IMG/VR virus record: IMGVR_UViG_3300025141_000127
Span: 1 to 54,089 of that record
Source of the DNA: a virus
Lineage: Duplodnaviria; Caudoviricetes
Reading direction: 5' to 3' (one strand)
Length of the DNA stretch: 54,089 bases
This document shows, piece by piece, positions 1 to 54,089 of the stretch. The first letter of the stretch is position 1; each line of letters begins with the position of its first letter. The notes under the pieces were generated by a model. That model was not told the DNA's origin, ran no database searches, and worked only from the letters and a program-made list of their open reading frames with translations. The translations under genes and the position numbers were made by a program.

Positions 1-141
1 GAGGGCTACGAAAGTGATATCGCGGAGGAAGGCGGCCTCGAGTTTATGCTCGGCGCGATGAATTACGAGGCGGCGGCGGAGGGCGTGGTGGCGCGCGGTG
101 CGGATGACCTTATGCGCATCGCCCCTACGACAGTTCAGGCC
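1..141. repeat. Terminal direct repeat, left copy (circular contig overlap)
   Basis: 1-141 matches 53949-54089 except at two positions (127 a/t, 138 g/t). Confidence 0.95.
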
Positions 142-3100
142 GCCCCGTACTGGCAGGCGTATTTGGACTGGCAGCGGCTGCACAAGGATAATATAGACGC
201 TGAGGGTAATCCTGACCTTGACCCGAAAGAGGGGCGACAAGCCTATGTCTTAAAGAGGGGGGCGGAAATCGCTCAAGACCCGGACCAGTTGGCTCTGGCG
301 TTAGCGAGCAACTACGACCCCGCCGGCAATATGATGGTCTATGGCGGACGGATTGCGTACCCAAATCTTCATGAGAGGAGCCCTATTCTGGCGGGCCTAC
401 TGAACGGCTCTCCGCGTCTTCTCCTCATGCTGATCGAGCCTGATGCGCTACAGGCGTCGTTCGCCTCGTTTGGCTTAGTCGGCTCTCTCGTAGGTTATGT
501 GGGTGGAAGGATTCCCAGAGCGGCAAGGCTTGCAGGGCGCATATCGAAGGCGGCCGGAAGAGTGGACGATGTGGTTCAGGGCGCTGATAGTGCGCAGGAG
601 GTCATGGATAAACTTAAAGCTCTCCAAGATGCTGACGCCACAGGTGCAACCACCTTTGTCTCCGGTCTGGTTGGAAGTGATACCGCGCGGCATATGAACG
701 GCAGGGGCGCGGACGACATCGCGGATGTCCTTGCCGCCGAGAACAGGGCTTTCGTGGAAGCGGGAAGGAAGGTTGAGGAGTCCGAGAAAGTGCTTAAAGG
801 TGCAATGGCTGACCTCAAGGATGCAAAGACGGCGGTGGAGAAGCAAGCCAGCGGCGTTCGTGCCGTCGAGGCAAACGTCGCGAAGAAAAGCGCGGAAGTA
901 GAAGAGGCTGTTGCAGAAATACAGGTAGCCCAGCGCGGGATCGATATTGTCTTAAAAGAAGATGTGGTCATAGATCAGGCGAAGACTTTCTCTGGGTGGT
1001 CGGAGTTTGACCCTGCGACCGTACTGGAGGGTGCTAAAGGGGGCAAGAGAGGTTTTAAGGGATTCGAGCCCGACAGCCCCTTCAACAACCCCGATATGTG
1101 GTTACCATCAACCTTTGCCCGCGCCGCCGATGGAGACCCCGGCGCGATAAAGATAATGAAGAGGAAACTCAACAAAGTCGCAGGCGAGCCCCCCTTCAAA
1201 CCAGCGGCGGCGAAGCGCGCCAAGCGTGCGAAGCTTCTGAAGGAGCAGGCCGAGAGGATCGAAAGTCTACGGAAGCTCCTTCGCAACTCTGACCTGAGTA
1301 CAGACCAGCAGACTATTAACCAGATCGTAGCGGCCGCAACAACCGAAGACGCGAACTTGGACACTATTGTCGCCGCCGCAGGTGAGTCATTTGCGAAGGT
1401 CGATGAAAAGTTGCGCGCGGCGGTAAACACTGTTGCGGATGCCGAGCGGAAGTTAGCGATTTCAGAGAGGCTGGCGGAGGTGCTCGCAGAGGGCGCGGCT
1501 CCGGGCGCTCTGCTTCGCGGGACAGGCCCTGCGCTTGAGCGGATGAAAGAAACCTCTGCTGCATTTCGCGCGGCGGCTGAAGTCGTGGCATCGTCGGAGG
1601 GTCAGCGTCTACTAAAAGACCTTGATCTCCACAAGGGTGGCCGCGATACAGCGGAGCTTCTTGAGGCCGAGCCCGAAAAAGTCGGACGGCTTCTGGAATT
1701 GGGGGCTGACGAGTCCGATGTTCTTGCAACCCTCGCGGCATCGGGAGATGGGGGCAGGCGCGTCGCCCTGTCCTTCCTAGTCTGGGCTAAGAGTGGCGAC
1801 GTACAACTGCGTGGTATGAAAAACATCAAGCAGTCCTTCAACAATATGAAGAAAAAGTATAGCCGTGATGGCACTCGGATGTTTTATAGGGATTACTTCA
1901 CGGACCCTCTCTTTCTGGTGCAGCAGAGCCTTGCTACGGTTGCCGACATTGTCCAAATGTCAGGATTAGCTTCGACTCGGGTCGGCGTGCTTGGCGGCCG
2001 CTTCGCGGCGAGGCTTCAGGAAATAGCGAATGGGCAGGCGCGAGAGACCGCCGCATGGTTTGGTGATTTGGGCATGATCGCCAAGCATTTTTCGGGGACC
2101 ACGGAAGCAGGTGCGCCCCTCGCCAAGGCCAAGGCTGTTGAGTTTATCGGTACGCAAAACCGAATCGAGCTTGGCGGGCCTCAAAAGGGCACCCGCGTCA
2201 ACAGTAATGAGCTTGGCGGCGACATCAACGACAACATCATGAACATCGCTATCGAGGGCTGGGCAGGCGTAGGGAAGACATTTGTCAAGACGAATAAGGG
2301 AGTGGACCTGACCGAGCACTACCTTGAAAAATCCGAGAGCATGTATGCGTACATAACCTCGTTTGTCAGGGATAGGATTGATGGAGATCTTGTCCCTAGG
2401 GTCGGTTCTGCAACTGTCACGTTTGGACGCTGGCTCAACAAGCCCTCTAAGGCAAACAAAAAGCTTACCAACGCAGAGTACATCCTGCGAAAGCCTGACC
2501 CCGAAGAGAGAATGAGGCTGCTCGCTAACGGGGCGATAGATTCCCTGAAGAGGAATGGCGTGGGCCAGTTTACGCCCAAGTCACTAGATGATGTTCCCGG
2601 TGCTATCCTTGCTTTAGACAATAAAACCTTTGGCCTGATGCTCGATAACATCGTTGGGGGGGCGACAGAGTTTGAAGTTGCCAAGCGCTTCGCAAACTTC
2701 GCGGGCCCCAACATTGGGCTGCGCAACCTCCGCGCGATGTCGAGTTGGATCGGAGCGCCTGAAGCGGGGAAGAAGGGCAAGAGCATACTCCCAAATCGAG
2801 AAACGATTGAGGTCGGCGACCGTGTTGCGCTGCGCTCGGACATGGACCCCATCCGGCGCGTGCTGGCAGGGAAGCCGCTGGAGGGCAAGGGCTGGGATGC
2901 GGGACGCCCCTTCAAGACAACAGAGGGCGCAACTCGCGGCCCCCAGTTTGGACTGGGTGCGGTGGAGCGCACTGAAATGCCCATGACTCTCGAGGTGCTG
3001 AAGGTTGAGAAGAAGGGCGGGCGCACGGTCGTTACAGTAACGGATTGGACGGGGACAACATCGACCCACGCCCTTGATGAGGTGACGAGGTTGGGGGGAG

Positions 3101-5181
3101 AACTGAATACCCTTGACTTGATAGACGGGTATCTGACTTATGGCCTAAGTTTGATGAGGGATACAGGAATCACGGCAAGGAAGTGGTTCATGCCCCGCGA
3201 CAGGTATGTACAGTTCGTCCTGCACTCGTATGATGAGGCCGGTAATCCTCGGATCATCCCAAAGGTTGAGTTGGGCGCGTGGTCGCAAGAGTTAGCGAAC
3301 AACGCCAAGAAACTAGATGTCACCCTTTCAGAGAAAATGGCCAACAACCCCCTGTCCGACACCATGAGGCAAACCTTTAAGGGCGCGCTCAACTGGTGGA
3401 AACAGAGCGTGCTATTCGGCGTGAGCGGCCTGCGCTCTATCGCCTTCTTTCTAACCAACGCGCAGGGCGACTTTGAGCGTATGGCTATTCAGGTTGGCTA
3501 CATAAAAGCTGCACAGCTTTCGATGTATGGCTCGCTCGGCTGGATACCTGTGATCGGCCCAATGGTGCAGGATGTCGCGCGGGCTGGCACCGCTGCGGCG
3601 TCAAAGGCTGTCGGAAAGCTCGGGGTGCCGGAGCCGACGATCTTCGGCTCGCAATACAACCGAGTTTTGGACGATGTTATGAGCGGCGTCAACGAGACTC
3701 GCACATACCAGAACTCGAAGGGAAAGTCGTTCACTATCAACCCCCGAGAGTTTATGCGTGAGGCGCGAAGGGCGGGTGTCAACGAAGACTACCTTCGCTC
3801 GGAGTCTCTGCGTGAGTTGCGGATCGCTGCCGACCAGCAGTTCAGGGGGATGATCCCCGCCCTCGGCGCTTCACGAAAGGGCGTGAGTATCCCCCAACTC
3901 TATCGTGATTGGTTTGGCTTCTTGCGCACCACCGCCGCTGTTGCGACGCGCCGGCAGAAGCTGATGCTCTACATGGACCTTCGCTTCAATGAGGGAGCGG
4001 ATGTCTCTAAGGCAACCGACGCAATGAACCGCAGCGTCTTTGACTACACCCTAAGCTCTAGTCCGTTTGAGGCGGCCTACCTTACACAGTGGTCCGCCTT
4101 CTACATCTACAAGAAGAATGCACTTCTAAACGATGCGGCCAACTTTCTTAGTTTTGACCGCACTCTCGCGCGGCACATCACCAACAGATTGGTGTTTGGC
4201 ACGCGCTACAAGAGAGCGCGCGCGCTCTTCCATTTTGAAACCATCATGCGTCCGCGCGAAGAGTATTCTCGGGATCAGATGATGGCCCTGACCGAAGCGG
4301 AGCACCCCCTTGAAAACCGCCCCGGTATCTTTAAGACCCCGGAGTACATGAGCGATGTGCTGATCACCCAGAGGGGCGCGCTATCGCTGGACCAACAGCG
4401 ACGGCAGGTGGACTTGGGCGCGACGCCGACAGTCTTCACTATCGGCCACGGATCCCCGTGGGCTGTGGCGCAAAACATGAACACCTTTGCCCTGATGCAA
4501 AAAACCCTCATAGGTAGCCTCGCGGCCGCATTCGTGGCCGACCTCCACCCCAACTCGACACAGATGAAGCGGGACTTGACCTCGTCGTTCCTCGACAACC
4601 TATTCCCAACGCACCAATCGATTGTCGGTGACAGTGTGCGTCGGATATTCGGTGTTCCTGTCCCCCACAGAAAGGACAGGCGAACCTTGAAAGATAACGA
4701 GGTAAAATTTATAAAGGCGGCGGGGTTGGACTTCCTTCTGGAAGAGGAGAAGGGCAGGTACGTCTCAAGCAATGCTGTTATAAACAACGGTATATTTGAC
4801 CCAGTCGCGTGGGCGGGCAAAGAAACAGAGTATGCAGGACTTCTGGGCACAACAATTTTTGGGGAAATGCCGGTTATCACACCAGAAGAAATCAAAGTCA
4901 AACAAGAAGTCTACAAACCACGGTTCCCCTTTAAGATCAAAGAACTGGGCATCGACTTCAATAAGTATAAGGATCTAGGCCCTGCTGGTATTCGCTTGGC
5001 GGCGGCTGATGAGTTAACAAAAGCCATGTACATTAACTTATTCAATGCCACCCGAGATACAAGCTGGACCGTGCAGCAGGCCAAGAGGGCACATGAGACC
5101 CGCATGGAGAGGGCGGGACGCAAAAGTTCTGCGGCCGAGAAAGAATACGCGAGGCAGAAAAGCCAAGAGGAAGAAGAATAA
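1..5181 (+). CDS. Giant virion/ejection (internal core) protein, 3' part; starts at 52593 and crosses the circular join (~2178 aa in total)
   Basis: Frame open from position 1 and in frame with the ORF starting at 52593; Ala/Lys/Glu-rich helical sequence; lies after the tail genes as in podoviruses. Confidence 0.7.
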   Translation, partial: EGYESDIAEEGGLEFMLGAMNYEAAAEGVVARGADDLMRIAPTTVQAAPYWQAYLDWQRLHKDNIDAEGNPDLDPKEGRQAYVLKRGAEIAQDPDQLALALASNYDPAGNMMVYGGRIAYPNLHERSPILAGLLNGSPRLLLMLIEPDALQASFASFGLVGSLVGYVGGRIPRAARLAGRISKAAGRVDDVVQGADSAQEVMDKLKALQDADATGATTFVSGLVGSDTARHMNGRGADDIADVLAAENRAFVEAGRKVEESEKVLKGAMADLKDAKTAVEKQASGVRAVEANVAKKSAEVEEAVAEIQVAQRGIDIVLKEDVVIDQAKTFSGWSEFDPATVLEGAKGGKRGFKGFEPDSPFNNPDMWLPSTFARAADGDPGAIKIMKRKLNKVAGEPPFKPAAAKRAKRAKLLKEQAERIESLRKLLRNSDLSTDQQTINQIVAAATTEDANLDTIVAAAGESFAKVDEKLRAAVNTVADAERKLAISERLAEVLAEGAAPGALLRGTGPALERMKETSAAFRAAAEVVASSEGQRLLKDLDLHKGGRDTAELLEAEPEKVGRLLELGADESDVLATLAASGDGGRRVALSFLVWAKSGDVQLRGMKNIKQSFNNMKKKYSRDGTRMFYRDYFTDPLFLVQQSLATVADIVQMSGLASTRVGVLGGRFAARLQEIANGQARETAAWFGDLGMIAKHFSGTTEAGAPLAKAKAVEFIGTQNRIELGGPQKGTRVNSNELGGDINDNIMNIAIEGWAGVGKTFVKTNKGVDLTEHYLEKSESMYAYITSFVRDRIDGDLVPRVGSATVTFGRWLNKPSKANKKLTNAEYILRKPDPEERMRLLANGAIDSLKRNGVGQFTPKSLDDVPGAILALDNKTFGLMLDNIVGGATEFEVAKRFANFAGPNIGLRNLRAMSSWIGAPEAGKKGKSILPNRETIEVGDRVALRSDMDPIRRVLAGKPLEGKGWDAGRPFKTTEGATRGPQFGLGAVERTEMPMTLEVLKVEKKGGRTVVTVTDWTGTTSTHALDEVTRLGGELNTLDLIDGYLTYGLSLMRDTGITARKWFMPRDRYVQFVLHSYDEAGNPRIIPKVELGAWSQELANNAKKLDVTLSEKMANNPLSDTMRQTFKGALNWWKQSVLFGVSGLRSIAFFLTNAQGDFERMAIQVGYIKAAQLSMYGSLGWIPVIGPMVQDVARAGTAAASKAVGKLGVPEPTIFGSQYNRVLDDVMSGVNETRTYQNSKGKSFTINPREFMREARRAGVNEDYLRSESLRELRIAADQQFRGMIPALGASRKGVSIPQLYRDWFGFLRTTAAVATRRQKLMLYMDLRFNEGADVSKATDAMNRSVFDYTLSSSPFEAAYLTQWSAFYIYKKNALLNDAANFLSFDRTLARHITNRLVFGTRYKRARALFHFETIMRPREEYSRDQMMALTEAEHPLENRPGIFKTPEYMSDVLITQRGALSLDQQRRQVDLGATPTVFTIGHGSPWAVAQNMNTFALMQKTLIGSLAAAFVADLHPNSTQMKRDLTSSFLDNLFPTHQSIVGDSVRRIFGVPVPHRKDRRTLKDNEVKFIKAAGLDFLLEEEKGRYVSSNAVINNGIFDPVAWAGKETEYAGLLGTTIFGEMPVITPEEIKVKQEVYKPRFPFKIKELGIDFNKYKDLGPAGIRLAAADELTKAMYINLFNATRDTSWTVQQAKRAHETRMERAGRKSSAAEKEYARQKSQEEEE

Positions 5182-5486
5182 TGTCTGATCTAGACCACCG
5201 GGTGACGGCCTTAGAAGATCAGATTGTAGGCATCCGAGAGACTCTCGCTATTGTACAGAACGAGCAGAAGCACTCGGGGAAGACCCTCGACCGCATCGAG
5301 GCGCAGCTTATAGAGATGTGCAGGAGTAATCAATCAAACTGGGCGGCCGCGTTCAAGAATCCCCAGACACTGCTGCTCGGGCTAATTATTCTTGGCGGAC
5401 TCTTGGGACATGACACTATGCAGCTTGCAACGATGACAATGAATCCCGCCGCATCCTCACCTGCGGCCCTTGACATAGCACCTTAA
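5181..5486 (+). CDS. Coiled-coil protein with one transmembrane segment, possible holin/lysis accessory
   Basis: N-terminal heptad pattern (RVTALEDQIVGIRETL), then hydrophobic LLLGLIILGGLLG; overlaps upstream stop (TAATG). Confidence 0.5.
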   Translation: MSDLDHRVTALEDQIVGIRETLAIVQNEQKHSGKTLDRIEAQLIEMCRSNQSNWAAAFKNPQTLLLGLIILGGLLGHDTMQLATMTMNPAASSPAALDIAP

Positions 5487-5543
5487 AGCTAATATCAATC
5501 AAATAGGCCAAGGGCCTGATTAAAGTCTATAGGAGACATTCGC

Positions 5544-6002
5544 ATGGGTAATTTGAAGCAAAGATTAATCAAGGCCGGCCGTGACTTCAATTACGCCGAA
5601 GGCGTCAAAGTCCTCAACAACGACACCGTGAACGCACTGCCCGCAGGCACCATTCTCTGCGGCGTGGGCGCTTCGGGCCCCTTCCTGAAGGTGGGCAAGG
5701 CAGTTGCAACTGCCTTGGCGACTACTCGGGGACGGCTCTTGATCGCCAAGCATGAGATTCCTGCCGGCGGGTACGGTGTCGCGCTGCCTTGGCAGATCGT
5801 GACCTTCAACACTGCCGCAGGCTCGGTTGGTGACCCTGTGTACGTTTCTGATACCGCCGCAGGCGAGATGACCCTGACGGTGCCCGATACGAGCGGCGAT
5901 GTGATCCGAGAGATTGGCACCGTAGTGGTGGATGGCGATGCAACCACTGGCAAGGTCCACTTCTCCGGGGAAGGCCTCCAAAACTTGGTCGTCGTCGCAT
6001 AG
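5544..6002 (+). CDS. Capsid decoration/cement-like protein, paralog of 45984-46484
   Basis: AGGAGA RBS; IAKHEIPAGGYG resembles VAQHVIAVNSYG of the gene after the capsid; GDPVYVSD motif. Confidence 0.55.
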   Translation: MGNLKQRLIKAGRDFNYAEGVKVLNNDTVNALPAGTILCGVGASGPFLKVGKAVATALATTRGRLLIAKHEIPAGGYGVALPWQIVTFNTAAGSVGDPVYVSDTAAGEMTLTVPDTSGDVIREIGTVVVDGDATTGKVHFSGEGLQNLVVVA

Positions 6003-6013
6003 TAGGAGGCTGA

Positions 6014-6583
6014 ATGCCACGCTCAGTTTCAGCTTCTAGGATTCAGGTCAAAGCGAGCTTTACACCTTCGGAGATGCCTTCAAGTGCCAACGATAGTGTG
6101 ACGTTGGCCCTCACCGTGCCTACTCGCGGGCTGATCACCCGTGCGGTGCTCGTTCTTACTGATGGTAGCACAATTGGCACCAGCACCAACCAAGACGTTA
6201 TGTTTGTCCACACCGACGCTGCCGGTGGCGCGGGCGAGGATACACTTACTGCGGCAGATGTTTCTAGTATTATTGCCTCATTCCCACTAGCATTCCTCAG
6301 CATCAACAGCCTCGGCGGTGACTTGTTGTTTGCGGATACGATTTATGCGGTGTCCTTCTCGTTGGCGCAGGCGCAGGCCAACCACGCCGGTACTTTGACG
6401 ACCGCTGGTAGGGATGCCTTCGCTGACGGCGGCAACGCTATCTTCTACGATGTGAGTGGAACGACAAAAGGCCCTGTGGCGGGCAACGGTACGTTGTACT
6501 TCTCCCTGATTGGTGATGGCAACTTTGACTACACCGCCATGTCTTCGGCGTACGTGATTGTAGACATCGAGCCCTGCACATAG
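6014..6583 (+). CDS. Hypothetical virion protein (beta-rich)
   Basis: AGGAGG RBS, 189 aa, Thr/Ser/Ala-rich. Confidence 0.55.
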   Translation: MPRSVSASRIQVKASFTPSEMPSSANDSVTLALTVPTRGLITRAVLVLTDGSTIGTSTNQDVMFVHTDAAGGAGEDTLTAADVSSIIASFPLAFLSINSLGGDLLFADTIYAVSFSLAQAQANHAGTLTTAGRDAFADGGNAIFYDVSGTTKGPVAGNGTLYFSLIGDGNFDYTAMSSAYVIVDIEPCT

Positions 6584-6595
6584 ACCGGAGTCCTC

Positions 6596-7195
6596 ATGGC
6601 AGACGGTGACGACTGGGGACAGATTGGCGCTGGGGTAGGAACGGGTGCCCTGAGCGGGGCAGGTACGGGTGCCGGCGTAGGTGCCGCCGCGATGGCTCCG
6701 GTGCCCCCTCTCATCCCTCTAGGGGCACTGTTGGGTGCAATTATTGGAGGGGTTGGAGGTGGCATCGCAGGAGGGATCTCGGCGCACGCAGAGAACCTTG
6801 CCGACGACATCCCGAGGAGTGAGGGAGGCGGGAAATGCCCCGAGGGCTATGTCTACAACCCGGCTACAAAATCCTGCCAGCCAACAGGAAGTACAGCCAA
6901 GGCCGTTTCTACCCTGCGAGGAGTAAAGGACAAAGAAGGCAAGAGCATCTTTGACGAGGCGGCCAAGAAGCTTGTGACCAAAAAGCCAAAGGCAGGTGAT
7001 GCGGCGGCGACAGCGGCGACAGCCAACCAGCGAGGGCAGAAGACGGGCGGAACTGTTGATCCGAAATTGGCTGCCTCACTTCTTGCTGTGAGTAAAAGCG
7101 TGGCCCCAAGCAAGAAAAAAGATAAGCGGCCCGAGGAGGAGGAGGAGGAGGAGCATCCGTATTACAGTCAAGCGGTTGGGCAGAAGATCAACTAG
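6596..7195 (+). CDS. Glycine-zipper membrane protein with small Cys motif
   Basis: GAGVGTGALSGAG...GAIIGGVGGGIAGG; CPEGYVYNPATKSC; poly-Glu tail. Confidence 0.55.
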   Translation: MADGDDWGQIGAGVGTGALSGAGTGAGVGAAAMAPVPPLIPLGALLGAIIGGVGGGIAGGISAHAENLADDIPRSEGGGKCPEGYVYNPATKSCQPTGSTAKAVSTLRGVKDKEGKSIFDEAAKKLVTKKPKAGDAAATAATANQRGQKTGGTVDPKLAASLLAVSKSVAPSKKKDKRPEEEEEEEHPYYSQAVGQKIN

Positions 7196-8368
7196 ATGGA
7201 AGAAGTCACCATAAGCGCGCAGGGGCAGCGTGTTAAGACATTGAAGCAGTTGCTGAAGCACGCTAACGTGGACACCAAGAAGTGGCGCGTCTCATCGTGG
7301 CGCTGCAACTCATGGGAGCAGAGCGTCAAGGGCGGCGAAGAGACGATCACCCTGTACCAAGTCAAGGCCAACCTAGAGCGCAAGCTTGAGCCTGACCGTA
7401 AGCCAGCGCACCCAGCAAGGACGATCCCCCGCATCGAGAGTATGCCGGGCCGTGTCTGCGGACTGCGCACTACACTCTTTATCCCAGATTTGCAGTTAGG
7501 ATTTTGCTGGCGGGACAGGTACACATATCTCGAGCCCATGCACGACCGGGTTGCGATGGACGCCGTCATGTCGTTAGTGAAGAGCATGCGCCCCGAAAAC
7601 GTAGTTTTGCTGGGGGATATGCTCGACCTTGCCCCGTGGAGCACACGCTTTCCTCGCAAGCCAGAGTACAGGCAGACGACGCAGCCAAGTATTGACGAGC
7701 TACACTGGTGGCTCGCTGACCTACGCGGCGCATCTCCCGCCAGTAAGATAGTCTACATGGCTGGAAATCATGAGGCGCGGGTCGATCGGGCGGTTGTTGA
7801 GTTACTACCGGAAGCTTCGGGTATCGCGCCAGCCTTGGAGACAGACCCGGTGCTAAGTCTCAACCGCCTGCTGCATCTCGACAAGTTAGACATCGAGTAC
7901 ATCGGCCCCTATGGTGCGGACTGGTGGCTGTGGCCAGAGTCCAACTCCCCCGTCCGGGTGACCCACGGAAACAAAATCAGGTCAGGGGCGGGAAGTACGG
8001 CTACAGCGATAGCCAAAAGCTCTCGGTGGTCCGAGGTGTACGGCCACATCCACAAGGTTGAGATGGTACAGAAAACCTTCCACGGTCCCTCTGGGCCCCA
8101 GACCGTCACGGCAATGAGCCCCGGATGTTTGGTCAGAGTGCCGGGTCCGACGCCCGGAGTTTCTTTAGCTCCTGACTGGCAACAGGCGGTGGGATTAGCT
8201 ATACTTGACGAGAACACGAATGATGTTCATATTCAGTTACTTCCAATCACTAATGGCCGGATCGTATGGGATGGCCAAGTCTTTGAGGGACAAGATCCCT
8301 TCGAGCGAATCGCATTTGAAACCGGCTGGCGTCAGTTTATCGGAGAAAAGCATGGGCAAGAAAGGTAA
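7196..8368 (+). CDS. Calcineurin-like metallophosphoesterase
   Basis: Motifs PDLQLG, LGDMLD, GNHE, THG, GHIH in canonical order. Confidence 0.85.
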   Translation: MEEVTISAQGQRVKTLKQLLKHANVDTKKWRVSSWRCNSWEQSVKGGEETITLYQVKANLERKLEPDRKPAHPARTIPRIESMPGRVCGLRTTLFIPDLQLGFCWRDRYTYLEPMHDRVAMDAVMSLVKSMRPENVVLLGDMLDLAPWSTRFPRKPEYRQTTQPSIDELHWWLADLRGASPASKIVYMAGNHEARVDRAVVELLPEASGIAPALETDPVLSLNRLLHLDKLDIEYIGPYGADWWLWPESNSPVRVTHGNKIRSGAGSTATAIAKSSRWSEVYGHIHKVEMVQKTFHGPSGPQTVTAMSPGCLVRVPGPTPGVSLAPDWQQAVGLAILDENTNDVHIQLLPITNGRIVWDGQVFEGQDPFERIAFETGWRQFIGEKHGQER

Positions 8369-8534
8369 GAAGGGCTTCAACATCTTCGCGCTGGCTTCGC
8401 GCATCCTTCGGGTTGGTCGGGAGATCACAGGTGCGCTGTCTGATGATGGCAAGATCAGCAACTCTGAACGAGACGTGATCATCGCAGTGCTTTTGGAAGA
8501 AATTAGTTCATACCTTGATGAGATCATGGGGTAA
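8352..8534 (+). CDS. Small hypothetical protein (60 aa)
   Basis: GGAG RBS before ATG at 8352; amphipathic N-terminus; DDGKISNSE. Confidence 0.55.
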   Translation: MGKKGKKGFNIFALASRILRVGREITGALSDDGKISNSERDVIIAVLLEEISSYLDEIMG

Positions 8535-8537
8535 CGC

Positions 8538-8915
8538 ATGGCCGCTACAGTAAATAAACAGTCTACTCGGGTAGACTACAGCCAGCTTGTAGACTCGTTG
8601 ACCACTACCGCTGCGGTAAGTGATGCCTTCGGCGCGGGCGGAAAGCTCTACTTCCTGTACGTTACGAGCAGCGGCGGGGCGTCATCGGGCAGCTTCGACT
8701 ACCTGAAGCTCTTCGACACCAAGGAGCAGGTCACGATCGGCACAACGCTGCCAGACCTCATCTTCCCAATCACCTACGGGGCCACGGAGATCTTCCACTT
8801 CCCCAACGGGCTGACGATTTCAAACGGCTTAGGGTACAACGCGAGCAGCGTCGGGGGCACTGCCGCCGGAAGCAGTCCTGCGCGTACCATAGCTATCCAG
8901 ATGGTTTTTAAGTGA
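8538..8915 (+). CDS. Small beta-sandwich virion protein, paralog 1
   Basis: YLKLFD...GTTLPDLIFP...FHFPNG resembles the next gene. Confidence 0.6.
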   Translation: MAATVNKQSTRVDYSQLVDSLTTTAAVSDAFGAGGKLYFLYVTSSGGASSGSFDYLKLFDTKEQVTIGTTLPDLIFPITYGATEIFHFPNGLTISNGLGYNASSVGGTAAGSSPARTIAIQMVFK

Positions 8916-8923
8916 GGTAACTG

Positions 8924-9298
8924 ATGGCGCAGATTCAACCCCTTCTTGATCCTATCGGCGGCAGCGTATACACCGCGACGATCTCCAACGCGAGCGCCGT
9001 GAACAACCCGCTGTCAGACACCGCCGTGACTGCCTACCAGATTGAGGTAGACAACACTGCCAACAGCGCGGTTACCTACCTCAAGGTGTACAACGCAGCA
9101 TCGCCAGCCCACGGCACCAACGAACCGATCATGGCCCTCAAGGCAGAGGCATCGACGAAGCAGCACTTCATGTTCCCAGCGGGCACGGAGATTGGCTACT
9201 TCTCGTACATCGTGACGACTACGCAGGCCAACACGGGCACCCCAGCGGCAACATCAAGCGCCGTTGACATCGCCCTGCTGTACGGCTCATCCCCGTAG
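8924..9298 (+). CDS. Small beta-sandwich virion protein, paralog 2
   Basis: YLKVYN...GTNEPIMALK...FMFPAG; GAGG RBS. Confidence 0.6.
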   Translation: MAQIQPLLDPIGGSVYTATISNASAVNNPLSDTAVTAYQIEVDNTANSAVTYLKVYNAASPAHGTNEPIMALKAEASTKQHFMFPAGTEIGYFSYIVTTTQANTGTPAATSSAVDIALLYGSSP

Positions 9299-9874
9299 TC
9301 TGACGCAGCGGAACTCGGCGTCGCCGAGGATCTCTTCCTCGGTGCCTGACCACTCCGAAGGCAGAATGTCGAAGCTATCCACATCTCCAATCTTGCAGAT
9401 GTTGCGCCAGATCACACCCGACATCGACGATAGAGACGTGGCCTCGAGAACTAGAAGCAGGTCTCCACGCTTCAGCGCGAGGAAAGAGTGGCCGCGCTCC
9501 CAAGGCTTCTCCCACTTCTGATAGAGATACCACCCGTTGCCTCGGCCTTGGGTAGTGATGCCAAGCTCGTCGGCTGTGGTCAGGGGACCGTACAGGTCAT
9601 CTCTGCCCCACATCTGCCACTTCTTATACCGCTCAAAGCCCCAGTCTGCTTTGGGATAGACTGCCGATAGCAACCCATAGGTGAAGGTGGAGCAATCGAT
9701 CTCCCTCGTCCCCGTGCGGATCAGCGTGTGCGGGATGCCGGGGATGTGAGGTGGGTAGTCCACCTTGTGGCCATACTTATAGCCCCACCACACCGGCAGG
9801 GCCTGAAGGATTCGAGCGCGAAGACGGGTACTCCCAACCTCCGCAGGATGTAAACCAACGGGACAAACTTTCAT
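9287..9874 (-). CDS. NlpC/P60-like cysteine peptidase/amidase, possible endolysin
   Basis: IDCSTF catalytic-Cys motif, upstream YKYG, downstream GHSF; TGATG coupling to upstream gene. Confidence 0.6.
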   Translation of the reverse strand: MKVCPVGLHPAEVGSTRLRARILQALPVWWGYKYGHKVDYPPHIPGIPHTLIRTGTREIDCSTFTYGLLSAVYPKADWGFERYKKWQMWGRDDLYGPLTTADELGITTQGRGNGWYLYQKWEKPWERGHSFLALKRGDLLLVLEATSLSSMSGVIWRNICKIGDVDSFDILPSEWSGTEEEILGDAEFRCVRLRG

Positions 9875-10869
9875 CACACCCTCACCAAGTCCCAACCAAG
9901 GGACATAAAGTCATAGCCTTCCGGTAACACAGTCGTCTGCACAAATGCACCTGCGCACTCTACATTCCGAAGCGCCCGCATTATCCACCCAAGCGTGACG
10001 GGGTCATACGCCCTGTCAGGTAGGATGAAGAGTGACCTCGGGCCACTCAAGAGGGCACCCGCGAGCGCCACAGCAAGCGCCACAGTCTCCACACCCGAGG
10101 GGATAACCACCGTCCCATTAAGTGAGAGGCGAAACTCTCTCTCCGAAAGTTCGCAGAACTCAGCGCGCCCGATCTCCTCGGGCAGATACCTGTTGATGTG
10201 GGCCTCCACAGTAGAGAACGAGCCCCGGATGAACCGAAGAGCCTCGGCATCAATCTGCTTCTTCAACTCCTTAGCCCGACGAATGTCTTCTTCGAGCCCG
10301 TGCTTGTCGTTGATGATCTCCACGGGTGCCCCACCTCCATAGCCTTCATCGAAGAAGCCCTGCACCACGTTCAACTCGCGCAGGCGAGACTGGTGACTTC
10401 GGATCGCAGAGGCTGTGCCGCGTGACATCTCCAACAGGGCCTTGCGGTATGAACCATGATGCTTCACGCGCGCTTGCCAGCCGGGGATGTTCAGGTCAAT
10501 GGGGTGGTTATCATCGTCGATGTGCTCCAAAAGAAACTCCATCAATGACGCGGTACTTCCGGTGAGCGCATGCATAGCCATAGCAACTACGTTGTCAAAG
10601 CGGTCGCTGCGGTCACCCCAGCATACCTCCTCTCCGTCAACGTACAGAGTTGAGTGCAGCTTTGCCCCGCGCGGAGCGAGCCTCTCAAGCGCGCCCTTCT
10701 GCTTCACATCTTTACCCGCCGCATCGAAGGCGGTGTCGAATGCAGCCAACTCGATGGAGTGCATGATAGCGCTCTTGCCCGAGCCATTGCGGCCGATGAT
10801 CAGGTTGTAGGGCGAGTGCAAACTTAGGTCAATCCTGCCCTTCACATTAGAATGTATCTCATCAATCAT
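9874..10869 (-). CDS. SMC/Rad50-like ABC-family ATPase with short coiled coil
   Basis: Walker A GRNGSGKS; central coiled coil; degenerate signature PSGVE and Walker B/D-loop FILPDRAYDP; GGAGG RBS at 10869. Confidence 0.7.
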   Translation of the reverse strand: MIDEIHSNVKGRIDLSLHSPYNLIIGRNGSGKSAIMHSIELAAFDTAFDAAGKDVKQKGALERLAPRGAKLHSTLYVDGEEVCWGDRSDRFDNVVAMAMHALTGSTASLMEFLLEHIDDDNHPIDLNIPGWQARVKHHGSYRKALLEMSRGTASAIRSHQSRLRELNVVQGFFDEGYGGGAPVEIINDKHGLEEDIRRAKELKKQIDAEALRFIRGSFSTVEAHINRYLPEEIGRAEFCELSEREFRLSLNGTVVIPSGVETVALAVALAGALLSGPRSLFILPDRAYDPVTLGWIMRALRNVECAGAFVQTTVLPEGYDFMSLGWDLVRV

Positions 10870-11045
10870 TTGTCCTCCCTTACTTCTCGGGGCCATATCC
10901 AGCCCGCGTGTCTGTTCTCGCATTCCCAGCCTCCCTGTGGACCCGCGTCAACAACGGTGTCCATAATTCCCCAGTTCCATGTGCGCGCCTCCCCGCACCG
11001 TGAGCAACGGCTCCCCTCCTTCTCCCACACTAGGCGACGCGCCAA
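10866..11045 (-). CDS. Small zinc-finger protein (59 aa, TTG start; not in ORF track)
   Basis: AAGGAG RBS; MARRLVWEKEGSRCSRCG...WECENRH; ATGA overlap with the ATPase gene. Confidence 0.55.
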   Translation of the reverse strand: MARRLVWEKEGSRCSRCGEARTWNWGIMDTVVDAGPQGGWECENRHAGWIWPREVREDK

Positions 11046-11224
11046 AGGTTCTCCTTGGTGGATCGGATCTGCCGGTGGTCAATCCTTCCTGTACTAGCCA
11101 GCTTACGCAGCCAGTAGTCCAACGTCAGTGGCGCGTAGCCGCTGCGGTCGGCGACCTCGCGCGTGGTGTACCATCCTCCTGCGGGTATGGCCTCCAGCAC
11201 TCGCTCTTGCTTCTTCTTGTTCAT
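11030..11224 (-). CDS. Winged-helix DNA-binding protein
   Basis: YTTREVADRSGYAPLTLDYWLRKLASTGRI is a wHTH pattern. Confidence 0.65.
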   Translation of the reverse strand: MNKKKQERVLEAIPAGGWYTTREVADRSGYAPLTLDYWLRKLASTGRIDHRQIRSTKENLWRVA

Positions 11225-11233
11225 CCGTCCTCC

Positions 11234-13693
11234 CTAGACATCTTTCCAAGTTCTGCCAATCTCTGCGCTGGCCGTGAAGGTAACATCGAGACCCTCAACC
11301 CTGCGGGTCAGTGTCTCGTCAACGATCTCCTTGACCTCCTGCGCACGCTCTTCGGGCACCGACAGGAGCACAGCGTCATGTAGCTGATTGACCAGACCTA
11401 TCTTGTTGTCGAAGTCGAAGGGGATGTGCTGCTCCACCAACTCAAGCATAGACATGGCCACTACTGCAAAGCCTCCCGCCTGCACCCCGAAGTTCAGGAT
11501 GGCGTTGTAGTCCTCCTCCGCGAAGTAACGCCGGCGCATCCACACGCGCTCCTCGACGTACCCGTAGTCAGAGAAATGCTTTATTGTTTCTTTCCACCAC
11601 GCTTCAAACTCCGGGGCTTCTGACTTCCATCGGCGATGCAGCAATCGGATCTGCCGCAGGTCGTAGTGCGCGTAGAGCATGTTCCCTTCTTCGTCTTCCG
11701 CCCGCCCGCTGATTTCGTGGACTTTCGGGGCAGAGGCTCCGTACAGTGACGCGAAGCAGATGGTCTTGGCGAGGTTCCGCAGTTGCTTGAACTGGCCCGT
11801 GCCTTTGCCCATCTTGGTATCCGGCGCTCCCTCCGCTTTCCAAAACGCTTCTCCGAACATGAGGTCCGCAGTGAGGTTGTGGGGGTCGATCTCTTTCTTC
11901 TCGAAGGCGTCGAGGTAGTGCTGCGCTCCAGACAAGGCGGCTGCGAATCGTAGTTCAAGTTGATCGTAGTCCGCACCCACAAAGACGCAGCCTTCTGGAG
12001 GGATGAACATATCCCGTAGGTTGAAAGGTATGTTCTGAAAGTTTGGGTTAGAGGACGATAGTCTTCCAGTAACTGTTCCGTGTGAGTTGTAGTCGGGGTA
12101 GACATAGCCATCCTTTACGACACCCGCTCCGGGCGCGAACTTTCTAAGGTAAGTAGATAACAGCTTCTCCGCTCTACGGTAGAACCGAAGCGCCTGTAAA
12201 AATGCACGCTGCCTATCGTCCACTAAAGGGTTGATGGACAGGGACCGCAGGGAGGCTGCGCTAGTGGAGGGCTCACCTGACAGGGTGTACTCATGGGGAG
12301 GCAACGCCCACTTATCGAAGAGCAGGCGACGCAACTGGGTCGGTGAGTTGGGGTTGATGTCGGGCTGGATCTTGCTCAACTCCAGACGCCACTCATACGC
12401 GATCTCCGTCTGTTCCTCCTCATGCCAAGCGCGAGTCTCCTCGTCAATACGCATCCCCATACGACGCATGCCCGCACACAAGCTTTGGAGGCGCAGGTCT
12501 TTGTCGATCAGATGGGTCTGCTTTCTCTCCCAGACCATCTCCAACAAGGGCTGAATAATACGAGAGGTTACGGCCACGTCGGTAGCGCAGTATTGGTGAA
12601 GCTCCTCGTCGGTCTTCGCCGTCACACCCGCGTGGTCGGCCTTCCATGCCGGCACATCAGTAAGGACCGAGCCCACAAAGCCAAGGCTGTGACGGTACTC
12701 GGACGCGCCCAGCTTATGGAGTAGGATGGTATCGATCAGGGAGGTGGGGTTCCCTAGCTTATGAGACTCACACACCAGACGATCAAAGTAACCTGCATTG
12801 TGACCGGCAATACGAACCGACTCATCATCGAACACCTCACGAAGCAGACGTTTAATCTCTCGCTCATCCTCTGGCGAGTAGAATCTTGACACTCCGTCGA
12901 TACTTAGGAAGCCCAGTATTAAAACCTCGTTGTCCGTGCCGATCCCTATACAGCGAAGCTCGCAGTTCAGGGCGTCCACACCGTCGGTCTCCACGTCATA
13001 GGTCAGCACCCACTCGTTCTTGCGTGCGTCGTCAAAGAACTCACGCACCACATCGGGTGCCGGGTTGTATCTCACCACAGGGTCTTTCCAGCGTAGGGTG
13101 CCCTTGTGGTGACGCATTGCCTTCTGCACATCGCCATGCAGCACGGGCGTCAGATGCCTCTGTGCGGCGACCTGTGAGGGGTGATAGGTCGGGAGTATCT
13201 TGAGTCCCTCAACAAGCGTAGGGCCACCTCTGACGGCCTCGAGTGAAGGGTTGCCGGCGAGCATGAACTTGGTCGCGGTGGGGCCGCAGGTGATCACCGT
13301 CTTGTACCGGGCCATCTCCTCCTCGACGTGACCCCTGCACGCTTCGACGGGGGACATCGCAGGACGCCTGCCGGTGCCCGCACCTTGACGGTTCCTCTTC
13401 TTGAGTATCTGCATAAACATACGCGCGTCGTCTTTCGGCCACCGACACCCTACGACGTAGCCGTAGTCAACACCGTGGGCCTTGGTCCCCGCAGACTCGA
13501 GCGCATCCTTCATCGCGACGCCATGCTCGTCGGCCCATGCCCTTCCGAGAACGGACGCCTGCTTCGAGGGGGCGTCACCTAATACCAGAACATCGGAGCC
13601 GTTGTGTAAGAAGTCAACGCGCTCCCACTTACCCTCGGCCTGCCAGTATTTCCGAAGAGGGCAGCGCTCACACTTCGCCTTATCAAATCCCAT
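11234..13693 (-). CDS. polA: Family A DNA polymerase with N-terminal UDG-like domain and 3'-5' exonuclease
   Basis: UDG-like CERC/GDAPS/CRWP/PTYHPS; exonuclease DVETD, HNAGYFD, YCATD; TGRLSS, motif A DYDQLELR, motif B KTICFASLYG, motif C HDA. Confidence 0.93.
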   Translation of the reverse strand: MGFDKAKCERCPLRKYWQAEGKWERVDFLHNGSDVLVLGDAPSKQASVLGRAWADEHGVAMKDALESAGTKAHGVDYGYVVGCRWPKDDARMFMQILKKRNRQGAGTGRRPAMSPVEACRGHVEEEMARYKTVITCGPTATKFMLAGNPSLEAVRGGPTLVEGLKILPTYHPSQVAAQRHLTPVLHGDVQKAMRHHKGTLRWKDPVVRYNPAPDVVREFFDDARKNEWVLTYDVETDGVDALNCELRCIGIGTDNEVLILGFLSIDGVSRFYSPEDEREIKRLLREVFDDESVRIAGHNAGYFDRLVCESHKLGNPTSLIDTILLHKLGASEYRHSLGFVGSVLTDVPAWKADHAGVTAKTDEELHQYCATDVAVTSRIIQPLLEMVWERKQTHLIDKDLRLQSLCAGMRRMGMRIDEETRAWHEEEQTEIAYEWRLELSKIQPDINPNSPTQLRRLLFDKWALPPHEYTLSGEPSTSAASLRSLSINPLVDDRQRAFLQALRFYRRAEKLLSTYLRKFAPGAGVVKDGYVYPDYNSHGTVTGRLSSSNPNFQNIPFNLRDMFIPPEGCVFVGADYDQLELRFAAALSGAQHYLDAFEKKEIDPHNLTADLMFGEAFWKAEGAPDTKMGKGTGQFKQLRNLAKTICFASLYGASAPKVHEISGRAEDEEGNMLYAHYDLRQIRLLHRRWKSEAPEFEAWWKETIKHFSDYGYVEERVWMRRRYFAEEDYNAILNFGVQAGGFAVVAMSMLELVEQHIPFDFDNKIGLVNQLHDAVLLSVPEERAQEVKEIVDETLTRRVEGLDVTFTASAEIGRTWKDV

Positions 13694-13874
13694 CCGTGTC
13701 CTCCGTCAGTTCAATCCTTGCAGGGGGCATCTTCTCTTCGACGCCAGAGTACACCAGCACCAGTGAGCTACACTTTGGGCAGGACAGGTTGGTGACCATA
13801 CTGTAGAAGTGGCTGTCCTCCGCCTCATGGTCGCCGCCCCAGATCAACTCGGCCTTACAGTGCCAGCAGTTCAT
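13683..13874 (-). CDS. Small zinc-finger protein
   Basis: MNCWHCKAELIWGGDH...CPKC; GGAG RBS. Confidence 0.65.
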   Translation of the reverse strand: MNCWHCKAELIWGGDHEAEDSHFYSMVTNLSCPKCSSLVLVYSGVEEKMPPARIELTEDTDGI

Positions 13875-13892
13875 TATGTCTCCAGAGAAAAA

Positions 13893-13971
13893 GGGGATGC
13901 TTCGCGGACCAACTTTCAAAATCCTACTCAACAACCGAACTCACAACAGTTGGTGAGATTGAAGCACCCCC
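13893..13971 (-). ncRNA. Putative structured RNA, unit 2
   Basis: 11-bp closing stem GGGGGUGCUUC/GAAGCAUCCCC (G-U pair works only on - strand); inner CUCAC/GUGAG hairpin; intergenic. Confidence 0.45.
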
Positions 13972-13982
13972 AATGAGGTGAA

Positions 13983-14058
13983 GGGACGCCCCGCAGGAAC
14001 AACCACGAACCTTACCCGGTAACGAGAGGACACAAACGTGCCGGGATTGGGACGCCCC
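13983..14058 (-). ncRNA. Putative antisense sRNA with anti-RBS loop, unit 1
   Basis: 10-bp closing stem GGGGCGUCCC/GGGGCGUCCC; inner CCCGG/CCGGG stem with loop UUUGUGUCCUCU; second loop UUCGUGGUUGUU. Confidence 0.55.
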
Positions 14059-14065
14059 TAAGTCA

Positions 14066-14572
14066 TTAGAATGGCACGTCAGCGTCGAGGCTTGCACGGG
14101 CCGCAGCGGCCTCCGCAGCAATCGCCTTGCGTGACTCGGCCTCGCTCTCGCGCAGCCACTCCGTCTCGGCGAAGGAACCCTCACCGATAGGTGGAGTGAA
14201 CTCCAGCCAACCGGACTGACCGACAACATGGTCCGAGCCCCACGCCTCGATTTCATCCCACTCGCAGCCGGAGTCTAAGATATCTCCAGCATCCTCGCGG
14301 GTGTAACCAATGCCTTCAAGGAACTCCATCCACACACGACCCGCCCAAGCGTAGGGCTGACCAGTGGCGTCAGCGTACATAAGCTGGCCGTAGCACACGC
14401 GGCCCTTCTCGGGACCATCCTCGACGGTGGCCTTCCACGTTGCCATGTAGTTGCCGGCCTTGCTCATGTCCGCGCGCAGCATATCCAGCCGCATGCGGTA
14501 GATGCCTCGAACGCTCAACTTGCCGCCCTGCAAACTCTCACTCTTATCAATACGAAACTTAACCATTGTCAT
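14066..14572 (-). CDS. Single-stranded DNA-binding protein (DUF669-like)
   Basis: GIY...SKAGNYM...DGPEKGR pattern; acidic tail DADVPF; follows Sak4-like ATPase. Confidence 0.7.
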   Translation of the reverse strand: MTMVKFRIDKSESLQGGKLSVRGIYRMRLDMLRADMSKAGNYMATWKATVEDGPEKGRVCYGQLMYADATGQPYAWAGRVWMEFLEGIGYTREDAGDILDSGCEWDEIEAWGSDHVVGQSGWLEFTPPIGEGSFAETEWLRESEAESRKAIAAEAAAARASLDADVPF

Positions 14573-14581
14573 CTCCCTCTA

Positions 14582-15514
14582 CTAAAAGTTGGTGAAAAAA
14601 TCATCCAACAGGTTGGTCTTGTAGCGGCGAAGTACCGCCCTATCAATGCCGTCGCTGACTCCCCAGCGAACGTGTCTTGGATCCTTGTCCTTGTACTTGG
14701 TTGAAATGCTGGCACCGTTTGCCTGCAACCACTTCTTAACCGAGCGTCGGTCCTTTGCCTCTGCCTTTATGATCCCTTGGCAAACCTTCTCGGCCAACTC
14801 GTCGAGCCACTCCAGTCCTTTGGCTCGGGGCAGGTCATAGCCTGTCGCTATCATGATCTCCCGAATGTTGGTGGGTGAGTAATCAGGCATCATCGAGAGG
14901 CGGCTACCCGTGATGTAGTTTGGGGTCGGCGCAGACTGGTAGACGTAGGGCCAGTTGCTTAGGGCGTCCTTGTCATACTTCATGCGGACCACGAAGTCTG
15001 ACATCGCCGGGATTTTCTCCGGCAGTTTCCAGCCTGTAATGGAGGGGTGTCCGGGGATGAACACCGTCTTGTTGTCACGGGTGACTTCGCGTGGCGGGGT
15101 CTCATGCATGACGAGGAAGCAGTGGCAGTCCGCGTTACGCACCCCGTCGCGCAGCTTGTACATCGTCTTGATCAAAACATCGAATGCCTTGAAGCCGGCG
15201 TTGCGTGGGTTGCTCTGGATGTGAATCAGTTCCGCATCGGCGATCAGGCTGAAGTCATCAATGATGATCGCGTTGTACTTCTTCGAAGCGCGGTGAACGA
15301 CATCGGTGATCTTGTCCACCGTCGTGTCGGGGGTGATCACCCAAGTGTCTGGCTCATGCCCGATGTAGTCAGAGCAGGAGGTTCCCCCCACCGACGTGAT
15401 CACAAGGGTCGAGCCGGCGAACGACTTGAGTAGGCCGAGCGTCTTGCCCACCTTGGGCGGCGCATAGATAATACCGAACACCTTCGGCAGGTCTTTGATC
15501 TTCGTCTTACTCAT
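14582..15514 (-). CDS. Sak4-like (AAA_24) ssDNA-annealing ATPase
   Basis: IYAPPKVGKT Walker A; IIIDDFS Walker B; MHE motif; lies between exonuclease and SSB. Confidence 0.75.
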   Translation of the reverse strand: MSKTKIKDLPKVFGIIYAPPKVGKTLGLLKSFAGSTLVITSVGGTSCSDYIGHEPDTWVITPDTTVDKITDVVHRASKKYNAIIIDDFSLIADAELIHIQSNPRNAGFKAFDVLIKTMYKLRDGVRNADCHCFLVMHETPPREVTRDNKTVFIPGHPSITGWKLPEKIPAMSDFVVRMKYDKDALSNWPYVYQSAPTPNYITGSRLSMMPDYSPTNIREIMIATGYDLPRAKGLEWLDELAEKVCQGIIKAEAKDRRSVKKWLQANGASISTKYKDKDPRHVRWGVSDGIDRAVLRRYKTNLLDDFFTNF

Positions 15515-16337
15515 AGTGTCCTCCTCGTTTGCAGGTCTGAAAGAAACGGCACTCGCCGAAGGTTGTTTGGCATGCGTGCTCTTGGTGACTCCCCGGCCAG
15601 CCGAAGGCTTCCCTTCCATCGAACTGGGCTATCATCCGCTCCGCCAACCTAACCGTCTCGGGGAACCGCGCAACAGACTTTTCGGCATACGGCAGAACTT
15701 TCCTCTTGAACGAAGAAACGGGCTTGCGGTCATCCCAGCCAATGAGGTTCAAGATGACGCCCCCGAACTGGTCGCCGTACATCTCACGCCCGATCATCTG
15801 CTGCCCGAGGAACTGGCCCGACAGGGCATACTTGTTGTGTGTCCTGTGCAGGATGGCGAAGCTCGTCTTGTGGTCCACGAAGTACACCTTGTCGTGGTGC
15901 TCCACGATCAGGTCGATGCGTGCCGTGTAGTCATACGCCCTCTCCGTGTGGTCCATGTGCGGGTCGAGCACCTGCGTCTCCACCTCTTTCTCCACGGCGA
16001 GGATGTGCCAGCTTGGAGTGAGGTACATCGCCGTGTACTGGTGGTACACCTCAATGACCTTGCGCCACCACTTGTCGTAGAGCGGATGGCCAGCCTCCAC
16101 GGCGCAGCGCGCTACCGCATCCTCGGGCGACAGGTACGAGGGCTCCTCGTCCTGCTGTTCACATTGGAGGTTGGCATAGTGGTGGGCGAGCGCAACGTGC
16201 ATGAGCGTGCCGCGAACCAACGCATCGGTTGGCTTCCACTCGCGCTCCTTGTTGAAGGCGTAGTAGCGGGGACACTTGAGCACGTTGGCCAGCCTGTGCC
16301 AGCCGGCGCGAGAGGGACCGGTGTCTAGGTATTGCAT
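15507..16337 (-). CDS. Cas4/AddB-like PD-(D/E)XK exonuclease
   Basis: KCPRYY, GTLMH, RIDLI..VDHKT, QFLGQ and C-terminal CxxxxxxCxxxxxC (Fe-S-type cysteines). Confidence 0.8.
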   Translation of the reverse strand: MQYLDTGPSRAGWHRLANVLKCPRYYAFNKEREWKPTDALVRGTLMHVALAHHYANLQCEQQDEEPSYLSPEDAVARCAVEAGHPLYDKWWRKVIEVYHQYTAMYLTPSWHILAVEKEVETQVLDPHMDHTERAYDYTARIDLIVEHHDKVYFVDHKTSFAILHRTHNKYALSGQFLGQQMIGREMYGDQFGGVILNLIGWDDRKPVSSFKRKVLPYAEKSVARFPETVRLAERMIAQFDGREAFGWPGSHQEHACQTTFGECRFFQTCKRGGHYE

Positions 16338-16501
16338 GCGTCCTCCATCGGCTCGGGCTTCCCGTCTTTGCCGATCACGCTGTACCAGCCGGGCCCATCG
16401 CAGGTAGGGCACATAGGCTCCGACGGCGACGAACGATCCTGCTCGTACTCAATGAACTCTCCGCAGTGGTTGCACTCGGCCCAGAAGTCTGCAAGTGTCA
16501 T
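16325..16501 (-). CDS. Small zinc-finger protein
   Basis: CNHC...CPTC; ATGA overlap. Confidence 0.55.
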   Translation of the reverse strand: MTLADFWAECNHCGEFIEYEQDRSSPSEPMCPTCDGPGWYSVIGKDGKPEPMEDACNT

Positions 16502-16758
16502 GCGTTCTCCCACATGCGAAAGGCTTTGTCCAACAGGACCAGTTCGCGGATGACGGTCTTGAACGAGGCCCGCTTGTTGTTGCGGGCAGCGAGGTTGCGG
16601 ATCAACCAGCGCACGTTGGCTGGGCGACTCGCGTCTCGGCGGAACGCGGGGATGTCCATCGAGTGCAGAAGCTTCTTCACTTCGAGGGCACGCTCTTGTA
16701 TCTCTTCGCCCCGGATACGGTGGATGGTAGCCTTGTAGTCGATCGTCTCGTCACCCAT
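16498..16758 (-). CDS. Hypothetical protein
   Basis: GGAGGTG RBS; coupled to both neighbours. Confidence 0.6.
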   Translation of the reverse strand: MGDETIDYKATIHRIRGEEIQERALEVKKLLHSMDIPAFRRDASRPANVRWLIRNLAARNNKRASFKTVIRELVLLDKAFRMWENA

Positions 16759-17096
16759 CACTCACCTCCCGCTTCGTAGGCGGCCCGCTCTGTTGGCAGG
16801 GTGATGAGGCAGTGGTCCCACAACTCCCGCTCGTACTGGTCCCAACGCCTGAAGATGAACACATCGACGACCCGACCCGGTACCACGCACTCCCGCAGGC
16901 GAGGCCACTCAAGGAAGTCGCCCTCGATTGAGTCTGCGTACCCGAGCCCAGTAACATCCGCCGCGTCATGCTGGTGAGCCTCGTCCCGGTAGGTCACGAA
17001 CTCAAAGGACCACGCGCCCTCTTCGCCCTCGAGTGTAGCCCGCACCGCATCGCGGCAAAACTGAATCATCTGCTTCTTCGTTGGCTTGCGCCCCAT
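16758..17096 (-). CDS. Hypothetical protein
   Basis: ACAACCATTGGAGGACAC leader; 112 aa. Confidence 0.65.
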   Translation of the reverse strand: MGRKPTKKQMIQFCRDAVRATLEGEEGAWSFEFVTYRDEAHQHDAADVTGLGYADSIEGDFLEWPRLRECVVPGRVVDVFIFRRWDQYERELWDHCLITLPTERAAYEAGGE

Positions 17097-17174
17097 GTGT
17101 CCTCCAATGGTTGTGTCAGTTTGGTTGCTGACCTGAATAAGTTAACAAGGTAGATGTCAACCAGATGTCAAAAC

Positions 17175-18617
17175 TTATAGACCCGCACTGGCAGCGAGTA
17201 TAGAAGCGATGATCGAGTCTTCGTCCTGATCTCCCATGAGGGTGCCGGCCACCTCGCCGGACTCTTTATCATCCAGCACAGCCTCCACTGATTGAAGCTT
17301 GTCGATCAGTATGTCCGCGACGTATTCGTCCACCGTACCACTGGCTACGGTGTACATGATCAGTACCGACCGCTTCGACCCGTGCCTGCTGAAGCGTCCC
17401 TCCGCCTGTGTGATCTGTCCCGGCGTCCACGGTAGCAGCCCGAAGACCACAAGGTCCGTGTTCTGCAACCCGTCGATGGATTCGCCGAACGCATCGGTGG
17501 TGCCGACGAATGCCGCCGCCCCCTCATGCGCTGCGTACTCGGCGACGATGCCGTCACGGTACTGGGTGCTGTCACCGCCGTGCCCTGTCCAGAGGGGAGC
17601 ATCCTTCAGCTTCTTCCCGATCAGCTTGGCGAGAGCCTCGCAGTCCTTGCGCCGCCCAGTGAAGACGCAGACCTTTTGTCCGGCGTCCACCGCGTCGGCC
17701 ACCGTCTCCGCGATCCAGCGGCGCTTACTACTTGCCGCTGAAAGAATCCTCACCTCGAAGAGAGCCTGCGCTCCGTTGCGGGCGGCCCTCTTCATATCCG
17801 CAGCGAACCCGGAAGGGCGGACCAGATCTGTCTTCGAGAGATACACAAGCTGCCGCCTCTTCGGAGGTAGCTTCCGCGCCATCTCCTCGCGCGAGACTAC
17901 ATGAACTATTTTTGCCAGTCTCTTTTTTAACTCTTCCTCATTCGAGCGGCCGGACACGTCGAGCCCGCCGAACTTACCGGGCTTCGCATCGCAGTAGCGG
18001 TGTACGAAAGACCAGTTAGTACCTAGAAAGTTGGGAGACACTAGGTCAGCCTGACCCCACAGGTCGCCAACCCTGTCCCTGATCAGCGTCGCCGTAAGAC
18101 CGAGACGACGGTGCGCCATGCGTGAGATCGCACAGGCTGCCGCCGCGCGGTTCTCCGCCGAGCGGTACTTGACGTTGCCATCACGGCCAAGGTACTTCCT
18201 CTGTCGCCGCCACGACTTGCCCTTGTGTAGCTCGTCGAACACCACGAAGAGGCGACCCGTCGTCTGACGCCACGCAGCTATCGCATCGATCCAGTAGGGT
18301 ATCGTATCCCATGAGAGGATCAGGATGTCAGCGTCGCGCATCTCCTCAAGAGGCATCGGCGTCCTACTCTCACCCACGATGGCACGGCCCGTGGTGTAGT
18401 GCGACACCTCCCGCTGCCACTGGCGGCGAGCGGGGGCGCGTGTGATGACCAGCGTCTTGCCGGGCTCACCCTGTGACGAGGCCCACAACAATGCAGCTAG
18501 CGTCTTACCTGACCCGCACGCCCACCACAGGATGGCGTCCTTCTGGAACATGAAGTCCCAACCCTCGTTCTGGTACTCGGTGAGGAACCCGTCGAGCACC
18601 CACTGGTGTACTCTCAT
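17175..18617 (-). CDS. SNF2-like SF2 helicase
   Basis: CGSGKT, FDELH, LTAT, GESIDGLQ, QAEGRFSRHG motifs. Confidence 0.88.
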   Translation of the reverse strand: MRVHQWVLDGFLTEYQNEGWDFMFQKDAILWWACGSGKTLAALLWASSQGEPGKTLVITRAPARRQWQREVSHYTTGRAIVGESRTPMPLEEMRDADILILSWDTIPYWIDAIAAWRQTTGRLFVVFDELHKGKSWRRQRKYLGRDGNVKYRSAENRAAAACAISRMAHRRLGLTATLIRDRVGDLWGQADLVSPNFLGTNWSFVHRYCDAKPGKFGGLDVSGRSNEEELKKRLAKIVHVVSREEMARKLPPKRRQLVYLSKTDLVRPSGFAADMKRAARNGAQALFEVRILSAASSKRRWIAETVADAVDAGQKVCVFTGRRKDCEALAKLIGKKLKDAPLWTGHGGDSTQYRDGIVAEYAAHEGAAAFVGTTDAFGESIDGLQNTDLVVFGLLPWTPGQITQAEGRFSRHGSKRSVLIMYTVASGTVDEYVADILIDKLQSVEAVLDDKESGEVAGTLMGDQDEDSIIASILAASAGL

Positions 18618-18859
18618 ATCTCACCCAGCGTCCACAAGATCGTGAACGAGAGCCACGACCAGATGTCCCTCTTCTTGCCCGTGACCTTCAACACACCACC
18701 TTCGATCTCAATCTCAAGGTCGAACATATCACCCATGATGGCGTACATAATGGAGTCCGCAGCATCGGGATGCTCGTCTAGTTCAAGAGATATGGAGGTC
18801 ATGATGCCTCGTATCGTGCCACGCTTCCCGAAGCAGGGGTCGGTAGTAACTAGCTTCAC
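18614..18859 (-). CDS. Hypothetical protein
   Basis: Overlapping start/stop on both sides. Confidence 0.5.
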   Translation of the reverse strand: MKLVTTDPCFGKRGTIRGIMTSISLELDEHPDAADSIMYAIMGDMFDLEIEIEGGVLKVTGKKRDIWSWLSFTILWTLGEI

Positions 18860-19092
18860 TTGGTCCTCATGATCTGGGCGATCTCTTCGTGGGTGATAAA
18901 GTAGCAGTCACAGTGGGTGCAGTGGCGACGCCTCCCGACGCCACCCCTACGGGCCAACTCTCCCGTGTCTTGCATCCGCAGCGCACTCACCAGTCGGTTG
19001 AGGATGTACCTCTTCTTCCCGGCCTTGCGCGTGTACGTCTTGACAGAGTCAATCACCTTGTTCTTTGATGAACCACAGACAGGGCACTTCAT
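18856..19092 (-). CDS. NrdR-like zinc-ribbon protein (no ATP-cone)
   Basis: MKCPVCG...KVIDS...RRRHCTHC..FITHE matches the NrdR N-terminal ribbon. Confidence 0.7.
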   Translation of the reverse strand: MKCPVCGSSKNKVIDSVKTYTRKAGKKRYILNRLVSALRMQDTGELARRGGVGRRRHCTHCDCYFITHEEIAQIMRTK

Positions 19093-19415
19093 GATCTCCC
19101 ACCCTCAATGATGTGGGCCATCGGCTCATCGAACCCTTCTTGGTTAGTGTTGAGGTCGCCGTCACAGGTCTGACGGGCAGCGTCATTCAACATCTTGATG
19201 ATGCCGGCTCGGGTCAAGTCCTCGTCGGGCACCTCGTACTCGCACAGGTAGTGGCCCACCTCGGTCCCCTCGGGGTCAGCCCCACACGCGAGGCCCTCCA
19301 TGAACTTCATGGCCGGGTCACTGAACTCAAAGAAGCGGATGCGCGGACCCCTCGGCCCCCACTCGCCACGGTCCTCATCTTCCTGCTTGTCCCAAGTTAC
19401 TGTATAGAACTTCAT
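19089..19415 (-). CDS. Hypothetical protein
   Basis: GGGAG RBS; acidic 108-aa ORF; ATGA overlap. Confidence 0.6.
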   Translation of the reverse strand: MKFYTVTWDKQEDEDRGEWGPRGPRIRFFEFSDPAMKFMEGLACGADPEGTEVGHYLCEYEVPDEDLTRAGIIKMLNDAARQTCDGDLNTNQEGFDEPMAHIIEGGRS

Positions 19416-19460
19416 TCTTTCTCCCAAAACTACTGTGTGTGTGCAATGTCTCTTGCCATG

Positions 19461-19742
19461 TTAATCTCCCTCATGGAATCTAAGCGTGCCGTCCTGACGT
19501 TTGCTTGCCTCTACATCCTCTCGTATGTCGTGATCAGCGGGGGGCTCGGCACGTACTGGGCGGGGCTTGCGCTCGGCTGGTGGTGAGACCTTAGCAAGTT
19601 CCCTGCGCCACACCCGGAGGAAGCGGCGACCATGCCTGCAATCGCAGGCCACGATCTTCCGCTCGTCTCCGTGACGCCACGCCAAGACGGACAGGTAGCC
19701 CGCGTCCAAACAATCAGGACACTTCTTCAGCTTACGAGGCAT
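19461..19742 (-). CDS. Zinc-finger protein
   Basis: CPDCLDAGY...ACDCRHG. Confidence 0.55.
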   Translation of the reverse strand: MPRKLKKCPDCLDAGYLSVLAWRHGDERKIVACDCRHGRRFLRVWRRELAKVSPPAERKPRPVRAEPPADHDIREDVEASKRQDGTLRFHEGD

Positions 19743-19917
19743 CGCCGCCACCAAAACCAAAGTAAGGGTCGTGTGTGTTTCCACCCGGCGGGCACAGGTA
19801 TACCTTCGTAATAGTAAGTGGTAGATCTAGGTCGCTAGCGTCACAAGCCTCCTGCATAATCTCTAAGAACCATGCGTAGTCATCTTCATTTGCAAATGTA
19901 ACTCTCGCTTCAATCAT
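19732..19917 (-). CDS. Hypothetical protein
   Basis: AAGGAGG RBS; overlaps neighbours. Confidence 0.5.
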   Translation of the reverse strand: MIEARVTFANEDDYAWFLEIMQEACDASDLDLPLTITKVYLCPPGGNTHDPYFGFGGGDAS

Positions 19918-20167
19918 CACTTCCCTCCTTACTGTACCCATCCTTGTACCAGCCACCGCCCTTCAGAACGAACGAGCCGCCGGACACCATCTTCGTCGAG
20001 TCCTTGTACCCACAGTTGGGGCACGTCTGCTTGTCCCTGCAACCCATCGAGACGAACACCTCGAAGACATCGCCGCAACCGTCGCACTTGTACTCATAGA
20101 TAGGCACTGACTTCCTCCTGCTGCGAGGCTGGAACTGGTTGATGTACTCTTCGTCATGTGCTCCCAT
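19910..20167 (-). CDS. FmdB-family zinc-ribbon protein (may start at GTG 20107)
   Basis: PIYEYKCDGCG..FE...CPNCG...SFVLKGGGWYKDGY. Confidence 0.8.
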   Translation of the reverse strand: MGAHDEEYINQFQPRSRRKSVPIYEYKCDGCGDVFEVFVSMGCRDKQTCPNCGYKDSTKMVSGGSFVLKGGGWYKDGYSKEGSDD

Positions 20168-20185
20168 GTTGACCTCCCTAAAGGT

Positions 20186-20203
20186 GGCCCCCCGAAGGGG
20201 GCC
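20186..20203 (-). terminator. GC-rich UUCG hairpin after DUF932 gene (terminator or 3' stabiliser)
   Basis: GGCCCCC-UUCG-GGGGGCC followed by ACCUUU. Confidence 0.55.
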
Positions 20204-20210
20204 TCAAGTC

Positions 20211-21182
20211 CTACGCAGTGAGCAGTGCCATCGCGCGCTCGTTCAACTTGGCGGCAGGGCCTTCAACTGAACCGAGGAAGAGCTTCTCTTCACGGTCACC
20301 ACCCCGCGTTGGGATGTGGTGTGTGCTGTACTCGGTGACTGCATTGAGCGCCTGCCACTTCGAGCCACGTCCAGAGTGGGCACCGCGCCCGTGCTCGTAC
20401 AAGTCGAAGAGCAACTCGCGACGGTTCTCTGCCAACGTGTAGCCACGGGTAGGCTCGCCCTCCAGAGGAACCTCGGGCAGTGGAAGCAGGTTGTCCATGA
20501 AGTCGGCGAAGTCCATCGCGCTGAAGGGAGTATCCGCGAGGGTCTTCATGATCGCCTTCTGCGTCATGATCATCCGCTCACAGTTGCGGAAGAGATCCTC
20601 CGCCATACGCAAACGCTCCGGCGCGCTGCGCGTGTGGCGGATGCTGGTATGGGGCAGGCCCATGCGCTTGACCATCTGCCTTGTTGCGACCAGTTGGTTC
20701 GTGCAGTAGCCACGGCCAAGGGCCACGAACACCTCGGTGGAGGAGCTACTGTCGTGCGAACCTCGGGTCCAAACGTATGGGGTGACGAGGTCGCCGTCCC
20801 CGGTCACGTCGAACTGGTAGTCCGTCAACTCCACACTGACGAAGAGCCTGCGCCCGTTGAACTCGATGGCCCTGTCAAGGGAGAAGCCCTCCTGTAGCAG
20901 GTGGTCAATCACTCCGAACATCTCGCCGAAGCCGATGGGTGTGTAGCGGTCGGTGACGTTCTCACCAACGATGCGGCCACGACTGTCCATCAGGTTGTAC
21001 TTGCCGGGGATCACCCGCACGCCACCGTCGGGTAGGATGGAAGCCATCGGCACCTTGACGGGCGCGTCGAATGGGATGTCGGCAGACAGGAGAGCCTGCA
21101 CGATATTCTCGGACTCGGTTGGAACCTTGAAGCCGAGGGTGGTGGCGGGGGCCTGATGATCATATTCAATATCGTCAAACAT
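20211..21182 (-). CDS. DUF932-family phage/plasmid protein
   Basis: SHDSSSS, RGYCTNQL, IRHT, WQALNAVTEYSTH motifs. Confidence 0.85.
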   Translation of the reverse strand: MFDDIEYDHQAPATTLGFKVPTESENIVQALLSADIPFDAPVKVPMASILPDGGVRVIPGKYNLMDSRGRIVGENVTDRYTPIGFGEMFGVIDHLLQEGFSLDRAIEFNGRRLFVSVELTDYQFDVTGDGDLVTPYVWTRGSHDSSSSTEVFVALGRGYCTNQLVATRQMVKRMGLPHTSIRHTRSAPERLRMAEDLFRNCERMIMTQKAIMKTLADTPFSAMDFADFMDNLLPLPEVPLEGEPTRGYTLAENRRELLFDLYEHGRGAHSGRGSKWQALNAVTEYSTHHIPTRGGDREEKLFLGSVEGPAAKLNERAMALLTA

Positions 21183-21286
21183 ATTGTCCTCTCAAGTATG
21201 GTTGGGAACTGTTGTGGCCGTTCCCTTCGCCATCATGACCCCTGTATTTAGGGGTGCGTAGATACGCAACAAAGTTTCTCGTTTTC

Positions 21287-21394
21287 TTATCGTCCCCCTT
21301 CGTCCTGCGCTTGCATCAAAAACACCGTGCCCATACCTCCGAGGTAGAAGGAGGCGAGCAACACGATGAACTCCAGCCCGGTGATCTCGGTCAT
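21287..21394 (-). CDS. Small membrane peptide (35 aa)
   Basis: GGAGGTG RBS plus ATGA overlap; MTEITGLEFIVLLASFYLGGMGTVFL. Confidence 0.5.
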   Translation of the reverse strand: MTEITGLEFIVLLASFYLGGMGTVFLMQAQDEGGR

Positions 21395-21573
21395 GCCGTC
21401 ACCTCCTTCGTGCTCTCGATGGCGTCGGTGGTCAGCATGTCATGCAGCACACTGTGCGCGTGGTCCAGAACCTTCTCCACTTCAGCGGGGTTGACATCGG
21501 GGAGCGCCTCGCACACTTCGTACAACATGCGGCTGATGCTCTCTAGTTTTTCACTCTGTTTTTCACTTAACAT
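21391..21573 (-). CDS. Hypothetical protein (60 aa)
   Basis: AAGGAGG RBS before ATG 21573. Confidence 0.55.
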   Translation of the reverse strand: MLSEKQSEKLESISRMLYEVCEALPDVNPAEVEKVLDHAHSVLHDMLTTDAIESTKEVTA

Positions 21574-21583
21574 TGCGTCCTCC

Positions 21584-22225
21584 TTAGAACGGCAGGTCGT
21601 CGTCATCATGGACAACGGCGACGGGGGTTGGGGTTGGGGTTGGGGTTGGCTCGGCTGGCTCCGGCTGGTCGTGCGCGTAGTCAAAGTAGAAGTAGGCATG
21701 TCCGTCAACCAGACGAGCGTGAACCTCGTAGCGCACGCTGCCCCTCGGCATCTCCTCGGAGAACCACAGTGAGGCAGACACCTCTTGAGGCGCGGACACG
21801 ATGAGCACTCGAAGCTGGTCCTCCTCACACAACTCACCGAGCCCAGTGTTTGGCTCGCAGGGGTCGGACAGGTTCTGCCAGTCGGCGACCACCTCAACAT
21901 CAAAGTCGGCGCTGACGAGCACGCGGCTCACCGTACCGTGGAATTGTTGGGCGATCGTCTTCTCGTACTCGACACACAGATCAAGAGAGACGCGAACCTC
22001 AACGTCGTCGCTGTACTCGTTGCCGGCCTCGGTCTCTTCGCGCTCGTCCTTGATGACGTACACCCGAGCAATGTCCTTGCCGGGGCGCGCACCATTGCGA
22101 TCAAGAGATGCGTCGTGCTTGCCGTGAAGCAAGTCGTGCAGGAACTTGGATGCCTGCGGGGTCATGTCCCACCCGCTCTCGCGGGTGAGGTTGGTGCCCT
22201 TGTCGTCGTAGCGTGAGTCTTCCAT
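21584..22225 (-). CDS. Hypothetical acidic protein with PT linker and DDDDLPF tail
   Basis: AAGGAGG RBS before ATG 22225; 213 aa. Confidence 0.65.
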   Translation of the reverse strand: MEDSRYDDKGTNLTRESGWDMTPQASKFLHDLLHGKHDASLDRNGARPGKDIARVYVIKDEREETEAGNEYSDDVEVRVSLDLCVEYEKTIAQQFHGTVSRVLVSADFDVEVVADWQNLSDPCEPNTGLGELCEEDQLRVLIVSAPQEVSASLWFSEEMPRGSVRYEVHARLVDGHAYFYFDYAHDQPEPAEPTPTPTPTPVAVVHDDDDLPF

Positions 22226-22235
22226 GTCGTCCTCC

Positions 22236-22490
22236 TTAGAACGGGGAGTGGGGTTCAGGTTCATCATCGAGGGTCGGGTTCATGTCCGGCGGAACGACCG
22301 GAGTCTGTGGCACAATGGGCTCCAACGCATCCGCGCTGCCGCACTCCAGCTTGTCAGCATAGGCGCGGGCCTTAACGACGAAGCGCTCCATCGCATTCGC
22401 GCAGGCCCTCCAGTCGTCTGCGTGGTTGATCGTGTCCATGTCTACCTCGGGGGTAGGGTGGTCGTAGGCTTCGGCGAGAGTGAGTTTCAT
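22236..22490 (-). CDS. Hypothetical protein with acidic tail ending PF
   Basis: GGAGGACAC RBS; 84 aa. Confidence 0.6.
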   Translation of the reverse strand: MKLTLAEAYDHPTPEVDMDTINHADDWRACANAMERFVVKARAYADKLECGSADALEPIVPQTPVVPPDMNPTLDDEPEPHSPF

Positions 22491-22581
22491 GTCGTGTCCT
22501 CCAAGCAGGTGGTTTGTTCCTGCATCTGTCTAGTAATTGGTTGCGCCCCCCAAGTGGGGGGCAGGTTTGTCAAGAGAATGT

Positions 22582-22710
22582 CTAGGCCCCCATGTCGTAG
22601 ACGTGGTAGCGTCCGTCGAGTTCTTTCTCGATGCGAAGGTTGCTGTGGTGGTAGGCGTCGCAGAAGTCGATAGCCGGCCAGAGGTAGAGGAACTGGGCGA
22701 TGCTTTTCAT
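22582..22710 (-). CDS. Hypothetical protein (42 aa)
   Basis: ATGA coupling through GGGGTGCGGCATGA junction. Confidence 0.5.
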   Translation of the reverse strand: MKSIAQFLYLWPAIDFCDAYHHSNLRIEKELDGRYHVYDMGA

Positions 22711-23045
22711 GCCGCACCCCCTTCGAGTGCAGCCTTGACGAGGTGGTACGCTTCGGCGCTGTTGCCCCCGACGTTCCACGTCGTGACCTGAAAGCGGTTC
22801 ATGCCGCCGGGGCCGCAGTAGTTGGGACCGTTCTTCCAGTTGTACACCGTAGCCACGGTGCCGCAGGGGAACTCAATGTTCCATGACCAGTCCACCTGAT
22901 CGGGGCCCTCCACCCAGATGTGCTTGCCGAAGGCGAGGTACAGTTGGTTGTAGGTGATGTCGGTCAGGGTGCCCTGCTTGTAGGTGCCGTGGATGCAGAT
23001 GCCTTCGTCCTCGTTGTGCGTGAGGTAGGCTCGGTTCTTCGTCAT
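22707..23045 (-). CDS. Conserved-looking phage hypothetical protein (112 aa)
   Basis: AGGAGGACAC RBS; QG...TYNQL..AFG...W...ATVYNWK...WNVGG. Confidence 0.65.
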   Translation of the reverse strand: MTKNRAYLTHNEDEGICIHGTYKQGTLTDITYNQLYLAFGKHIWVEGPDQVDWSWNIEFPCGTVATVYNWKNGPNYCGPGGMNRFQVTTWNVGGNSAEAYHLVKAALEGGAA

Positions 23046-23122
23046 GGTGTGTCCTCCTGCCGGGTGGTTTGGTGCCGGCTCACCGTGGTTAACTGACTCA
23101 AGATGTAGGGGCAACAATATGA

Positions 23123-23269
23123 TCACAGCCACCGCTTCTGGCGGCAGGCTCGTCGGTCGGCCTCCTTCTTCTTGTCGGTGTGGTACCCCGCCTTGGCGGA
23201 GCGTGACTTCATGGCCTGCACGACGGCGTTGCGTCGCTTCGGTGGGGCCTGTCGTTTGCGCCTGCTCAT
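23123..23269 (-). CDS. Small basic protein (48 aa)
   Basis: MSRRKR...RNAVVQAM..RSAKAGYHTDKKK; ATGA coupling. Confidence 0.55.
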   Translation of the reverse strand: MSRRKRQAPPKRRNAVVQAMKSRSAKAGYHTDKKKEADRRACRQKRWL

Positions 23270-23364
23270 GCTGCACCTCCGAGTTGTGAATAGAAGTACA
23301 TTGTAACTGCCCAGCAGACGATCGCGAGGAGCCACGCGGCAACCTCGTAGCGTAGGTCTCTCAT
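23266..23364 (-). CDS. Small membrane peptide (32 aa)
   Basis: Hydrophobic AAWLLAIVCWAVTMYFY; GGAA junctions at both ends. Confidence 0.55.
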   Translation of the reverse strand: MRDLRYEVAAWLLAIVCWAVTMYFYSQLGGAA

Positions 23365-23483
23365 GCTGCACCCCCTTCGAGCAGCAGGCTCACAGTGAGC
23401 ACGGTCAGGGTCACCAGCCACGGGGTGCCGAAGATGAAGACGAAGGCGGCGACGGTCTCGTCGCTGAAGTAGGGGTCTCTCAT
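23361..23483 (-). CDS. Small membrane peptide (40 aa)
   Basis: Hydrophobic VAAFVFIFGTPWLVTLTVLTVSLLL; GGAA junctions. Confidence 0.55.
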   Translation of the reverse strand: MRDPYFSDETVAAFVFIFGTPWLVTLTVLTVSLLLEGGAA

Positions 23484-24088
23484 GCCGCACCTCCAAGCTG
23501 CAAGAACTGCGAGAGGTGGAGCGCCGCCGCGTGGTAGGACCGGCTCGTGTTCAGCGAGACCTGCTGTAGCCGCCGCAGGATCTCCTCCGCCTCGTCCATG
23601 TCTCCTCGGTTGCGGAAGTCCACGATGTCCTGCGCCAGCTTGCGGACGGTGGTCTGCACCGTACCCCTCGCGCACAACCACCAGAACTCCCGGTCATAGG
23701 TACGCTCGCGCTGAAGCTGGCCCTCCCTCACGGTTGCCCGGAACCACTTGTTGTCCACGTCATCTATGCCACGCTCCCGAAGGTCAAGCAGGACCGCCCA
23801 CTGGGAGAGACACCACGCAACAGCATCCCTGTCCTCTCGGTTGTAGTCCCGAACTACGAACACCATCCTTTCGTCCTCGACGTAGGCCAAGGGATGCCCC
23901 TCGTCCCCGTGAGTGGGGTGCTCGTAGATGCGCACGCCGTAGCGGGAGTAGAGCAGGGTGGAGTTCAGCCTAAGCTCGTCTCCACTCCACTTTGTGGTGG
24001 GCAGATCCCAGAAGTCGCAGAAGTAGCGGCCGTCCGCAAGGGAGGGGTACAGGTACGGGACGTAGGTTGTGTTTGTGTCGCGGTTCAT
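23480..24088 (-). CDS. Hypothetical early protein (202 aa)
   Basis: GGAGGTG RBS plus ATGA; contains YEHPTHGDE. Confidence 0.65.
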   Translation of the reverse strand: MNRDTNTTYVPYLYPSLADGRYFCDFWDLPTTKWSGDELRLNSTLLYSRYGVRIYEHPTHGDEGHPLAYVEDERMVFVVRDYNREDRDAVAWCLSQWAVLLDLRERGIDDVDNKWFRATVREGQLQRERTYDREFWWLCARGTVQTTVRKLAQDIVDFRNRGDMDEAEEILRRLQQVSLNTSRSYHAAALHLSQFLQLGGAA

Positions 24089-24780
24089 GCTGCACCTCCC
24101 TGCGCGCTGCGCACAGGCTCGGCGATGACCCTGCCCACGGTGACGACATCGCCCTGCTCCAACGCAGCGATGTACGCGAAGCGGGAGAGGTTGCACCGGC
24201 AGTCGTCCTCGCTGGCGGCGATGTAGCTTGAGCCCTCATACCGATTGTGGATGCGCACGACGGCGGCGCCCTTCGTGATGGGCAGGAAGGACACGCGCCC
24301 AACCATGCCCCCATCCGTGTCAGCCATGCTGGGGCGAAGGCCGGAAGAGAGAGCCTGCTGCACGCAGGTCCAGACCTCGTCGGTCATGTCGGAGCAGTGC
24401 TTGCGGAAGTGGCCTCGGTTGCTGGTGACGATGGTGTGCGGGGTGGGTCCGCAGGTGGCGGGGTAGGTGATCGCCACCTCATGGTCAGCGTAGTCGAAGG
24501 CCTCTTCGATCACCGCGCCCGTGGCGTGGGCGATGGTAGGTCCGACCTCCTCAAGTGCTGCCCGGTACATCGCCTCCTTCGGGGCGGCCTCGTCCACCTC
24601 CTCGGTGGTGAGCGCACCGTACAGGTCGTCCATCGTGGCAGGGGAGCGGGGATCGTGACCGTAGGTGAAGAGCAGGTCACGCAGACCCTCGGTCAGGTGG
24701 ACGTTCACGTCGTCGTGGATGCGTTGGGCGCACGCGCCCTCGGCGAAGTCAAGTTCAATGGTGAAGCGGATTTTTTTCAT
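24085..24780 (-). CDS. Hypothetical early protein (231 aa)
   Basis: GAGAGGACAC RBS. Confidence 0.65.
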   Translation of the reverse strand: MKKIRFTIELDFAEGACAQRIHDDVNVHLTEGLRDLLFTYGHDPRSPATMDDLYGALTTEEVDEAAPKEAMYRAALEEVGPTIAHATGAVIEEAFDYADHEVAITYPATCGPTPHTIVTSNRGHFRKHCSDMTDEVWTCVQQALSSGLRPSMADTDGGMVGRVSFLPITKGAAVVRIHNRYEGSSYIAASEDDCRCNLSRFAYIAALEQGDVVTVGRVIAEPVRSAQGGAA

Positions 24781-24815
24781 GGTGTCCTCTCGAATGAATG
24801 GTGGGTGGGTGGTGA

Positions 24816-25190
24816 TCAGATGTTGTTTGCGTATGCGTAACGGGCCTCGCGCTCATCTTCCTCAAGCTTCTTGACGCGCTCCTCGATGAGGTGGGCGATG
24901 TACGCGGCCTTCACCTCGGACGCACCGCGCAGGGGACCGTGGTTAGCAGAAGGGCCGGAGGTGCGGAAGTAGTGGAGAGCGTTGCGGTCACCGTCGTAGA
25001 CCATGTGCGATGTTCCATCGCTCGTAATCTTGAGCCCCTTCGGGATCTCGATGTCGAGCAGGGTAGCAAGGGCGCGAAGTTTCCTGACGCCCTCGGCCTC
25101 TCCGCCCGCCAGCGTGAAGACTGCGGTCTCGATGTCGAAGGTCATGGTGATGCCGGGCTCGGATGCGTGCTGGGTGAATGCGATGTTCAT
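24816..25190 (-). CDS. Hypothetical early protein (124 aa)
   Basis: GAGAGGACAAC RBS just downstream of hammerhead D. Confidence 0.65.
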   Translation of the reverse strand: MNIAFTQHASEPGITMTFDIETAVFTLAGGEAEGVRKLRALATLLDIEIPKGLKITSDGTSHMVYDGDRNALHYFRTSGPSANHGPLRGASEVKAAYIAHLIEERVKKLEEDEREARYAYANNI

Positions 25191-25219
25191 GTTGTCCTCT
25201 CGAATGGTTGATGGCTGAC

Positions 25220-25275
25220 GGGGTTTCGGCCCTCTGTGGGCCATCGTCAGGAGCGCAGATGCAGCGCCCGACCCC
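25220..25275 (-). ncRNA. Type III hammerhead ribozyme D (extra U after A9)
   Basis: GGGGUC^GGGCGC-UGCAUCU-GCGCUC CUGACGA U GGCCC-ACAGA-GGGCC GAAACCCC; predicted cut 25270/25269. Confidence 0.88.
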
Positions 25276-25287
25276 GAAGGGTGGGCG

Positions 25288-26055
25288 TCAGCCCTGCACC
25301 TCCCACTCGACGAGCGCGTCACCGATGGCGTCGGACATGTCCACGATGAGGGAGCGCTCCACGGCGTAGGCGTGACCCCTGTCGGTGGCGTTGGAGCCGT
25401 GCTCATGGAGGGCGCTGAAGTATCCCTTCAGCATGTCGTGTGAGGCCCAGTGGAAGGCGCTCCATTGCAGGGCGGACATGTCCTCACCGTACCCGAGATA
25501 CCTTTCGACGATCTCGCCAACGGAGTGACTGTCACTATTCCTCCACGTCCGCTCGAAACCCCAGCCGCCGTCCTTGAGTTGGCGCTCGACAGTGAAGGTC
25601 CGACGAACGCAGATGTGCGAGCGAGCATCGCCGTCGAAGGACGTGATGGTGGCCACGACATCCACCTTGATGCGACGCACGACGCCCTCGAAGTCGGTGT
25701 TCTCGTAGGTGGCGGTGGGCATGGTCGCCGTCAGGTCGTGCTCGATCCCGCGCGATGGGCGGGAGTGGATGTGACGCGCTTCGCCGGCGCGGCGAACGCA
25801 CCAAGCGGTGAACTCCTCGGAGAAGAGAGGCGCGACAGGCGTGACGGTGACGCCGCAGGCATAGCCGCCGCCGCCGATGGTGACGCTCTCGCCTGTGGCC
25901 TTGGCCGCTGCCGTCGCAGCCATGATGAGGGCTAGCGTCACATCGTTCACGACCTCCTCGTCGTAGCTCGAACGCTTGATGTCGTCCCCGTCCATGCGGG
26001 TCGTGAGGGGGCCGGTGTCGCCGGTGTTGATGGTGATGTCGAATGTCGGTGTCAT
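25288..26055 (-). CDS. Hypothetical early protein (255 aa)
   Basis: GAGAGGACAAC RBS before ATG 26055. Confidence 0.65.
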   Translation of the reverse strand: MTPTFDITINTGDTGPLTTRMDGDDIKRSSYDEEVVNDVTLALIMAATAAAKATGESVTIGGGGYACGVTVTPVAPLFSEEFTAWCVRRAGEARHIHSRPSRGIEHDLTATMPTATYENTDFEGVVRRIKVDVVATITSFDGDARSHICVRRTFTVERQLKDGGWGFERTWRNSDSHSVGEIVERYLGYGEDMSALQWSAFHWASHDMLKGYFSALHEHGSNATDRGHAYAVERSLIVDMSDAIGDALVEWEVQG

Positions 26056-26080
26056 GTTGTCCTCTCTGGTTGTGACTGAC

Positions 26081-26135
26081 GGGGTTTCGGCTCTCCATGA
26101 GCCATCGTCAGGCGGGCGGTACAGCCCACGACCCC
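26081..26135 (-). ncRNA. Type III hammerhead ribozyme C (extra U after A9)
   Basis: GGGGUC^GUGGGC-UGUACC-GCCCGC CUGACGA U GGCUC-AUGGA-GAGCC GAAACCCC; predicted cut 26130/26129. Confidence 0.9.
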
Positions 26136-26159
26136 TGCCCCCCGAAGGGGGCTCGGTGA

Positions 26160-26639
26160 TCAGCCCTTCACCTCCTTCACGATGCGGACCTTGAGGTTCG
26201 ACACGCACTTGGCGAGACCCCATCCAGTCGGGCTCCTGCTTTCGTCAGGGAGATCCTTCCAGACCTTGAGCCCGGTCATGAAGTCGTCCTTGTCGTAGCC
26301 AGAGCCGGCGGTGACGAGACCGAAGAGCACGGTGGCAATGACGGTAAGCTCGCGGTCCTTCGCCAGCACCCGCTCGGTGGTGGGGTACTTCGGATGGGCC
26401 TCGGCCTCGGCCACCGAGAGTCGAGGGTGCTTCTTGTCGAACTTCTTCATCCGGCTGTAGGCGTCCCTCTCGGCAGCGTAGGCGGCGAGGGCATACCGAT
26501 GGAGGATCCGAAGTCCGGCGTCGCCGTGGCAGGCGGTGTGAAAGCCAACCGTGAAGCACTGGGTCGCGAGGCGGTGCATGGTCTCGGCCTCGGCTGCGGT
26601 CATGTTGATGGTGATGGTCTTGTTGGTGGTCGGTGTCAT
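26160..26639 (-). CDS. Hypothetical early protein (159 aa)
   Basis: GAGAGGACGAC RBS before ATG 26639. Confidence 0.65.
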   Translation of the reverse strand: MTPTTNKTITINMTAAEAETMHRLATQCFTVGFHTACHGDAGLRILHRYALAAYAAERDAYSRMKKFDKKHPRLSVAEAEAHPKYPTTERVLAKDRELTVIATVLFGLVTAGSGYDKDDFMTGLKVWKDLPDESRSPTGWGLAKCVSNLKVRIVKEVKG

Positions 26640-26661
26640 GTCGTCCTCTCGTTGGTTGGTT

Positions 26662-26708
26662 CCGTTTCGGCCTTGCTTGGCCTCATCAGCGGGGCTTCCC
26701 CCGGACGG
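26662..26708 (-). ncRNA. Type III hammerhead ribozyme B
   Basis: CCGUC^CGGGG-GAAG-CCCCG CUGAUGA GGCC-AAGCAA-GGCC GAAACGG; predicted cut 26704/26703. Confidence 0.93.
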
Positions 26709-26730
26709 TGCCCCCGAAGGGGCGTGGCGG

Positions 26731-26949
26731 CTAGTAGCCCTCCTCGGATGTGACCTTGTCGAACCAGCGTTCGCAGAGGCGTGCGGTGTCGAGGTCGCCA
26801 TCTGACCTCGCGTTAAACCCGAGCAGGTCGAGCATGGTGCAGCCGGGGCACCCGAAGGCCTCCTCGATGTGATCTTCCTTGTACTGGCGCAGCTTGCTGA
26901 TGACCCATTCTGCCGTCCGTCGTGTCTCTGTCTTGTATGTCCGTTTCAT
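26731..26949 (-). CDS. Hypothetical early protein (72 aa)
   Basis: GAGAGGACGAC RBS; CPGC motif. Confidence 0.65.
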   Translation of the reverse strand: MKRTYKTETRRTAEWVISKLRQYKEDHIEEAFGCPGCTMLDLLGFNARSDGDLDTARLCERWFDKVTSEEGY

Positions 26950-26967
26950 GTCGTCCTCTCGTTGGTT

Positions 26968-27016
26968 GCTGTTTCGCCCTTCATCGGGCTCGTCAGGTGG
27001 GCTTCCCCACGACAGC
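26968..27016 (-). ncRNA. Type III hammerhead ribozyme A
   Basis: GCUGUC^GUGGG-GAAG-CCCAC CUGACGA GCCC-GAUGAA-GGGC GAAACAGC; predicted cut 27011/27010. Confidence 0.94.
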
Positions 27017-27036
27017 GCCCCCGAAGGGGCGGCCCG

Positions 27037-27300
27037 CTAGGGCTGGGTGATCAGCTTCACCAGAAGCAGGGTGATTGCGTCGTCGTTGGCCGGGTTGTAC
27101 CGGGCCAGAGCCTCCTCCAGCGTGACGCCTTGCAGGTACTTCCGCAGGTAGATGTGGACGAACTCCGTGCTGAGATCCGTCGTCGGGCCTTCGTGGTGGC
27201 GACGGGGCTCGGTGCTGCCGAGGGCGTCCTCGTAGGTGAGGTTGGCCGTGGCTGGCACGAAGGTGATGTCGGCGGTGTCGAGAATGGATTGGAGTGTCAT
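27037..27300 (-). CDS. Hypothetical early protein (87 aa)
   Basis: GAGGACAC RBS before ATG 27300. Confidence 0.6.
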   Translation of the reverse strand: MTLQSILDTADITFVPATANLTYEDALGSTEPRRHHEGPTTDLSTEFVHIYLRKYLQGVTLEEALARYNPANDDAITLLLVKLITQP

Positions 27301-27329
27301 GGTGTGTGTCCTCAAAGGTTGGTTGGTGA

Positions 27330-27515
27330 TCAGGAGATGAAGGCGTTCTTGTGGAGGATCTGGCGGGTCCGGCCAGTGGCGGGGCAGCAGAGGGTGACCC
27401 AGTCGCCGGTCGCGAGGGAGATGGCCTTGGCCGAGTCCATCGCGGTGAAGATGTTGCCGGTGACCGTGTGAACGGTGTCGGTGTTGTCGGTGATGGTGAA
27501 CAGCTTGATGCGCAT
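27330..27515 (-). CDS. Hypothetical early protein, first gene of leftward operon
   Basis: 61-aa ORF with GGGGG RBS; codon style matches neighbours. Confidence 0.55.
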   Translation of the reverse strand: MRIKLFTITDNTDTVHTVTGNIFTAMDSAKAISLATGDWVTLCCPATGRTRQILHKNAFIS

Positions 27516-28195
27516 GGATGGCCCCCAGAAGAAAAGAGAAGAGATTCAGAATGTGGACGCTCTTTGGCGTACTAGTAGTGTAGGCGCAAACGGGCCGGGT
27601 CAGAGGAAGGGCCTGTAAAGCTGGGCCGGCAGCGGGTTTAGAAAAGTTGTAAACTCTTGCATGACACGGGTTTCGGGGGCCTCCCGACGATCGGGGGCCT
27701 CGCGATATTCGGCGTTCTACCGTGGAGCCAACTCAACGGGCAAACGCCAGCTTTCGGGCGAAAATGGGGGTGATCGCGAACGGGCCAACGCCGGCTTTCG
27801 TGAGGTGAGCTTGGCCGGGTCGCCCTGATCAGGAGCCCGACTTCGGAGCCAGCTTGCTCGCAAACCTGATCAGGATGGGACGAGACCACCACATGTAGGA
27901 GAGGGGTCCGCGACACCCTTCCGAGCGACACCCCAACGACCCGTTCAGACACCCCCACCGGAGAGGGAGTACACGCCGGATGCACTGCACCACATGAGGG
28001 GGCGACCACTACCGGTTGAGAGCCCCCAAATGGGGTGTTCTGGCCCGCAGAAGATGGTGCCCGCGAGGGGGGTCGAGTCGAGGTCGAGGGCTCCCGAGGT
28101 GGGCGGGCGGCGCAACGGACCATCCCCCTTTTTCGCAAAAAAAATTCTATTACTGGGTTACTGCCTCAACATGACGGCGGTTTTTGACATTTTCT

Positions 28196-28485
28196 TGTCT
28201 ACGCTTGTCTACGCTTTGTCTACACCCTAGCGAGGCAAAGTGTAGACAGATTATCCCAGCTTAATCCTTTACTATGGCCCAATGTCTACGTTGTCTACGG
28301 TGTCTACACCCTACATTCAATCAATCCCATATATATAAAGATAGTACCCCCCTATATGGTACTACCCCGAAACAGCTACAGAACTCATAATAGGGAAAAA
28401 AGCGTAGACAGTGTAGACAACTAGCCATATGCCCGCTGCAAGCTGAACTATCGTGTCTACGCTAAAACGTAGCAAAGTGTAGACA
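28196..28485. repeat. Iteron cluster, putative replication origin
   Basis: 11 copies of TGTCTAC: direct at 28196, 28206, 28217, 28283, 28292, 28301, 28454; inverted at 28242, 28404, 28413, 28479; AT-rich core; upstream of primase-helicase. Confidence 0.75.
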
Positions 28486-28573
28486 TCCAAGGCTGTCGTC
28501 TATGTCGTGCCCTGTCACCCCTTGCACACCTACGACGGCTATGTTACTTGGGCTGGGACAGAGGAGGGAGATA

Positions 28574-28792
28574 ATGTCATCAAATGTGCTTCTTTCTGTC
28601 GTAGAGGTAGCCCAGCGTTTGCGGGTTAGCTCTAGGACAGTGCAACGTTTAATCAGGTCGCAGCAGCTAAGGGCCTATCGCGTCGGGCGACAACTTAGGA
28701 TACCGGAGTTGGCCATCACGGAGTTGTTGCGGAACACGCGCTTCGACGATGATGAGTTTGAGAAGATTCAGGCCGCTGAAGCGTTGTTCTAG
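28574..28792 (+). CDS. Excisionase-like (HTH_17/MerR-type) DNA-binding protein
   Basis: LLSVVEVAQRLRVSSRTVQRLIRSQQLRAYRVGRQLRIP; GGAGG RBS. Confidence 0.85.
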   Translation: MSSNVLLSVVEVAQRLRVSSRTVQRLIRSQQLRAYRVGRQLRIPELAITELLRNTRFDDDEFEKIQAAEALF

Positions 28793-28800
28793 GGGGGAGT

Positions 28801-31311
28801 ATGAAGGACAAGTCAGGCGAGACCCGCATCCTGCGCGGTCTTGAGAAGGTACTGCGCCCGAATCAGGTGGTAGAATTACGCGCACTAGGGGTAGAGACGG
28901 CGGAGGGTTACCGGAATCTGAACGGATTCTTTGATGACCACCGCCTTCTAGCGGAGGCAGCAGCACATCTCTGTAGTGAGGGGGCTCGAGGGGTGTACTT
29001 CACGCCGAACCCCCTTAAAGCGGACTTTCACTTGGACGCCCGCAACACACTTGGGGTAGCTCGGCGCGGGTTCGCGGCGACGGATACCGATGTGGAGGAG
29101 ATCCGGTGGATACTCATCGACATCGACCCCTCACGTCCGGCGAACATCTCCAGTACGGAGGAAGAGAAGGAGGGTGCCCTCGCTGTTGCGGGGAAGGTGC
29201 GCGCATTCTTGGAATCGCACGGATGGCCGCAACCATTGTTTGCAGATTCCGGCAATGGCTACCATCTCATGTACCTGTGCGAGGGATTGACGGCGAAAGA
29301 CCACAAGAGGCTGCTTGACCTCCTATCCTTCCGCTTTAATCTGGACGGTGTCGCCGTTGTGGACCAGTCTGTCTACAACCCAAGCCGGATATGGAAGGTT
29401 TACGGTACATACTCAAGGAAAGGGGAAGATGCCCCCAACCGCCCTTGGCCCTTGGCGCATATCATCTCTAAAGTCGCTCCGAAAAAAGCTGTCAAGCAGC
29501 AGCAACTGCAAGCGCTGCTTGCTGATTCTCCAAAGGAGAATAAGCGTGCTATTCTATCCGAGGATGATCAGGAGCGGCTCCAGACTTGGGTCGCTGCGCA
29601 CTTCCCTCAAGCAACCGGGCCAGACCCGTGGCAGGGCAAGGGGCGGCGCTGGGTATTCGACGTGTGTCCTTGGGATCCCTTCCATACAGACCGCAGCGCC
29701 TACATTGTGCAGTTCAATAGCGGGGCAGTCTCCGCCGGGTGCCTGCATAAGAACTGTGCCGGCCACGGAAGGGACGATGATGGCCGCAGTCTGGGCTGGA
29801 GGAGGCTTCAGGAGTTGGCTGGGGACGATTTTGGAGGAGGGGGAGAGGACAACACCCCACCACAGGGCCCGCTGGCCCCATCGTCTTCAGATAACTTTAA
29901 TCTGACGGACCTCGGGAACGCGAAGCGGATGATCTCGTCCTTCGGGGTAAACATGCGCTACTGCCCAACACATGCCTCTTGGTATATCTTTGATGACGCC
30001 AGATGGCAGAGGGACATGGATGGGGCGGTTCAGCGCTACGCGAAATCTTCGGTTGGTTTGATTTTTCAGGACGCCAATGCTGAAACAAACCGTCAGCGCC
30101 AGCGTGCCCTTCAGCGCCACGCCCTCCGCAGTGAGGGGTGCGGCGCGCTCAACTCAATGGTGTCCGTAGCCTCTACCGAAGCTGAAGTTTGTATTCCATC
30201 TTACCGTTTGGACTCTGACCCTTGGCTCTTCAACACATCCAGCGGAACCCTCGACCTTCGCACCGGCGAACTATCTGACCACGACAGGACCGACCTTATC
30301 ACTAAGATCAGCCCCGTTGAATGGGATGTGGACGCGAAGTGCCCCCTCTGGGATGAGTTCATCATGTATGCGATGGAGGAGGATGAGGAAGTCGTCGAGT
30401 TCCTGCACCGCTTCTTTGGTTATTGCTTGACGGGCATGGTCACGGAGCAGGTTCTTCTCTTCATGGAGGGGACAGGAGGAAATGGTAAGACTACTGCCTT
30501 GTTAGTTTTAATGCACATTCTCGGGGAATACTCCATTCAGGGAGCGCCCGGACTTCTGATGGCCAAGCACAACGAATCCCACCCAACGGAGGTGGCTGAC
30601 TTGGAGGGTGCCCGCTTTGTGGCCAACGCCGAAGTCGAGAAGGGCAAGCCCTTTGCGGAGGTGCTGATCAAGCAGTTGACCGGCAGCGACCCCATCCGGG
30701 CTCGTCGGATGCGTATGGACTTTTACCAATTCATGCCCTCCCACAAACTGTGCATCGCGGCGAATCATCGGCCCATCATCAAGGGCAACGATGAGGGAAT
30801 TTGGCGGCGCGTCTTGCGGATCCCTTGGAGAGTAAAAATTCCAGATAGCAAGAAAGACCCCCACTTGGTGGAAAAGCTGAAGAAGGAATCCTCCGGTATT
30901 CTGAATAAGCTGGTTGAAGGCTGCTTATCGTGGCAGAAGGATGGATTGAATCCCCCTCAAAAAGTTCGTGTGGCGACGAATGAATACCGCGAGGAGATGG
31001 ATGTTCTCTCCGAGTACATGGAAGAGAGATGCATTATTGGTAAGGACAGGTCGGTCCCGAAGAAACAGCTTTATATGGACTACGCCGAGTGGTGCGAAGA
31101 CATGAAGCAGCGACCCCAGAGTTACTCTCTGTTCTGCCGCCAGCTATCCGAGAGAGACTACAAGAGTTCCGTGACCAAGGTAATGTTCAATGGGCAGAGA
31201 AAGTCCATTCGGGTTTGGAGGGGCCTCACTTTGGCGCACCTCACTCGCACTGCGGAGTCGCCCGCCAGCGCGATTGTTTCTAAACTTAAATGGGGGGATG
31301 CGGAAGCTTGA
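28801..31311 (+). CDS. Primase-helicase (AEP-like primase, Zn-binding region, D5_N, SF3 helicase; P4 alpha/D5-like)
   Basis: LIDID, SGNGYH, CPW..H...CLHKNC, TDLGNAKR, GTGGNGKTT, IKQLTGSD, IWRR. Confidence 0.92.
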   Translation: MKDKSGETRILRGLEKVLRPNQVVELRALGVETAEGYRNLNGFFDDHRLLAEAAAHLCSEGARGVYFTPNPLKADFHLDARNTLGVARRGFAATDTDVEEIRWILIDIDPSRPANISSTEEEKEGALAVAGKVRAFLESHGWPQPLFADSGNGYHLMYLCEGLTAKDHKRLLDLLSFRFNLDGVAVVDQSVYNPSRIWKVYGTYSRKGEDAPNRPWPLAHIISKVAPKKAVKQQQLQALLADSPKENKRAILSEDDQERLQTWVAAHFPQATGPDPWQGKGRRWVFDVCPWDPFHTDRSAYIVQFNSGAVSAGCLHKNCAGHGRDDDGRSLGWRRLQELAGDDFGGGGEDNTPPQGPLAPSSSDNFNLTDLGNAKRMISSFGVNMRYCPTHASWYIFDDARWQRDMDGAVQRYAKSSVGLIFQDANAETNRQRQRALQRHALRSEGCGALNSMVSVASTEAEVCIPSYRLDSDPWLFNTSSGTLDLRTGELSDHDRTDLITKISPVEWDVDAKCPLWDEFIMYAMEEDEEVVEFLHRFFGYCLTGMVTEQVLLFMEGTGGNGKTTALLVLMHILGEYSIQGAPGLLMAKHNESHPTEVADLEGARFVANAEVEKGKPFAEVLIKQLTGSDPIRARRMRMDFYQFMPSHKLCIAANHRPIIKGNDEGIWRRVLRIPWRVKIPDSKKDPHLVEKLKKESSGILNKLVEGCLSWQKDGLNPPQKVRVATNEYREEMDVLSEYMEERCIIGKDRSVPKKQLYMDYAEWCEDMKQRPQSYSLFCRQLSERDYKSSVTKVMFNGQRKSIRVWRGLTLAHLTRTAESPASAIVSKLKWGDAEA

Positions 31312-31336
31312 CCCAAGCAAGTTACCACCTTAATAC
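31308..31336 (+). promoter_or_regulatory. Candidate sigma70-type late-arm promoter
   Basis: TTGACC-N17-TAATAC ahead of 31355 gene. Confidence 0.35.
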
Positions 31337-31354
31337 CTTTACAGGAGTTTTCTG

Positions 31355-31783
31355 ATGGCTAATCGAACCCGCAGTAATCAGGGCAGAGGTAGGCCGGCGG
31401 AGGGCGGTGGCGGAGATTACGCCCAGTGGCTGATGCTGGTCCCAAAGGACAAGCGTAAAGAAGTCGCCGATTTTATTTTAGATCATACGGTCGAGACCTA
31501 TGATGACCTTGTAGGCTTTGGTTGTAAGATCATGGCCGCCTTGATGGAGGGGAGGATCACCCCCGCCATCGCCAAAGAACTCCGGGCGTGGCACGAAATG
31601 AACTTCACGGTTATTGCTGCTAAGAATGCTACCTCGGATACTCCGCAGGAAACTTATTCCGACATCGTGACTGCGCTTGTGCAGGTGAAGCGAGAGACGA
31701 AGAAGCTCCGGGGAGATTATTTTAACGCAAATGAGCTAGAGGAAACTCGAACTCCCGCCGTATTGGAGGCCAAAAATGGCTGA
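31355..31783 (+). CDS. Hypothetical protein, possible terminase small subunit
   Basis: AGGAG RBS; helical 142 aa with GRGRP; first gene of packaging arm (positional inference). Confidence 0.45.
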   Translation: MANRTRSNQGRGRPAEGGGGDYAQWLMLVPKDKRKEVADFILDHTVETYDDLVGFGCKIMAALMEGRITPAIAKELRAWHEMNFTVIAAKNATSDTPQETYSDIVTALVQVKRETKKLRGDYFNANELEETRTPAVLEAKNG

Positions 31784-32522
31784 CACCTTGACCCCCCTGA
31801 CCCCCGAAGAAACGAAGATGCTGCAAGAGTTGGTTCTTCGTGCGCGCGCCACAATGAGCGAAGAAGATCTGATGAATATGGCGGAAGAGGATTCTGATCT
31901 GGCCTCTGCCACCTCGGAGGCGAAGCAACTGGACGCCACGCGGGGACGGAGCCCAGAGCAGCGCGCGATGAGTCAGGCGCTTGAGGAGCGTTACGCCCGG
32001 ACGGGAGAGGGGCCGGAGATCCAAGAGCCACCAGAGGGCGCTGATTTCGTGGAACCCATTCCGCCTCAATTTCCATTCCAACCCGAGGTCCGCACTCTTC
32101 GGGCCGTTCATTGGCCCCCTGATGGACTGAATCCGAACACACCAGAGCCGGGCACCCCCGAGGCGGACGATGCGGCAGCGGAAGAGTTGTCGGAGATGCC
32201 CTCCATCACGGAGATCTCCCGCAGACTCATGCCCTCCCCCGCTATGGAAAGGATGGATATGAAGGAGCACATGGAGCGGGCGAAGAAGATAGAGACGGCG
32301 GAGCCGATGGAGAAGTTTCCTATGGCGGAAGGAGAGCCCCCTGCGGGTCTGACCGAAGGGGATATAGAAGACACTCGGGAAAGCTTGGCACATCCCTACA
32401 CGCCTGAGTTTAAGGCTCAATTTGAAAAACTTCTCGAGATCGCTAGGCGCGCTCAGGAGAAGGCCCGCCCCGCGTTGAACATGCCGGCTCCCGAAAAAGA
32501 AGGCGCTGAAGAAACGGAGTAG
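31776..32522 (+). CDS. Acidic Pro/Glu-rich protein
   Basis: GGAGG RBS; low complexity; PAGLTEGDIEDTR motif. Confidence 0.6.
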   Translation: MADTLTPLTPEETKMLQELVLRARATMSEEDLMNMAEEDSDLASATSEAKQLDATRGRSPEQRAMSQALEERYARTGEGPEIQEPPEGADFVEPIPPQFPFQPEVRTLRAVHWPPDGLNPNTPEPGTPEADDAAAEELSEMPSITEISRRLMPSPAMERMDMKEHMERAKKIETAEPMEKFPMAEGEPPAGLTEGDIEDTRESLAHPYTPEFKAQFEKLLEIARRAQEKARPALNMPAPEKEGAEETE

Positions 32523-32531
32523 GTAAAGGCC

Positions 32532-35500
32532 ATGTCTGTTAGGAAGTCGCCAAGCCTGTCCATCATGTCTTTTAACGAGGCACTGGAAAACCTAGGCCTC
32601 AAAGCGCGTCCCCCAACGTCGGAGGAGTTGGCGGATAAAGCTCGTCAAGAGGAGGCTTCGCGTGAGGCTGTGCGCGCGGCTCGCCAAGAGGAAGAGGATT
32701 TCGCTGCCTCCGAAGAGGGGCAACGGCAGGCGGCCTACAATCAATCCTTGGCTGATGCAGGGCGCGGTCACTACGCCCCCATCCAAGACCTGTCCCGTGA
32801 AGAAAGGCGCTTTGTTCTCGCTGACCAGTCGAAGGCAACAGAGCGCGCGCTTGCAAAGGAGCTTGGTATTAAGCTCGGAGAACCCCTGACTCCTCGCGGA
32901 GGAATGTCCGGGGCTACCGTGATCCGCAACCCCACCGCTGCCGAAGATCGCGCCCGTGAGAAGGGCATTGCTTATACGGGAGATATCTCTGTCCGTCCGC
33001 TGGGCACACCCAACTACGTCGGGGATATACTGCGTGCTCGCCCGACGATTGTCGCCGAGGCGCTTGCGTACCCCGCATCTGTGTTGGGTGGTATCTATGA
33101 CTTGACCAAGCAGGCTCTTGACTCGAATCCAAACTTGAGTCAGAAAGAGCGACTCGCCATGACAGTTCTTGCCTCTATGGCTTTTATTCCTGTAGTAGGT
33201 AAGGCCGGAGCGACAGCCAAAGAGGTTGCCGAAGAGGCAGCCAAAGAGGCAGCAAAGGCGGGCGCTAAGAAAACCGCCAAAGAGGGGCTGAAAGAAGGCG
33301 TGGAGAAGGTGGCGAAAAAAGGTGCGGCAAACGTAGACCACCTTGTTGACCTAAAAGGCAATCTTCCTCCTCTGAATGCAGACGGAACGATTACACTTTA
33401 TCACCGAACAAGCCCAGAAGCCGCCGCTGAAATCCGTAGAACAGGGACATGGAAGTCTAAAGAAAATACGGGAGAGGTCTTCTTATCTACAAACCCAAAA
33501 GGGCAGGGGTGGGGGTACGGGACTGAAGCGGTAGAGGTGCGCGTTGACCCTAGTCTAGTTCGACTCGATGATGCTTTTGAGGGCGAAGTTCATGTCGCTA
33601 TTCGTGCGGACGATCTAAGCAAAACAGCCGCAAGGGAAGGCGCAGAGAAGGTGGCGAAGGACGTGGTGAAGATTCTGCCCGAAGGGTCTCTCTCTGTTCT
33701 TCGTGAAGGCGACGTGGAAAGTGTTAGGCGCACCCTTGAGGAAATGGGTGTCTCTCCTGCACAGGTAGATGCGCGCATTAAATCCGGTCAGGGCGCTTCT
33801 GACATACCGCTGCTTCTAGATGACCTTCAACTCAAAGCTCGGCAGAGTCGCATTGACGAGCGGAAGGCTGCCATTCTGGGTCGCAAGACCACGGCGCAGC
33901 AGTCCCCAGAACTCATGCAGAAGGCAGCCGAGATCTCGAAAAAGATTGATGTGCCCGAATATATCCCCGGCATCCTTCCCGTCCAAAGCGCTGCCGTATC
34001 TCGAAATGTGCGAGGATTGTCTGACGCGGACGAATTTGCCCAGCAGTCATCGGAGCTATCCCGCATCGCTAAACAAGATGTGGACTTAGCCAAAGACCCG
34101 GCACAGCGCGCGGTTGACCCTGCCACGCTAGAGTTGCCGGATTATGTTCGTAAGTTTGCGTCGGAAAGAAAATACAACCTGACCCCCGACGAAGATGCCG
34201 CCCTTGCCTCCGCTATTAAGAGTAACGGAGGAATAACTTATGATATGTCCGGCAAGGAGGCCCTCGAGACAGGCTACAGCGTGGCACCATTTAAGGCGAC
34301 GGAGTTGCGTCTTGACCCCGGAGACCTTACATCCGCAACTCTCCGGGCGTATGCGCAGTCAATGCATAGGCTTCTGGATGTGGAGGGCGTACATCTTGGT
34401 GCTTGGTTTGACGGTAAGACAAACAAGTATGTTCTTGACGTTTCGTTGGTTGCGCCCAATACCCCCGAAGGCAGACTGCTGGCCTCAAGGTTAGCTAAGA
34501 ATGGCAATCAGGACGCCGTGTTCCATTTGGATACTTTTGATGAGATCAAGACCCGCGATTTGGAGATAGAATATGGAGAAGAAATCCTCTTTGGCGAAAT
34601 CACGCCAGAATATGAAGCTCTTTCACAAGTCATCGAAGGAGTCACTCGACGAATTTCTCCAGAGGATACAGCAGGACTTGCCAAAAAGTACGGACTCAAA
34701 CCCAAAGAAGTAGAGGACATACGCGCCTACCATGAAAAGATGGTGCGGAGCAGATGGAAGAGGGGCGAGGAGGTTGCTCAGGATATTCTTGATCAATATC
34801 CCAATCTCCAAACACCGCCGGGCCCCCTTATAAACTTGACGCTTGTCGCGCCGGACATCGTAAAAAATTCAAAGGCGTCGTTTACTCTTGGTCTGCTCGG
34901 GGAGGATAAGACGCTTCACAGCATTCTCCGTCCAGACGGAACTCCTTACGTCGAGGAGGGAGTCAAGATTGTAAACAATGATGTTTTTGATTTCTTGGGC
35001 GATACCTTTAAGGCCAAGTTTGGGGTCACGGAGGGTCTCGACCTTAAAGATCCTGTCGCAAAGATGATGGTCCAGAACCAACTTCTTGAAGAGTTTGTGA
35101 GTCAGTTTGCCGACACAAAACATTTTTTGAACTGGTATACCGACGACGTTCAGAAGTTTTTGAATACAGCTTCTGAAATCTTCCCCGAGCTAAAAAACAG
35201 CGAAGTGCATCGCATGACGCTGCTGAACATCGCCAGCTATACGTCAAACGGCGTGAATCCTGTTGAGAACGGCAGGTACGCGCTCGCCTCCTACGCCGAG
35301 TTGACGCAGAAAGGCTTTATGACAGGGCGTAATCCGTTCTCCGTTAAAAACGATGTGCTGGCCGGGTATGGAATCCGAGGCCCCACTGTTGAGGTAGGTC
35401 TCAAGTTCTATAGTGAACGGATCAGAAAGCTTGGCATGGACGGGGCCGCGCGGGAACTTCTCGAGTTAGGCAGCGCGAGAAGCATAAGCCAACAACGAGG

Positions 35501-36203
35501 GGCCACCGATCTGTTTAGGGATACCTTTAAGATAGGGCACCCAAAGACATCTATGGATGCGATCATGCCAAACCTGTACGGCAACGGCCCTAAGATTGGA
35601 ACTTATGGCGGTAACTTGGTAGGTATTCCGGGTGTTACTTACGATGTTTGGATGTCTCGACAACTATTGAGCAGGGCCGGATATGGCTCTATGTTAAAAC
35701 AAGTAAAACTCCCAGACGGTCGGGTCGTACATGTTGACCCAAATACTCCCGGCTTCGTAAAGGTGCCCGCAGAGACTATGTTGCTTGGTCAAGAAATTTA
35801 TACCAATATTGCCCGCGCTACTGACTTAGATGACTTTCAGATCCAAGCCCTTCTCTGGTTCTACGAGCAGCGCCTGTATCGGACTCTAGGCATTCCTGCG
35901 GCGAGCGGAAAGCTGTCAACAGGCGCTGTCAAGTTTGCCGAAGAATTGGACAGCCTCCGCTTCCTCACTCCGAATGGTTATGCCGGCACACGGGTTGACC
36001 TGTCGAGTAAAGGGTATCCCATAGGCGCGGGAACCCAAAAGTCTCGCAAATCGCTCGAGTCAGTTCGCGCCCCTAGAGAGAGACTAAAGAGTGGCGAGGC
36101 AGACCTTGGTAAGCGGTTAAAGAAAGAGCGCGCAGACAGAGCAAAGAAGGCTGCGAAGAAGAAGGCGGAAAAAGAAAAGGCAGAGGCAGGGGCGAAGAAA
36201 TGA
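32532..36203 (+). CDS. Large polyvalent protein with ADP-ribosyltransferase-like and HhH-glycosylase-like domains
   Basis: LYHRT...VFLST (ART-like); NWY...GPKIG...VTYDVWMSR...QALLW (HhH-GPD-like). Confidence 0.65.
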   Translation: MSVRKSPSLSIMSFNEALENLGLKARPPTSEELADKARQEEASREAVRAARQEEEDFAASEEGQRQAAYNQSLADAGRGHYAPIQDLSREERRFVLADQSKATERALAKELGIKLGEPLTPRGGMSGATVIRNPTAAEDRAREKGIAYTGDISVRPLGTPNYVGDILRARPTIVAEALAYPASVLGGIYDLTKQALDSNPNLSQKERLAMTVLASMAFIPVVGKAGATAKEVAEEAAKEAAKAGAKKTAKEGLKEGVEKVAKKGAANVDHLVDLKGNLPPLNADGTITLYHRTSPEAAAEIRRTGTWKSKENTGEVFLSTNPKGQGWGYGTEAVEVRVDPSLVRLDDAFEGEVHVAIRADDLSKTAAREGAEKVAKDVVKILPEGSLSVLREGDVESVRRTLEEMGVSPAQVDARIKSGQGASDIPLLLDDLQLKARQSRIDERKAAILGRKTTAQQSPELMQKAAEISKKIDVPEYIPGILPVQSAAVSRNVRGLSDADEFAQQSSELSRIAKQDVDLAKDPAQRAVDPATLELPDYVRKFASERKYNLTPDEDAALASAIKSNGGITYDMSGKEALETGYSVAPFKATELRLDPGDLTSATLRAYAQSMHRLLDVEGVHLGAWFDGKTNKYVLDVSLVAPNTPEGRLLASRLAKNGNQDAVFHLDTFDEIKTRDLEIEYGEEILFGEITPEYEALSQVIEGVTRRISPEDTAGLAKKYGLKPKEVEDIRAYHEKMVRSRWKRGEEVAQDILDQYPNLQTPPGPLINLTLVAPDIVKNSKASFTLGLLGEDKTLHSILRPDGTPYVEEGVKIVNNDVFDFLGDTFKAKFGVTEGLDLKDPVAKMMVQNQLLEEFVSQFADTKHFLNWYTDDVQKFLNTASEIFPELKNSEVHRMTLLNIASYTSNGVNPVENGRYALASYAELTQKGFMTGRNPFSVKNDVLAGYGIRGPTVEVGLKFYSERIRKLGMDGAARELLELGSARSISQQRGATDLFRDTFKIGHPKTSMDAIMPNLYGNGPKIGTYGGNLVGIPGVTYDVWMSRQLLSRAGYGSMLKQVKLPDGRVVHVDPNTPGFVKVPAETMLLGQEIYTNIARATDLDDFQIQALLWFYEQRLYRTLGIPAASGKLSTGAVKFAEELDSLRFLTPNGYAGTRVDLSSKGYPIGAGTQKSRKSLESVRAPRERLKSGEADLGKRLKKERADRAKKAAKKKAEKEKAEAGAKK

Positions 36204-36400
36204 AAAAGATGTCCGTAGAGAGCGCGCTCGCCGAGGCCATGACGGTTAAGCTGGACACCAACATTTCTGCTCTGGCTGAAGAAGGGATTGCTATTCCTAC
36301 GCTTGAAGATCTGGTAAAAAGAAATACGGCGGGCATGGAGAAGCAGCCTCTGTCTCCCCGAGAGCTTAGACAAACCGCTGCCAAGAAGGCGCTCGAGTGA
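36200..36400 (+). CDS. Hypothetical protein
   Basis: ATGA and GTGA overlaps on both sides. Confidence 0.55.
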   Translation: MKKMSVESALAEAMTVKLDTNISALAEEGIAIPTLEDLVKRNTAGMEKQPLSPRELRQTAAKKALE

Positions 36401-38100
36401 GCCTGCCCTTCGAGGAAGAGGCGCTTGAGGCGCTTAGTGACCCCGCGATTAGTTTGCGGGCCTACGCGAAGATCATCGATCAGAAGACCGGTAACGAACA
36501 TACCTTCGACCCCTTTGCGATCACCGACCGCCTCCAAGAGACGGTTGTCTCTTACTACTCGGACCCACCAGAGACCGCCCTAGGCCAGACCAAGTGGCTG
36601 ACCCTACTTGGGTATAGGCAGGCCGGCAAGAGCCTCACATCGGAACTCTGCGGCTATGTAAAGGCCGCCTACACTCCGGGCCACGACCATGTCTGCATCG
36701 CAGATAATCGTGACCGTGCAGAGTATCTTCATCGCCGTATCCACTTAACGCACAGTCGATGGCCAGAGCTTGTTCGCTCCGCCACGGTGCCGAATCGAGA
36801 GGTGCGCCAGCTAACCTTTCAGCACGGCGGCAAGATGCGCGTTCTCTCTGGTGAGTCGGGGGCCGTCGGTATCGGCCAGTCGCCTGACTCCTTCCACGGG
36901 TCGGAGCTACCGTACTGGCGAAACGCTGGACATCAGTTCTCTATGATCTACCCCTCGATGATCAACAGGGACCACTCCCAAGTCCTGCTCGAGTCTACCC
37001 CGGCCCCGATGAACGAACCTTCCGCAGAGTGGTGGCGTGACCATTGCCGCGACGCCAAGCTTGGCCGAGGACGCTGGGCCTATGCGTTCTTCCCTTTTTG
37101 GGATGGGGTACTGAATCGACGCCCGTGGCCGGAGGGCCAGAAGTTAACTCTCGAAGAGATGAAGATGATGGAGAAGTTTGGGCACCTCGGATTGGCCAAA
37201 GACAACTTACAGTTCAGACGGCTAATGATTGAGACGGATGCGGAGATCCGGCGGAACCCTGACCTGTTCAAGGTTTACTACCCCTTCGACGACATTAGCT
37301 GTTGGATCGCCTCCGTGGGCTCGGTGTTCCACTCGACGCTTCTGAAGAAGCACCAAGAGAGTCTTCTCATTCCTTGGAAGGCTCCGTATATGGAGTATGA
37401 GCAGCCGGAGGGTGGTGCGGTTTACGCTATTGGCGTTGACCCGGCGGGTTATGCTGCGCGCGATCACGCAGCCTTTCAGGTGCTAAAGGTTTACGATGGA
37501 GAGTGGACCCAAGTTGCAGTCTACGGCGGTATTACCGACCCCCTCATCTTCGCAAAGAAAATCAATGAGGTGGGCAAGAAGTACAATAATGCACTTGTGG
37601 CTGTGGAGAGTAATGGTGTCGGTGTTGCTACTCTGGCTCTACTTGATGAGCTTAACTACCCAAACCTCTACTACGAAAAAGCTTACAAGCCGGGCATCGC
37701 CGCCACCGCAAAGTCAGTCACTATGATGTTGGCGTATCTTCAGGATGCGCTGAAGGACGAGTTGATTCTTCGGGACGAGGATACTGTAGGACAACTAGGC
37801 TCCTACCGGGAAGACAAGCGCACAGAGCGCAGCGCGCTATCCGAGATGCTGCACTCGGGCAAGACAGGCAAGCGCCGTGACCGTCACCACTGGGATAAAA
37901 TATCTGCCCTACAGATAGCCTGCCTCGCAGCGCGTAACTGTCCGCGTCGGTATAAAAACGACACACCAGAAGGGCTCAAGAATGTACTGCTCTTCCGCGA
38001 TATGAGCTATTCTGAAGTAGAGGCGTTCCGTAAAAAGAATGCGAATGAGTCCACGAAAACAAAGTGGCGTAGAAGTCGTTACCCCCAGAGGAAAAGATAA
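36397..38100 (+). CDS. terL: Terminase large subunit
   Basis: YRQAGKS Walker A; FHGSE Walker B; LESTP coupling motif; IGVDPA and VESNGVG in nuclease domain. Confidence 0.92.
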   Translation: MSLPFEEEALEALSDPAISLRAYAKIIDQKTGNEHTFDPFAITDRLQETVVSYYSDPPETALGQTKWLTLLGYRQAGKSLTSELCGYVKAAYTPGHDHVCIADNRDRAEYLHRRIHLTHSRWPELVRSATVPNREVRQLTFQHGGKMRVLSGESGAVGIGQSPDSFHGSELPYWRNAGHQFSMIYPSMINRDHSQVLLESTPAPMNEPSAEWWRDHCRDAKLGRGRWAYAFFPFWDGVLNRRPWPEGQKLTLEEMKMMEKFGHLGLAKDNLQFRRLMIETDAEIRRNPDLFKVYYPFDDISCWIASVGSVFHSTLLKKHQESLLIPWKAPYMEYEQPEGGAVYAIGVDPAGYAARDHAAFQVLKVYDGEWTQVAVYGGITDPLIFAKKINEVGKKYNNALVAVESNGVGVATLALLDELNYPNLYYEKAYKPGIAATAKSVTMMLAYLQDALKDELILRDEDTVGQLGSYREDKRTERSALSEMLHSGKTGKRRDRHHWDKISALQIACLAARNCPRRYKNDTPEGLKNVLLFRDMSYSEVEAFRKKNANESTKTKWRRSRYPQRKR

Positions 38101-38288
38101 TGCCGGAAACCCAAGCGCAAAAAGACAGCACATCCCCCTCCTCTAAGACCCAGAAATTGGTGAAGAAATTGCACGCCCGACGACTGGGTAGGGCGGACTC
38201 AACTCTTCGAGACATTAACGACGAAGAGTTGGGAGAGGAGATTGCCAATCCCGACCTCGTAGAATACAAACAAACTATTCGAGGTTAG
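38100..38288 (+). CDS. Hypothetical protein
   Basis: TAATG overlap with terL. Confidence 0.45.
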   Translation: MPETQAQKDSTSPSSKTQKLVKKLHARRLGRADSTLRDINDEELGEEIANPDLVEYKQTIRG

Positions 38289-38290
38289 TC

Positions 38291-39019
38291 TTGGCCAAAG
38301 TCACACCCCCTAATTTTGTTGATGGGTCCACGCCTTCGGGTGAACAAGTTTTTGACGCTATCTACGATTTGTCAACCGATGTTCTGAACGGGCGTGTGGA
38401 GGCAAGCAACCTCGAGTTAATCGAAGACCGAAGCATTACCTTTCCGTACCTTCAGCAAAACTCCGCATCCGGCGGCGGCATGGTCGCGGGCACATGCAAT
38501 TTGGATTATTTTACTCACGTTACCTACGTCGATGGCTCCGACGATGAGACAGGTGGGGTGGATGGCTCGTATTCGGGTACAGAGGTGCCGGAGGACGCGG
38601 CGTCGAGGATGTTTTCTGCTATCCCCGGAGCCTCAATTACATTCCACCTGCCCTTTAAGGCTTATGTTCTTTTGACTTGGCAGGTAACATGGACCAGCGA
38701 TTCGGAGATACACACCGATGATGGGCACACGCACATCCGGTTATTTGTAGACGGGAAAAAGCATAACAACTGTAATACGCGCCGCGTTGGACGGACAATG
38801 TTCTATGCTAACGCCAGCGCCAGCAGTGATGCGCAGTATTCATACTTACGCGACCGCTACAAGGGAAGGTACTGGTCAGGACACAAATGGATTTCTGTCC
38901 CTCTGGATAAAGGTTTTCACTCTGTGTCCCTTCGCGTTACACAGGGTGAGAAGGTCAAGCAGGCGAGGGTGCGCGCTCGCTCCATGAAGTATATGTTCTT
39001 CAAAGCAAAGAACGATTGA
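38291..39019 (+). CDS. Putative virion/tail-appendage protein
   Basis: Architecture like 51070-51816 and 51816-52583 (LNGRVEASNL; C-terminal GFHSVSL beta-sandwich). Confidence 0.55.
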   Translation: MAKVTPPNFVDGSTPSGEQVFDAIYDLSTDVLNGRVEASNLELIEDRSITFPYLQQNSASGGGMVAGTCNLDYFTHVTYVDGSDDETGGVDGSYSGTEVPEDAASRMFSAIPGASITFHLPFKAYVLLTWQVTWTSDSEIHTDDGHTHIRLFVDGKKHNNCNTRRVGRTMFYANASASSDAQYSYLRDRYKGRYWSGHKWISVPLDKGFHSVSLRVTQGEKVKQARVRARSMKYMFFKAKND

Positions 39020-39027
39020 GGTAGGCT

Positions 39028-39609
39028 ATGGGTTTATGGAAGCCAAGGGTTAGAGCGATACGCGAAGAAAACCCAGATATGAGCGCCCGAGAATCTCGTC
39101 TGCTGGCGCAAGCCGAGCGCAAAGAGTACAAGGGCAAGAGCGCGGCGGCGGAAGACGCGCGCCTGAAGGCAGAGTATGGCACGAAGGACCGCGCGAAGAT
39201 TGCGGCACAGCGCTCCTCCGAGGCTCTGCGCGAGTTTGAAGATAATCCCTTCAAAGCATCTGGAGCGGGGCAGGCGCAGACGGATGCGCAAATGCGGGCC
39301 AGCCAAGCGGCGAGAGAAGCTACCTCGGACCAGCTTAGGAAGACCTTGGGACTCGCGGAGATGCGCGGACAGGGACAGGAGGCTGCGGACGCCTTTGTAG
39401 CGGCTGCCCCGCAGGCAGACCTTGCGGAGGCTGCGGACAGGGCGGCCATCATGCAAGCGGCCAGAGATCGCGTCGCCGGCACGCAGGCACAGTTGGAGGC
39501 TGCCGCGCTGGGACAGGCCGCTCCGGCGGGCACTCAAGACAGCGAGCGGTTGACGCGGGCACTTGCGGCTCTGGCAGCCGAGGGCGCGGACGAAGCCGGT
39601 ACGGTATAG
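39028..39609 (+). CDS. Ala/Gln-rich helical protein, possible internal virion protein
   Basis: GAGG RBS; composition. Confidence 0.55.
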   Translation: MGLWKPRVRAIREENPDMSARESRLLAQAERKEYKGKSAAAEDARLKAEYGTKDRAKIAAQRSSEALREFEDNPFKASGAGQAQTDAQMRASQAAREATSDQLRKTLGLAEMRGQGQEAADAFVAAAPQADLAEAADRAAIMQAARDRVAGTQAQLEAAALGQAAPAGTQDSERLTRALAALAAEGADEAGTV

Positions 39610-39618
39610 GGGGCGACG

Positions 39619-41271
39619 ATGAATAGAAAAGACCGGCTTAAAGTGGACGAGATAGAGGCAAAGGCGAAGGCCGACCCTGCGAGCATTACGGAGGAAGACC
39701 GGGCATTCGTAATGAATTACGACATAGACCGAAGACGCAAGAGGGCGGTTGGCGCTAAGAGAAAAGAGGCTATCTTTGATATACTGGGCAAGGGGCTTCG
39801 CATGTACGCGGGCGTCCCTCTGGGTCCGGGTCTGCGCGAGAAGCGCGAGGCGCTTGAGGCCGCAGAGCGTGAGCAGGCCCGTGAGTACGCCGATCAAGAC
39901 ACCTTTACGCACCGCACCGCGTACGGCGAAAAGAAGGCGAAGTTCATAGATGATCTCGCAAACCGTGCGTCGGCGAGCCTTAGTGCGGAAGACAACGAAG
40001 AGATCGAGAAAGCAAAGCTTGAGGTTCAGAGAGAGAAAGACCTACGAGACTTCCTCGTTGCGGGTGGCGGCACTGTGCAGAAGGAAGACCTCGCGGCCCA
40101 GAAGGCGGCGGCGCGCTACCTCATGGGGCAGAGCCGGGGCGGCGCTTCCCAGATGACGATGACGCAGACAATGGCCGGGCTCGAGACAGAGTACGCGCTT
40201 GACCGCTACGCCCATTGGATGAACATCTATCTTGGGGAAGCGGGAAGAAACGCTGTTTCGGCTCACGCGCAATCTCAAAATCGAGCCAACCTGACCGCAG
40301 GTGAAATCGCCCATGGGCAGGCGGCTAATACTCCTGCCGGACTTACAAAGGGCGACATTGAGGCTACCCGTGCCTTGATGGTCACCCCGTCCCGAGGGGC
40401 CGACCCCTCAAATACCTACCCGTATATCAAGCAACAAAAGATCGATGCGGGCACCCTCAAGCCGAGCCCGGATAGGCTTACGGAAGAGCAGAGGGCCCTC
40501 GTAGCTAGTGGGATGTCCCCGGAGGAGGCGACCCGGCGGGCGACCGCAGCGCTGGACAGGCTGGAGAAGATGCCGGCCATCCAAGATCAAATCAAGGCGA
40601 TTGCCGCGCAAAACCTCACGTCAAAGGAGCTTGACGCCCTACAGTACGGGAAAGATGAAGACGGAAATAGGATCAAGAAAGATTTCACCGCCGGCGACGT
40701 GTTCGACAAAGTGTACGGACAGACGCAGGAACAAGCTCACGCACTCGACACAGAGACCGAGAGCGAAGTCGAGTGGGCGATGAAGAGGCTGCAACGGACA
40801 GGCAACTTCGACCCTCTCACAAGCAACGAGGCTTTCCTCGCGGATATGAAGAGTAAGGGTCTCTCTCCGAAAGATTACGCCGAGTTTCTAAGGCGGAACG
40901 CGCAACTCAAGCGGGAGAGGGAGGGTACGTCCCCAGATAAACTCGAGAGGTTGTCAAAGCAATATTACGACGAGACCGAAGAGGCTACAAGACTCGCCAC
41001 CCAGACCAACCTGAGGGAGAGGCGTGGCCCCGCGCAGTGGTTTAGCAAAAGCGCCAAAGCAGCGGGTGCCGATTCGGGCGGCAGTGGCGATCCCGTTGGC
41101 GGTGTGCCCGGTGCGGTGCCCACGGTGGAATCGAGTGAGGACGGCGACCCCAAGGTTGAGGGCACAGAAGTTAGCGCGTCCGGGGCCGGCAAAAGAGGCG
41201 GCGCAAAGATTAAGACTCGCAAAGAAGAGCGCAAGAAAAAAGTTAGGGGCTTTTTGCCCGGTTACCTATAG
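39619..41271 (+). CDS. Putative internal virion/ejection protein
   Basis: 550-aa helical charged ORF before portal; PAGLTKGDIEATR motif. Confidence 0.55.
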   Translation: MNRKDRLKVDEIEAKAKADPASITEEDRAFVMNYDIDRRRKRAVGAKRKEAIFDILGKGLRMYAGVPLGPGLREKREALEAAEREQAREYADQDTFTHRTAYGEKKAKFIDDLANRASASLSAEDNEEIEKAKLEVQREKDLRDFLVAGGGTVQKEDLAAQKAAARYLMGQSRGGASQMTMTQTMAGLETEYALDRYAHWMNIYLGEAGRNAVSAHAQSQNRANLTAGEIAHGQAANTPAGLTKGDIEATRALMVTPSRGADPSNTYPYIKQQKIDAGTLKPSPDRLTEEQRALVASGMSPEEATRRATAALDRLEKMPAIQDQIKAIAAQNLTSKELDALQYGKDEDGNRIKKDFTAGDVFDKVYGQTQEQAHALDTETESEVEWAMKRLQRTGNFDPLTSNEAFLADMKSKGLSPKDYAEFLRRNAQLKREREGTSPDKLERLSKQYYDETEEATRLATQTNLRERRGPAQWFSKSAKAAGADSGGSGDPVGGVPGAVPTVESSEDGDPKVEGTEVSASGAGKRGGAKIKTRKEERKKKVRGFLPGYL

Positions 41272-41286
41272 GGAGACAGGCTAGTC

Positions 41287-43092
41287 ATGGCACTTACAGG
41301 AAAGCAGGTCCAAGGGATCATTCGGACCCATCGCTCTAAGTCCCGCTCGGAGAGGCAGGACTGGGACCGATGGCGTTCGTGGTACATGTCCGAGTATTGG
41401 CATCAGTCGAACCCCGGCCCCACAGGCTCCGGGCCAGTCGGCACATCGAACGCGGCGGAGGATGTCAACTTCGAGACCAACTATCCGTATGCCTTTATCG
41501 ACACGATGATCGCCAACATCTGTCCGCAGAACCCGCAGGTCACCGTGACCGCTCGCCGGGAGAAACTCAAGGGCGCGGCGAAGTTTCGCGAGGCGCTGAT
41601 CAACGACACCTTCCGGCGTAACAACCTGCACTCGCTTCTATGGAAGACATCCACCAGCGCGTCCATCTGCGGGCGCGCCTTCCTTAAGGTGGTGTGGAAC
41701 TTCAGGAAAAGCTCTCCTGAAGTATTTTCGGTTGACCCTCGCTTTGTGTTCTTCGATATGTCTGCGGCTAAGTTCCGCGACATCCGCTACCTCGTCGAGG
41801 TGACGGTGCTTACGCGCGCCGAGTTTAATGCCCGCACAAAAAAGCAGGGCCGAAAGGGCGCGATGTACAACAAGAATGTTTCAGAGAAGGCCCACTTCGG
41901 GGGCTATCCGACCTTCTTGAAAGATCAGTCTCGGGACAAGAGTCACGTCAATGAGGCTTCCCACGAAGTGTATAAGTGGGTCACAGTATATGAGGTGTAC
42001 GACTTCCAAGGAGAGGGGCGCTACTACCACTTCCTCGACGATGTAGAGGAGCCTCTCTTTGAGGGCGAGTTGCCTTACCGCTATATCCGTAATCCGTTTA
42101 TTCATTTGACGTTCAATGAGAACATGCTGGACCTCGCTGGACTCTCTGATGTGAAGCTCGTTCAGTCTCTTCAGCAGCGCCTCAATGAGATCGATACCCT
42201 TGAACTGTGGCACGCGCACACATCCACACCGGTCATGCTGGTCAACACTGCTCTCGCGGACAATCCCGAGGCGATCATGACCGCGCTGCAAGACGCCAAC
42301 CAGCCGGGCACGATGATCGCCATTCAAGGAAAAGCGAACGCCCCGCTAGGAGACATCGTTGGCCAGACACCCGTTCCGTCATTCTCACCCTCGTTCGCCG
42401 ACATGCGAGACCGTTGTAATCAGGTTATTGAATTTATACTGGGCATTCCACAATATAGTCGTGGTGTTGTTGGTGTGGCCGATGTTGCGACGGAGGTTGC
42501 GCTTGCAGATACGGCGACGAGAACTCGAAACGGGCGAAGAATAAAGCAGATCGAGGATGTGGTTAACTCGGCTGCCGAGAGAATTATCGGTCTGTACGAA
42601 GAGTTTCTTGACCCGGATACTAAGCTTCCTATCCGGCTTACCGGCAGCAAGGAAGTGCTGAAGGCATCTCGGGAGAGCCTTATGTTGCGCCCGGAGAGAG
42701 ATTCCTCCGAGAATCCGCTGGACTTTGACTATGATGCATTGCCGTACTCACCTACCGAGAATCACAAGTTGATCCAGCTTCAGAAGTTTCAGCAGTACAT
42801 GCCACTTCTTCTTGAAGCGCCCAATGTCAACAAGGAGAAGCTGATCACAAAGCTCCTTGATTTGTTGGGTATGCAGGACATTATCGACGACACCCCTCCC
42901 GCGCCACCAGCGCCGCCGGGCGCGCCTCCTATGATGCCGGGCGCGCCTCCTATGATGCCGGGTGCGCCGCCGATGATGCCGGGATCGCCACCCGCTGCGG
43001 ACGGCGTAGCAACTGGGGGACTTCCACCCGGCCTCGCGGAACCGCCACCAATGCCACTTCCCGCCGGCGGGCCGGGATTCCCGCTTAAGTAG
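41287..43092 (+). CDS. Portal protein
   Basis: 601 aa; CGRAFLKVVW, VDPRFVFFD, SRG...VATEV motifs; Pro-rich tail; upstream of scaffold and capsid. Confidence 0.85.
   Translation: MALTGKQVQGIIRTHRSKSRSERQDWDRWRSWYMSEYWHQSNPGPTGSGPVGTSNAAEDVNFETNYPYAFIDTMIANICPQNPQVTVTARREKLKGAAKFREALINDTFRRNNLHSLLWKTSTSASICGRAFLKVVWNFRKSSPEVFSVDPRFVFFDMSAAKFRDIRYLVEVTVLTRAEFNARTKKQGRKGAMYNKNVSEKAHFGGYPTFLKDQSRDKSHVNEASHEVYKWVTVYEVYDFQGEGRYYHFLDDVEEPLFEGELPYRYIRNPFIHLTFNENMLDLAGLSDVKLVQSLQQRLNEIDTLELWHAHTSTPVMLVNTALADNPEAIMTALQDANQPGTMIAIQGKANAPLGDIVGQTPVPSFSPSFADMRDRCNQVIEFILGIPQYSRGVVGVADVATEVALADTATRTRNGRRIKQIEDVVNSAAERIIGLYEEFLDPDTKLPIRLTGSKEVLKASRESLMLRPERDSSENPLDFDYDALPYSPTENHKLIQLQKFQQYMPLLLEAPNVNKEKLITKLLDLLGMQDIIDDTPPAPPAPPGAPPMMPGAPPMMPGAPPMMPGSPPAADGVATGGLPPGLAEPPPMPLPAGGPGFPLK
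42915..42977 (+). repeat. 3 x 21-bp tandem repeat encoding PGAPPMM in portal tail
   Basis: gccgggcgcgcctcctatgat twice plus one degenerate copy. Confidence 0.85.
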
Positions 43093-43100
43093 GAGTAGTC

Positions 43101-43193
43101 ATGCGTGTGCCTGTAAAGGAAATCTTAGGGATCGTGGGTGCCGCTCTTCGTTTGGTGGTGTCTTTTCTTAAAAAGAAGAAGAAGGGAAACTGA
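43101..43193 (+). CDS. Small amphipathic cationic peptide (30 aa; not in ORF track)
   Basis: AGGAG RBS; MRVPVKEILGIVGAALRLVVSFLKKKKKGN; TGATG overlap with next gene. Confidence 0.6.
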   Translation: MRVPVKEILGIVGAALRLVVSFLKKKKKGN

Positions 43194-43609
43194 TGCCGTT
43201 CTATGACTTCAAGTGCCCGGATGGCTGCGGTTACTTTCACGACATATTTGTCCCATTGGCCGAGCACGGCAGCACAACGTGTCCCGAGTGCGCCTCTCTA
43301 ATGTTGACCGTTATTGGGGAGGTCGCAACTATCGGGCCGATGCCCTCGAAGCCCTTGGTTGTGGGACAGGTGGGCCGAACGTTTGAATCGGGCTCGGAGT
43401 GGCGGGAGTACCAGAGGGAGAATCCTGACTGTGAAATTCTGTCATCTGATTCCTCCGCTTGGAGAAAGCATCGCGACAAAGCAGCCGAGAAGGCCGAAGC
43501 TAGGGCGAGGAAAGGCGGTTATAGAGATCTGGCAGATAAAAAGGCACAACGGAAAAAAGAGAAGGATAAACTTGTTGGAAGGGTTGACAATAAAATCTAT
43601 GTCCACTAA
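43193..43609 (+). CDS. FmdB-like zinc-ribbon protein
   Basis: MPFYDFKCPDGCG...CPEC. Confidence 0.75.
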   Translation: MPFYDFKCPDGCGYFHDIFVPLAEHGSTTCPECASLMLTVIGEVATIGPMPSKPLVVGQVGRTFESGSEWREYQRENPDCEILSSDSSAWRKHRDKAAEKAEARARKGGYRDLADKKAQRKKEKDKLVGRVDNKIYVH

Positions 43610-43612
43610 AGA
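43584..43612 (+). promoter_or_regulatory. Candidate promoter for scaffold/capsid genes
   Basis: TTGACA-N17-TAAAGA in an AT-rich patch. Confidence 0.3.
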
Positions 43613-43627
43613 CAATACGAGGTTCCT

Positions 43628-44002
43628 ATGCCCTTGATGAATGATTTGCTTACTCGTCTGCAAGAAGATCCACCCGAAACGGAGATGGACCTTCGCGCTA
43701 TTCTGGATGACACTGGGTACGATCTGGTAGCAAAAGAACCGGGCTCCGAAGGTGAGGGGGAGTACGCTCCCGAGGGAACGGAAGAGGAAGAGGCGGCGGA
43801 AGACCAGTCTGCGGAGGGCGAAGCGGGGGAAGGTGGTGGACCAGAGGGCTCGTCGGAAGACCCTATGGCCATGATGAAGGAGCTTATGCCGCCGGGCATG
43901 GCACCTCCGAGTGAGAACGAGAACCCCCGGATGAAGGTCCGCAGGATGACGATGGTGGCAGCACATAAAGCTTTGCCTAAGGATAAGAAGGGGAGAGCAT
44001 GA
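43628..44002 (+). CDS. Acidic hypothetical protein
   Basis: GAGG RBS; Glu/Gly-rich. Confidence 0.6.
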   Translation: MPLMNDLLTRLQEDPPETEMDLRAILDDTGYDLVAKEPGSEGEGEYAPEGTEEEEAAEDQSAEGEAGEGGGPEGSSEDPMAMMKELMPPGMAPPSENENPRMKVRRMTMVAAHKALPKDKKGRA

Positions 44003-44889
44003 TGAGTGAGGGCGAGGAGAATTTTGAGGCGGGGGTTGCGTCCCCGGCACCCGAGGCAGTTGACGCTTCTGTTGGGGCGGCTTCGGTTGATACCGCCCCC
44101 GATGAAGCTGCTGCCGCTTCGGATATCTCCCTATCCGACGACACGGGACCGGATGATGTGGCTCCCGTCTCTTTCCCCTCCTCCGACGAATTTGAGTGGG
44201 ATTCTTGGGACGGCGAGCATGGGGGGCTTCCAGAACAACTGCGTCCGTGGGGCGAGCGATTCAATTCGTATTATAGTTCGCGACATCAAACCGCGATGGA
44301 TACACAGAAGCGTCAGATTGAAGATCAACACAATCTGTATGAGGCGCTGATTTCAGGGAGAGAAGATCCGAGAGTCTCGCAGTATGCGGACCAGATCAAA
44401 GAGTGGGAGGAGAAGCATCAGGCTCTTGAGACTAAGTATCAGACTCTTGAGACTGACAGCCAGCAATTTGTAGACGGTGTAAATCAGTCTATTGAGTCAG
44501 AGGCCGAGCGTTATGCGAAGGCGTTTCAGGAATCTAATCCTGACCTGTTCAATACTGACGAGCTTGCTACTAAGTTTGCAGACCTGCTCGAAGAGGGCTG
44601 GGATCTTGAGACAGCAGCGGAAGCCTCGCGCCTTCCCGAGTCTGCGCTCAAGATTGCAAAAGAGGCGAAGGCCGATGGTGTTCCTGATTCGTATGCGCTC
44701 AAGATTGCGCGCGGTACGAAGATGCGCACACCCCAGCCGAGGCCGGGTGCCAAAATCACGTCGGGGGCCACAACCCCCAGCCGCTCCCCGGAGCAGGTTG
44801 AAACGACTGATACTGGCGCAATGTCCTTGAAGGATTGGAGATCTCATGTCGCGCGTAATGCTTTGAACAAAAACAAGAGGAGAGCCTAA
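43999..44889 (+). CDS. Capsid scaffolding protein
   Basis: Acidic N-terminus, central coiled coil, directly before capsid gene. Confidence 0.75.
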   Translation: MMSEGEENFEAGVASPAPEAVDASVGAASVDTAPDEAAAASDISLSDDTGPDDVAPVSFPSSDEFEWDSWDGEHGGLPEQLRPWGERFNSYYSSRHQTAMDTQKRQIEDQHNLYEALISGREDPRVSQYADQIKEWEEKHQALETKYQTLETDSQQFVDGVNQSIESEAERYAKAFQESNPDLFNTDELATKFADLLEEGWDLETAAEASRLPESALKIAKEAKADGVPDSYALKIARGTKMRTPQPRPGAKITSGATTPSRSPEQVETTDTGAMSLKDWRSHVARNALNKNKRRA

Positions 44890-45974
44890 TGGCTATTTCA
44901 CCAGACGTTCTGGCGACGGCGCTTAATGAGTTGATGCCGTCCTATAGCGAAATGTTTGTCAAATTCCATCCCCTGATGGAAAAGATTATGCAGAACGGGA
45001 GTTTGTCCCGCGATGCTTTGAAGGGTCCGAAGCGTGAGTTCGCTGTTGTGACTGATGGTCCCGGTACTGTGACGCAAGTCGATACCGGATCTGAGGTTAT
45101 CGCAGGTGGACGCTCGCAGAATGCACACCGAGGAAACGTGGTTGCTCCGCGTCTCATCTATGCGTTCGACGTTCCCGGTAAGGATTTGGCCGAGGCCAAC
45201 GGCGAGATGGACCTCGCTCGCATCCTTCAGCACTATCCTGAATTGGCTCTGTCCGATTTCCATGAGCGGATCTCTCGTCAGCTTGGCACCGGCGACGGCC
45301 CTCAGGTCGGCGGCTTCGCTACCCTGAACGGCAACACTCAATTCACTCCTGATGGAACGGCCCGCGACGGTATCCTTCAGTTGTCGGCTTCTTCCGGTAA
45401 TACGGTGCATGGCCTCAACTGCTCGGGCCACGCAACTCCCGTGACAGGTTGGAACAACCAGTACCAAGATATCTCTTCGTTCGCAGTCAATGGTCGCAGC
45501 CAACTGCGCAAGGCATACTTCGCCGCTTCTCGTCAAGGCAAGACCTCTGGTCCTGTTGACTTGATGATTGGTGATGAGGGCTCTTACCTTAACTACATCG
45601 ATGACTTGGATGACCAAGTCCGCGTGGTGAAGGTTGAGGGCGACAAGGCTCCGCCTCTGGTTCGTCAGGGCGTGAAGTTCCTCGACGCTGACTTCTTCCT
45701 CGACGATGCCATCGACGTGACTGACGCCAACTACACAGGCGGGTCCATCACTGCTGGCGCGGACGGCGTCATCTACGGGATGAAGACTCCGACTTGGCAC
45801 TTGTTCACCCTTGGTCACGATTCTGACCGCGAAACGAAGGGCGACTTCGCTCTCCGTGGACCGTTCCGTATCCCCGACCAAGACATCTTCCGCTACGAGT
45901 TGGTGCTCATGATGGGCATTCACACCACGCAGCTTCGCTCCAACTTCGTCGTAACCGGCGCAGGAACGCCTTAG
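44889..45974 (+). CDS. Major capsid protein
   Basis: 361 aa after scaffold; strongly biased codons; plausible HK97-type layout. Confidence 0.8.
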   Translation: MAISPDVLATALNELMPSYSEMFVKFHPLMEKIMQNGSLSRDALKGPKREFAVVTDGPGTVTQVDTGSEVIAGGRSQNAHRGNVVAPRLIYAFDVPGKDLAEANGEMDLARILQHYPELALSDFHERISRQLGTGDGPQVGGFATLNGNTQFTPDGTARDGILQLSASSGNTVHGLNCSGHATPVTGWNNQYQDISSFAVNGRSQLRKAYFAASRQGKTSGPVDLMIGDEGSYLNYIDDLDDQVRVVKVEGDKAPPLVRQGVKFLDADFFLDDAIDVTDANYTGGSITAGADGVIYGMKTPTWHLFTLGHDSDRETKGDFALRGPFRIPDQDIFRYELVLMMGIHTTQLRSNFVVTGAGTP

Positions 45975-45983
45975 GAGGCCATC

Positions 45984-46484
45984 ATGGGTTTTACAGCAGC
46001 AGGTATTACTACCTCAACAGTTACCACTACGCAGCAGGCTCCACTTGGCTTCGAGTTGACCGTTCCTAACGGCGACTACGGCAATCAGGTGTGGGTCTAC
46101 ATCAAGAATGTCGATGACGGACCAACCGCCCTTGCGGAAGGCAACCCCGTTATGACGCTGGACGCAGACGACACCTCAAGGGCCGAGTATTACCAAGTGC
46201 AAATCTGCCCAACGGGGAGGCACTCGGCAAAGAAAGTCGTGGGTGTGGCGCAGCATGTGATTGCGGTCAACTCGTATGGCTTTGTGTTGAAGTCTGGCAA
46301 GGGCAGCGTCAAGGGCGGTGCTACTACCGACTCGGGCCTCTCCTTGATGACAGACACCTCGACCCCCGGTGAGGTCATTGCTTTGGACACCACAGGTGGA
46401 CAAAACGATGCTTGCATCGGAGTGTCGTTGGGTGACCTTGCTGACGACACGGTTGGCTCTGCCATCATTAGCTGCGGCGTCTAG
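45984..46484 (+). CDS. Capsid decoration/cement protein
   Basis: AGGAGG RBS; follows capsid; WVYIK, VGVAQHVIAVNSYGFV. Confidence 0.65.
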   Translation: MGFTAAGITTSTVTTTQQAPLGFELTVPNGDYGNQVWVYIKNVDDGPTALAEGNPVMTLDADDTSRAEYYQVQICPTGRHSAKKVVGVAQHVIAVNSYGFVLKSGKGSVKGGATTDSGLSLMTDTSTPGEVIALDTTGGQNDACIGVSLGDLADDTVGSAIISCGV

Positions 46485-46490
46485 TAGCTG

Positions 46491-48401
46491 ATGAATCTCA
46501 AGGAGATTCGGAACGCGATGTTCGCTCAGGCGGATTGGGCTCCAACCCAATCCCCTGAAGCGACATCTCGCGTTAACGGCTTCATTAACCGGGCCTACAA
46601 TCAGTTGGCCTTGGAAGCTCCGTTTCTCTTTTTTGAATCTAAAGTCCATCTAGCGACCGAGCCAGATGTCGAGTCGCTAGAGGGCATTTCCACCAACAAC
46701 CCCGACCGTATTCAGTTGTCGGGCACGAACACTCTTCCTCTGTCTCCTACCAGTAGAGACCCTTGGACTTGGAAGGCGACGTTCACCCACGCACAAGCTA
46801 CGGCAGCGCCGACAAAGCTTAACGTGTGGAAGTACGACCGCTCATGGGACGGCCGTATGATTGAAATCACCGCCCATGACGGGACACTCATTCGGAACCA
46901 GATCCGCTCGGTCTGGAACAACTCCGGCACCTACCACGTCACGATGGTTCGTCCGTGGGACATCGACACCTTTGGTGACGGAACCGCCAATGATGCTGAC
47001 GGCATCGCTGGATTCAAGTACCGCATCTTCACGGATGCGTACTCTCTGCCGGACGACCTGATCCAGCTAAACTCCGCACGGCTTAGGGACAACACCAACA
47101 ACTACCCCCTTGAGGTTGTTGGGCAGCAGGAGGCTGAAGTTCTTCAGCTTGATGGTCCTCCCTCGCAGATCACAAGCGGCATCCCGCGCGTCATCTTTCG
47201 CAGGCAACACATCCACATGCAGGGACCAAGCGTGGCTCCGGTAGCCTCGGCCTCCCTCACAAACAAGGATGCCCTCAAGGAGACGATCAGCATTCCCCGA
47301 GGAGGCTCCTCCGTCGAAGAGAACACACAGGCGACCCGCGCTACTTATGACAGCCGTTATATTAAGATTGAAGCACGCGGTGAGACTTCTCGCACGGGAG
47401 AAGCTCTCGAGTCAAACCCCTCGGATACAGCCGTGGATGTTTCGTGGCTAGGCCCAGAGCCAACGGGAACCTTTGAATACAAGGTTACTTACACTTGGGG
47501 CAAGCGAGATGTGGAGTTTGAACTCCCCGGTCTTGGTCACTGGGAGGGCTTTGGCCGCCCGCTCGACATCACGGAGGCGACCGCTTTTCCCTCCGACCCG
47601 AGCACAAGTACCGTGGCGTCAGGGGATTCCTCTTCACGCAACCGCTTCAGGACTCCCCGCTTTGAGTCCCCTCCCTCCGAGGCGTCTAACGCTATGGCCA
47701 ATGTTAAGGTGGGGGATGCCTTCTCGGCTATCAAGCTGTCGCTGCCCAACATTAACTATGCTCTCGGGTACATGATCAAGCGCACAGGCGTGAGCCGCCA
47801 GTCGCTAGACCAGAGCGGGATTTACATCCGCATTTACCGGCGTCGGGTTGCGGTTAGCTTGGCGAACTACGAGCGCCTTCCCAACGCCGTTGACGGACTT
47901 CAACACGCACAGTTGGACAGCGCTGACGCCTTCCACCTCCTCTCGGAGTTCCGTGCGGATAGCTCAAACTCTAGTGTTTGGTACGACAATGGTGAGTTTT
48001 TGCCTGACCGCAGCCATCGCCTGCGGGACATCCACGGTTACCAGACCATGCAGTTTTACCCTAAGCCCGACAAGCGCTACGTCATTGACATCCGCGCTAT
48101 TACGCGGCCTCCAAGATTAGCTGACGACCGGGACGCTCCCTTGGTCCACGCAGAAGCCGTCAATGTCCTTATTGAAAAAGCGATGGTGTACCTGTACGAG
48201 AACATGGGTCAGACCGGCCGCTCGGAGTACAGCGAGGCTCGCTATTTGGAGCTTCTCCTTACCCTCTCAAAAAGATACGGCGACCTTCGACCCCCCTCCG
48301 TCCCTGTGTTACGCTCAATGACACGGGCCACAGGCGTTCGCACAAACCGCAGGTGGAACCGTAGGCTATCAACAGACGATTTGGGAGGCGTAGTAGAATG
48401 A
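46491..48401 (+). CDS. Head-tail adaptor (tail tubular A-like) with large insertions
   Basis: MNLKEIR...FINRAY, YSLPDD, QFYPKPD...LADDRDAPLV adaptor-type motifs spread over 636 aa. Confidence 0.65.
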   Translation: MNLKEIRNAMFAQADWAPTQSPEATSRVNGFINRAYNQLALEAPFLFFESKVHLATEPDVESLEGISTNNPDRIQLSGTNTLPLSPTSRDPWTWKATFTHAQATAAPTKLNVWKYDRSWDGRMIEITAHDGTLIRNQIRSVWNNSGTYHVTMVRPWDIDTFGDGTANDADGIAGFKYRIFTDAYSLPDDLIQLNSARLRDNTNNYPLEVVGQQEAEVLQLDGPPSQITSGIPRVIFRRQHIHMQGPSVAPVASASLTNKDALKETISIPRGGSSVEENTQATRATYDSRYIKIEARGETSRTGEALESNPSDTAVDVSWLGPEPTGTFEYKVTYTWGKRDVEFELPGLGHWEGFGRPLDITEATAFPSDPSTSTVASGDSSSRNRFRTPRFESPPSEASNAMANVKVGDAFSAIKLSLPNINYALGYMIKRTGVSRQSLDQSGIYIRIYRRRVAVSLANYERLPNAVDGLQHAQLDSADAFHLLSEFRADSSNSSVWYDNGEFLPDRSHRLRDIHGYQTMQFYPKPDKRYVIDIRAITRPPRLADDRDAPLVHAEAVNVLIEKAMVYLYENMGQTGRSEYSEARYLELLLTLSKRYGDLRPPSVPVLRSMTRATGVRTNRRWNRRLSTDDLGGVVE

Positions 48402-48634
48402 AGGCACCTATGATTTGTGGTGGTGTATACGAGTGGTCGGGTACTGCGGGCAGGATCTTGCAGGGCACCCTTGTGTCTATTACGACGCGGCCGAAAGGGG
48501 AACAGGTGGGGACGATCATGGCCACGGGCTTTGCTCCTGAACTCGTTCAGGGCGGCTCCGAGCGGTGGGATCAATTTACATTGATCGGACGCCCCGCATC
48601 TCCAAGCTTGGGACGCCCAAAGAAGAAGGCCTAA
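48398..48634 (+). CDS. Hypothetical protein
   Basis: GGAGG RBS; ATGA overlap. Confidence 0.55.
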   Translation: MKAPMICGGVYEWSGTAGRILQGTLVSITTRPKGEQVGTIMATGFAPELVQGGSERWDQFTLIGRPASPSLGRPKKKA

Positions 48635-48637
48635 TAA

Positions 48638-51067
48638 ATGGCCTACCTGCGCAAGCGTCGTGAAGTTTCTGGCACTGGCTCTGCGCTATTTCTGCGTGGC
48701 CAAGATGACGGGCTAATTCTCTCGAACGATATCGCTCAGGAGATCACAAACATGTACGGCCTGCAAGAGGGTACACTTCGCACCGTCTGGGGCCCGGCGA
48801 CTTATCTTCCGGCCAAGTACGACGTCGAGGGGATGGGATTTGGCAGTCTCGGCGGCGGCATTACAGTGGGAGGAGAAGTATCAGACCCTGATATTGAGAG
48901 TCTTGGGACGGCAGGGGTTGCCGGGGTTGCCGGGGAGCAGCCTCGGTCAGCAGACTACTTCGCTTATAACAGCGAGACCGTGGAGCCCTCCGATATATCA
49001 TTCTGCAACCCCGATGACCCTGTGTACGGAAAGTTGCAGCACGGCATCCATCACGCAATACTCCAGAACGGCGAGCGCGATGTTCTGCTGCTCCACACAG
49101 GCAATGAGTTGTGGGAGTTTCGTGGTTGGAAGAGGGACTGGCGGCAATTGTTGTCCAGCCCCGCCGGCCCTCATGGGATTAGGGCAGAGTTAGAAGATGA
49201 TGAAGCGCCTCGCTTTCCGACCCAGTTTGAAACGATGGGCAATGGTGTCGTGATTGTCCCTCAAGAGGGCCGTGCGTATTTTTACAACGGACACATCATT
49301 GCACCATTAGGGTTCTCACAAACACCCGCATCCCCTAGCTGTCTCGGGCCGGAAAACTCCCTCGCCGGGGCTAGGATGTCAGACAAGGTCTCTGGCGTAA
49401 ACGATACCGGGTTTGCACACACAGGGCTGTGGGCGTGTGGCAAAAACACGAACCCATCCGGCATGACGTATGGCCTCGGAAGAAGTCGTATAGGGACGGT
49501 CAATGATTATATCGCAGACAGCGGTGATGCGATGTTTAAGGAGGGTATGCTGGACCCCGGCGAGTGGCGCTCGCGCGTTCAGTATATCGATGTTTTCGGC
49601 AATCTCTCCGCCGCATCGGAACCGAGCGCCCCTGTTGGTTGTTCCCGGCAGGGCACGTTGATCACAATAGCAAATGAAGTTCCGATTGCAACTGGTGATA
49701 AGATCGCCACCCCCTCGGTCTCACCGGATCACCTCAAGTTTCAACTTGCGTGGACAGGCATCCCCACAGGCCCTGACCACTGCGTTGGTCGGAACCTCTA
49801 CCGCACCAAAGACCTGATCAACTCTGGGGACGGAAACTACTACGAAGTTCCACAGAACACCTCGTCTACGTTTTCAACATTTGCGACCCTACAGGACAAT
49901 GTCACTACGATGTATCCAGACAATATGTCTGATGGATACCTCGGAAGCAAGATGCTCAATCTTGTCCCTGTCCCTTTGTTTCGTCTTTGCCGCGCAGCCT
50001 TTGGTCGTCTTTTTATTGCGAACGAACTAGATAACGAGGGCCTGATCCGGTTCTCGCAACCCGGCGCTTGGGGCACCTTTCAGGCTGGCGACACGATCTT
50101 CCCCGACGCAACGGGCGGTCAGGTTACAGGTATGTGGCGATGCGACCGTGGCCTCTTGGCCTTCACGGCTTCAAGCACGTTCCTCATCACAGCCCTAGAC
50201 AAGGGTGATGATTTCGTTGCAGCGCCGCTGTCACAGGAGGTTGGCTGCGTAGCGCCCAACTCAATCCAGACCTTAACGGACGGTAGTGTAGTTTGGCTCG
50301 GGAGCAACGGGTTCTATTCCTTTAACGGGCAGAACATCTCCTTTATCTCCGCTCCGCTGAGTCGGGTTTTTAAGCGTCTCACCATCTCCCGTTTCTCTCA
50401 AGCGTGCTCTGCTTTTGACCGTCACACTGGCGAATATCGCTGCTGGGTTTCGATCGATGGCTCAACGGAGAATGAATTTTGCCTCGTCATGACACAGGGC
50501 AAGTGGAGAACGCGCACCGATTTTGCCCCCCGTGATGTTTGTACGACCGATGACCATCGCGGCTATATGCTGGGCGCGGGAGGCGTTGTCGGCCAGTCTG
50601 GCAGGGATGGGGTGTACCTGCTTGACCATCCCCCCTCGCGGGCGGACGCGGCCATCCGTACCCTTGTAGACTCGAGGGAAGCGGTGATCGAGACTGTTTG
50701 GATGGAGGGTATTAACTCCAAGAAGAAAGAGACAATACCCACTGTGTATCTTTGGTTTCGGGAGACAGAGAACGCCGGGATAAACATCGAGGTTATGCGG
50801 GATTGGCGTGAGGATGTGGTGGAGACCGTTGAAGTGGCCCGCTACAGTACGGTGGACGCCCCGGCGCTGTGGGGTGATAGTACGCTCGGTGACCCAGAAG
50901 CAAAGTTTCGTCGTCGCCGTCCCTACTGGACAAGGGCTCAAATCTACCTTCCTTCGGCAGAAGTGGTTAAGTTGCGCATCAGAGGCACGGGCTTCTGGGA
51001 GTTTGTTGGACTTTCATTCGACGCCTCTCCCCGTACATTTGGAAATGCACAACTGCCGACGAGGTAA
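48638..51067 (+). CDS. Tail nozzle / tubular B-like beta-propeller protein
   Basis: 809 aa; RLFIA, IRFSQP, VGCVAPNSI, VWLGSNGFYSFNG propeller-type motifs. Confidence 0.75.
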   Translation: MAYLRKRREVSGTGSALFLRGQDDGLILSNDIAQEITNMYGLQEGTLRTVWGPATYLPAKYDVEGMGFGSLGGGITVGGEVSDPDIESLGTAGVAGVAGEQPRSADYFAYNSETVEPSDISFCNPDDPVYGKLQHGIHHAILQNGERDVLLLHTGNELWEFRGWKRDWRQLLSSPAGPHGIRAELEDDEAPRFPTQFETMGNGVVIVPQEGRAYFYNGHIIAPLGFSQTPASPSCLGPENSLAGARMSDKVSGVNDTGFAHTGLWACGKNTNPSGMTYGLGRSRIGTVNDYIADSGDAMFKEGMLDPGEWRSRVQYIDVFGNLSAASEPSAPVGCSRQGTLITIANEVPIATGDKIATPSVSPDHLKFQLAWTGIPTGPDHCVGRNLYRTKDLINSGDGNYYEVPQNTSSTFSTFATLQDNVTTMYPDNMSDGYLGSKMLNLVPVPLFRLCRAAFGRLFIANELDNEGLIRFSQPGAWGTFQAGDTIFPDATGGQVTGMWRCDRGLLAFTASSTFLITALDKGDDFVAAPLSQEVGCVAPNSIQTLTDGSVVWLGSNGFYSFNGQNISFISAPLSRVFKRLTISRFSQACSAFDRHTGEYRCWVSIDGSTENEFCLVMTQGKWRTRTDFAPRDVCTTDDHRGYMLGAGGVVGQSGRDGVYLLDHPPSRADAAIRTLVDSREAVIETVWMEGINSKKKETIPTVYLWFRETENAGINIEVMRDWREDVVETVEVARYSTVDAPALWGDSTLGDPEAKFRRRRPYWTRAQIYLPSAEVVKLRIRGTGFWEFVGLSFDASPRTFGNAQLPTR

Positions 51068-51069
51068 AC

Positions 51070-51816
51070 ATGGCGTGGAAGTACCCGAAGTTCGACATCC
51101 GCTCCGGCTATGTGATCGATATGGACCCGATCAACGACAACTTCCTCGGGGTCACGAATGAGATCTCCGGCACCCTAAACGAGCACAACTTCAACAGTGA
51201 GGAGGCGGGAGAGGTTCCCATTACACGCTCCCAGTTGGACGCTGGCGCAGCTTTTCGTTTACACACTAGCTCGGCACGCCCAAGCAACGCGGTCACGGTC
51301 CCGATCAATAGCAACTGGCTGAAGATCGACCAGATAGACGGGTGGCAAACATTCGACGAGGACGGGGCAGTTTTGGAGTTTGTTTCCCGAGGAGCCACCG
51401 TCTGGGCGTGTGCTTCATTTCAGTTGATGGCCACCTACGGCACAACCACCTCACTCCTTGAGGCCAAGCAAAAGGGATACGGCATTAAGGTTGCTCTCAA
51501 GCTTGACGGAACCGTTGTCCATGATGCTCTTCTGGGAAGCGGTGACACGGAGACAGATTTTTATCGCGGCGCACAAGGTCGCGCGGCACTAAAAATTCCC
51601 AGCGCAGTAGCCAAGCAGGGAACTCCTTACGGAGGGGGAGGCTTGTCAGGTGCGAGGTTGCCTATCGTGGTTGATGCAATGGTGGACCTATCTCCGGGGC
51701 CACATAAAATCGAACTCACTGTCATGAGTATCCGGGGACACAACTGGTCAGGCACCAACATTAGAGGGCCGTACATTGCAGCCCGAGAGATCTTTGCTTT
51801 GGAGATGCGTCGATAA
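51070..51816 (+). CDS. Putative tail-appendage protein
   Basis: GAGG RBS; INDNF...GTLNEHNF; C-terminal GPHKIEL. Confidence 0.55.
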   Translation: MAWKYPKFDIRSGYVIDMDPINDNFLGVTNEISGTLNEHNFNSEEAGEVPITRSQLDAGAAFRLHTSSARPSNAVTVPINSNWLKIDQIDGWQTFDEDGAVLEFVSRGATVWACASFQLMATYGTTTSLLEAKQKGYGIKVALKLDGTVVHDALLGSGDTETDFYRGAQGRAALKIPSAVAKQGTPYGGGGLSGARLPIVVDAMVDLSPGPHKIELTVMSIRGHNWSGTNIRGPYIAAREIFALEMRR

Positions 51817-52583
51817 TGTCCGGATACAACTACCTTGAGACAGGTACTGATTTCACTGCGGATGAGTTGCAGGAGAGGTTTGACTCACTCACAGAGGGCC
51901 CTATGGGGCTGAACGGACTGAAGGAAGAGTCCTTCGCGCTTGGGTGCTTTCGGCACAATCTTCTCCCTCGCATGATTCACAGCGCAGAACTTACAGAGAC
52001 TCCCATCTCTGGGGGCCTCTTTACAGCAGAGCGCAATGTGCGGTTTACAGAAACTTCGAGCGCTAGGATAATCGCTGAAGTTGATTTTGGGAGCACCCCC
52101 TTCATGCTTGACATGAACTCCGATTCAAACGTTGGCGCAGTTATGGTGCTGGCGAATGTATCGGTGGAAAAGTTTGAAGTGCTCTGGCATCCCCTTTTTG
52201 ATGACGGAAACGCCAAGGATACGCCAAATGAGGATGTGTGTTACGGCAAATTCTATATAGAGATCGTGACCTTGGCGGGGGAAGAAATTACTATCCGCCG
52301 CAGCCGACGATCGTTGTCGCCTCGAGTAACTATCGCTGTAGACAACACACACTATACGGGTTTCAACACATCGCACGCGACTACAAATAGGGATGTTTTT
52401 ACTAACCAAGACGTAGCGATCCGCACGGTGATCAAGCAGTCAGACCTCCCCGAAGGGGATAAGATCCAGAGTGTACGCTTTATCTATGAGGAGGGCACCA
52501 CGCATGGGTTCATGACAACCTGTGGGCTGATCTATTCCAAGGCCAACCTGACCGCCCTACCACTGCACGCAGACGTGACTTAG
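51816..52583 (+). CDS. Putative tail-appendage protein
   Basis: TAATG overlap; N-terminus TADELQERFD...LNGL resembles paralogs. Confidence 0.55.
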   Translation: MSGYNYLETGTDFTADELQERFDSLTEGPMGLNGLKEESFALGCFRHNLLPRMIHSAELTETPISGGLFTAERNVRFTETSSARIIAEVDFGSTPFMLDMNSDSNVGAVMVLANVSVEKFEVLWHPLFDDGNAKDTPNEDVCYGKFYIEIVTLAGEEITIRRSRRSLSPRVTIAVDNTHYTGFNTSHATTNRDVFTNQDVAIRTVIKQSDLPEGDKIQSVRFIYEEGTTHGFMTTCGLIYSKANLTALPLHADVT

Positions 52584-52592
52584 GAGACCGCA

Positions 52593-54089
52593 ATGTCTAA
52601 AACGGACGTACTCCTGAAAGGGGCCAAGGCCGCCGCAATCTCAGATCCTGTTGAGGAAGAGGTTGAGGAAGAAGAGGAGAGCCCCTCATCCCTGCCGTCT
52701 GTTGAAGTAGACTTGAGGGGGATCCCCACTACCTCTCCCCTCATCATCCGGCCGGAAGTGATGGCAATTCAGGCCATGCGGCGCGAGATGGAGTCGCAAC
52801 CCGGCGTAGACTTGACGGAAATGGACGAGTTTATCGAGTCTAACCAATTTTATGCGTCCGATCGAAAGCGCTATGGCACCAGCATTCCCGCAGAGGACTT
52901 TCTTCCTCGTACCGACCCTGAAGAGGCGATGCGGAAAGATGTCCAAGTGTGGCAAACAAGCGCGATTAAGCACATCTCCGACGCTCGCGACAGGGCCATA
53001 CAGGATAACCCCGAAGTTAACCCGGCGCTGTTTCAGAGCGTGTACGACTCTGCGTATAGGCGGGTCATGGACGGGACGTATCGCTCGGGCGCGATGATCA
53101 GCGAGAACTTTGTCAATGACGCCGTGCTGGATACCCAAATAGACAGGGCGCTCGCGCAGGAGATACAGGACGCAGAGGTCATCGCTATCGTGCGCGCGGT
53201 GGACACGGCGACGGGAAAGTCGATTGATGTACCAATCACAGGCACCGACCTAGACAAAAAGCTAGCGGATAGGCTGCCCCCGAGCCCACAGAAAACAGTG
53301 CTGCTGGCGGGCATCAACCCCGTGTCGTGGAATGGTGTCAGTCTGGGTATGGCGGATACCGAGCTAAACCGCAAGTATATCAACGAGGAGACGGGCAAAA
53401 CAAAGAACCCGTCCATCACAGCGCGGGATCTTCGCAACCTGTACCAGCCGCGCCCCGAGGAGGCAGGCCAAGAGGTTCCCTTTCCCTTGATCGTGGTGCC
53501 TATCTTTGACGACCCCACAGTTGGCGCAGGATACACAGGCAAAAACTCAATCAACTTGACAACCGTAGCAGATGCCGCCGGGCGCAATGCGTGGAGTATA
53601 ATCACGGGCGGCCGTAGTCGGGATGAGTTGAAAGCTGACGCGGCGAAAGCGTACAATGAGGGCTCATCGCTTCTGGGGGTTTCTCTCTCCTCGGCCGAGA
53701 GCGCGGAAGACTACGCAGAGCTAGTCTCCAAAGTCGCTACGGACAGACAGCAGGCCGCGAGGGACGAAGAGATCGCGAGGATCCGCGCAGAGCTTTCAGG
53801 TCAATATGTGTTTAGTGCAGACAGTGACTCCATCGTTGACTATCTGGAGGGTCAGTCCTACGGCGGTGTTGGCAAAGAGCCCTATGCGCGGCAGTTGGGA
53901 GCACTCTCGCTTCCTGTCCGGGCGATTGCGGGGCAGGTCACAGGACCAGAGGGCTACGAAAGTGATATCGCGGAGGAAGGCGGCCTCGAGTTTATGCTCG
54001 GCGCGATGAATTACGAGGCGGCGGCGGAGGGCGTGGTGGCGCGCGGTGCGGATGACCTTATGCGCATCGCCCCTTCGACAGTTCATGCC
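52593..54089 (+). CDS. Giant virion/ejection protein, 5' part (continues at position 142; missing from ORF track)
   Basis: AGGAG RBS, ATG at 52593 (MSKTDVLLKG...), no stop to the window end, in frame with 1-5181. Confidence 0.85.
   Translation, partial: MSKTDVLLKGAKAAAISDPVEEEVEEEEESPSSLPSVEVDLRGIPTTSPLIIRPEVMAIQAMRREMESQPGVDLTEMDEFIESNQFYASDRKRYGTSIPAEDFLPRTDPEEAMRKDVQVWQTSAIKHISDARDRAIQDNPEVNPALFQSVYDSAYRRVMDGTYRSGAMISENFVNDAVLDTQIDRALAQEIQDAEVIAIVRAVDTATGKSIDVPITGTDLDKKLADRLPPSPQKTVLLAGINPVSWNGVSLGMADTELNRKYINEETGKTKNPSITARDLRNLYQPRPEEAGQEVPFPLIVVPIFDDPTVGAGYTGKNSINLTTVADAAGRNAWSIITGGRSRDELKADAAKAYNEGSSLLGVSLSSAESAEDYAELVSKVATDRQQAARDEEIARIRAELSGQYVFSADSDSIVDYLEGQSYGGVGKEPYARQLGALSLPVRAIAGQVTGPEGYESDIAEEGGLEFMLGAMNYEAAAEGVVARGADDLMRIAPSTVHA
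53949..54089. repeat. Terminal direct repeat, right copy
   Basis: 139/141 identical to 1-141. Confidence 0.95.

Follow-up and report, generated by a model that had tools for sequence, protein, structure and literature searches.

The window analyzed here is a complete IMG/VR virus record of 54,089 bp. Genes on its - strand run from ~28,100 down to 9,300, starting with small early genes and continuing into a replication module, and the remaining genome lies on the + strand and encodes large late proteins. Within the replication module the order of genes is SNF2/DEAD helicase, PD-(D/E)XK nuclease, Sak4-like AAA_24 protein, 168-aa protein, 63-aa zinc-ribbon ORF and UDG-exonuclease-PolA fusion. 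The features that occupy and surround the gap behind the gene for the 168-aa protein are the following:

14066..14572, - strand: SSB-like gene (168 aa, OB fold, acidic ...DADVPF tail), whose stop codon lies 7 nt before element 1
13982..14059, - strand: element 1, a three-way-junction RNA with a closing stem (P1) and two hairpins (P2 and P3), from the MFE fold, RNAalifold and pair counts
13893..13971, - strand: element 2, a tandem three-way junction with an 11-bp closing stem, GGGGGUGCUUC/GAAGCAUCCCC, from the MFE fold and cmsearch
13884..13892, - strand: U-rich run UUUUUCUCU, 3' of element 2, with the GGAG ribosome site that serves the zinc-ribbon ORF next to it downstream
13683..13874, - strand: zinc-ribbon-like ORF of 63 aa between the gap and the polymerase gene; ORF and start are conserved in relatives
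11234..13693, - strand: DNA polymerase A with N-terminal UDG-family and 3'-5' exonuclease domains (Pfam); its leader reads GGAGGACAC

The initial annotation had placed a candidate antisense RNA in a gap between the SSB and polymerase genes. The SSB side of that description stands, whereas on the polymerase side element 2 (13893-13971) and the zinc-ribbon ORF (13683-13874) intervene. The label "SSB" itself is reasonable. Neither Pfam nor PHROG gave a match to the 168-aa protein, and its AlphaFold2 model (pLDDT 83) finds as best PDB fold match PrgE of pCF10, an OB-fold DNA-binding protein (E 1e-4, TM 0.70 on target), with RPA and SSB chains next in rank (E>0.03); the label draws on these OB-fold matches and on the ...D-x-P-F end of the protein, which we take to resemble an SSB tail. 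A megablast search with positions 13000-15000 against 50,697 phage records returned no match, and tblastn with the polymerase against the same records returned nothing above 28% identity. The stretch is carried by 20 sequencing runs, no RNA run among them, and the DNA runs are labelled as marine or seawater metagenomes.

On the - strand, positions 13983-14058 adopt a three-way junction as MFE structure (-31.3 kcal/mol), the same junction that had been proposed in the initial annotation. Taken as a single sequence this fold is weak (z = -1.89), with 9 of 200 shuffled sequences folding equally well, and the + strand folds worse (-23.3 kcal/mol, z = -1.0). The closing stem pairs GGGGCGUCCC with a second exact copy of GGGGCGUCCC and includes two G-U pairs. 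A 10-bp stem with strand-specific G-U pairs had been described at the outset; both properties were recovered, and comparison with relatives lengthens the stem by one pair, A14059-U13982, which undergoes a U-A to A-U swap, to a total of 11 bp. The parts of element 1 are:

14049..14059, - strand: 5' strand of P1 (A + GGGGCGUCCC), 11 pairs, 100% of cells paired
13982..13992, - strand: 3' strand of P1 (GGGGCGUCCC + U), the second exact copy of the 10-mer, from pair counts
14015..14045, - strand: P2 hairpin with loop 1 (14025-14036), 7/10 pairs changed on both sides
13995..14012, - strand: P3 hairpin with loop 2 (13998-14009), 3 pairs, 2 of them with compensatory change
14027..14031, - strand: loop 1 core GUCCU, complement of AGGAC in the Shine-Dalgarno block of early and replication genes, invariant in 16/16 sequences
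14001..14005, - strand: loop 2 core UGGUU, complement of the leader box AACCA, present in 16/16 distinct sequences

Relatives of the locus were collected through both protein and DNA searches. The 168-aa protein used as single query identified four viral loci, and an alignment of five protein sequences extended these to 16 loci with 43-80% identity to the protein of the window. At all 16 of these protein-found loci, element 1 begins 6-7 nt past the stop codon of the SSB-like gene and has both GUCCU and UGGUU intact, even where the flanking SSB-like protein is only 43-49% identical. Because these 16 loci were found through the SSB-like protein alone, the conservation of element 1 among them is not biased by the search. 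Of the stretches matched in scans with a DNA pattern, 7 of 17 from viruses and 7 of 32 from metagenomes belong to the family, and the others are unrelated repeats that contain the 10-mer; in prokaryote genomes the exact pattern of two 10-mers matched 10 stretches, none of them a family member, with no prophage copy seen. A pattern anchored on the loops matched 22 viral stretches and added six new loci, which score 99.8-103.9 bits with the covariance model. The pooled searches yielded 16 distinct element 1 sequences. Among contigs from four DNA runs, three related-strain contigs that span the gap and carry 18-32 differences each provide a weak hint of conservation, none of the differences listed for them falling within 13952-14154.

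The RNAalifold consensus of 14 sequences is the same three-way junction, and a plain MAFFT alignment gives the same pairs. Across the 16 distinct sequences, 96.9% of the 383 cells that correspond to the 24 pairs of the structure are paired, in an alignment that was fitted to the covariance model and hence favours the structure somewhat. Compensatory changes on both sides were observed in 11 of the 24 pairs (two in P1, seven in P2 and two in P3), and the covariation score of 0.459 was reached by none of 500 shuffles (0.232+-0.018), while sliding the pairing partners gave at most 0.168. In P1, G-C is replaced by A-U in 4 of 16 sequences, and further U-G/C-G switches are compatible with the - strand alone. 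When the complementary strand was evaluated in the same manner, only 79.7% of cells were paired (14 sequences). The compensatory changes and the poorer pairing of the opposite strand therefore identify the - strand as the folded strand. That the protein-found loci carry the element with both cores unchanged, and that its helices covary, places element 1 above chance expectation. On comparative sequence evidence, element 1 is thus established as a structured, strand-specific and conserved RNA fold. The flanking genes are encoded in the same sense.

The loops of element 1 combine strict and relaxed conservation. Outside the helices the fixed words are AAUC between P1 and P2, the C of which forms the first pair of P2, GUA between P2 and P3, and the two loop words. 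GUCCU in loop 1 and UGGUU in loop 2 are the sole loop words that remain invariant in the 16 distinct sequences, and the neighbouring loop bases drift: loop 1 occurs among lineages as UUUGUGUCCUCU, GGUGCGUCCUUC and UUUCUUGUCCUUC, and the core of loop 2 is found in two contexts, CGUGGUUGU and GCUGGUUAC. Within flanks of 60 nt, the mean probability of being unpaired is 0.70-0.99 for GUCCU (13 sequences) and 0.39-0.97 for UGGUU, and both loops are accordingly predicted to be open.

Downstream of element 1, the segment 13885-13974 scores 50.6 bits in cmsearch. Element 2, which occupies it, has the junction words AAUC and GUAG as in element 1, and other loops without GUCCU. A long-stemmed junction is also found in this slot in the relatives G001, G002, G004, G005 and L015, while in L016 element 2 is absent and the zinc-ribbon ORF starts 20 nt past element 1. 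The sequence after element 1 reads UUCACCUC in the window; in most relatives, including the lineages with 43-49% protein identity, it reads AUUUAUCU. No sigma-70-like promoter and no simple terminator were found in 13000-15000, in a scan that takes simple hairpins with loops of 3-8 nt and that did not call UUUUUCUCU. A discrete RNA of ~76 nt thus gains no support from these scans. Element 1 is most simply regarded as part of the replication mRNA. Partial termination may take place at a branched stem, with the U run that follows element 2. Element 1 might be a regulatory small RNA derived from a 3' UTR, a kind that begins within or just past the 3' end of an ORF, shares its terminator and carries a conserved seed; what is observed for element 1 is the position directly after a stop codon and conserved seeds that are predicted to be single-stranded.

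Several known types of element were considered for the gap. No match was obtained with Rfam at gathering thresholds over the whole window, and a cmscan of 13850-14120 on both strands at E<=10 returned only a chance match to the snoRNA sR43 (12.9 bits). Membership in the C4 family (RF01695) was rejected on this basis, and the likeness to the P1 C4 and P4 CI RNAs, which the initial annotation had cited as cloverleaf antisense RNAs with bipartite loop-target pairing, is a functional one only. A self-cleaving ribozyme (hammerhead, twister, twister-sister, pistol, hatchet or HDV-like) was likewise discarded after the absence of any Rfam match in the gap at E<=10; the junction strands of element 1 read AAU, UA and GC, and a CUGANGA/GAAA core is lacking. 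A tRNA, tmRNA or tRNA-like element was dismissed after ARAGORN reported no genes in the window, and a simple intrinsic terminator was dismissed after the simple-hairpin scan found no terminator-like site in 13000-15000. Finally, the + strand of the gap reads like a leader, which in the window precedes a GTG and a frame of 7 codons. This reading was set aside, since the G002 lineage has lost the start codon and the pattern of G-U pairs points to the - strand. As an RNA family, element 1 is new and previously uncatalogued, and it is well supported as such whatever its function.

The complements of both loop cores occur together upstream of many - strand genes. The initial annotation had listed nine early leaders reading AACCA...(GA)GAGGAC(A) just before the ATG, at starts 27300, 26949, 26639, 26055, 25190, 23045, 22490, 21182 and 17096, all of which were found to read as described, and a tenth was added with the box variant CACCA. 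These leaders, together with two hammerhead ribozymes located among them, are:

27301..27324, - strand: leader with AACCA box and GAGGACA block, start 27300 (leader reading)
26966..27018, - strand: type III hammerhead with an intact CUGACGAG core (RF00008, 38.4 bits against a gathering threshold of 48.5)
26950..26967, - strand: leader AACCAACGAGAGGACGAC, start 26949, directly 3' of a hammerhead
26659..26711, - strand: type III hammerhead with an intact core (RF00008, 44.1 bits against a gathering threshold of 48.5)
26640..26661, - strand: leader AACCAACCAACGAGAGGACGAC, start 26639, directly 3' of a hammerhead
26056..26071, - strand: leader AACCAGAGAGGACAAC, start 26055 (leader reading, motif count)
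25191..25209, - strand: leader AACCAUUCGAGAGGACAAC, start 25190 (leader reading, motif count)
24781..24803, - strand: leader CACCAUUCAUUCGAGAGGACACC, start 24780, box variant CACCA, the tenth leader
23046..23069, - strand: leader AACCACCCGGCAGGAGGACACACC, start 23045 (leader reading, motif count)
22491..22514, - strand: leader AACCACCUGCUUGGAGGACACGAC, start 22490 (leader reading, motif count)
21183..21203, - strand: leader AACCAUACUUGAGAGGACAAU, start 21182, DUF932 gene (Pfam, leader reading)
17097..17112, - strand: leader AACCAUUGGAGGACAC, start 17096 (leader reading, motif count)

In order to compare gene classes, words in the region from -40 to -1 were counted for 30 - strand starts and 26 + strand (late) starts, in lists that were curated by hand, which is a weakness of these counts. 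AGGAC is the top enriched 5-mer, present at 18 of the 30 - strand starts (1.3 expected) and at none of the 26 late starts (Fisher 4e-7). Ranks 2-4 are held by overlapping Shine-Dalgarno words, and the first word outside the Shine-Dalgarno block, at rank 5, is AACCA, with 9 of 30 starts (1.0 expected) versus 0 of 26 late starts (Fisher 0.002). Late genes have ribosome sites of the GGAG/GAGG type. The A-C that follows GAGG is not required for pairing with a standard 16S tail, a consensus that may not be that of the host; the AGGAC word may therefore have a reader other than the ribosome. Leaders with AGGAC also head the replication genes that adjoin element 1, and the putative target set is therefore wider than "early genes". 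The naive odds of both invariant loop words complementing words among the top five of the leaders are ~(5/1024)^2, a post hoc and loose estimate. The combined pattern AACCA-N(0-30)-AGGACA matches eight distinct leaders and one other place on the - sense strand; on the + strand it occurs exactly once, at element 1, a count that is not significant by itself because ~0.33 occurrences per strand are expected by chance. The early regions of the relatives G001, G002 and G004 have the same two-box leaders, which in G004 read ACAACCAC...AAGGAGGACAC, three of them matching GUGGUUGU of loop 2 over 8 nt.

Pairing between loops and leaders was scored with duplex energies and unpaired probabilities, since RNAcofold cannot model loop-loop (kissing) pairing. 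The 13 nt of loop 1 give a mean duplex energy of -17.7 kcal/mol (range -16.1 to -20.4) with the 10 box leaders, versus -12.4 kcal/mol with the 20 other - strand starts and -8.3 kcal/mol with the 26 late starts, and as the 10 leaders were picked by motif their energies are partly circular, and the information lies solely in how the gene classes differ. The value for late starts is that of background, a shuffled loop 1 scoring -8.2 kcal/mol on them, and those of the other - strand starts that are headed by AGGAC range from -13.5 to -17.6 kcal/mol. For loop 2 the corresponding means are -9.7, -6.5 and -6.1 kcal/mol, and shuffled versions of this loop score -7.4+-1.1 kcal/mol on the box leaders, with 5 of 300 reaching the observed value. 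When the whole - sense strand was scanned with loop 1 in an unsupervised manner, 15 of the best 40 sites fell on ribosome sites of - strand genes, and on the + sense strand the sole outstanding site was the antisense of element 1 itself. The loop strings and their reverse complements are as given in the initial annotation, and the order of the loops, taken with the fold and the order of the boxes in the leaders, fits antiparallel binding as it had proposed. Its broader claim, that the loops match the early leaders, holds for both class words, which are lacking at late genes (0/26), and has to be widened beyond early genes to include replication genes.

Covariation in related phages had been suggested as a check, and the outcome is divided: the helices covary, whereas compensatory change between loop and leader was sought in the loops and leaders of relatives and not found. 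In G001, a U-to-A change turns CCUCUCG of loop 1 into CCUCACG, and the leaders of this relative still read GAGAGG, uncompensated. The base 5' of GUCC agrees with the conserved ribosome site of the Sak4-like gene in three of seven lineages. Counts of GGACAC versus GGACAA leaders in G004 and G005 lean in the right direction and are very small, as are those of a hand tally of the base that follows AACCA in leaders. Because the interacting cores never vary, the comparison neither proves nor disproves the pairing.

The observations above can be assembled into a regulatory mechanism. Element 1 would be transcribed with the replication genes, as a 3' untranslated or intercistronic tail of the SSB-like gene, and its 11-bp stem and junction bases (AAUC, GUA) would present the two hairpin loops next to each other, both of them open. 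Loop 1, with its core GUCCU and in this phage up to UGUGUCCUCUCG, would pair with the AGGAC-type Shine-Dalgarno block, and loop 2, with its core UGGUU and here GUGGUUGU, with the AACCA box located 3-10 nt upstream of that block. With the ribosome site thus occupied, translation of the early class would be shut down and AGGAC-headed replication genes would perhaps be damped, and late genes, which have neither word, would escape. The element might act while still part of the long mRNA, or after excision as a small RNA. The fold, its strand and conservation, and a loop/leader complementarity confined to one gene class are observations; that element 1 is made, pairs with the leaders and represses them is inferred. 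Overall, the reading in which element 1 is produced along with the replication genes, base-pairs with early leaders and keeps ribosomes from binding is a serious candidate, to which we would assign somewhat less than an even chance. We do not go further because the cores are short (5 + 5 nt), loop/leader covariation was not observed, AGGAC heads replication genes as well, and element 2 represents the scaffold without these loops. The shut-off of early mRNAs put forward in the initial annotation is therefore retained in part: the strand-specific fold and the conserved cores complementary to class words speak for it, and the lack of loop/leader covariation against it. Pairing with the leaders is nevertheless preferred over the alternatives discussed below, because it accounts for all features, including the two invariant open loops.

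A different use of the same structure, which we consider unlikely but of some weight, is that of a module for processing, stability or termination of the mRNA, in which the tandem junctions would mark an RNase III/RNase P-type cut, protect from 3' exonucleases or bring about partial termination. Such a module would set the SSB : polymerase ratio, its loops would bind a protein or make tertiary contacts, and the likeness to leaders would be incidental or the relic of an inverted leader. It would explain the position of element 1, fixed at 6-7 nt past the stop codon in 16 of 16 loci, the second junction (AAUC/GUAG, stem of 11-16 bp, other loops) in six of the seven lineages folded, the U run before the next ribosome site, and the presence of AUUUAUCU after element 1 in the lineages with 43-49% identity, and it sits well with the lack of a promoter of its own in 13000-15000, with the lack of loop/leader covariation and with early genes that are already separated by RNA devices, the hammerheads. 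It leaves unexplained, however, why the sole loop words without variation should complement precisely the top leader word and the first one outside the Shine-Dalgarno block, and why the cores stay fixed amid drifting loop bases; to our knowledge, stability elements and RNase III sites seldom need conserved terminal loops, and the scan for simple terminators in 13000-15000 was empty. The loops could also act closer to home. As a local autoregulatory brake, element 1 would pair with the AGGAC(AC) sites of the Sak4-like gene (15514) and the polymerase gene (13693), on the same or sister transcripts. Loop 1 pairs with these two leaders at predicted energies (-17.4 and -17.2 kcal/mol) as good as those for the early box leaders, G001, G002 and G004 all retain GGAGGACAC at the start of the Sak4-like gene, and a cis position favours nearby partners; in T4, gp32 and gp43 autoregulate their own translation (PMC3014915). 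Neither leader has AACCA, though, and loop 2 pairs with them at the level of shuffled loops (-5.5 and -5.4 kcal/mol), which leaves the invariance of loop 2 without an explanation, and no more than three of seven lineages have a base beside GUCC that follows the Sak4-like site. Taken together, we regard a purely local brake as improbable.

The structure could also be a by-product of a signal in DNA, the two direct copies of the near-palindromic 10-mer GGGGCGTCCC, 66-69 bp apart, serving as protein sites at an origin or operator. Both 10-mers hardly vary, replication genes surround the site and the exact 10-mer is rare in the window, with three copies of which two are in element 1; at up to one mismatch, however, there are 13 matches versus 6.6 expected, which is not striking. 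P2 and P3, moreover, show strong covariation, with compensatory change in 9 of 13 pairs, substitutions within the 10-mers preserve pairing as well (G-C to A-U in 4/16, U-G/C-G switches), the opposite strand pairs far worse and the spacing drifts between 66, 67 and 69 bp. A role at the DNA level is hence very improbable.

If element 1 pairs with the leaders, it would constitute a new variant of antisense translational control, a classification as tentative as the pairing itself, which may well hold without being favoured by the odds. The closest functional likeness is to the C4 RNA of temperate phages, whose coding sequence precedes that of its target within one immunity operon. The c4 RNA of P1/P7 blocks a ribosome site via complementary sequences in its loops (PMC12197685), and its precursor is cut from a longer transcript by RNase P (PMC11143913). 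Like c4, element 1 is a phage-encoded folded RNA of ~77 nt with loops complementary to two boxes at a ribosome-binding site, the pairing being a prediction for element 1. Unlike c4, it forms a three-way junction with an 11-bp closing stem. It is located within a replication module, 3-13 kb downstream of the box leaders, the marine phage that carries it being apparently lytic, and its putative targets form a class of 10-18 genes instead of one operon.

Pyrimidine-rich loops that block ribosome binding are also known from staphylococci, where sRNAs with UCCC loops and the UCCCC motif of the icaR 3'-UTR use an anti-Shine-Dalgarno word against several targets. Element 1 likewise shows a pyrimidine-rich anti-Shine-Dalgarno word in a hairpin loop. 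Those are host RNAs with a single seed and a generic match to Shine-Dalgarno sequences, however, while element 1 is a phage RNA with two loops, of which loop 1 does not match the late-gene sites of the phage (-8.3 vs -8.2 kcal/mol shuffled) and loop 2 would read a box that is not a Shine-Dalgarno sequence.

What is known of the switch from early to late expression in phages mostly concerns proteins, such as sigma and anti-sigma factors, RegA, RegB and modifiers of RNA polymerase. T4 RegA and RegB are described as shutting off early mRNAs at ribosome sites, and regA as lying within the T4 replication gene cluster (PMC3014915). The class-wide early shut-off proposed for element 1 resembles that exerted by RegA, a translational repressor, and RegB, a nuclease that cuts GGAG, and element 1, like regA as described there, sits in a cluster of DNA replication genes; unlike these proteins, the candidate effector is an RNA. 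The titles and abstracts listed in literature searches, a set that covers few subscription journals, include no phage RNA directed at a leader common to early genes.

The ends of the two hammerheads coincide with the first bases of the AACCA boxes of genes 26639 and 26949. Ribozymes that flank single genes in phage transcripts are known (Perreault et al. 2011, PMC3088659), and the present genome is like the hammerhead-punctuated operons of phages and prophages described there in having ribozymes beside single genes. Element 1 itself, unlike those operons, has no hammerhead core and no ribozyme match. A functional link between the hammerheads and element 1 is a conjecture. Carried further, element 1 could be an RNA counterpart of T4 RegA whose two loops grip the AACCA + AGGAC leader and silence the early/replication class at the onset of replication, forming an all-RNA timing circuit together with the leader-cutting hammerheads; we offer this extension as doubtful, yet worth stating. 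A conserved RNA that reads a class-specific leader would give temporal control a route based on RNA alone, it would explain a class-specific extended ribosome-site word (AGGAC + AACCA) that goes beyond what pairing with 16S rRNA needs, and it would provide synthetic biology with a compact, portable pair of two-loop repressor and leader tag. Whatever its function, the element 1 family comes from abundant uncultured marine phages, and its size suits direct biochemistry without culture of the host.

Directly after the SSB-like gene on the minus strand, the three-way-junction RNA at 13982-14059 (element 1) is followed in tandem by a second RNA of the same architecture. The features of this region, all on the minus strand, are:

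14066-14572, minus strand: gene for the SSB-like protein
13893-13971, minus strand: second three-way-junction RNA, in tandem with element 1
13884-13892, minus strand: U run directly 3' of the second junction RNA
11234-13693, minus strand: DNA polymerase A gene

The second junction RNA carries the same AAUC and GUAG junction words as element 1 and is closed by an 11-bp stem; its loops differ from those of element 1. It is followed directly by the U run and then by the ribosome site of the next gene. A long-stemmed junction occupies this slot in 6 of the 7 lineages that were folded.

Element 1 is identical at 76/76 nt in a metagenome contig from a near-identical strain (L058:10562-10741), and this contig presents several changes in the 108-nt gap after element 1 and in the SSB-like protein. 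Elsewhere in the window, a weak model match (23 bits, E 6e-4), arising from the closing stem only, was obtained at the following site and is probably due to chance:

48577-48627, minus strand: two near-copies of the word GGGGCGUCCC, 24 nt apart, within an ORF of the late region

The SSB-like protein has no match to any Pfam or PHROG family, and its best solved-structure matches, ranking above classical SSBs, are to PrgE of plasmid pCF10, which binds DNA through an atypical OB fold. DNA polymerase A harbors an N-terminal uracil-DNA-glycosylase-family domain (residues 32-179), followed by exonuclease and polymerase domains. Within the 63-aa zinc-ribbon ORF (13683-13874), the first ~17 codons (13825-13875) reach a depth of up to ~2,100, versus ~7 beside them. 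Since this depth stems from many unrelated metagenome contigs, the N-terminal motif is widely distributed among other marine phages or organisms.

Each gene class in the window has its own ribosome-site wording. AGGAC occurs no more than 18 nt from 18/30 minus-strand starts (9874-28123), versus 0/26 late plus-strand starts (46-52593), where plain GGAG or GAGG serves as the ribosome site. These elements lie upstream of shared leaders, which combine an AACCA box with an AGGAC-type site:

27017-27032, minus strand: G+C-rich UUCG-loop hairpin CCGCCCCUUCGGGGGC, directly 5' of the next hammerhead
26966-27018, minus strand: type III hammerhead, core intact (38.4 bits; Rfam gathering score 48.5)
26710-26724, minus strand: G+C-rich UUCG-loop hairpin CCGCCCCUUCGGGGGC, directly 5' of the next hammerhead
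26659-26711, minus strand: type III hammerhead, core intact (44.1 bits; gathering score 48.5)
about 26072-26110, minus strand: hammerhead-like string GCCGAAAC, upstream of gene start 26055
about 25210-25240, minus strand: hammerhead-like string GCCGAAAC, upstream of gene start 25190

Neither hammerhead-like string matches an Rfam family at E<=10, and both could be relics or ribozymes that have diverged; of these two sites, only that upstream of 26055 presents a CUGACGA-like word. For both intact hammerheads, the 3' boundary coincides with the start of a shared leader. Self-cleavage would leave the upstream fragment with the UUCG-loop hairpin as a 3'-terminal cap, possibly a stabilising one.

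Follow-up and report, generated by a model that had tools for sequence, protein, structure and literature searches.

Four type III hammerhead motifs in consecutive gaps of a marine phage operon and their probable role in dividing its message

Why would a phage place a ribozyme motif in one gap after another of the same operon, and what would become of the message if each of them cut? The purpose of the thousands of hammerheads known from bacteria and phages is still open and calls for more work, according to the part of a 2019 review cited here (PMC6765202). The window considered here, that is, the whole stretch of 54,089 nucleotides that was analysed, derives from an uncultured marine phage and encodes DNA polymerase A, a D5-type primase, terminase and portal; the contig looks lytic and is not itself a prophage. 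Megablast of positions 24000-28500 found no close DNA relative among cultured phages, and in a tblastn search of cultured phages with the primase every relative lay below 60% identity and covered less than 80% of the query. A first-pass annotation of this DNA had reported a complete type III hammerhead in each of four successive minus-strand gaps between genes, and all four were recovered exactly where it placed them. In the direction of transcription, genes and hammerheads (A to D) follow one another in this way:

27037..27300, minus strand: gene for an 87-aa protein, upstream of A; no family match; homologue in the related locus L123
26968-27016, minus strand: hammerhead A, type III, stems I/II/III of 5/4/5 bp, canonical core CUGACGA/GAAA/GUC, predicted cut 27011/27010
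26731..26949, minus strand: gene for a 72-aa protein, between A and B; no family match
26662-26708, minus strand: hammerhead B, type III, stems of 5/4/4 bp, canonical core CUGAUGA, predicted cut 26704/26703
26160..26639, minus strand: gene for a 159-aa protein, between B and C; no family match; absent from L123
26081-26135, minus strand: hammerhead C, type III, stems of 6/5/5 bp, extra U after A9, predicted cut 26130/26129
25288..26055, minus strand: gene for a 255-aa protein, between C and D; no family match
25220-25275, minus strand: hammerhead D, type III, stems of 6/5/5 bp (stem III has 6 bp if the element is extended to 25219-25276), extra U after A9, predicted cut 25270/25269
24816..25190, minus strand: gene for a 124-aa protein, downstream of D; its L123 homologue lies between B' and C'

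The small proteins say little about themselves. Searches of seven of them against Pfam and PHROGs gave nothing above the cut-offs; a search of 5.8 billion clusters with the 159-aa protein gave five proteins at E <= 0.001, and the 255-aa protein gave seven at the same threshold. A search of viral_contigs found no relative of the 255-aa protein. The idea of one hammerhead per gap holds for the four consecutive gaps and stops there, as neither the gap before the 87-aa gene (27329-27301) nor that after the 124-aa gene (24815-24781) contains one.

Read on the minus strand, every element runs from a stem III 5' strand ending in GUC through the stem I hairpin, CUGANGA, the stem II hairpin and GAAA to the stem III 3' strand. 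Stems I and II are closed by loops and stem III is open, which is the type III topology, and the catalytic core is complete in A, B, C and D (C3-U4-G5-A6-N7-G8-A9, G12-A13-A14, the A15.1-U16.1 pair and an H17 other than G). The first bases of the downstream fragments predicted from this arrangement (27010, 26703, 26129 and 25269) are the same as those proposed earlier. The CUGANGA, GAAA and GUC cores and the paired stems attributed to the four elements are likewise present throughout, with the reservation that C and D are not strictly canonical: one U is inserted between A9 of CUGACGA and position 10.1 of stem II. An extra base at this point is found in 8 of 195 distinct hammerheads, some on unrelated contigs (7 U and 1 A). 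It resembles the extra nucleotide between A9 and G10.1 in the CChMVd (+) hammerhead, a viroid element whose natural extra base is A, whereas here it is U and lies in phage mRNA spacers; a U at the extra position raised the trans-cleavage rate of the CChMVd hammerhead 3-4 fold (De la Pena and Flores, 2001, as reported in the part of the review PMC3705267 cited here). C, D and their relatives form a long-loop class in which loops 1 and 2 may contact each other through 2-4 bp. A putative contact of 2 bp pairs in all six distinct rows, one of its positions being variously CG, GC and UA; this pairing was chosen after viewing the sequences. A search for such a contact in A and B found none; about 40% of natural hammerheads have loop-loop pseudoknots, by the figure in the part of PMC3088659 cited here.

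Could four such motifs arise by chance? A strict type III descriptor matched four times in the window, compared with a mean of 0.01 in 200 dinucleotide shuffles (two of which held one match), and 500 shuffles of region 22001-28200 gave zero matches. The bare motif CTGANGA-N8-36-GAAA alone is not significant, with 7 matches vs 3.52 expected. At the gathering score, an Rfam search returned no match in the window or in 10 related loci. The Hammerhead_3 check suggested in the first-pass annotation succeeded in part: RF00008 matched B (44.1 bits, E 1.7e-7) and A (38.4 bits, E 6.7e-6), both below the gathering cut-off of 48.5 bits, which is a curation threshold and no biochemical criterion. C and D were unlisted by RF00008 at E up to 10, and we attribute this to their extra U and longer loop 1. 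The four elements share with RF00008, which covers viroid, satellite and bacterial type III hammerheads, the topology, core bases, GUC, G10.1-C11.1 pair and A15.1-U16.1 pair, and differ from it in that A and B fall below the curated cut-off and C and D are missed. Our own model R1 gave C 84.5 bits, with C itself in the seed.

Evidence of selection on the RNA pairing comes from their relatives. Among 19 loci related through the neighbouring primase, the descriptor and model searches found four orthologous hammerheads in the same operon of L123 and one type III hammerhead each in L130 and L140; L213, a second locus on the contig of L124, has the same four as L123. The L123 orthologue of A differs at N7 only and that of C is identical, while the orthologue of B has stems I and II of different sequence that still pair and that of D lacks the inserted U and differs in stem II. 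In an alignment, fitted to the model, of 10 hammerheads (9 distinct), a small set of paralogues and orthologues from four lineages, 98.5% of 136 cells are paired compared with 32-51% in slid controls, 9/16 pairs change on both sides, and the covariation score was reached in 0/500 shuffles. The compensatory stem change between copies that had been noticed by eye is thus borne out. A MAFFT alignment of nine hammerheads (A1) was left unused, stem II being out of register in it. Taken together, sequence comparison supports the elements as genuine hammerhead motifs under selection for RNA pairing. They are not universal in the group: of the eight related loci that reach 3 kb or more upstream of the primase gene, five yielded no hammerhead to either the descriptor or the model, so this phage group can do without the device.

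What would four hammerheads do in this position? All four are on the coding strand and confined to the first genes of a unidirectional operon that adjoins a divergent control region. We consider it likely that they are type III self-cleaving ribozymes in the leftward polycistronic RNA, dividing the operon message into single-gene pieces. On sequence grounds, self-cleavage into single-gene mRNAs is probably their function, more so than any other considered. Each ribozyme would fold on emerging from transcription and cut after its own GUC, giving single-gene pieces for the 87-, 72-, 159- and 255-aa genes and a downstream piece starting with the 124-aa gene. By the known chemistry of hammerheads, each upstream piece would end in a GC-rich UUCG hairpin followed by 1-7 nt and a 2',3'-cyclic phosphate. 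Each downstream piece would carry a 5'-OH at its start, then the folded ribozyme body, and after these an unstructured leader rich in C and A, the GAGAGGAC Shine-Dalgarno sequence and ATG. The likely benefit would be to make the stability and translation of each small accessory gene independent of its neighbours. Self-cleavage in vivo, single-gene mRNAs whose ends are protected, independence from host nucleases and a place in the first-transcribed (early) operon are all plausible; a sigma-70 promoter scan of 22000-29000 gave 0 sites.

The spacers hold more than the ribozyme motif. A strong Shine-Dalgarno sequence and ATG follow within 18-29 nt of each hammerhead, and a small hairpin precedes it:

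27017..27030, minus strand: hairpin of A, 5-bp GC stem with UUCG loop, abutting the 5' side of hammerhead A; after cutting, the upstream fragment would end in this structure
26710..26723, minus strand: hairpin of B, 5-bp GC stem with UUCG loop, separated from hammerhead B by 1 nt
26137..26152, minus strand: hairpin of C, 6-bp GC stem with UUCG loop, ending 1 nt before hammerhead C
25271..25282, minus strand: hairpin of D, 4-bp stem with UUCG loop; its 3' arm is the stem III 5' strand of D

The spacer order is stop codon, UUCG hairpin, hammerhead, CA-rich leader, Shine-Dalgarno sequence and ATG. The earlier view that every gap holds the same cassette is correct as to these parts and fails at D, where the hairpin is no separate unit and overlaps stem III. 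With one bulge this hairpin continues to 25287-25265, and it cannot coexist with the hammerhead fold; the same kind of overlap occurs in L123, L140 and L130. Is the abutting hairpin peculiar to this phage? A hairpin of at least 5 bp ending 0-3 nt before a type III hammerhead was found in 29/53 distinct cases from 22 loci, compared with 6.5 in shuffles and 3, 10 and 5 at displaced positions, in a sample that is biased because its loci were fetched by hammerhead-like patterns.

Punctuation of phage messages is familiar from T7, in which intercistronic RNase III sites divide the early polycistronic mRNA into hairpin-ended, individually stable mRNAs. Those sites depend on a host enzyme and on long imperfect duplexes of about two helical turns. 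The present spacers would work in a similar manner, as punctuation of an early polycistronic mRNA, and differ in having 4-6 bp UUCG hairpins and a self-cleaving core in place of a long duplex; therefore no host nuclease would be needed. A second comparison is with RiboJ-type insulators, which were engineered from a satellite RNA ribozyme, stand 5' of an RBS, remove upstream RNA context and leave a hairpin-structured 5'-OH leader. A self-cleaving ribozyme motif 5' of an RBS is common to both; the motifs described here are natural, repeated and phage-encoded. The hairpin-plus-ribozyme arrangement, together with the anti-core pairing described below, could inform the design of ribozyme insulators.

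The predicted energetics complicate the picture. When each spacer is folded between stop codon and ATG, the hammerhead structure comes out 1.5 (A), 2.9 (B), 4.5 (C) and 4.7 (D) kcal/mol less stable than the minimum free energy structure and makes up 0.016, 0.0045, 0.0017 and 0.0002 of the ensemble, respectively, under an energy model that ignores tertiary contacts. For C and D in context, strong competing folds are the minimum free energy structure. The hairpin upstream of D ties up stem III together with part of stem I, and the cores of both C and D can pair with a hexamer in the 3' flank:

26076..26081, minus strand: CGUCAG 3' of C, directly after stem III; complements core CUGACG (26111-26106); candidate core-sequestering helix, in the minimum free energy fold in context
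25215..25220, minus strand: CGUCAG 3' of D, directly after stem III; complements core CUGACG (25250-25245); candidate core-sequestering helix

Constitutive efficient cleavage is thus not assured, since the hammerhead folds lie above the minimum and those of C and D face strong competitors. This raises the question of whether C and D, and possibly all four, are conditional ribozymes. The upstream hairpin and the anti-core hexamer would then hold an inactive fold, with cutting limited to a co-transcriptional kinetic window or dependent on Mg2+, temperature or a ribosome terminating upstream, and the outcome would tune expression of the downstream gene. Besides the competing folds, a hexamer complementary to CUGANG directly after stem III in 8/53 distinct type III hammerheads vs 0/53 in a reversed-core control speaks for such switches, as do one unrelated case that has changed on both sides (CUGAUG/CAUCAG) and the retention of the pairing in L130 via a G-U; regulated cleavage was also raised for phage hammerheads in the part of Perreault et al. 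(2011) cited here (PMC3088659). Against this, 7/8 of the hexamer cases have the same CCCCGUYAG flank and 5 of those 7 belong to this phage group, and much of the recurrence may thus reflect common descent. The same helices would suit post-cleavage product traps equally well, and A and B are without an anti-core helix. The hairpin overlapping stem III, as in D, was tried as a general refolding device and is not enriched (12/53 vs 13.75 expected). We regard conditional cleavage as unlikely, and division into single-gene mRNAs remains the preferred reading.

The place of the hammerheads in the operon invites another thought. Later genes of this long operon are tightly coupled by overlapping stop and start codons, and hammerheads are present only among the first ones, which would suit a device of polarity or attenuation: cleavage would expose 5'-OH, ribosome-free RNA to degradation or Rho and produce a step-down gradient of expression with no stable single-gene mRNAs. 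The closely following Shine-Dalgarno sequences and ATGs and the structured 5' ends suit translation and protection more than decay, and such a device seems very unlikely.

Gene content bears on a further alternative, namely that the elements are conserved patches serving phage recombination and small-gene exchange, or relics of such patches, with ribozyme activity irrelevant or lost. Between the window and L123, gene order changes across the hammerhead-bounded slots, the 124-aa gene having moved and the 159-aa gene being absent. When contigs from four DNA runs were compared with the region, contigs of other marine runs matched hammerhead cores and then diverged, leaving loose ends at 26075/26112 (X2), 26058/26101 (X4) and 25219/25251 (X5), weak evidence that comes from contigs only. 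Patches of DNA homology would not keep every core base while stems change by compensatory pairs, and the 124-aa gene brought no hammerhead along when it moved, which makes exchange as the main role extremely doubtful. Hardly credible is the use of the 5'-OH and 2',3'-cyclic-phosphate ends for joining by the ribozyme or an RtcB-type ligase into circular or spliced gene-length RNAs, a possibility compatible with the end chemistry and mentioned by Perreault et al. (PMC3088659), since neither product was detectable in the work reported in the part of that paper cited here and a Pfam scan of 22 window ORFs, a partial annotation, found no ligase gene.

How much of this proposed division into single-gene mRNAs, then, is new? 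The first-pass annotation knew of no description of such a stereotyped array, and this did not hold up: clustered hammerheads flanking individual genes in prophages and phages were first described by Perreault et al. (2011, PLoS Comput Biol; PMC3088659), who, in the part cited here, showed cleavage of three tandem arrays in vitro and of one of them in E. coli. The viral loci that were fetched include arrays with as many as nine, and hammerhead arrays between phage genes are common in viral metagenomes. The present locus has several coding-strand hammerheads flanking individual genes of a phage genome, four in four consecutive gaps, and resembles the published arrays, as far as the cited part describes them (PMC3088659), in lying on one strand in intergenic spacers with single small genes of variable identity between, in the proposed conversion of long phage transcripts into single-gene mRNAs, and in its candidate loop-loop pseudoknots and tolerated core variants. 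It differs from the prophage arrays in consisting of four type III units on a lytic-looking marine phage contig. It also differs in the UUCG hairpin directly upstream of each unit and in the two units with an extra U after A9 and a 3' core-complementary hexamer. Possibly new are the hairpin directly upstream of type III hammerheads in general, the core-sequestering helix 3' of C and D and the reshuffling of genes between hammerhead-bounded slots; similar hairpins or core insertions may appear in supplementary figures S1-S6 of Perreault et al. The locus leaves existing knowledge unchanged in kind. It offers a compact natural test case, with four ribozymes of two sub-designs in one operon and orthologues with rebuilt stems, suited to asking whether self-cleavage determines, for each gene, how stable its mRNA is and how well it is translated in the course of infection.

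Relatives of the phage meet the same problem by other means. We tentatively suggest that in this phage group, and perhaps widely, the type III hammerhead is one of several components that together make up a punctuation cassette. The abutting hairpin would cap the 3' end of the upstream mRNA; the 3' hexamer would lock the cut ribozyme shut, blocking re-ligation and closing the 5' structure of the downstream mRNA; and the cassettes would mark slots of gene exchange, which relatives fill with type I hammerheads, an uncatalogued four-hairpin RNA or repeated promoter-like units. A 10-mer of the uncatalogued element of L130 and L140 occurs in the window not beyond chance. Three weak matches to R1 (E 0.06-0.13) were also considered. 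That at 46474-46519 of the window was rejected as a hammerhead, with GGAA in place of GAAA and an RBS within its span, and that at 11808-11852 of L140 was set aside on score alone; the third, at 3059-3107 of L130, is part of a type I hammerhead.

In the leftward operon of this phage, each of the gaps after the 87-, 72-, 159- and 255-aa genes holds one full type III hammerhead. Reading the minus strand with a strict descriptor placed all four where the first-pass annotation had put them. The genes and ribozymes (A to D) of this stretch are the following.

27515-27330, minus strand: 61-aa gene
27300-27037, minus strand: 87-aa gene
26968-27016, minus strand: hammerhead A
26949-26731, minus strand: 72-aa gene
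26662-26708, minus strand: hammerhead B
26639-26160, minus strand: 159-aa gene
26081-26135, minus strand: hammerhead C
26055-25288, minus strand: 255-aa gene
25220-25275, minus strand: hammerhead D
25190-24816, minus strand: 124-aa gene
24780-24085, minus strand: 231-aa gene

The descriptor combined a core of CUGANGA (with one optional inserted base), GAAA, U16.1 and a non-G H17 with minimum lengths of 3 bp for the stem II hairpin, 4 bp for the stem I hairpin and 3 bp for stem III. The window gave exactly four matches, A, B, C and D, against a mean of 0.01 matches in 200 dinucleotide shuffles of the window and none in 500 shuffles of its GC-rich 22-28.2 kb part. The Rfam search proposed in the first-pass annotation gave no match in the window at the gathering score; in E-value mode the Hammerhead_3 model (RF00008) placed B at 44.1 bits (E 1.7e-7) and A at 38.4 bits (E 6.7e-6), below the cut-off of 48.5 bits, and C and D were absent from the listing. 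Relative to this model, C and D carry a single additional U after A9, before stem II, and have longer loops 1. Throughout the loci fetched, one inserted base after A9 is needed in 8 of 195 distinct hammerheads (7 U, 1 A), which are spread over several unrelated contigs. The hammerhead of the viroid CChMVd has a natural extra A at the core position where C and D have U, and changing that A to U raised its trans-cleavage rate 3-4 fold (De la Pena and Flores 2001, as summarised in PMC3705267); an insertion at this position is thus already known to be tolerated.

No Pfam or PHROG family matched the operon's small proteins, and among 5.8 billion clusters the 255-aa protein has 7 proteins at E <= 0.001 and the 159-aa protein 5. 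Because of this lack of families and scarcity of homologues, the neighboring primase was chosen as bait, and 19 related viral loci were fetched through it (56-79% identity). In one of them, L123, the homologous operon contains four hammerheads of type III (A' to D'), and the same four are found in L213, a second locus of the contig of L124; two others, L130 and L140, have one type III hammerhead each. Eight loci extend 3 kb or more upstream of the primase gene; hammerheads occur in three of them (L123, L130 and L140), and in the other five (L125, L128, L134, L138 and L139) neither the descriptor nor a covariance model found any. Seeded with four of the ten hammerhead sequences, the covariance model found the remaining six in 266,842 bases (E 5.5e-18 to 1.3e-8), plus three weak matches. 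One of these is part of a type I hammerhead identified later, one, in the window, was discarded on inspection, and the third, with a score alone to go by, was set aside. Topologies are mixed within one operon among the relatives, type I units occupying some gaps and a type III unit another: L130 carries two of type I in other gaps (3040-3093 and 3614-3670, minus strand), and L140 has one, seen by eye, at 1-40 (minus strand), where it is cut by the contig end. None of these type I units appeared in an Rfam E-value scan of the two loci.

The four elements are hammerhead motifs that have been conserved in evolution. In a model-made alignment of ten hammerheads (nine distinct), standard pairs fill 98.5% of 136 cells and 9 of 16 pairs have changed on both sides; with partners slid by 1-3 columns pairing is 32-51%, and 0 of 500 column shuffles reached the covariation score. 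B differs from its L123 counterpart in stems I and II; D has an entirely different stem II from its own counterpart, which is without the extra U. A long-loop class of seven sequences (six distinct) allows a contact in which the final two bases of loop 1 pair with two of loop 2; both positions are paired in all six distinct rows, with CG, GC and UA at one of them. This contact, picked after viewing the sequences, is at most suggestive; no equivalent was found for A and B. Such a pseudoknot is used by about 40% of hammerheads and is required for fast cleavage, as stated in Perreault et al. (PMC3088659).

The cassette described in the first-pass annotation is also present: a stop codon is followed by a GC hairpin with a UUCG loop, the hammerhead, a CA-rich leader, GAGAGGAC and ATG. 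In D, the 3' arm of the UUCG hairpin doubles as the 5' half of stem III. Two gaps that have no hammerhead (27329-27301 and 24815-24781) likewise carry the CA-rich leader and GAGAGGAC 5' of their genes, and these two elements are the general leader style of the operon. Of 53 type III hammerheads, 29 (in 22 loci) have a separate hairpin, 5 bp or longer, whose end lies 0-3 nt 5' of them, compared with 6.5 in shuffles and 3, 10 and 5 at displaced positions. Since nearly the whole type III motif stays on the downstream fragment after the cut, the abutting hairpin would leave the 3' end of the upstream fragment structured; stacking of the hairpin on the open and short stem III may occur as well. The passages on hairpins in Perreault et al. 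(PMC3088659) do not note such a regularity.

The most likely mode of action is co-transcriptional self-cleavage after each GUC, which the core, the helices, the strand and the position all fit. Such cleavage would split the first part of the operon RNA, presumably made early, into single-gene mRNAs, the upstream pieces with hairpin-capped 3' ends bearing a cyclic phosphate and the downstream pieces with structured 5'-OH ends. As RNase E-type decay depends on the 5' end, the products would be expected to be protected from it. Rival readings would make the hammerheads conditional switches (in place of constitutive cutters), polarity devices, recombination modules or substrates for ligation. Folded alone, each hammerhead is at or near its minimum free energy. 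In native-context folds, from stop codon to ATG, the best structure with all three helices lies above the minimum by 1.5 kcal/mol (A), 2.9 kcal/mol (B), 4.5 kcal/mol (C) and 4.7 kcal/mol (D), gaps that are not decisive because the energy model has no term for core tertiary structure. The predicted folds show real competitors in the native context: an extended upstream hairpin in D, and in both C and D the core CUGACG paired with CGUCAG directly 3' of stem III. Among 53 distinct type III hammerheads, 8 have this anti-core hexamer in perfect pairing (reversed-core control, 0 of 53), with common descent as a confounder since five of the eight are from the phage group of the window; one unrelated contig has CUGAUG and CAUCAG as its core and anti-core. 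A hairpin overlapping stem III is not enriched generally (12 of 53 versus 13.75 expected).

Genes have been shuffled between the ribozymes. In L123, A' separates the 87-aa from the 72-aa gene, B' the 72-aa from the 124-aa gene, C' the 124-aa from the 255-aa gene, and D' the 255-aa gene from a relative of the 231-aa gene. The B-C slot of the window is taken by the 159-aa gene, and the 124-aa gene comes after D, with no hammerhead 3' of it. The inter-ribozyme slots therefore hold exchangeable genes. From the sequences compared, it is the shared leader, not the ribozymes, that seems to contain the breakpoints. A conserved intergenic RNA of about 90 nt lies in an early-operon gap of L130 (4070-4170, minus strand) and L140 (745-850, minus strand), a kind of slot that elsewhere holds hammerheads. 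Four hairpins are predicted in it, with both-side changes in 6 of 22 pairs; it matches no Rfam family at E <= 0.1 and was not found in the window. In the hammerhead-free relative L128, an intergenic repeat of 73-86 nt occurs five times (267-2214), with TTGACA-like and TACAAT-like hexamers on the coding strand; each small gene there may have its own promoter in place of a ribozyme.

The suggestion that such an array was undescribed does not hold, as the arrangement is described in Perreault et al. 2011 (PMC3088659), with the expected cleavage seen in vitro for three tandem arrays and in E. coli for one; the array of the window is thus of a kind already described. A 2019 review restates the processing idea and calls the purpose still to be defined (PMC6765202), and the proposal of a ribozyme-split operon is a reasonable match to this standing hypothesis. 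Same-strand arrays are frequent among 260 sources fetched with two hammerhead-like patterns: two hammerheads occur in 13, three in 9, four in 10, seven in 2 and nine in 1, a count that includes the window and five duplicate loci in a sample biased by pattern-based fetching. In one viral locus (L021), four type I units each lie between a stop codon and the next ATG. One-strand type I arrays with units a few hundred bases apart were seen in three unrelated viral contigs: nine in L198 (2992-6428, plus strand), seven in L034 (8690-13234, minus strand) and seven in L070 (544-4550, minus strand). These are larger than the triple arrangements tested in Perreault et al. 2011.

The window spans an entire IMG/VR virus record (54,089 bases), graded complete by CheckV. 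Its gene content marks it as a tailed phage: a family A DNA polymerase with a fused UDG-like domain, an SNF2/DEAD helicase, a D5-type primase, a terminase, a portal and an SU10-type adaptor. Its nearest DNA matches are marine and seawater metagenomes; megablast of 24000-28500 and tblastn with the primase found no close cultured phage. Minus-strand genes span from about 28.1 kb to about 9.9 kb and plus-strand genes run from 28.5 kb upward, with a control region separating the two sets. Twelve of the 18 GTAGACA copies in the window fall, on both strands, within 290 bases (28196-28485; whole-window expectation, 3.9). This cluster, between the leftward operon and an adjoining HTH_17 gene (28502-28792, primase next), probably represents an operator or origin iterons. 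From the iteron region to the first small gene there are about 580 GC-rich bases (27560-28140, minus strand) with no convincing open reading frame, the sole frame being 166 aa with a TTG start. A TTGCNCCTACA... motif is common to intergenic 27576-27589 and 23101-23114 (both minus strand), and by eye is also upstream of the L123 operon. It is a possible phage promoter; its relaxed pattern has 9 matches versus 5.2 expected, not above chance, and a scan of 22000-29000 found no sigma-70-like site. At 22700-24120 (minus strand), 3' of the hammerhead zone, stop and start codons overlap in ATGA junctions with GGAGGTGCAGC before each; unlike the ribozyme-separated genes, this is a translationally coupled block. 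Open frames of 499 aa and 1726 aa, without a Pfam match, run off both record ends in the same direction (52593-54089 and 1-5181, plus strand), and the record may be a circular permutation opened within a single very large gene.
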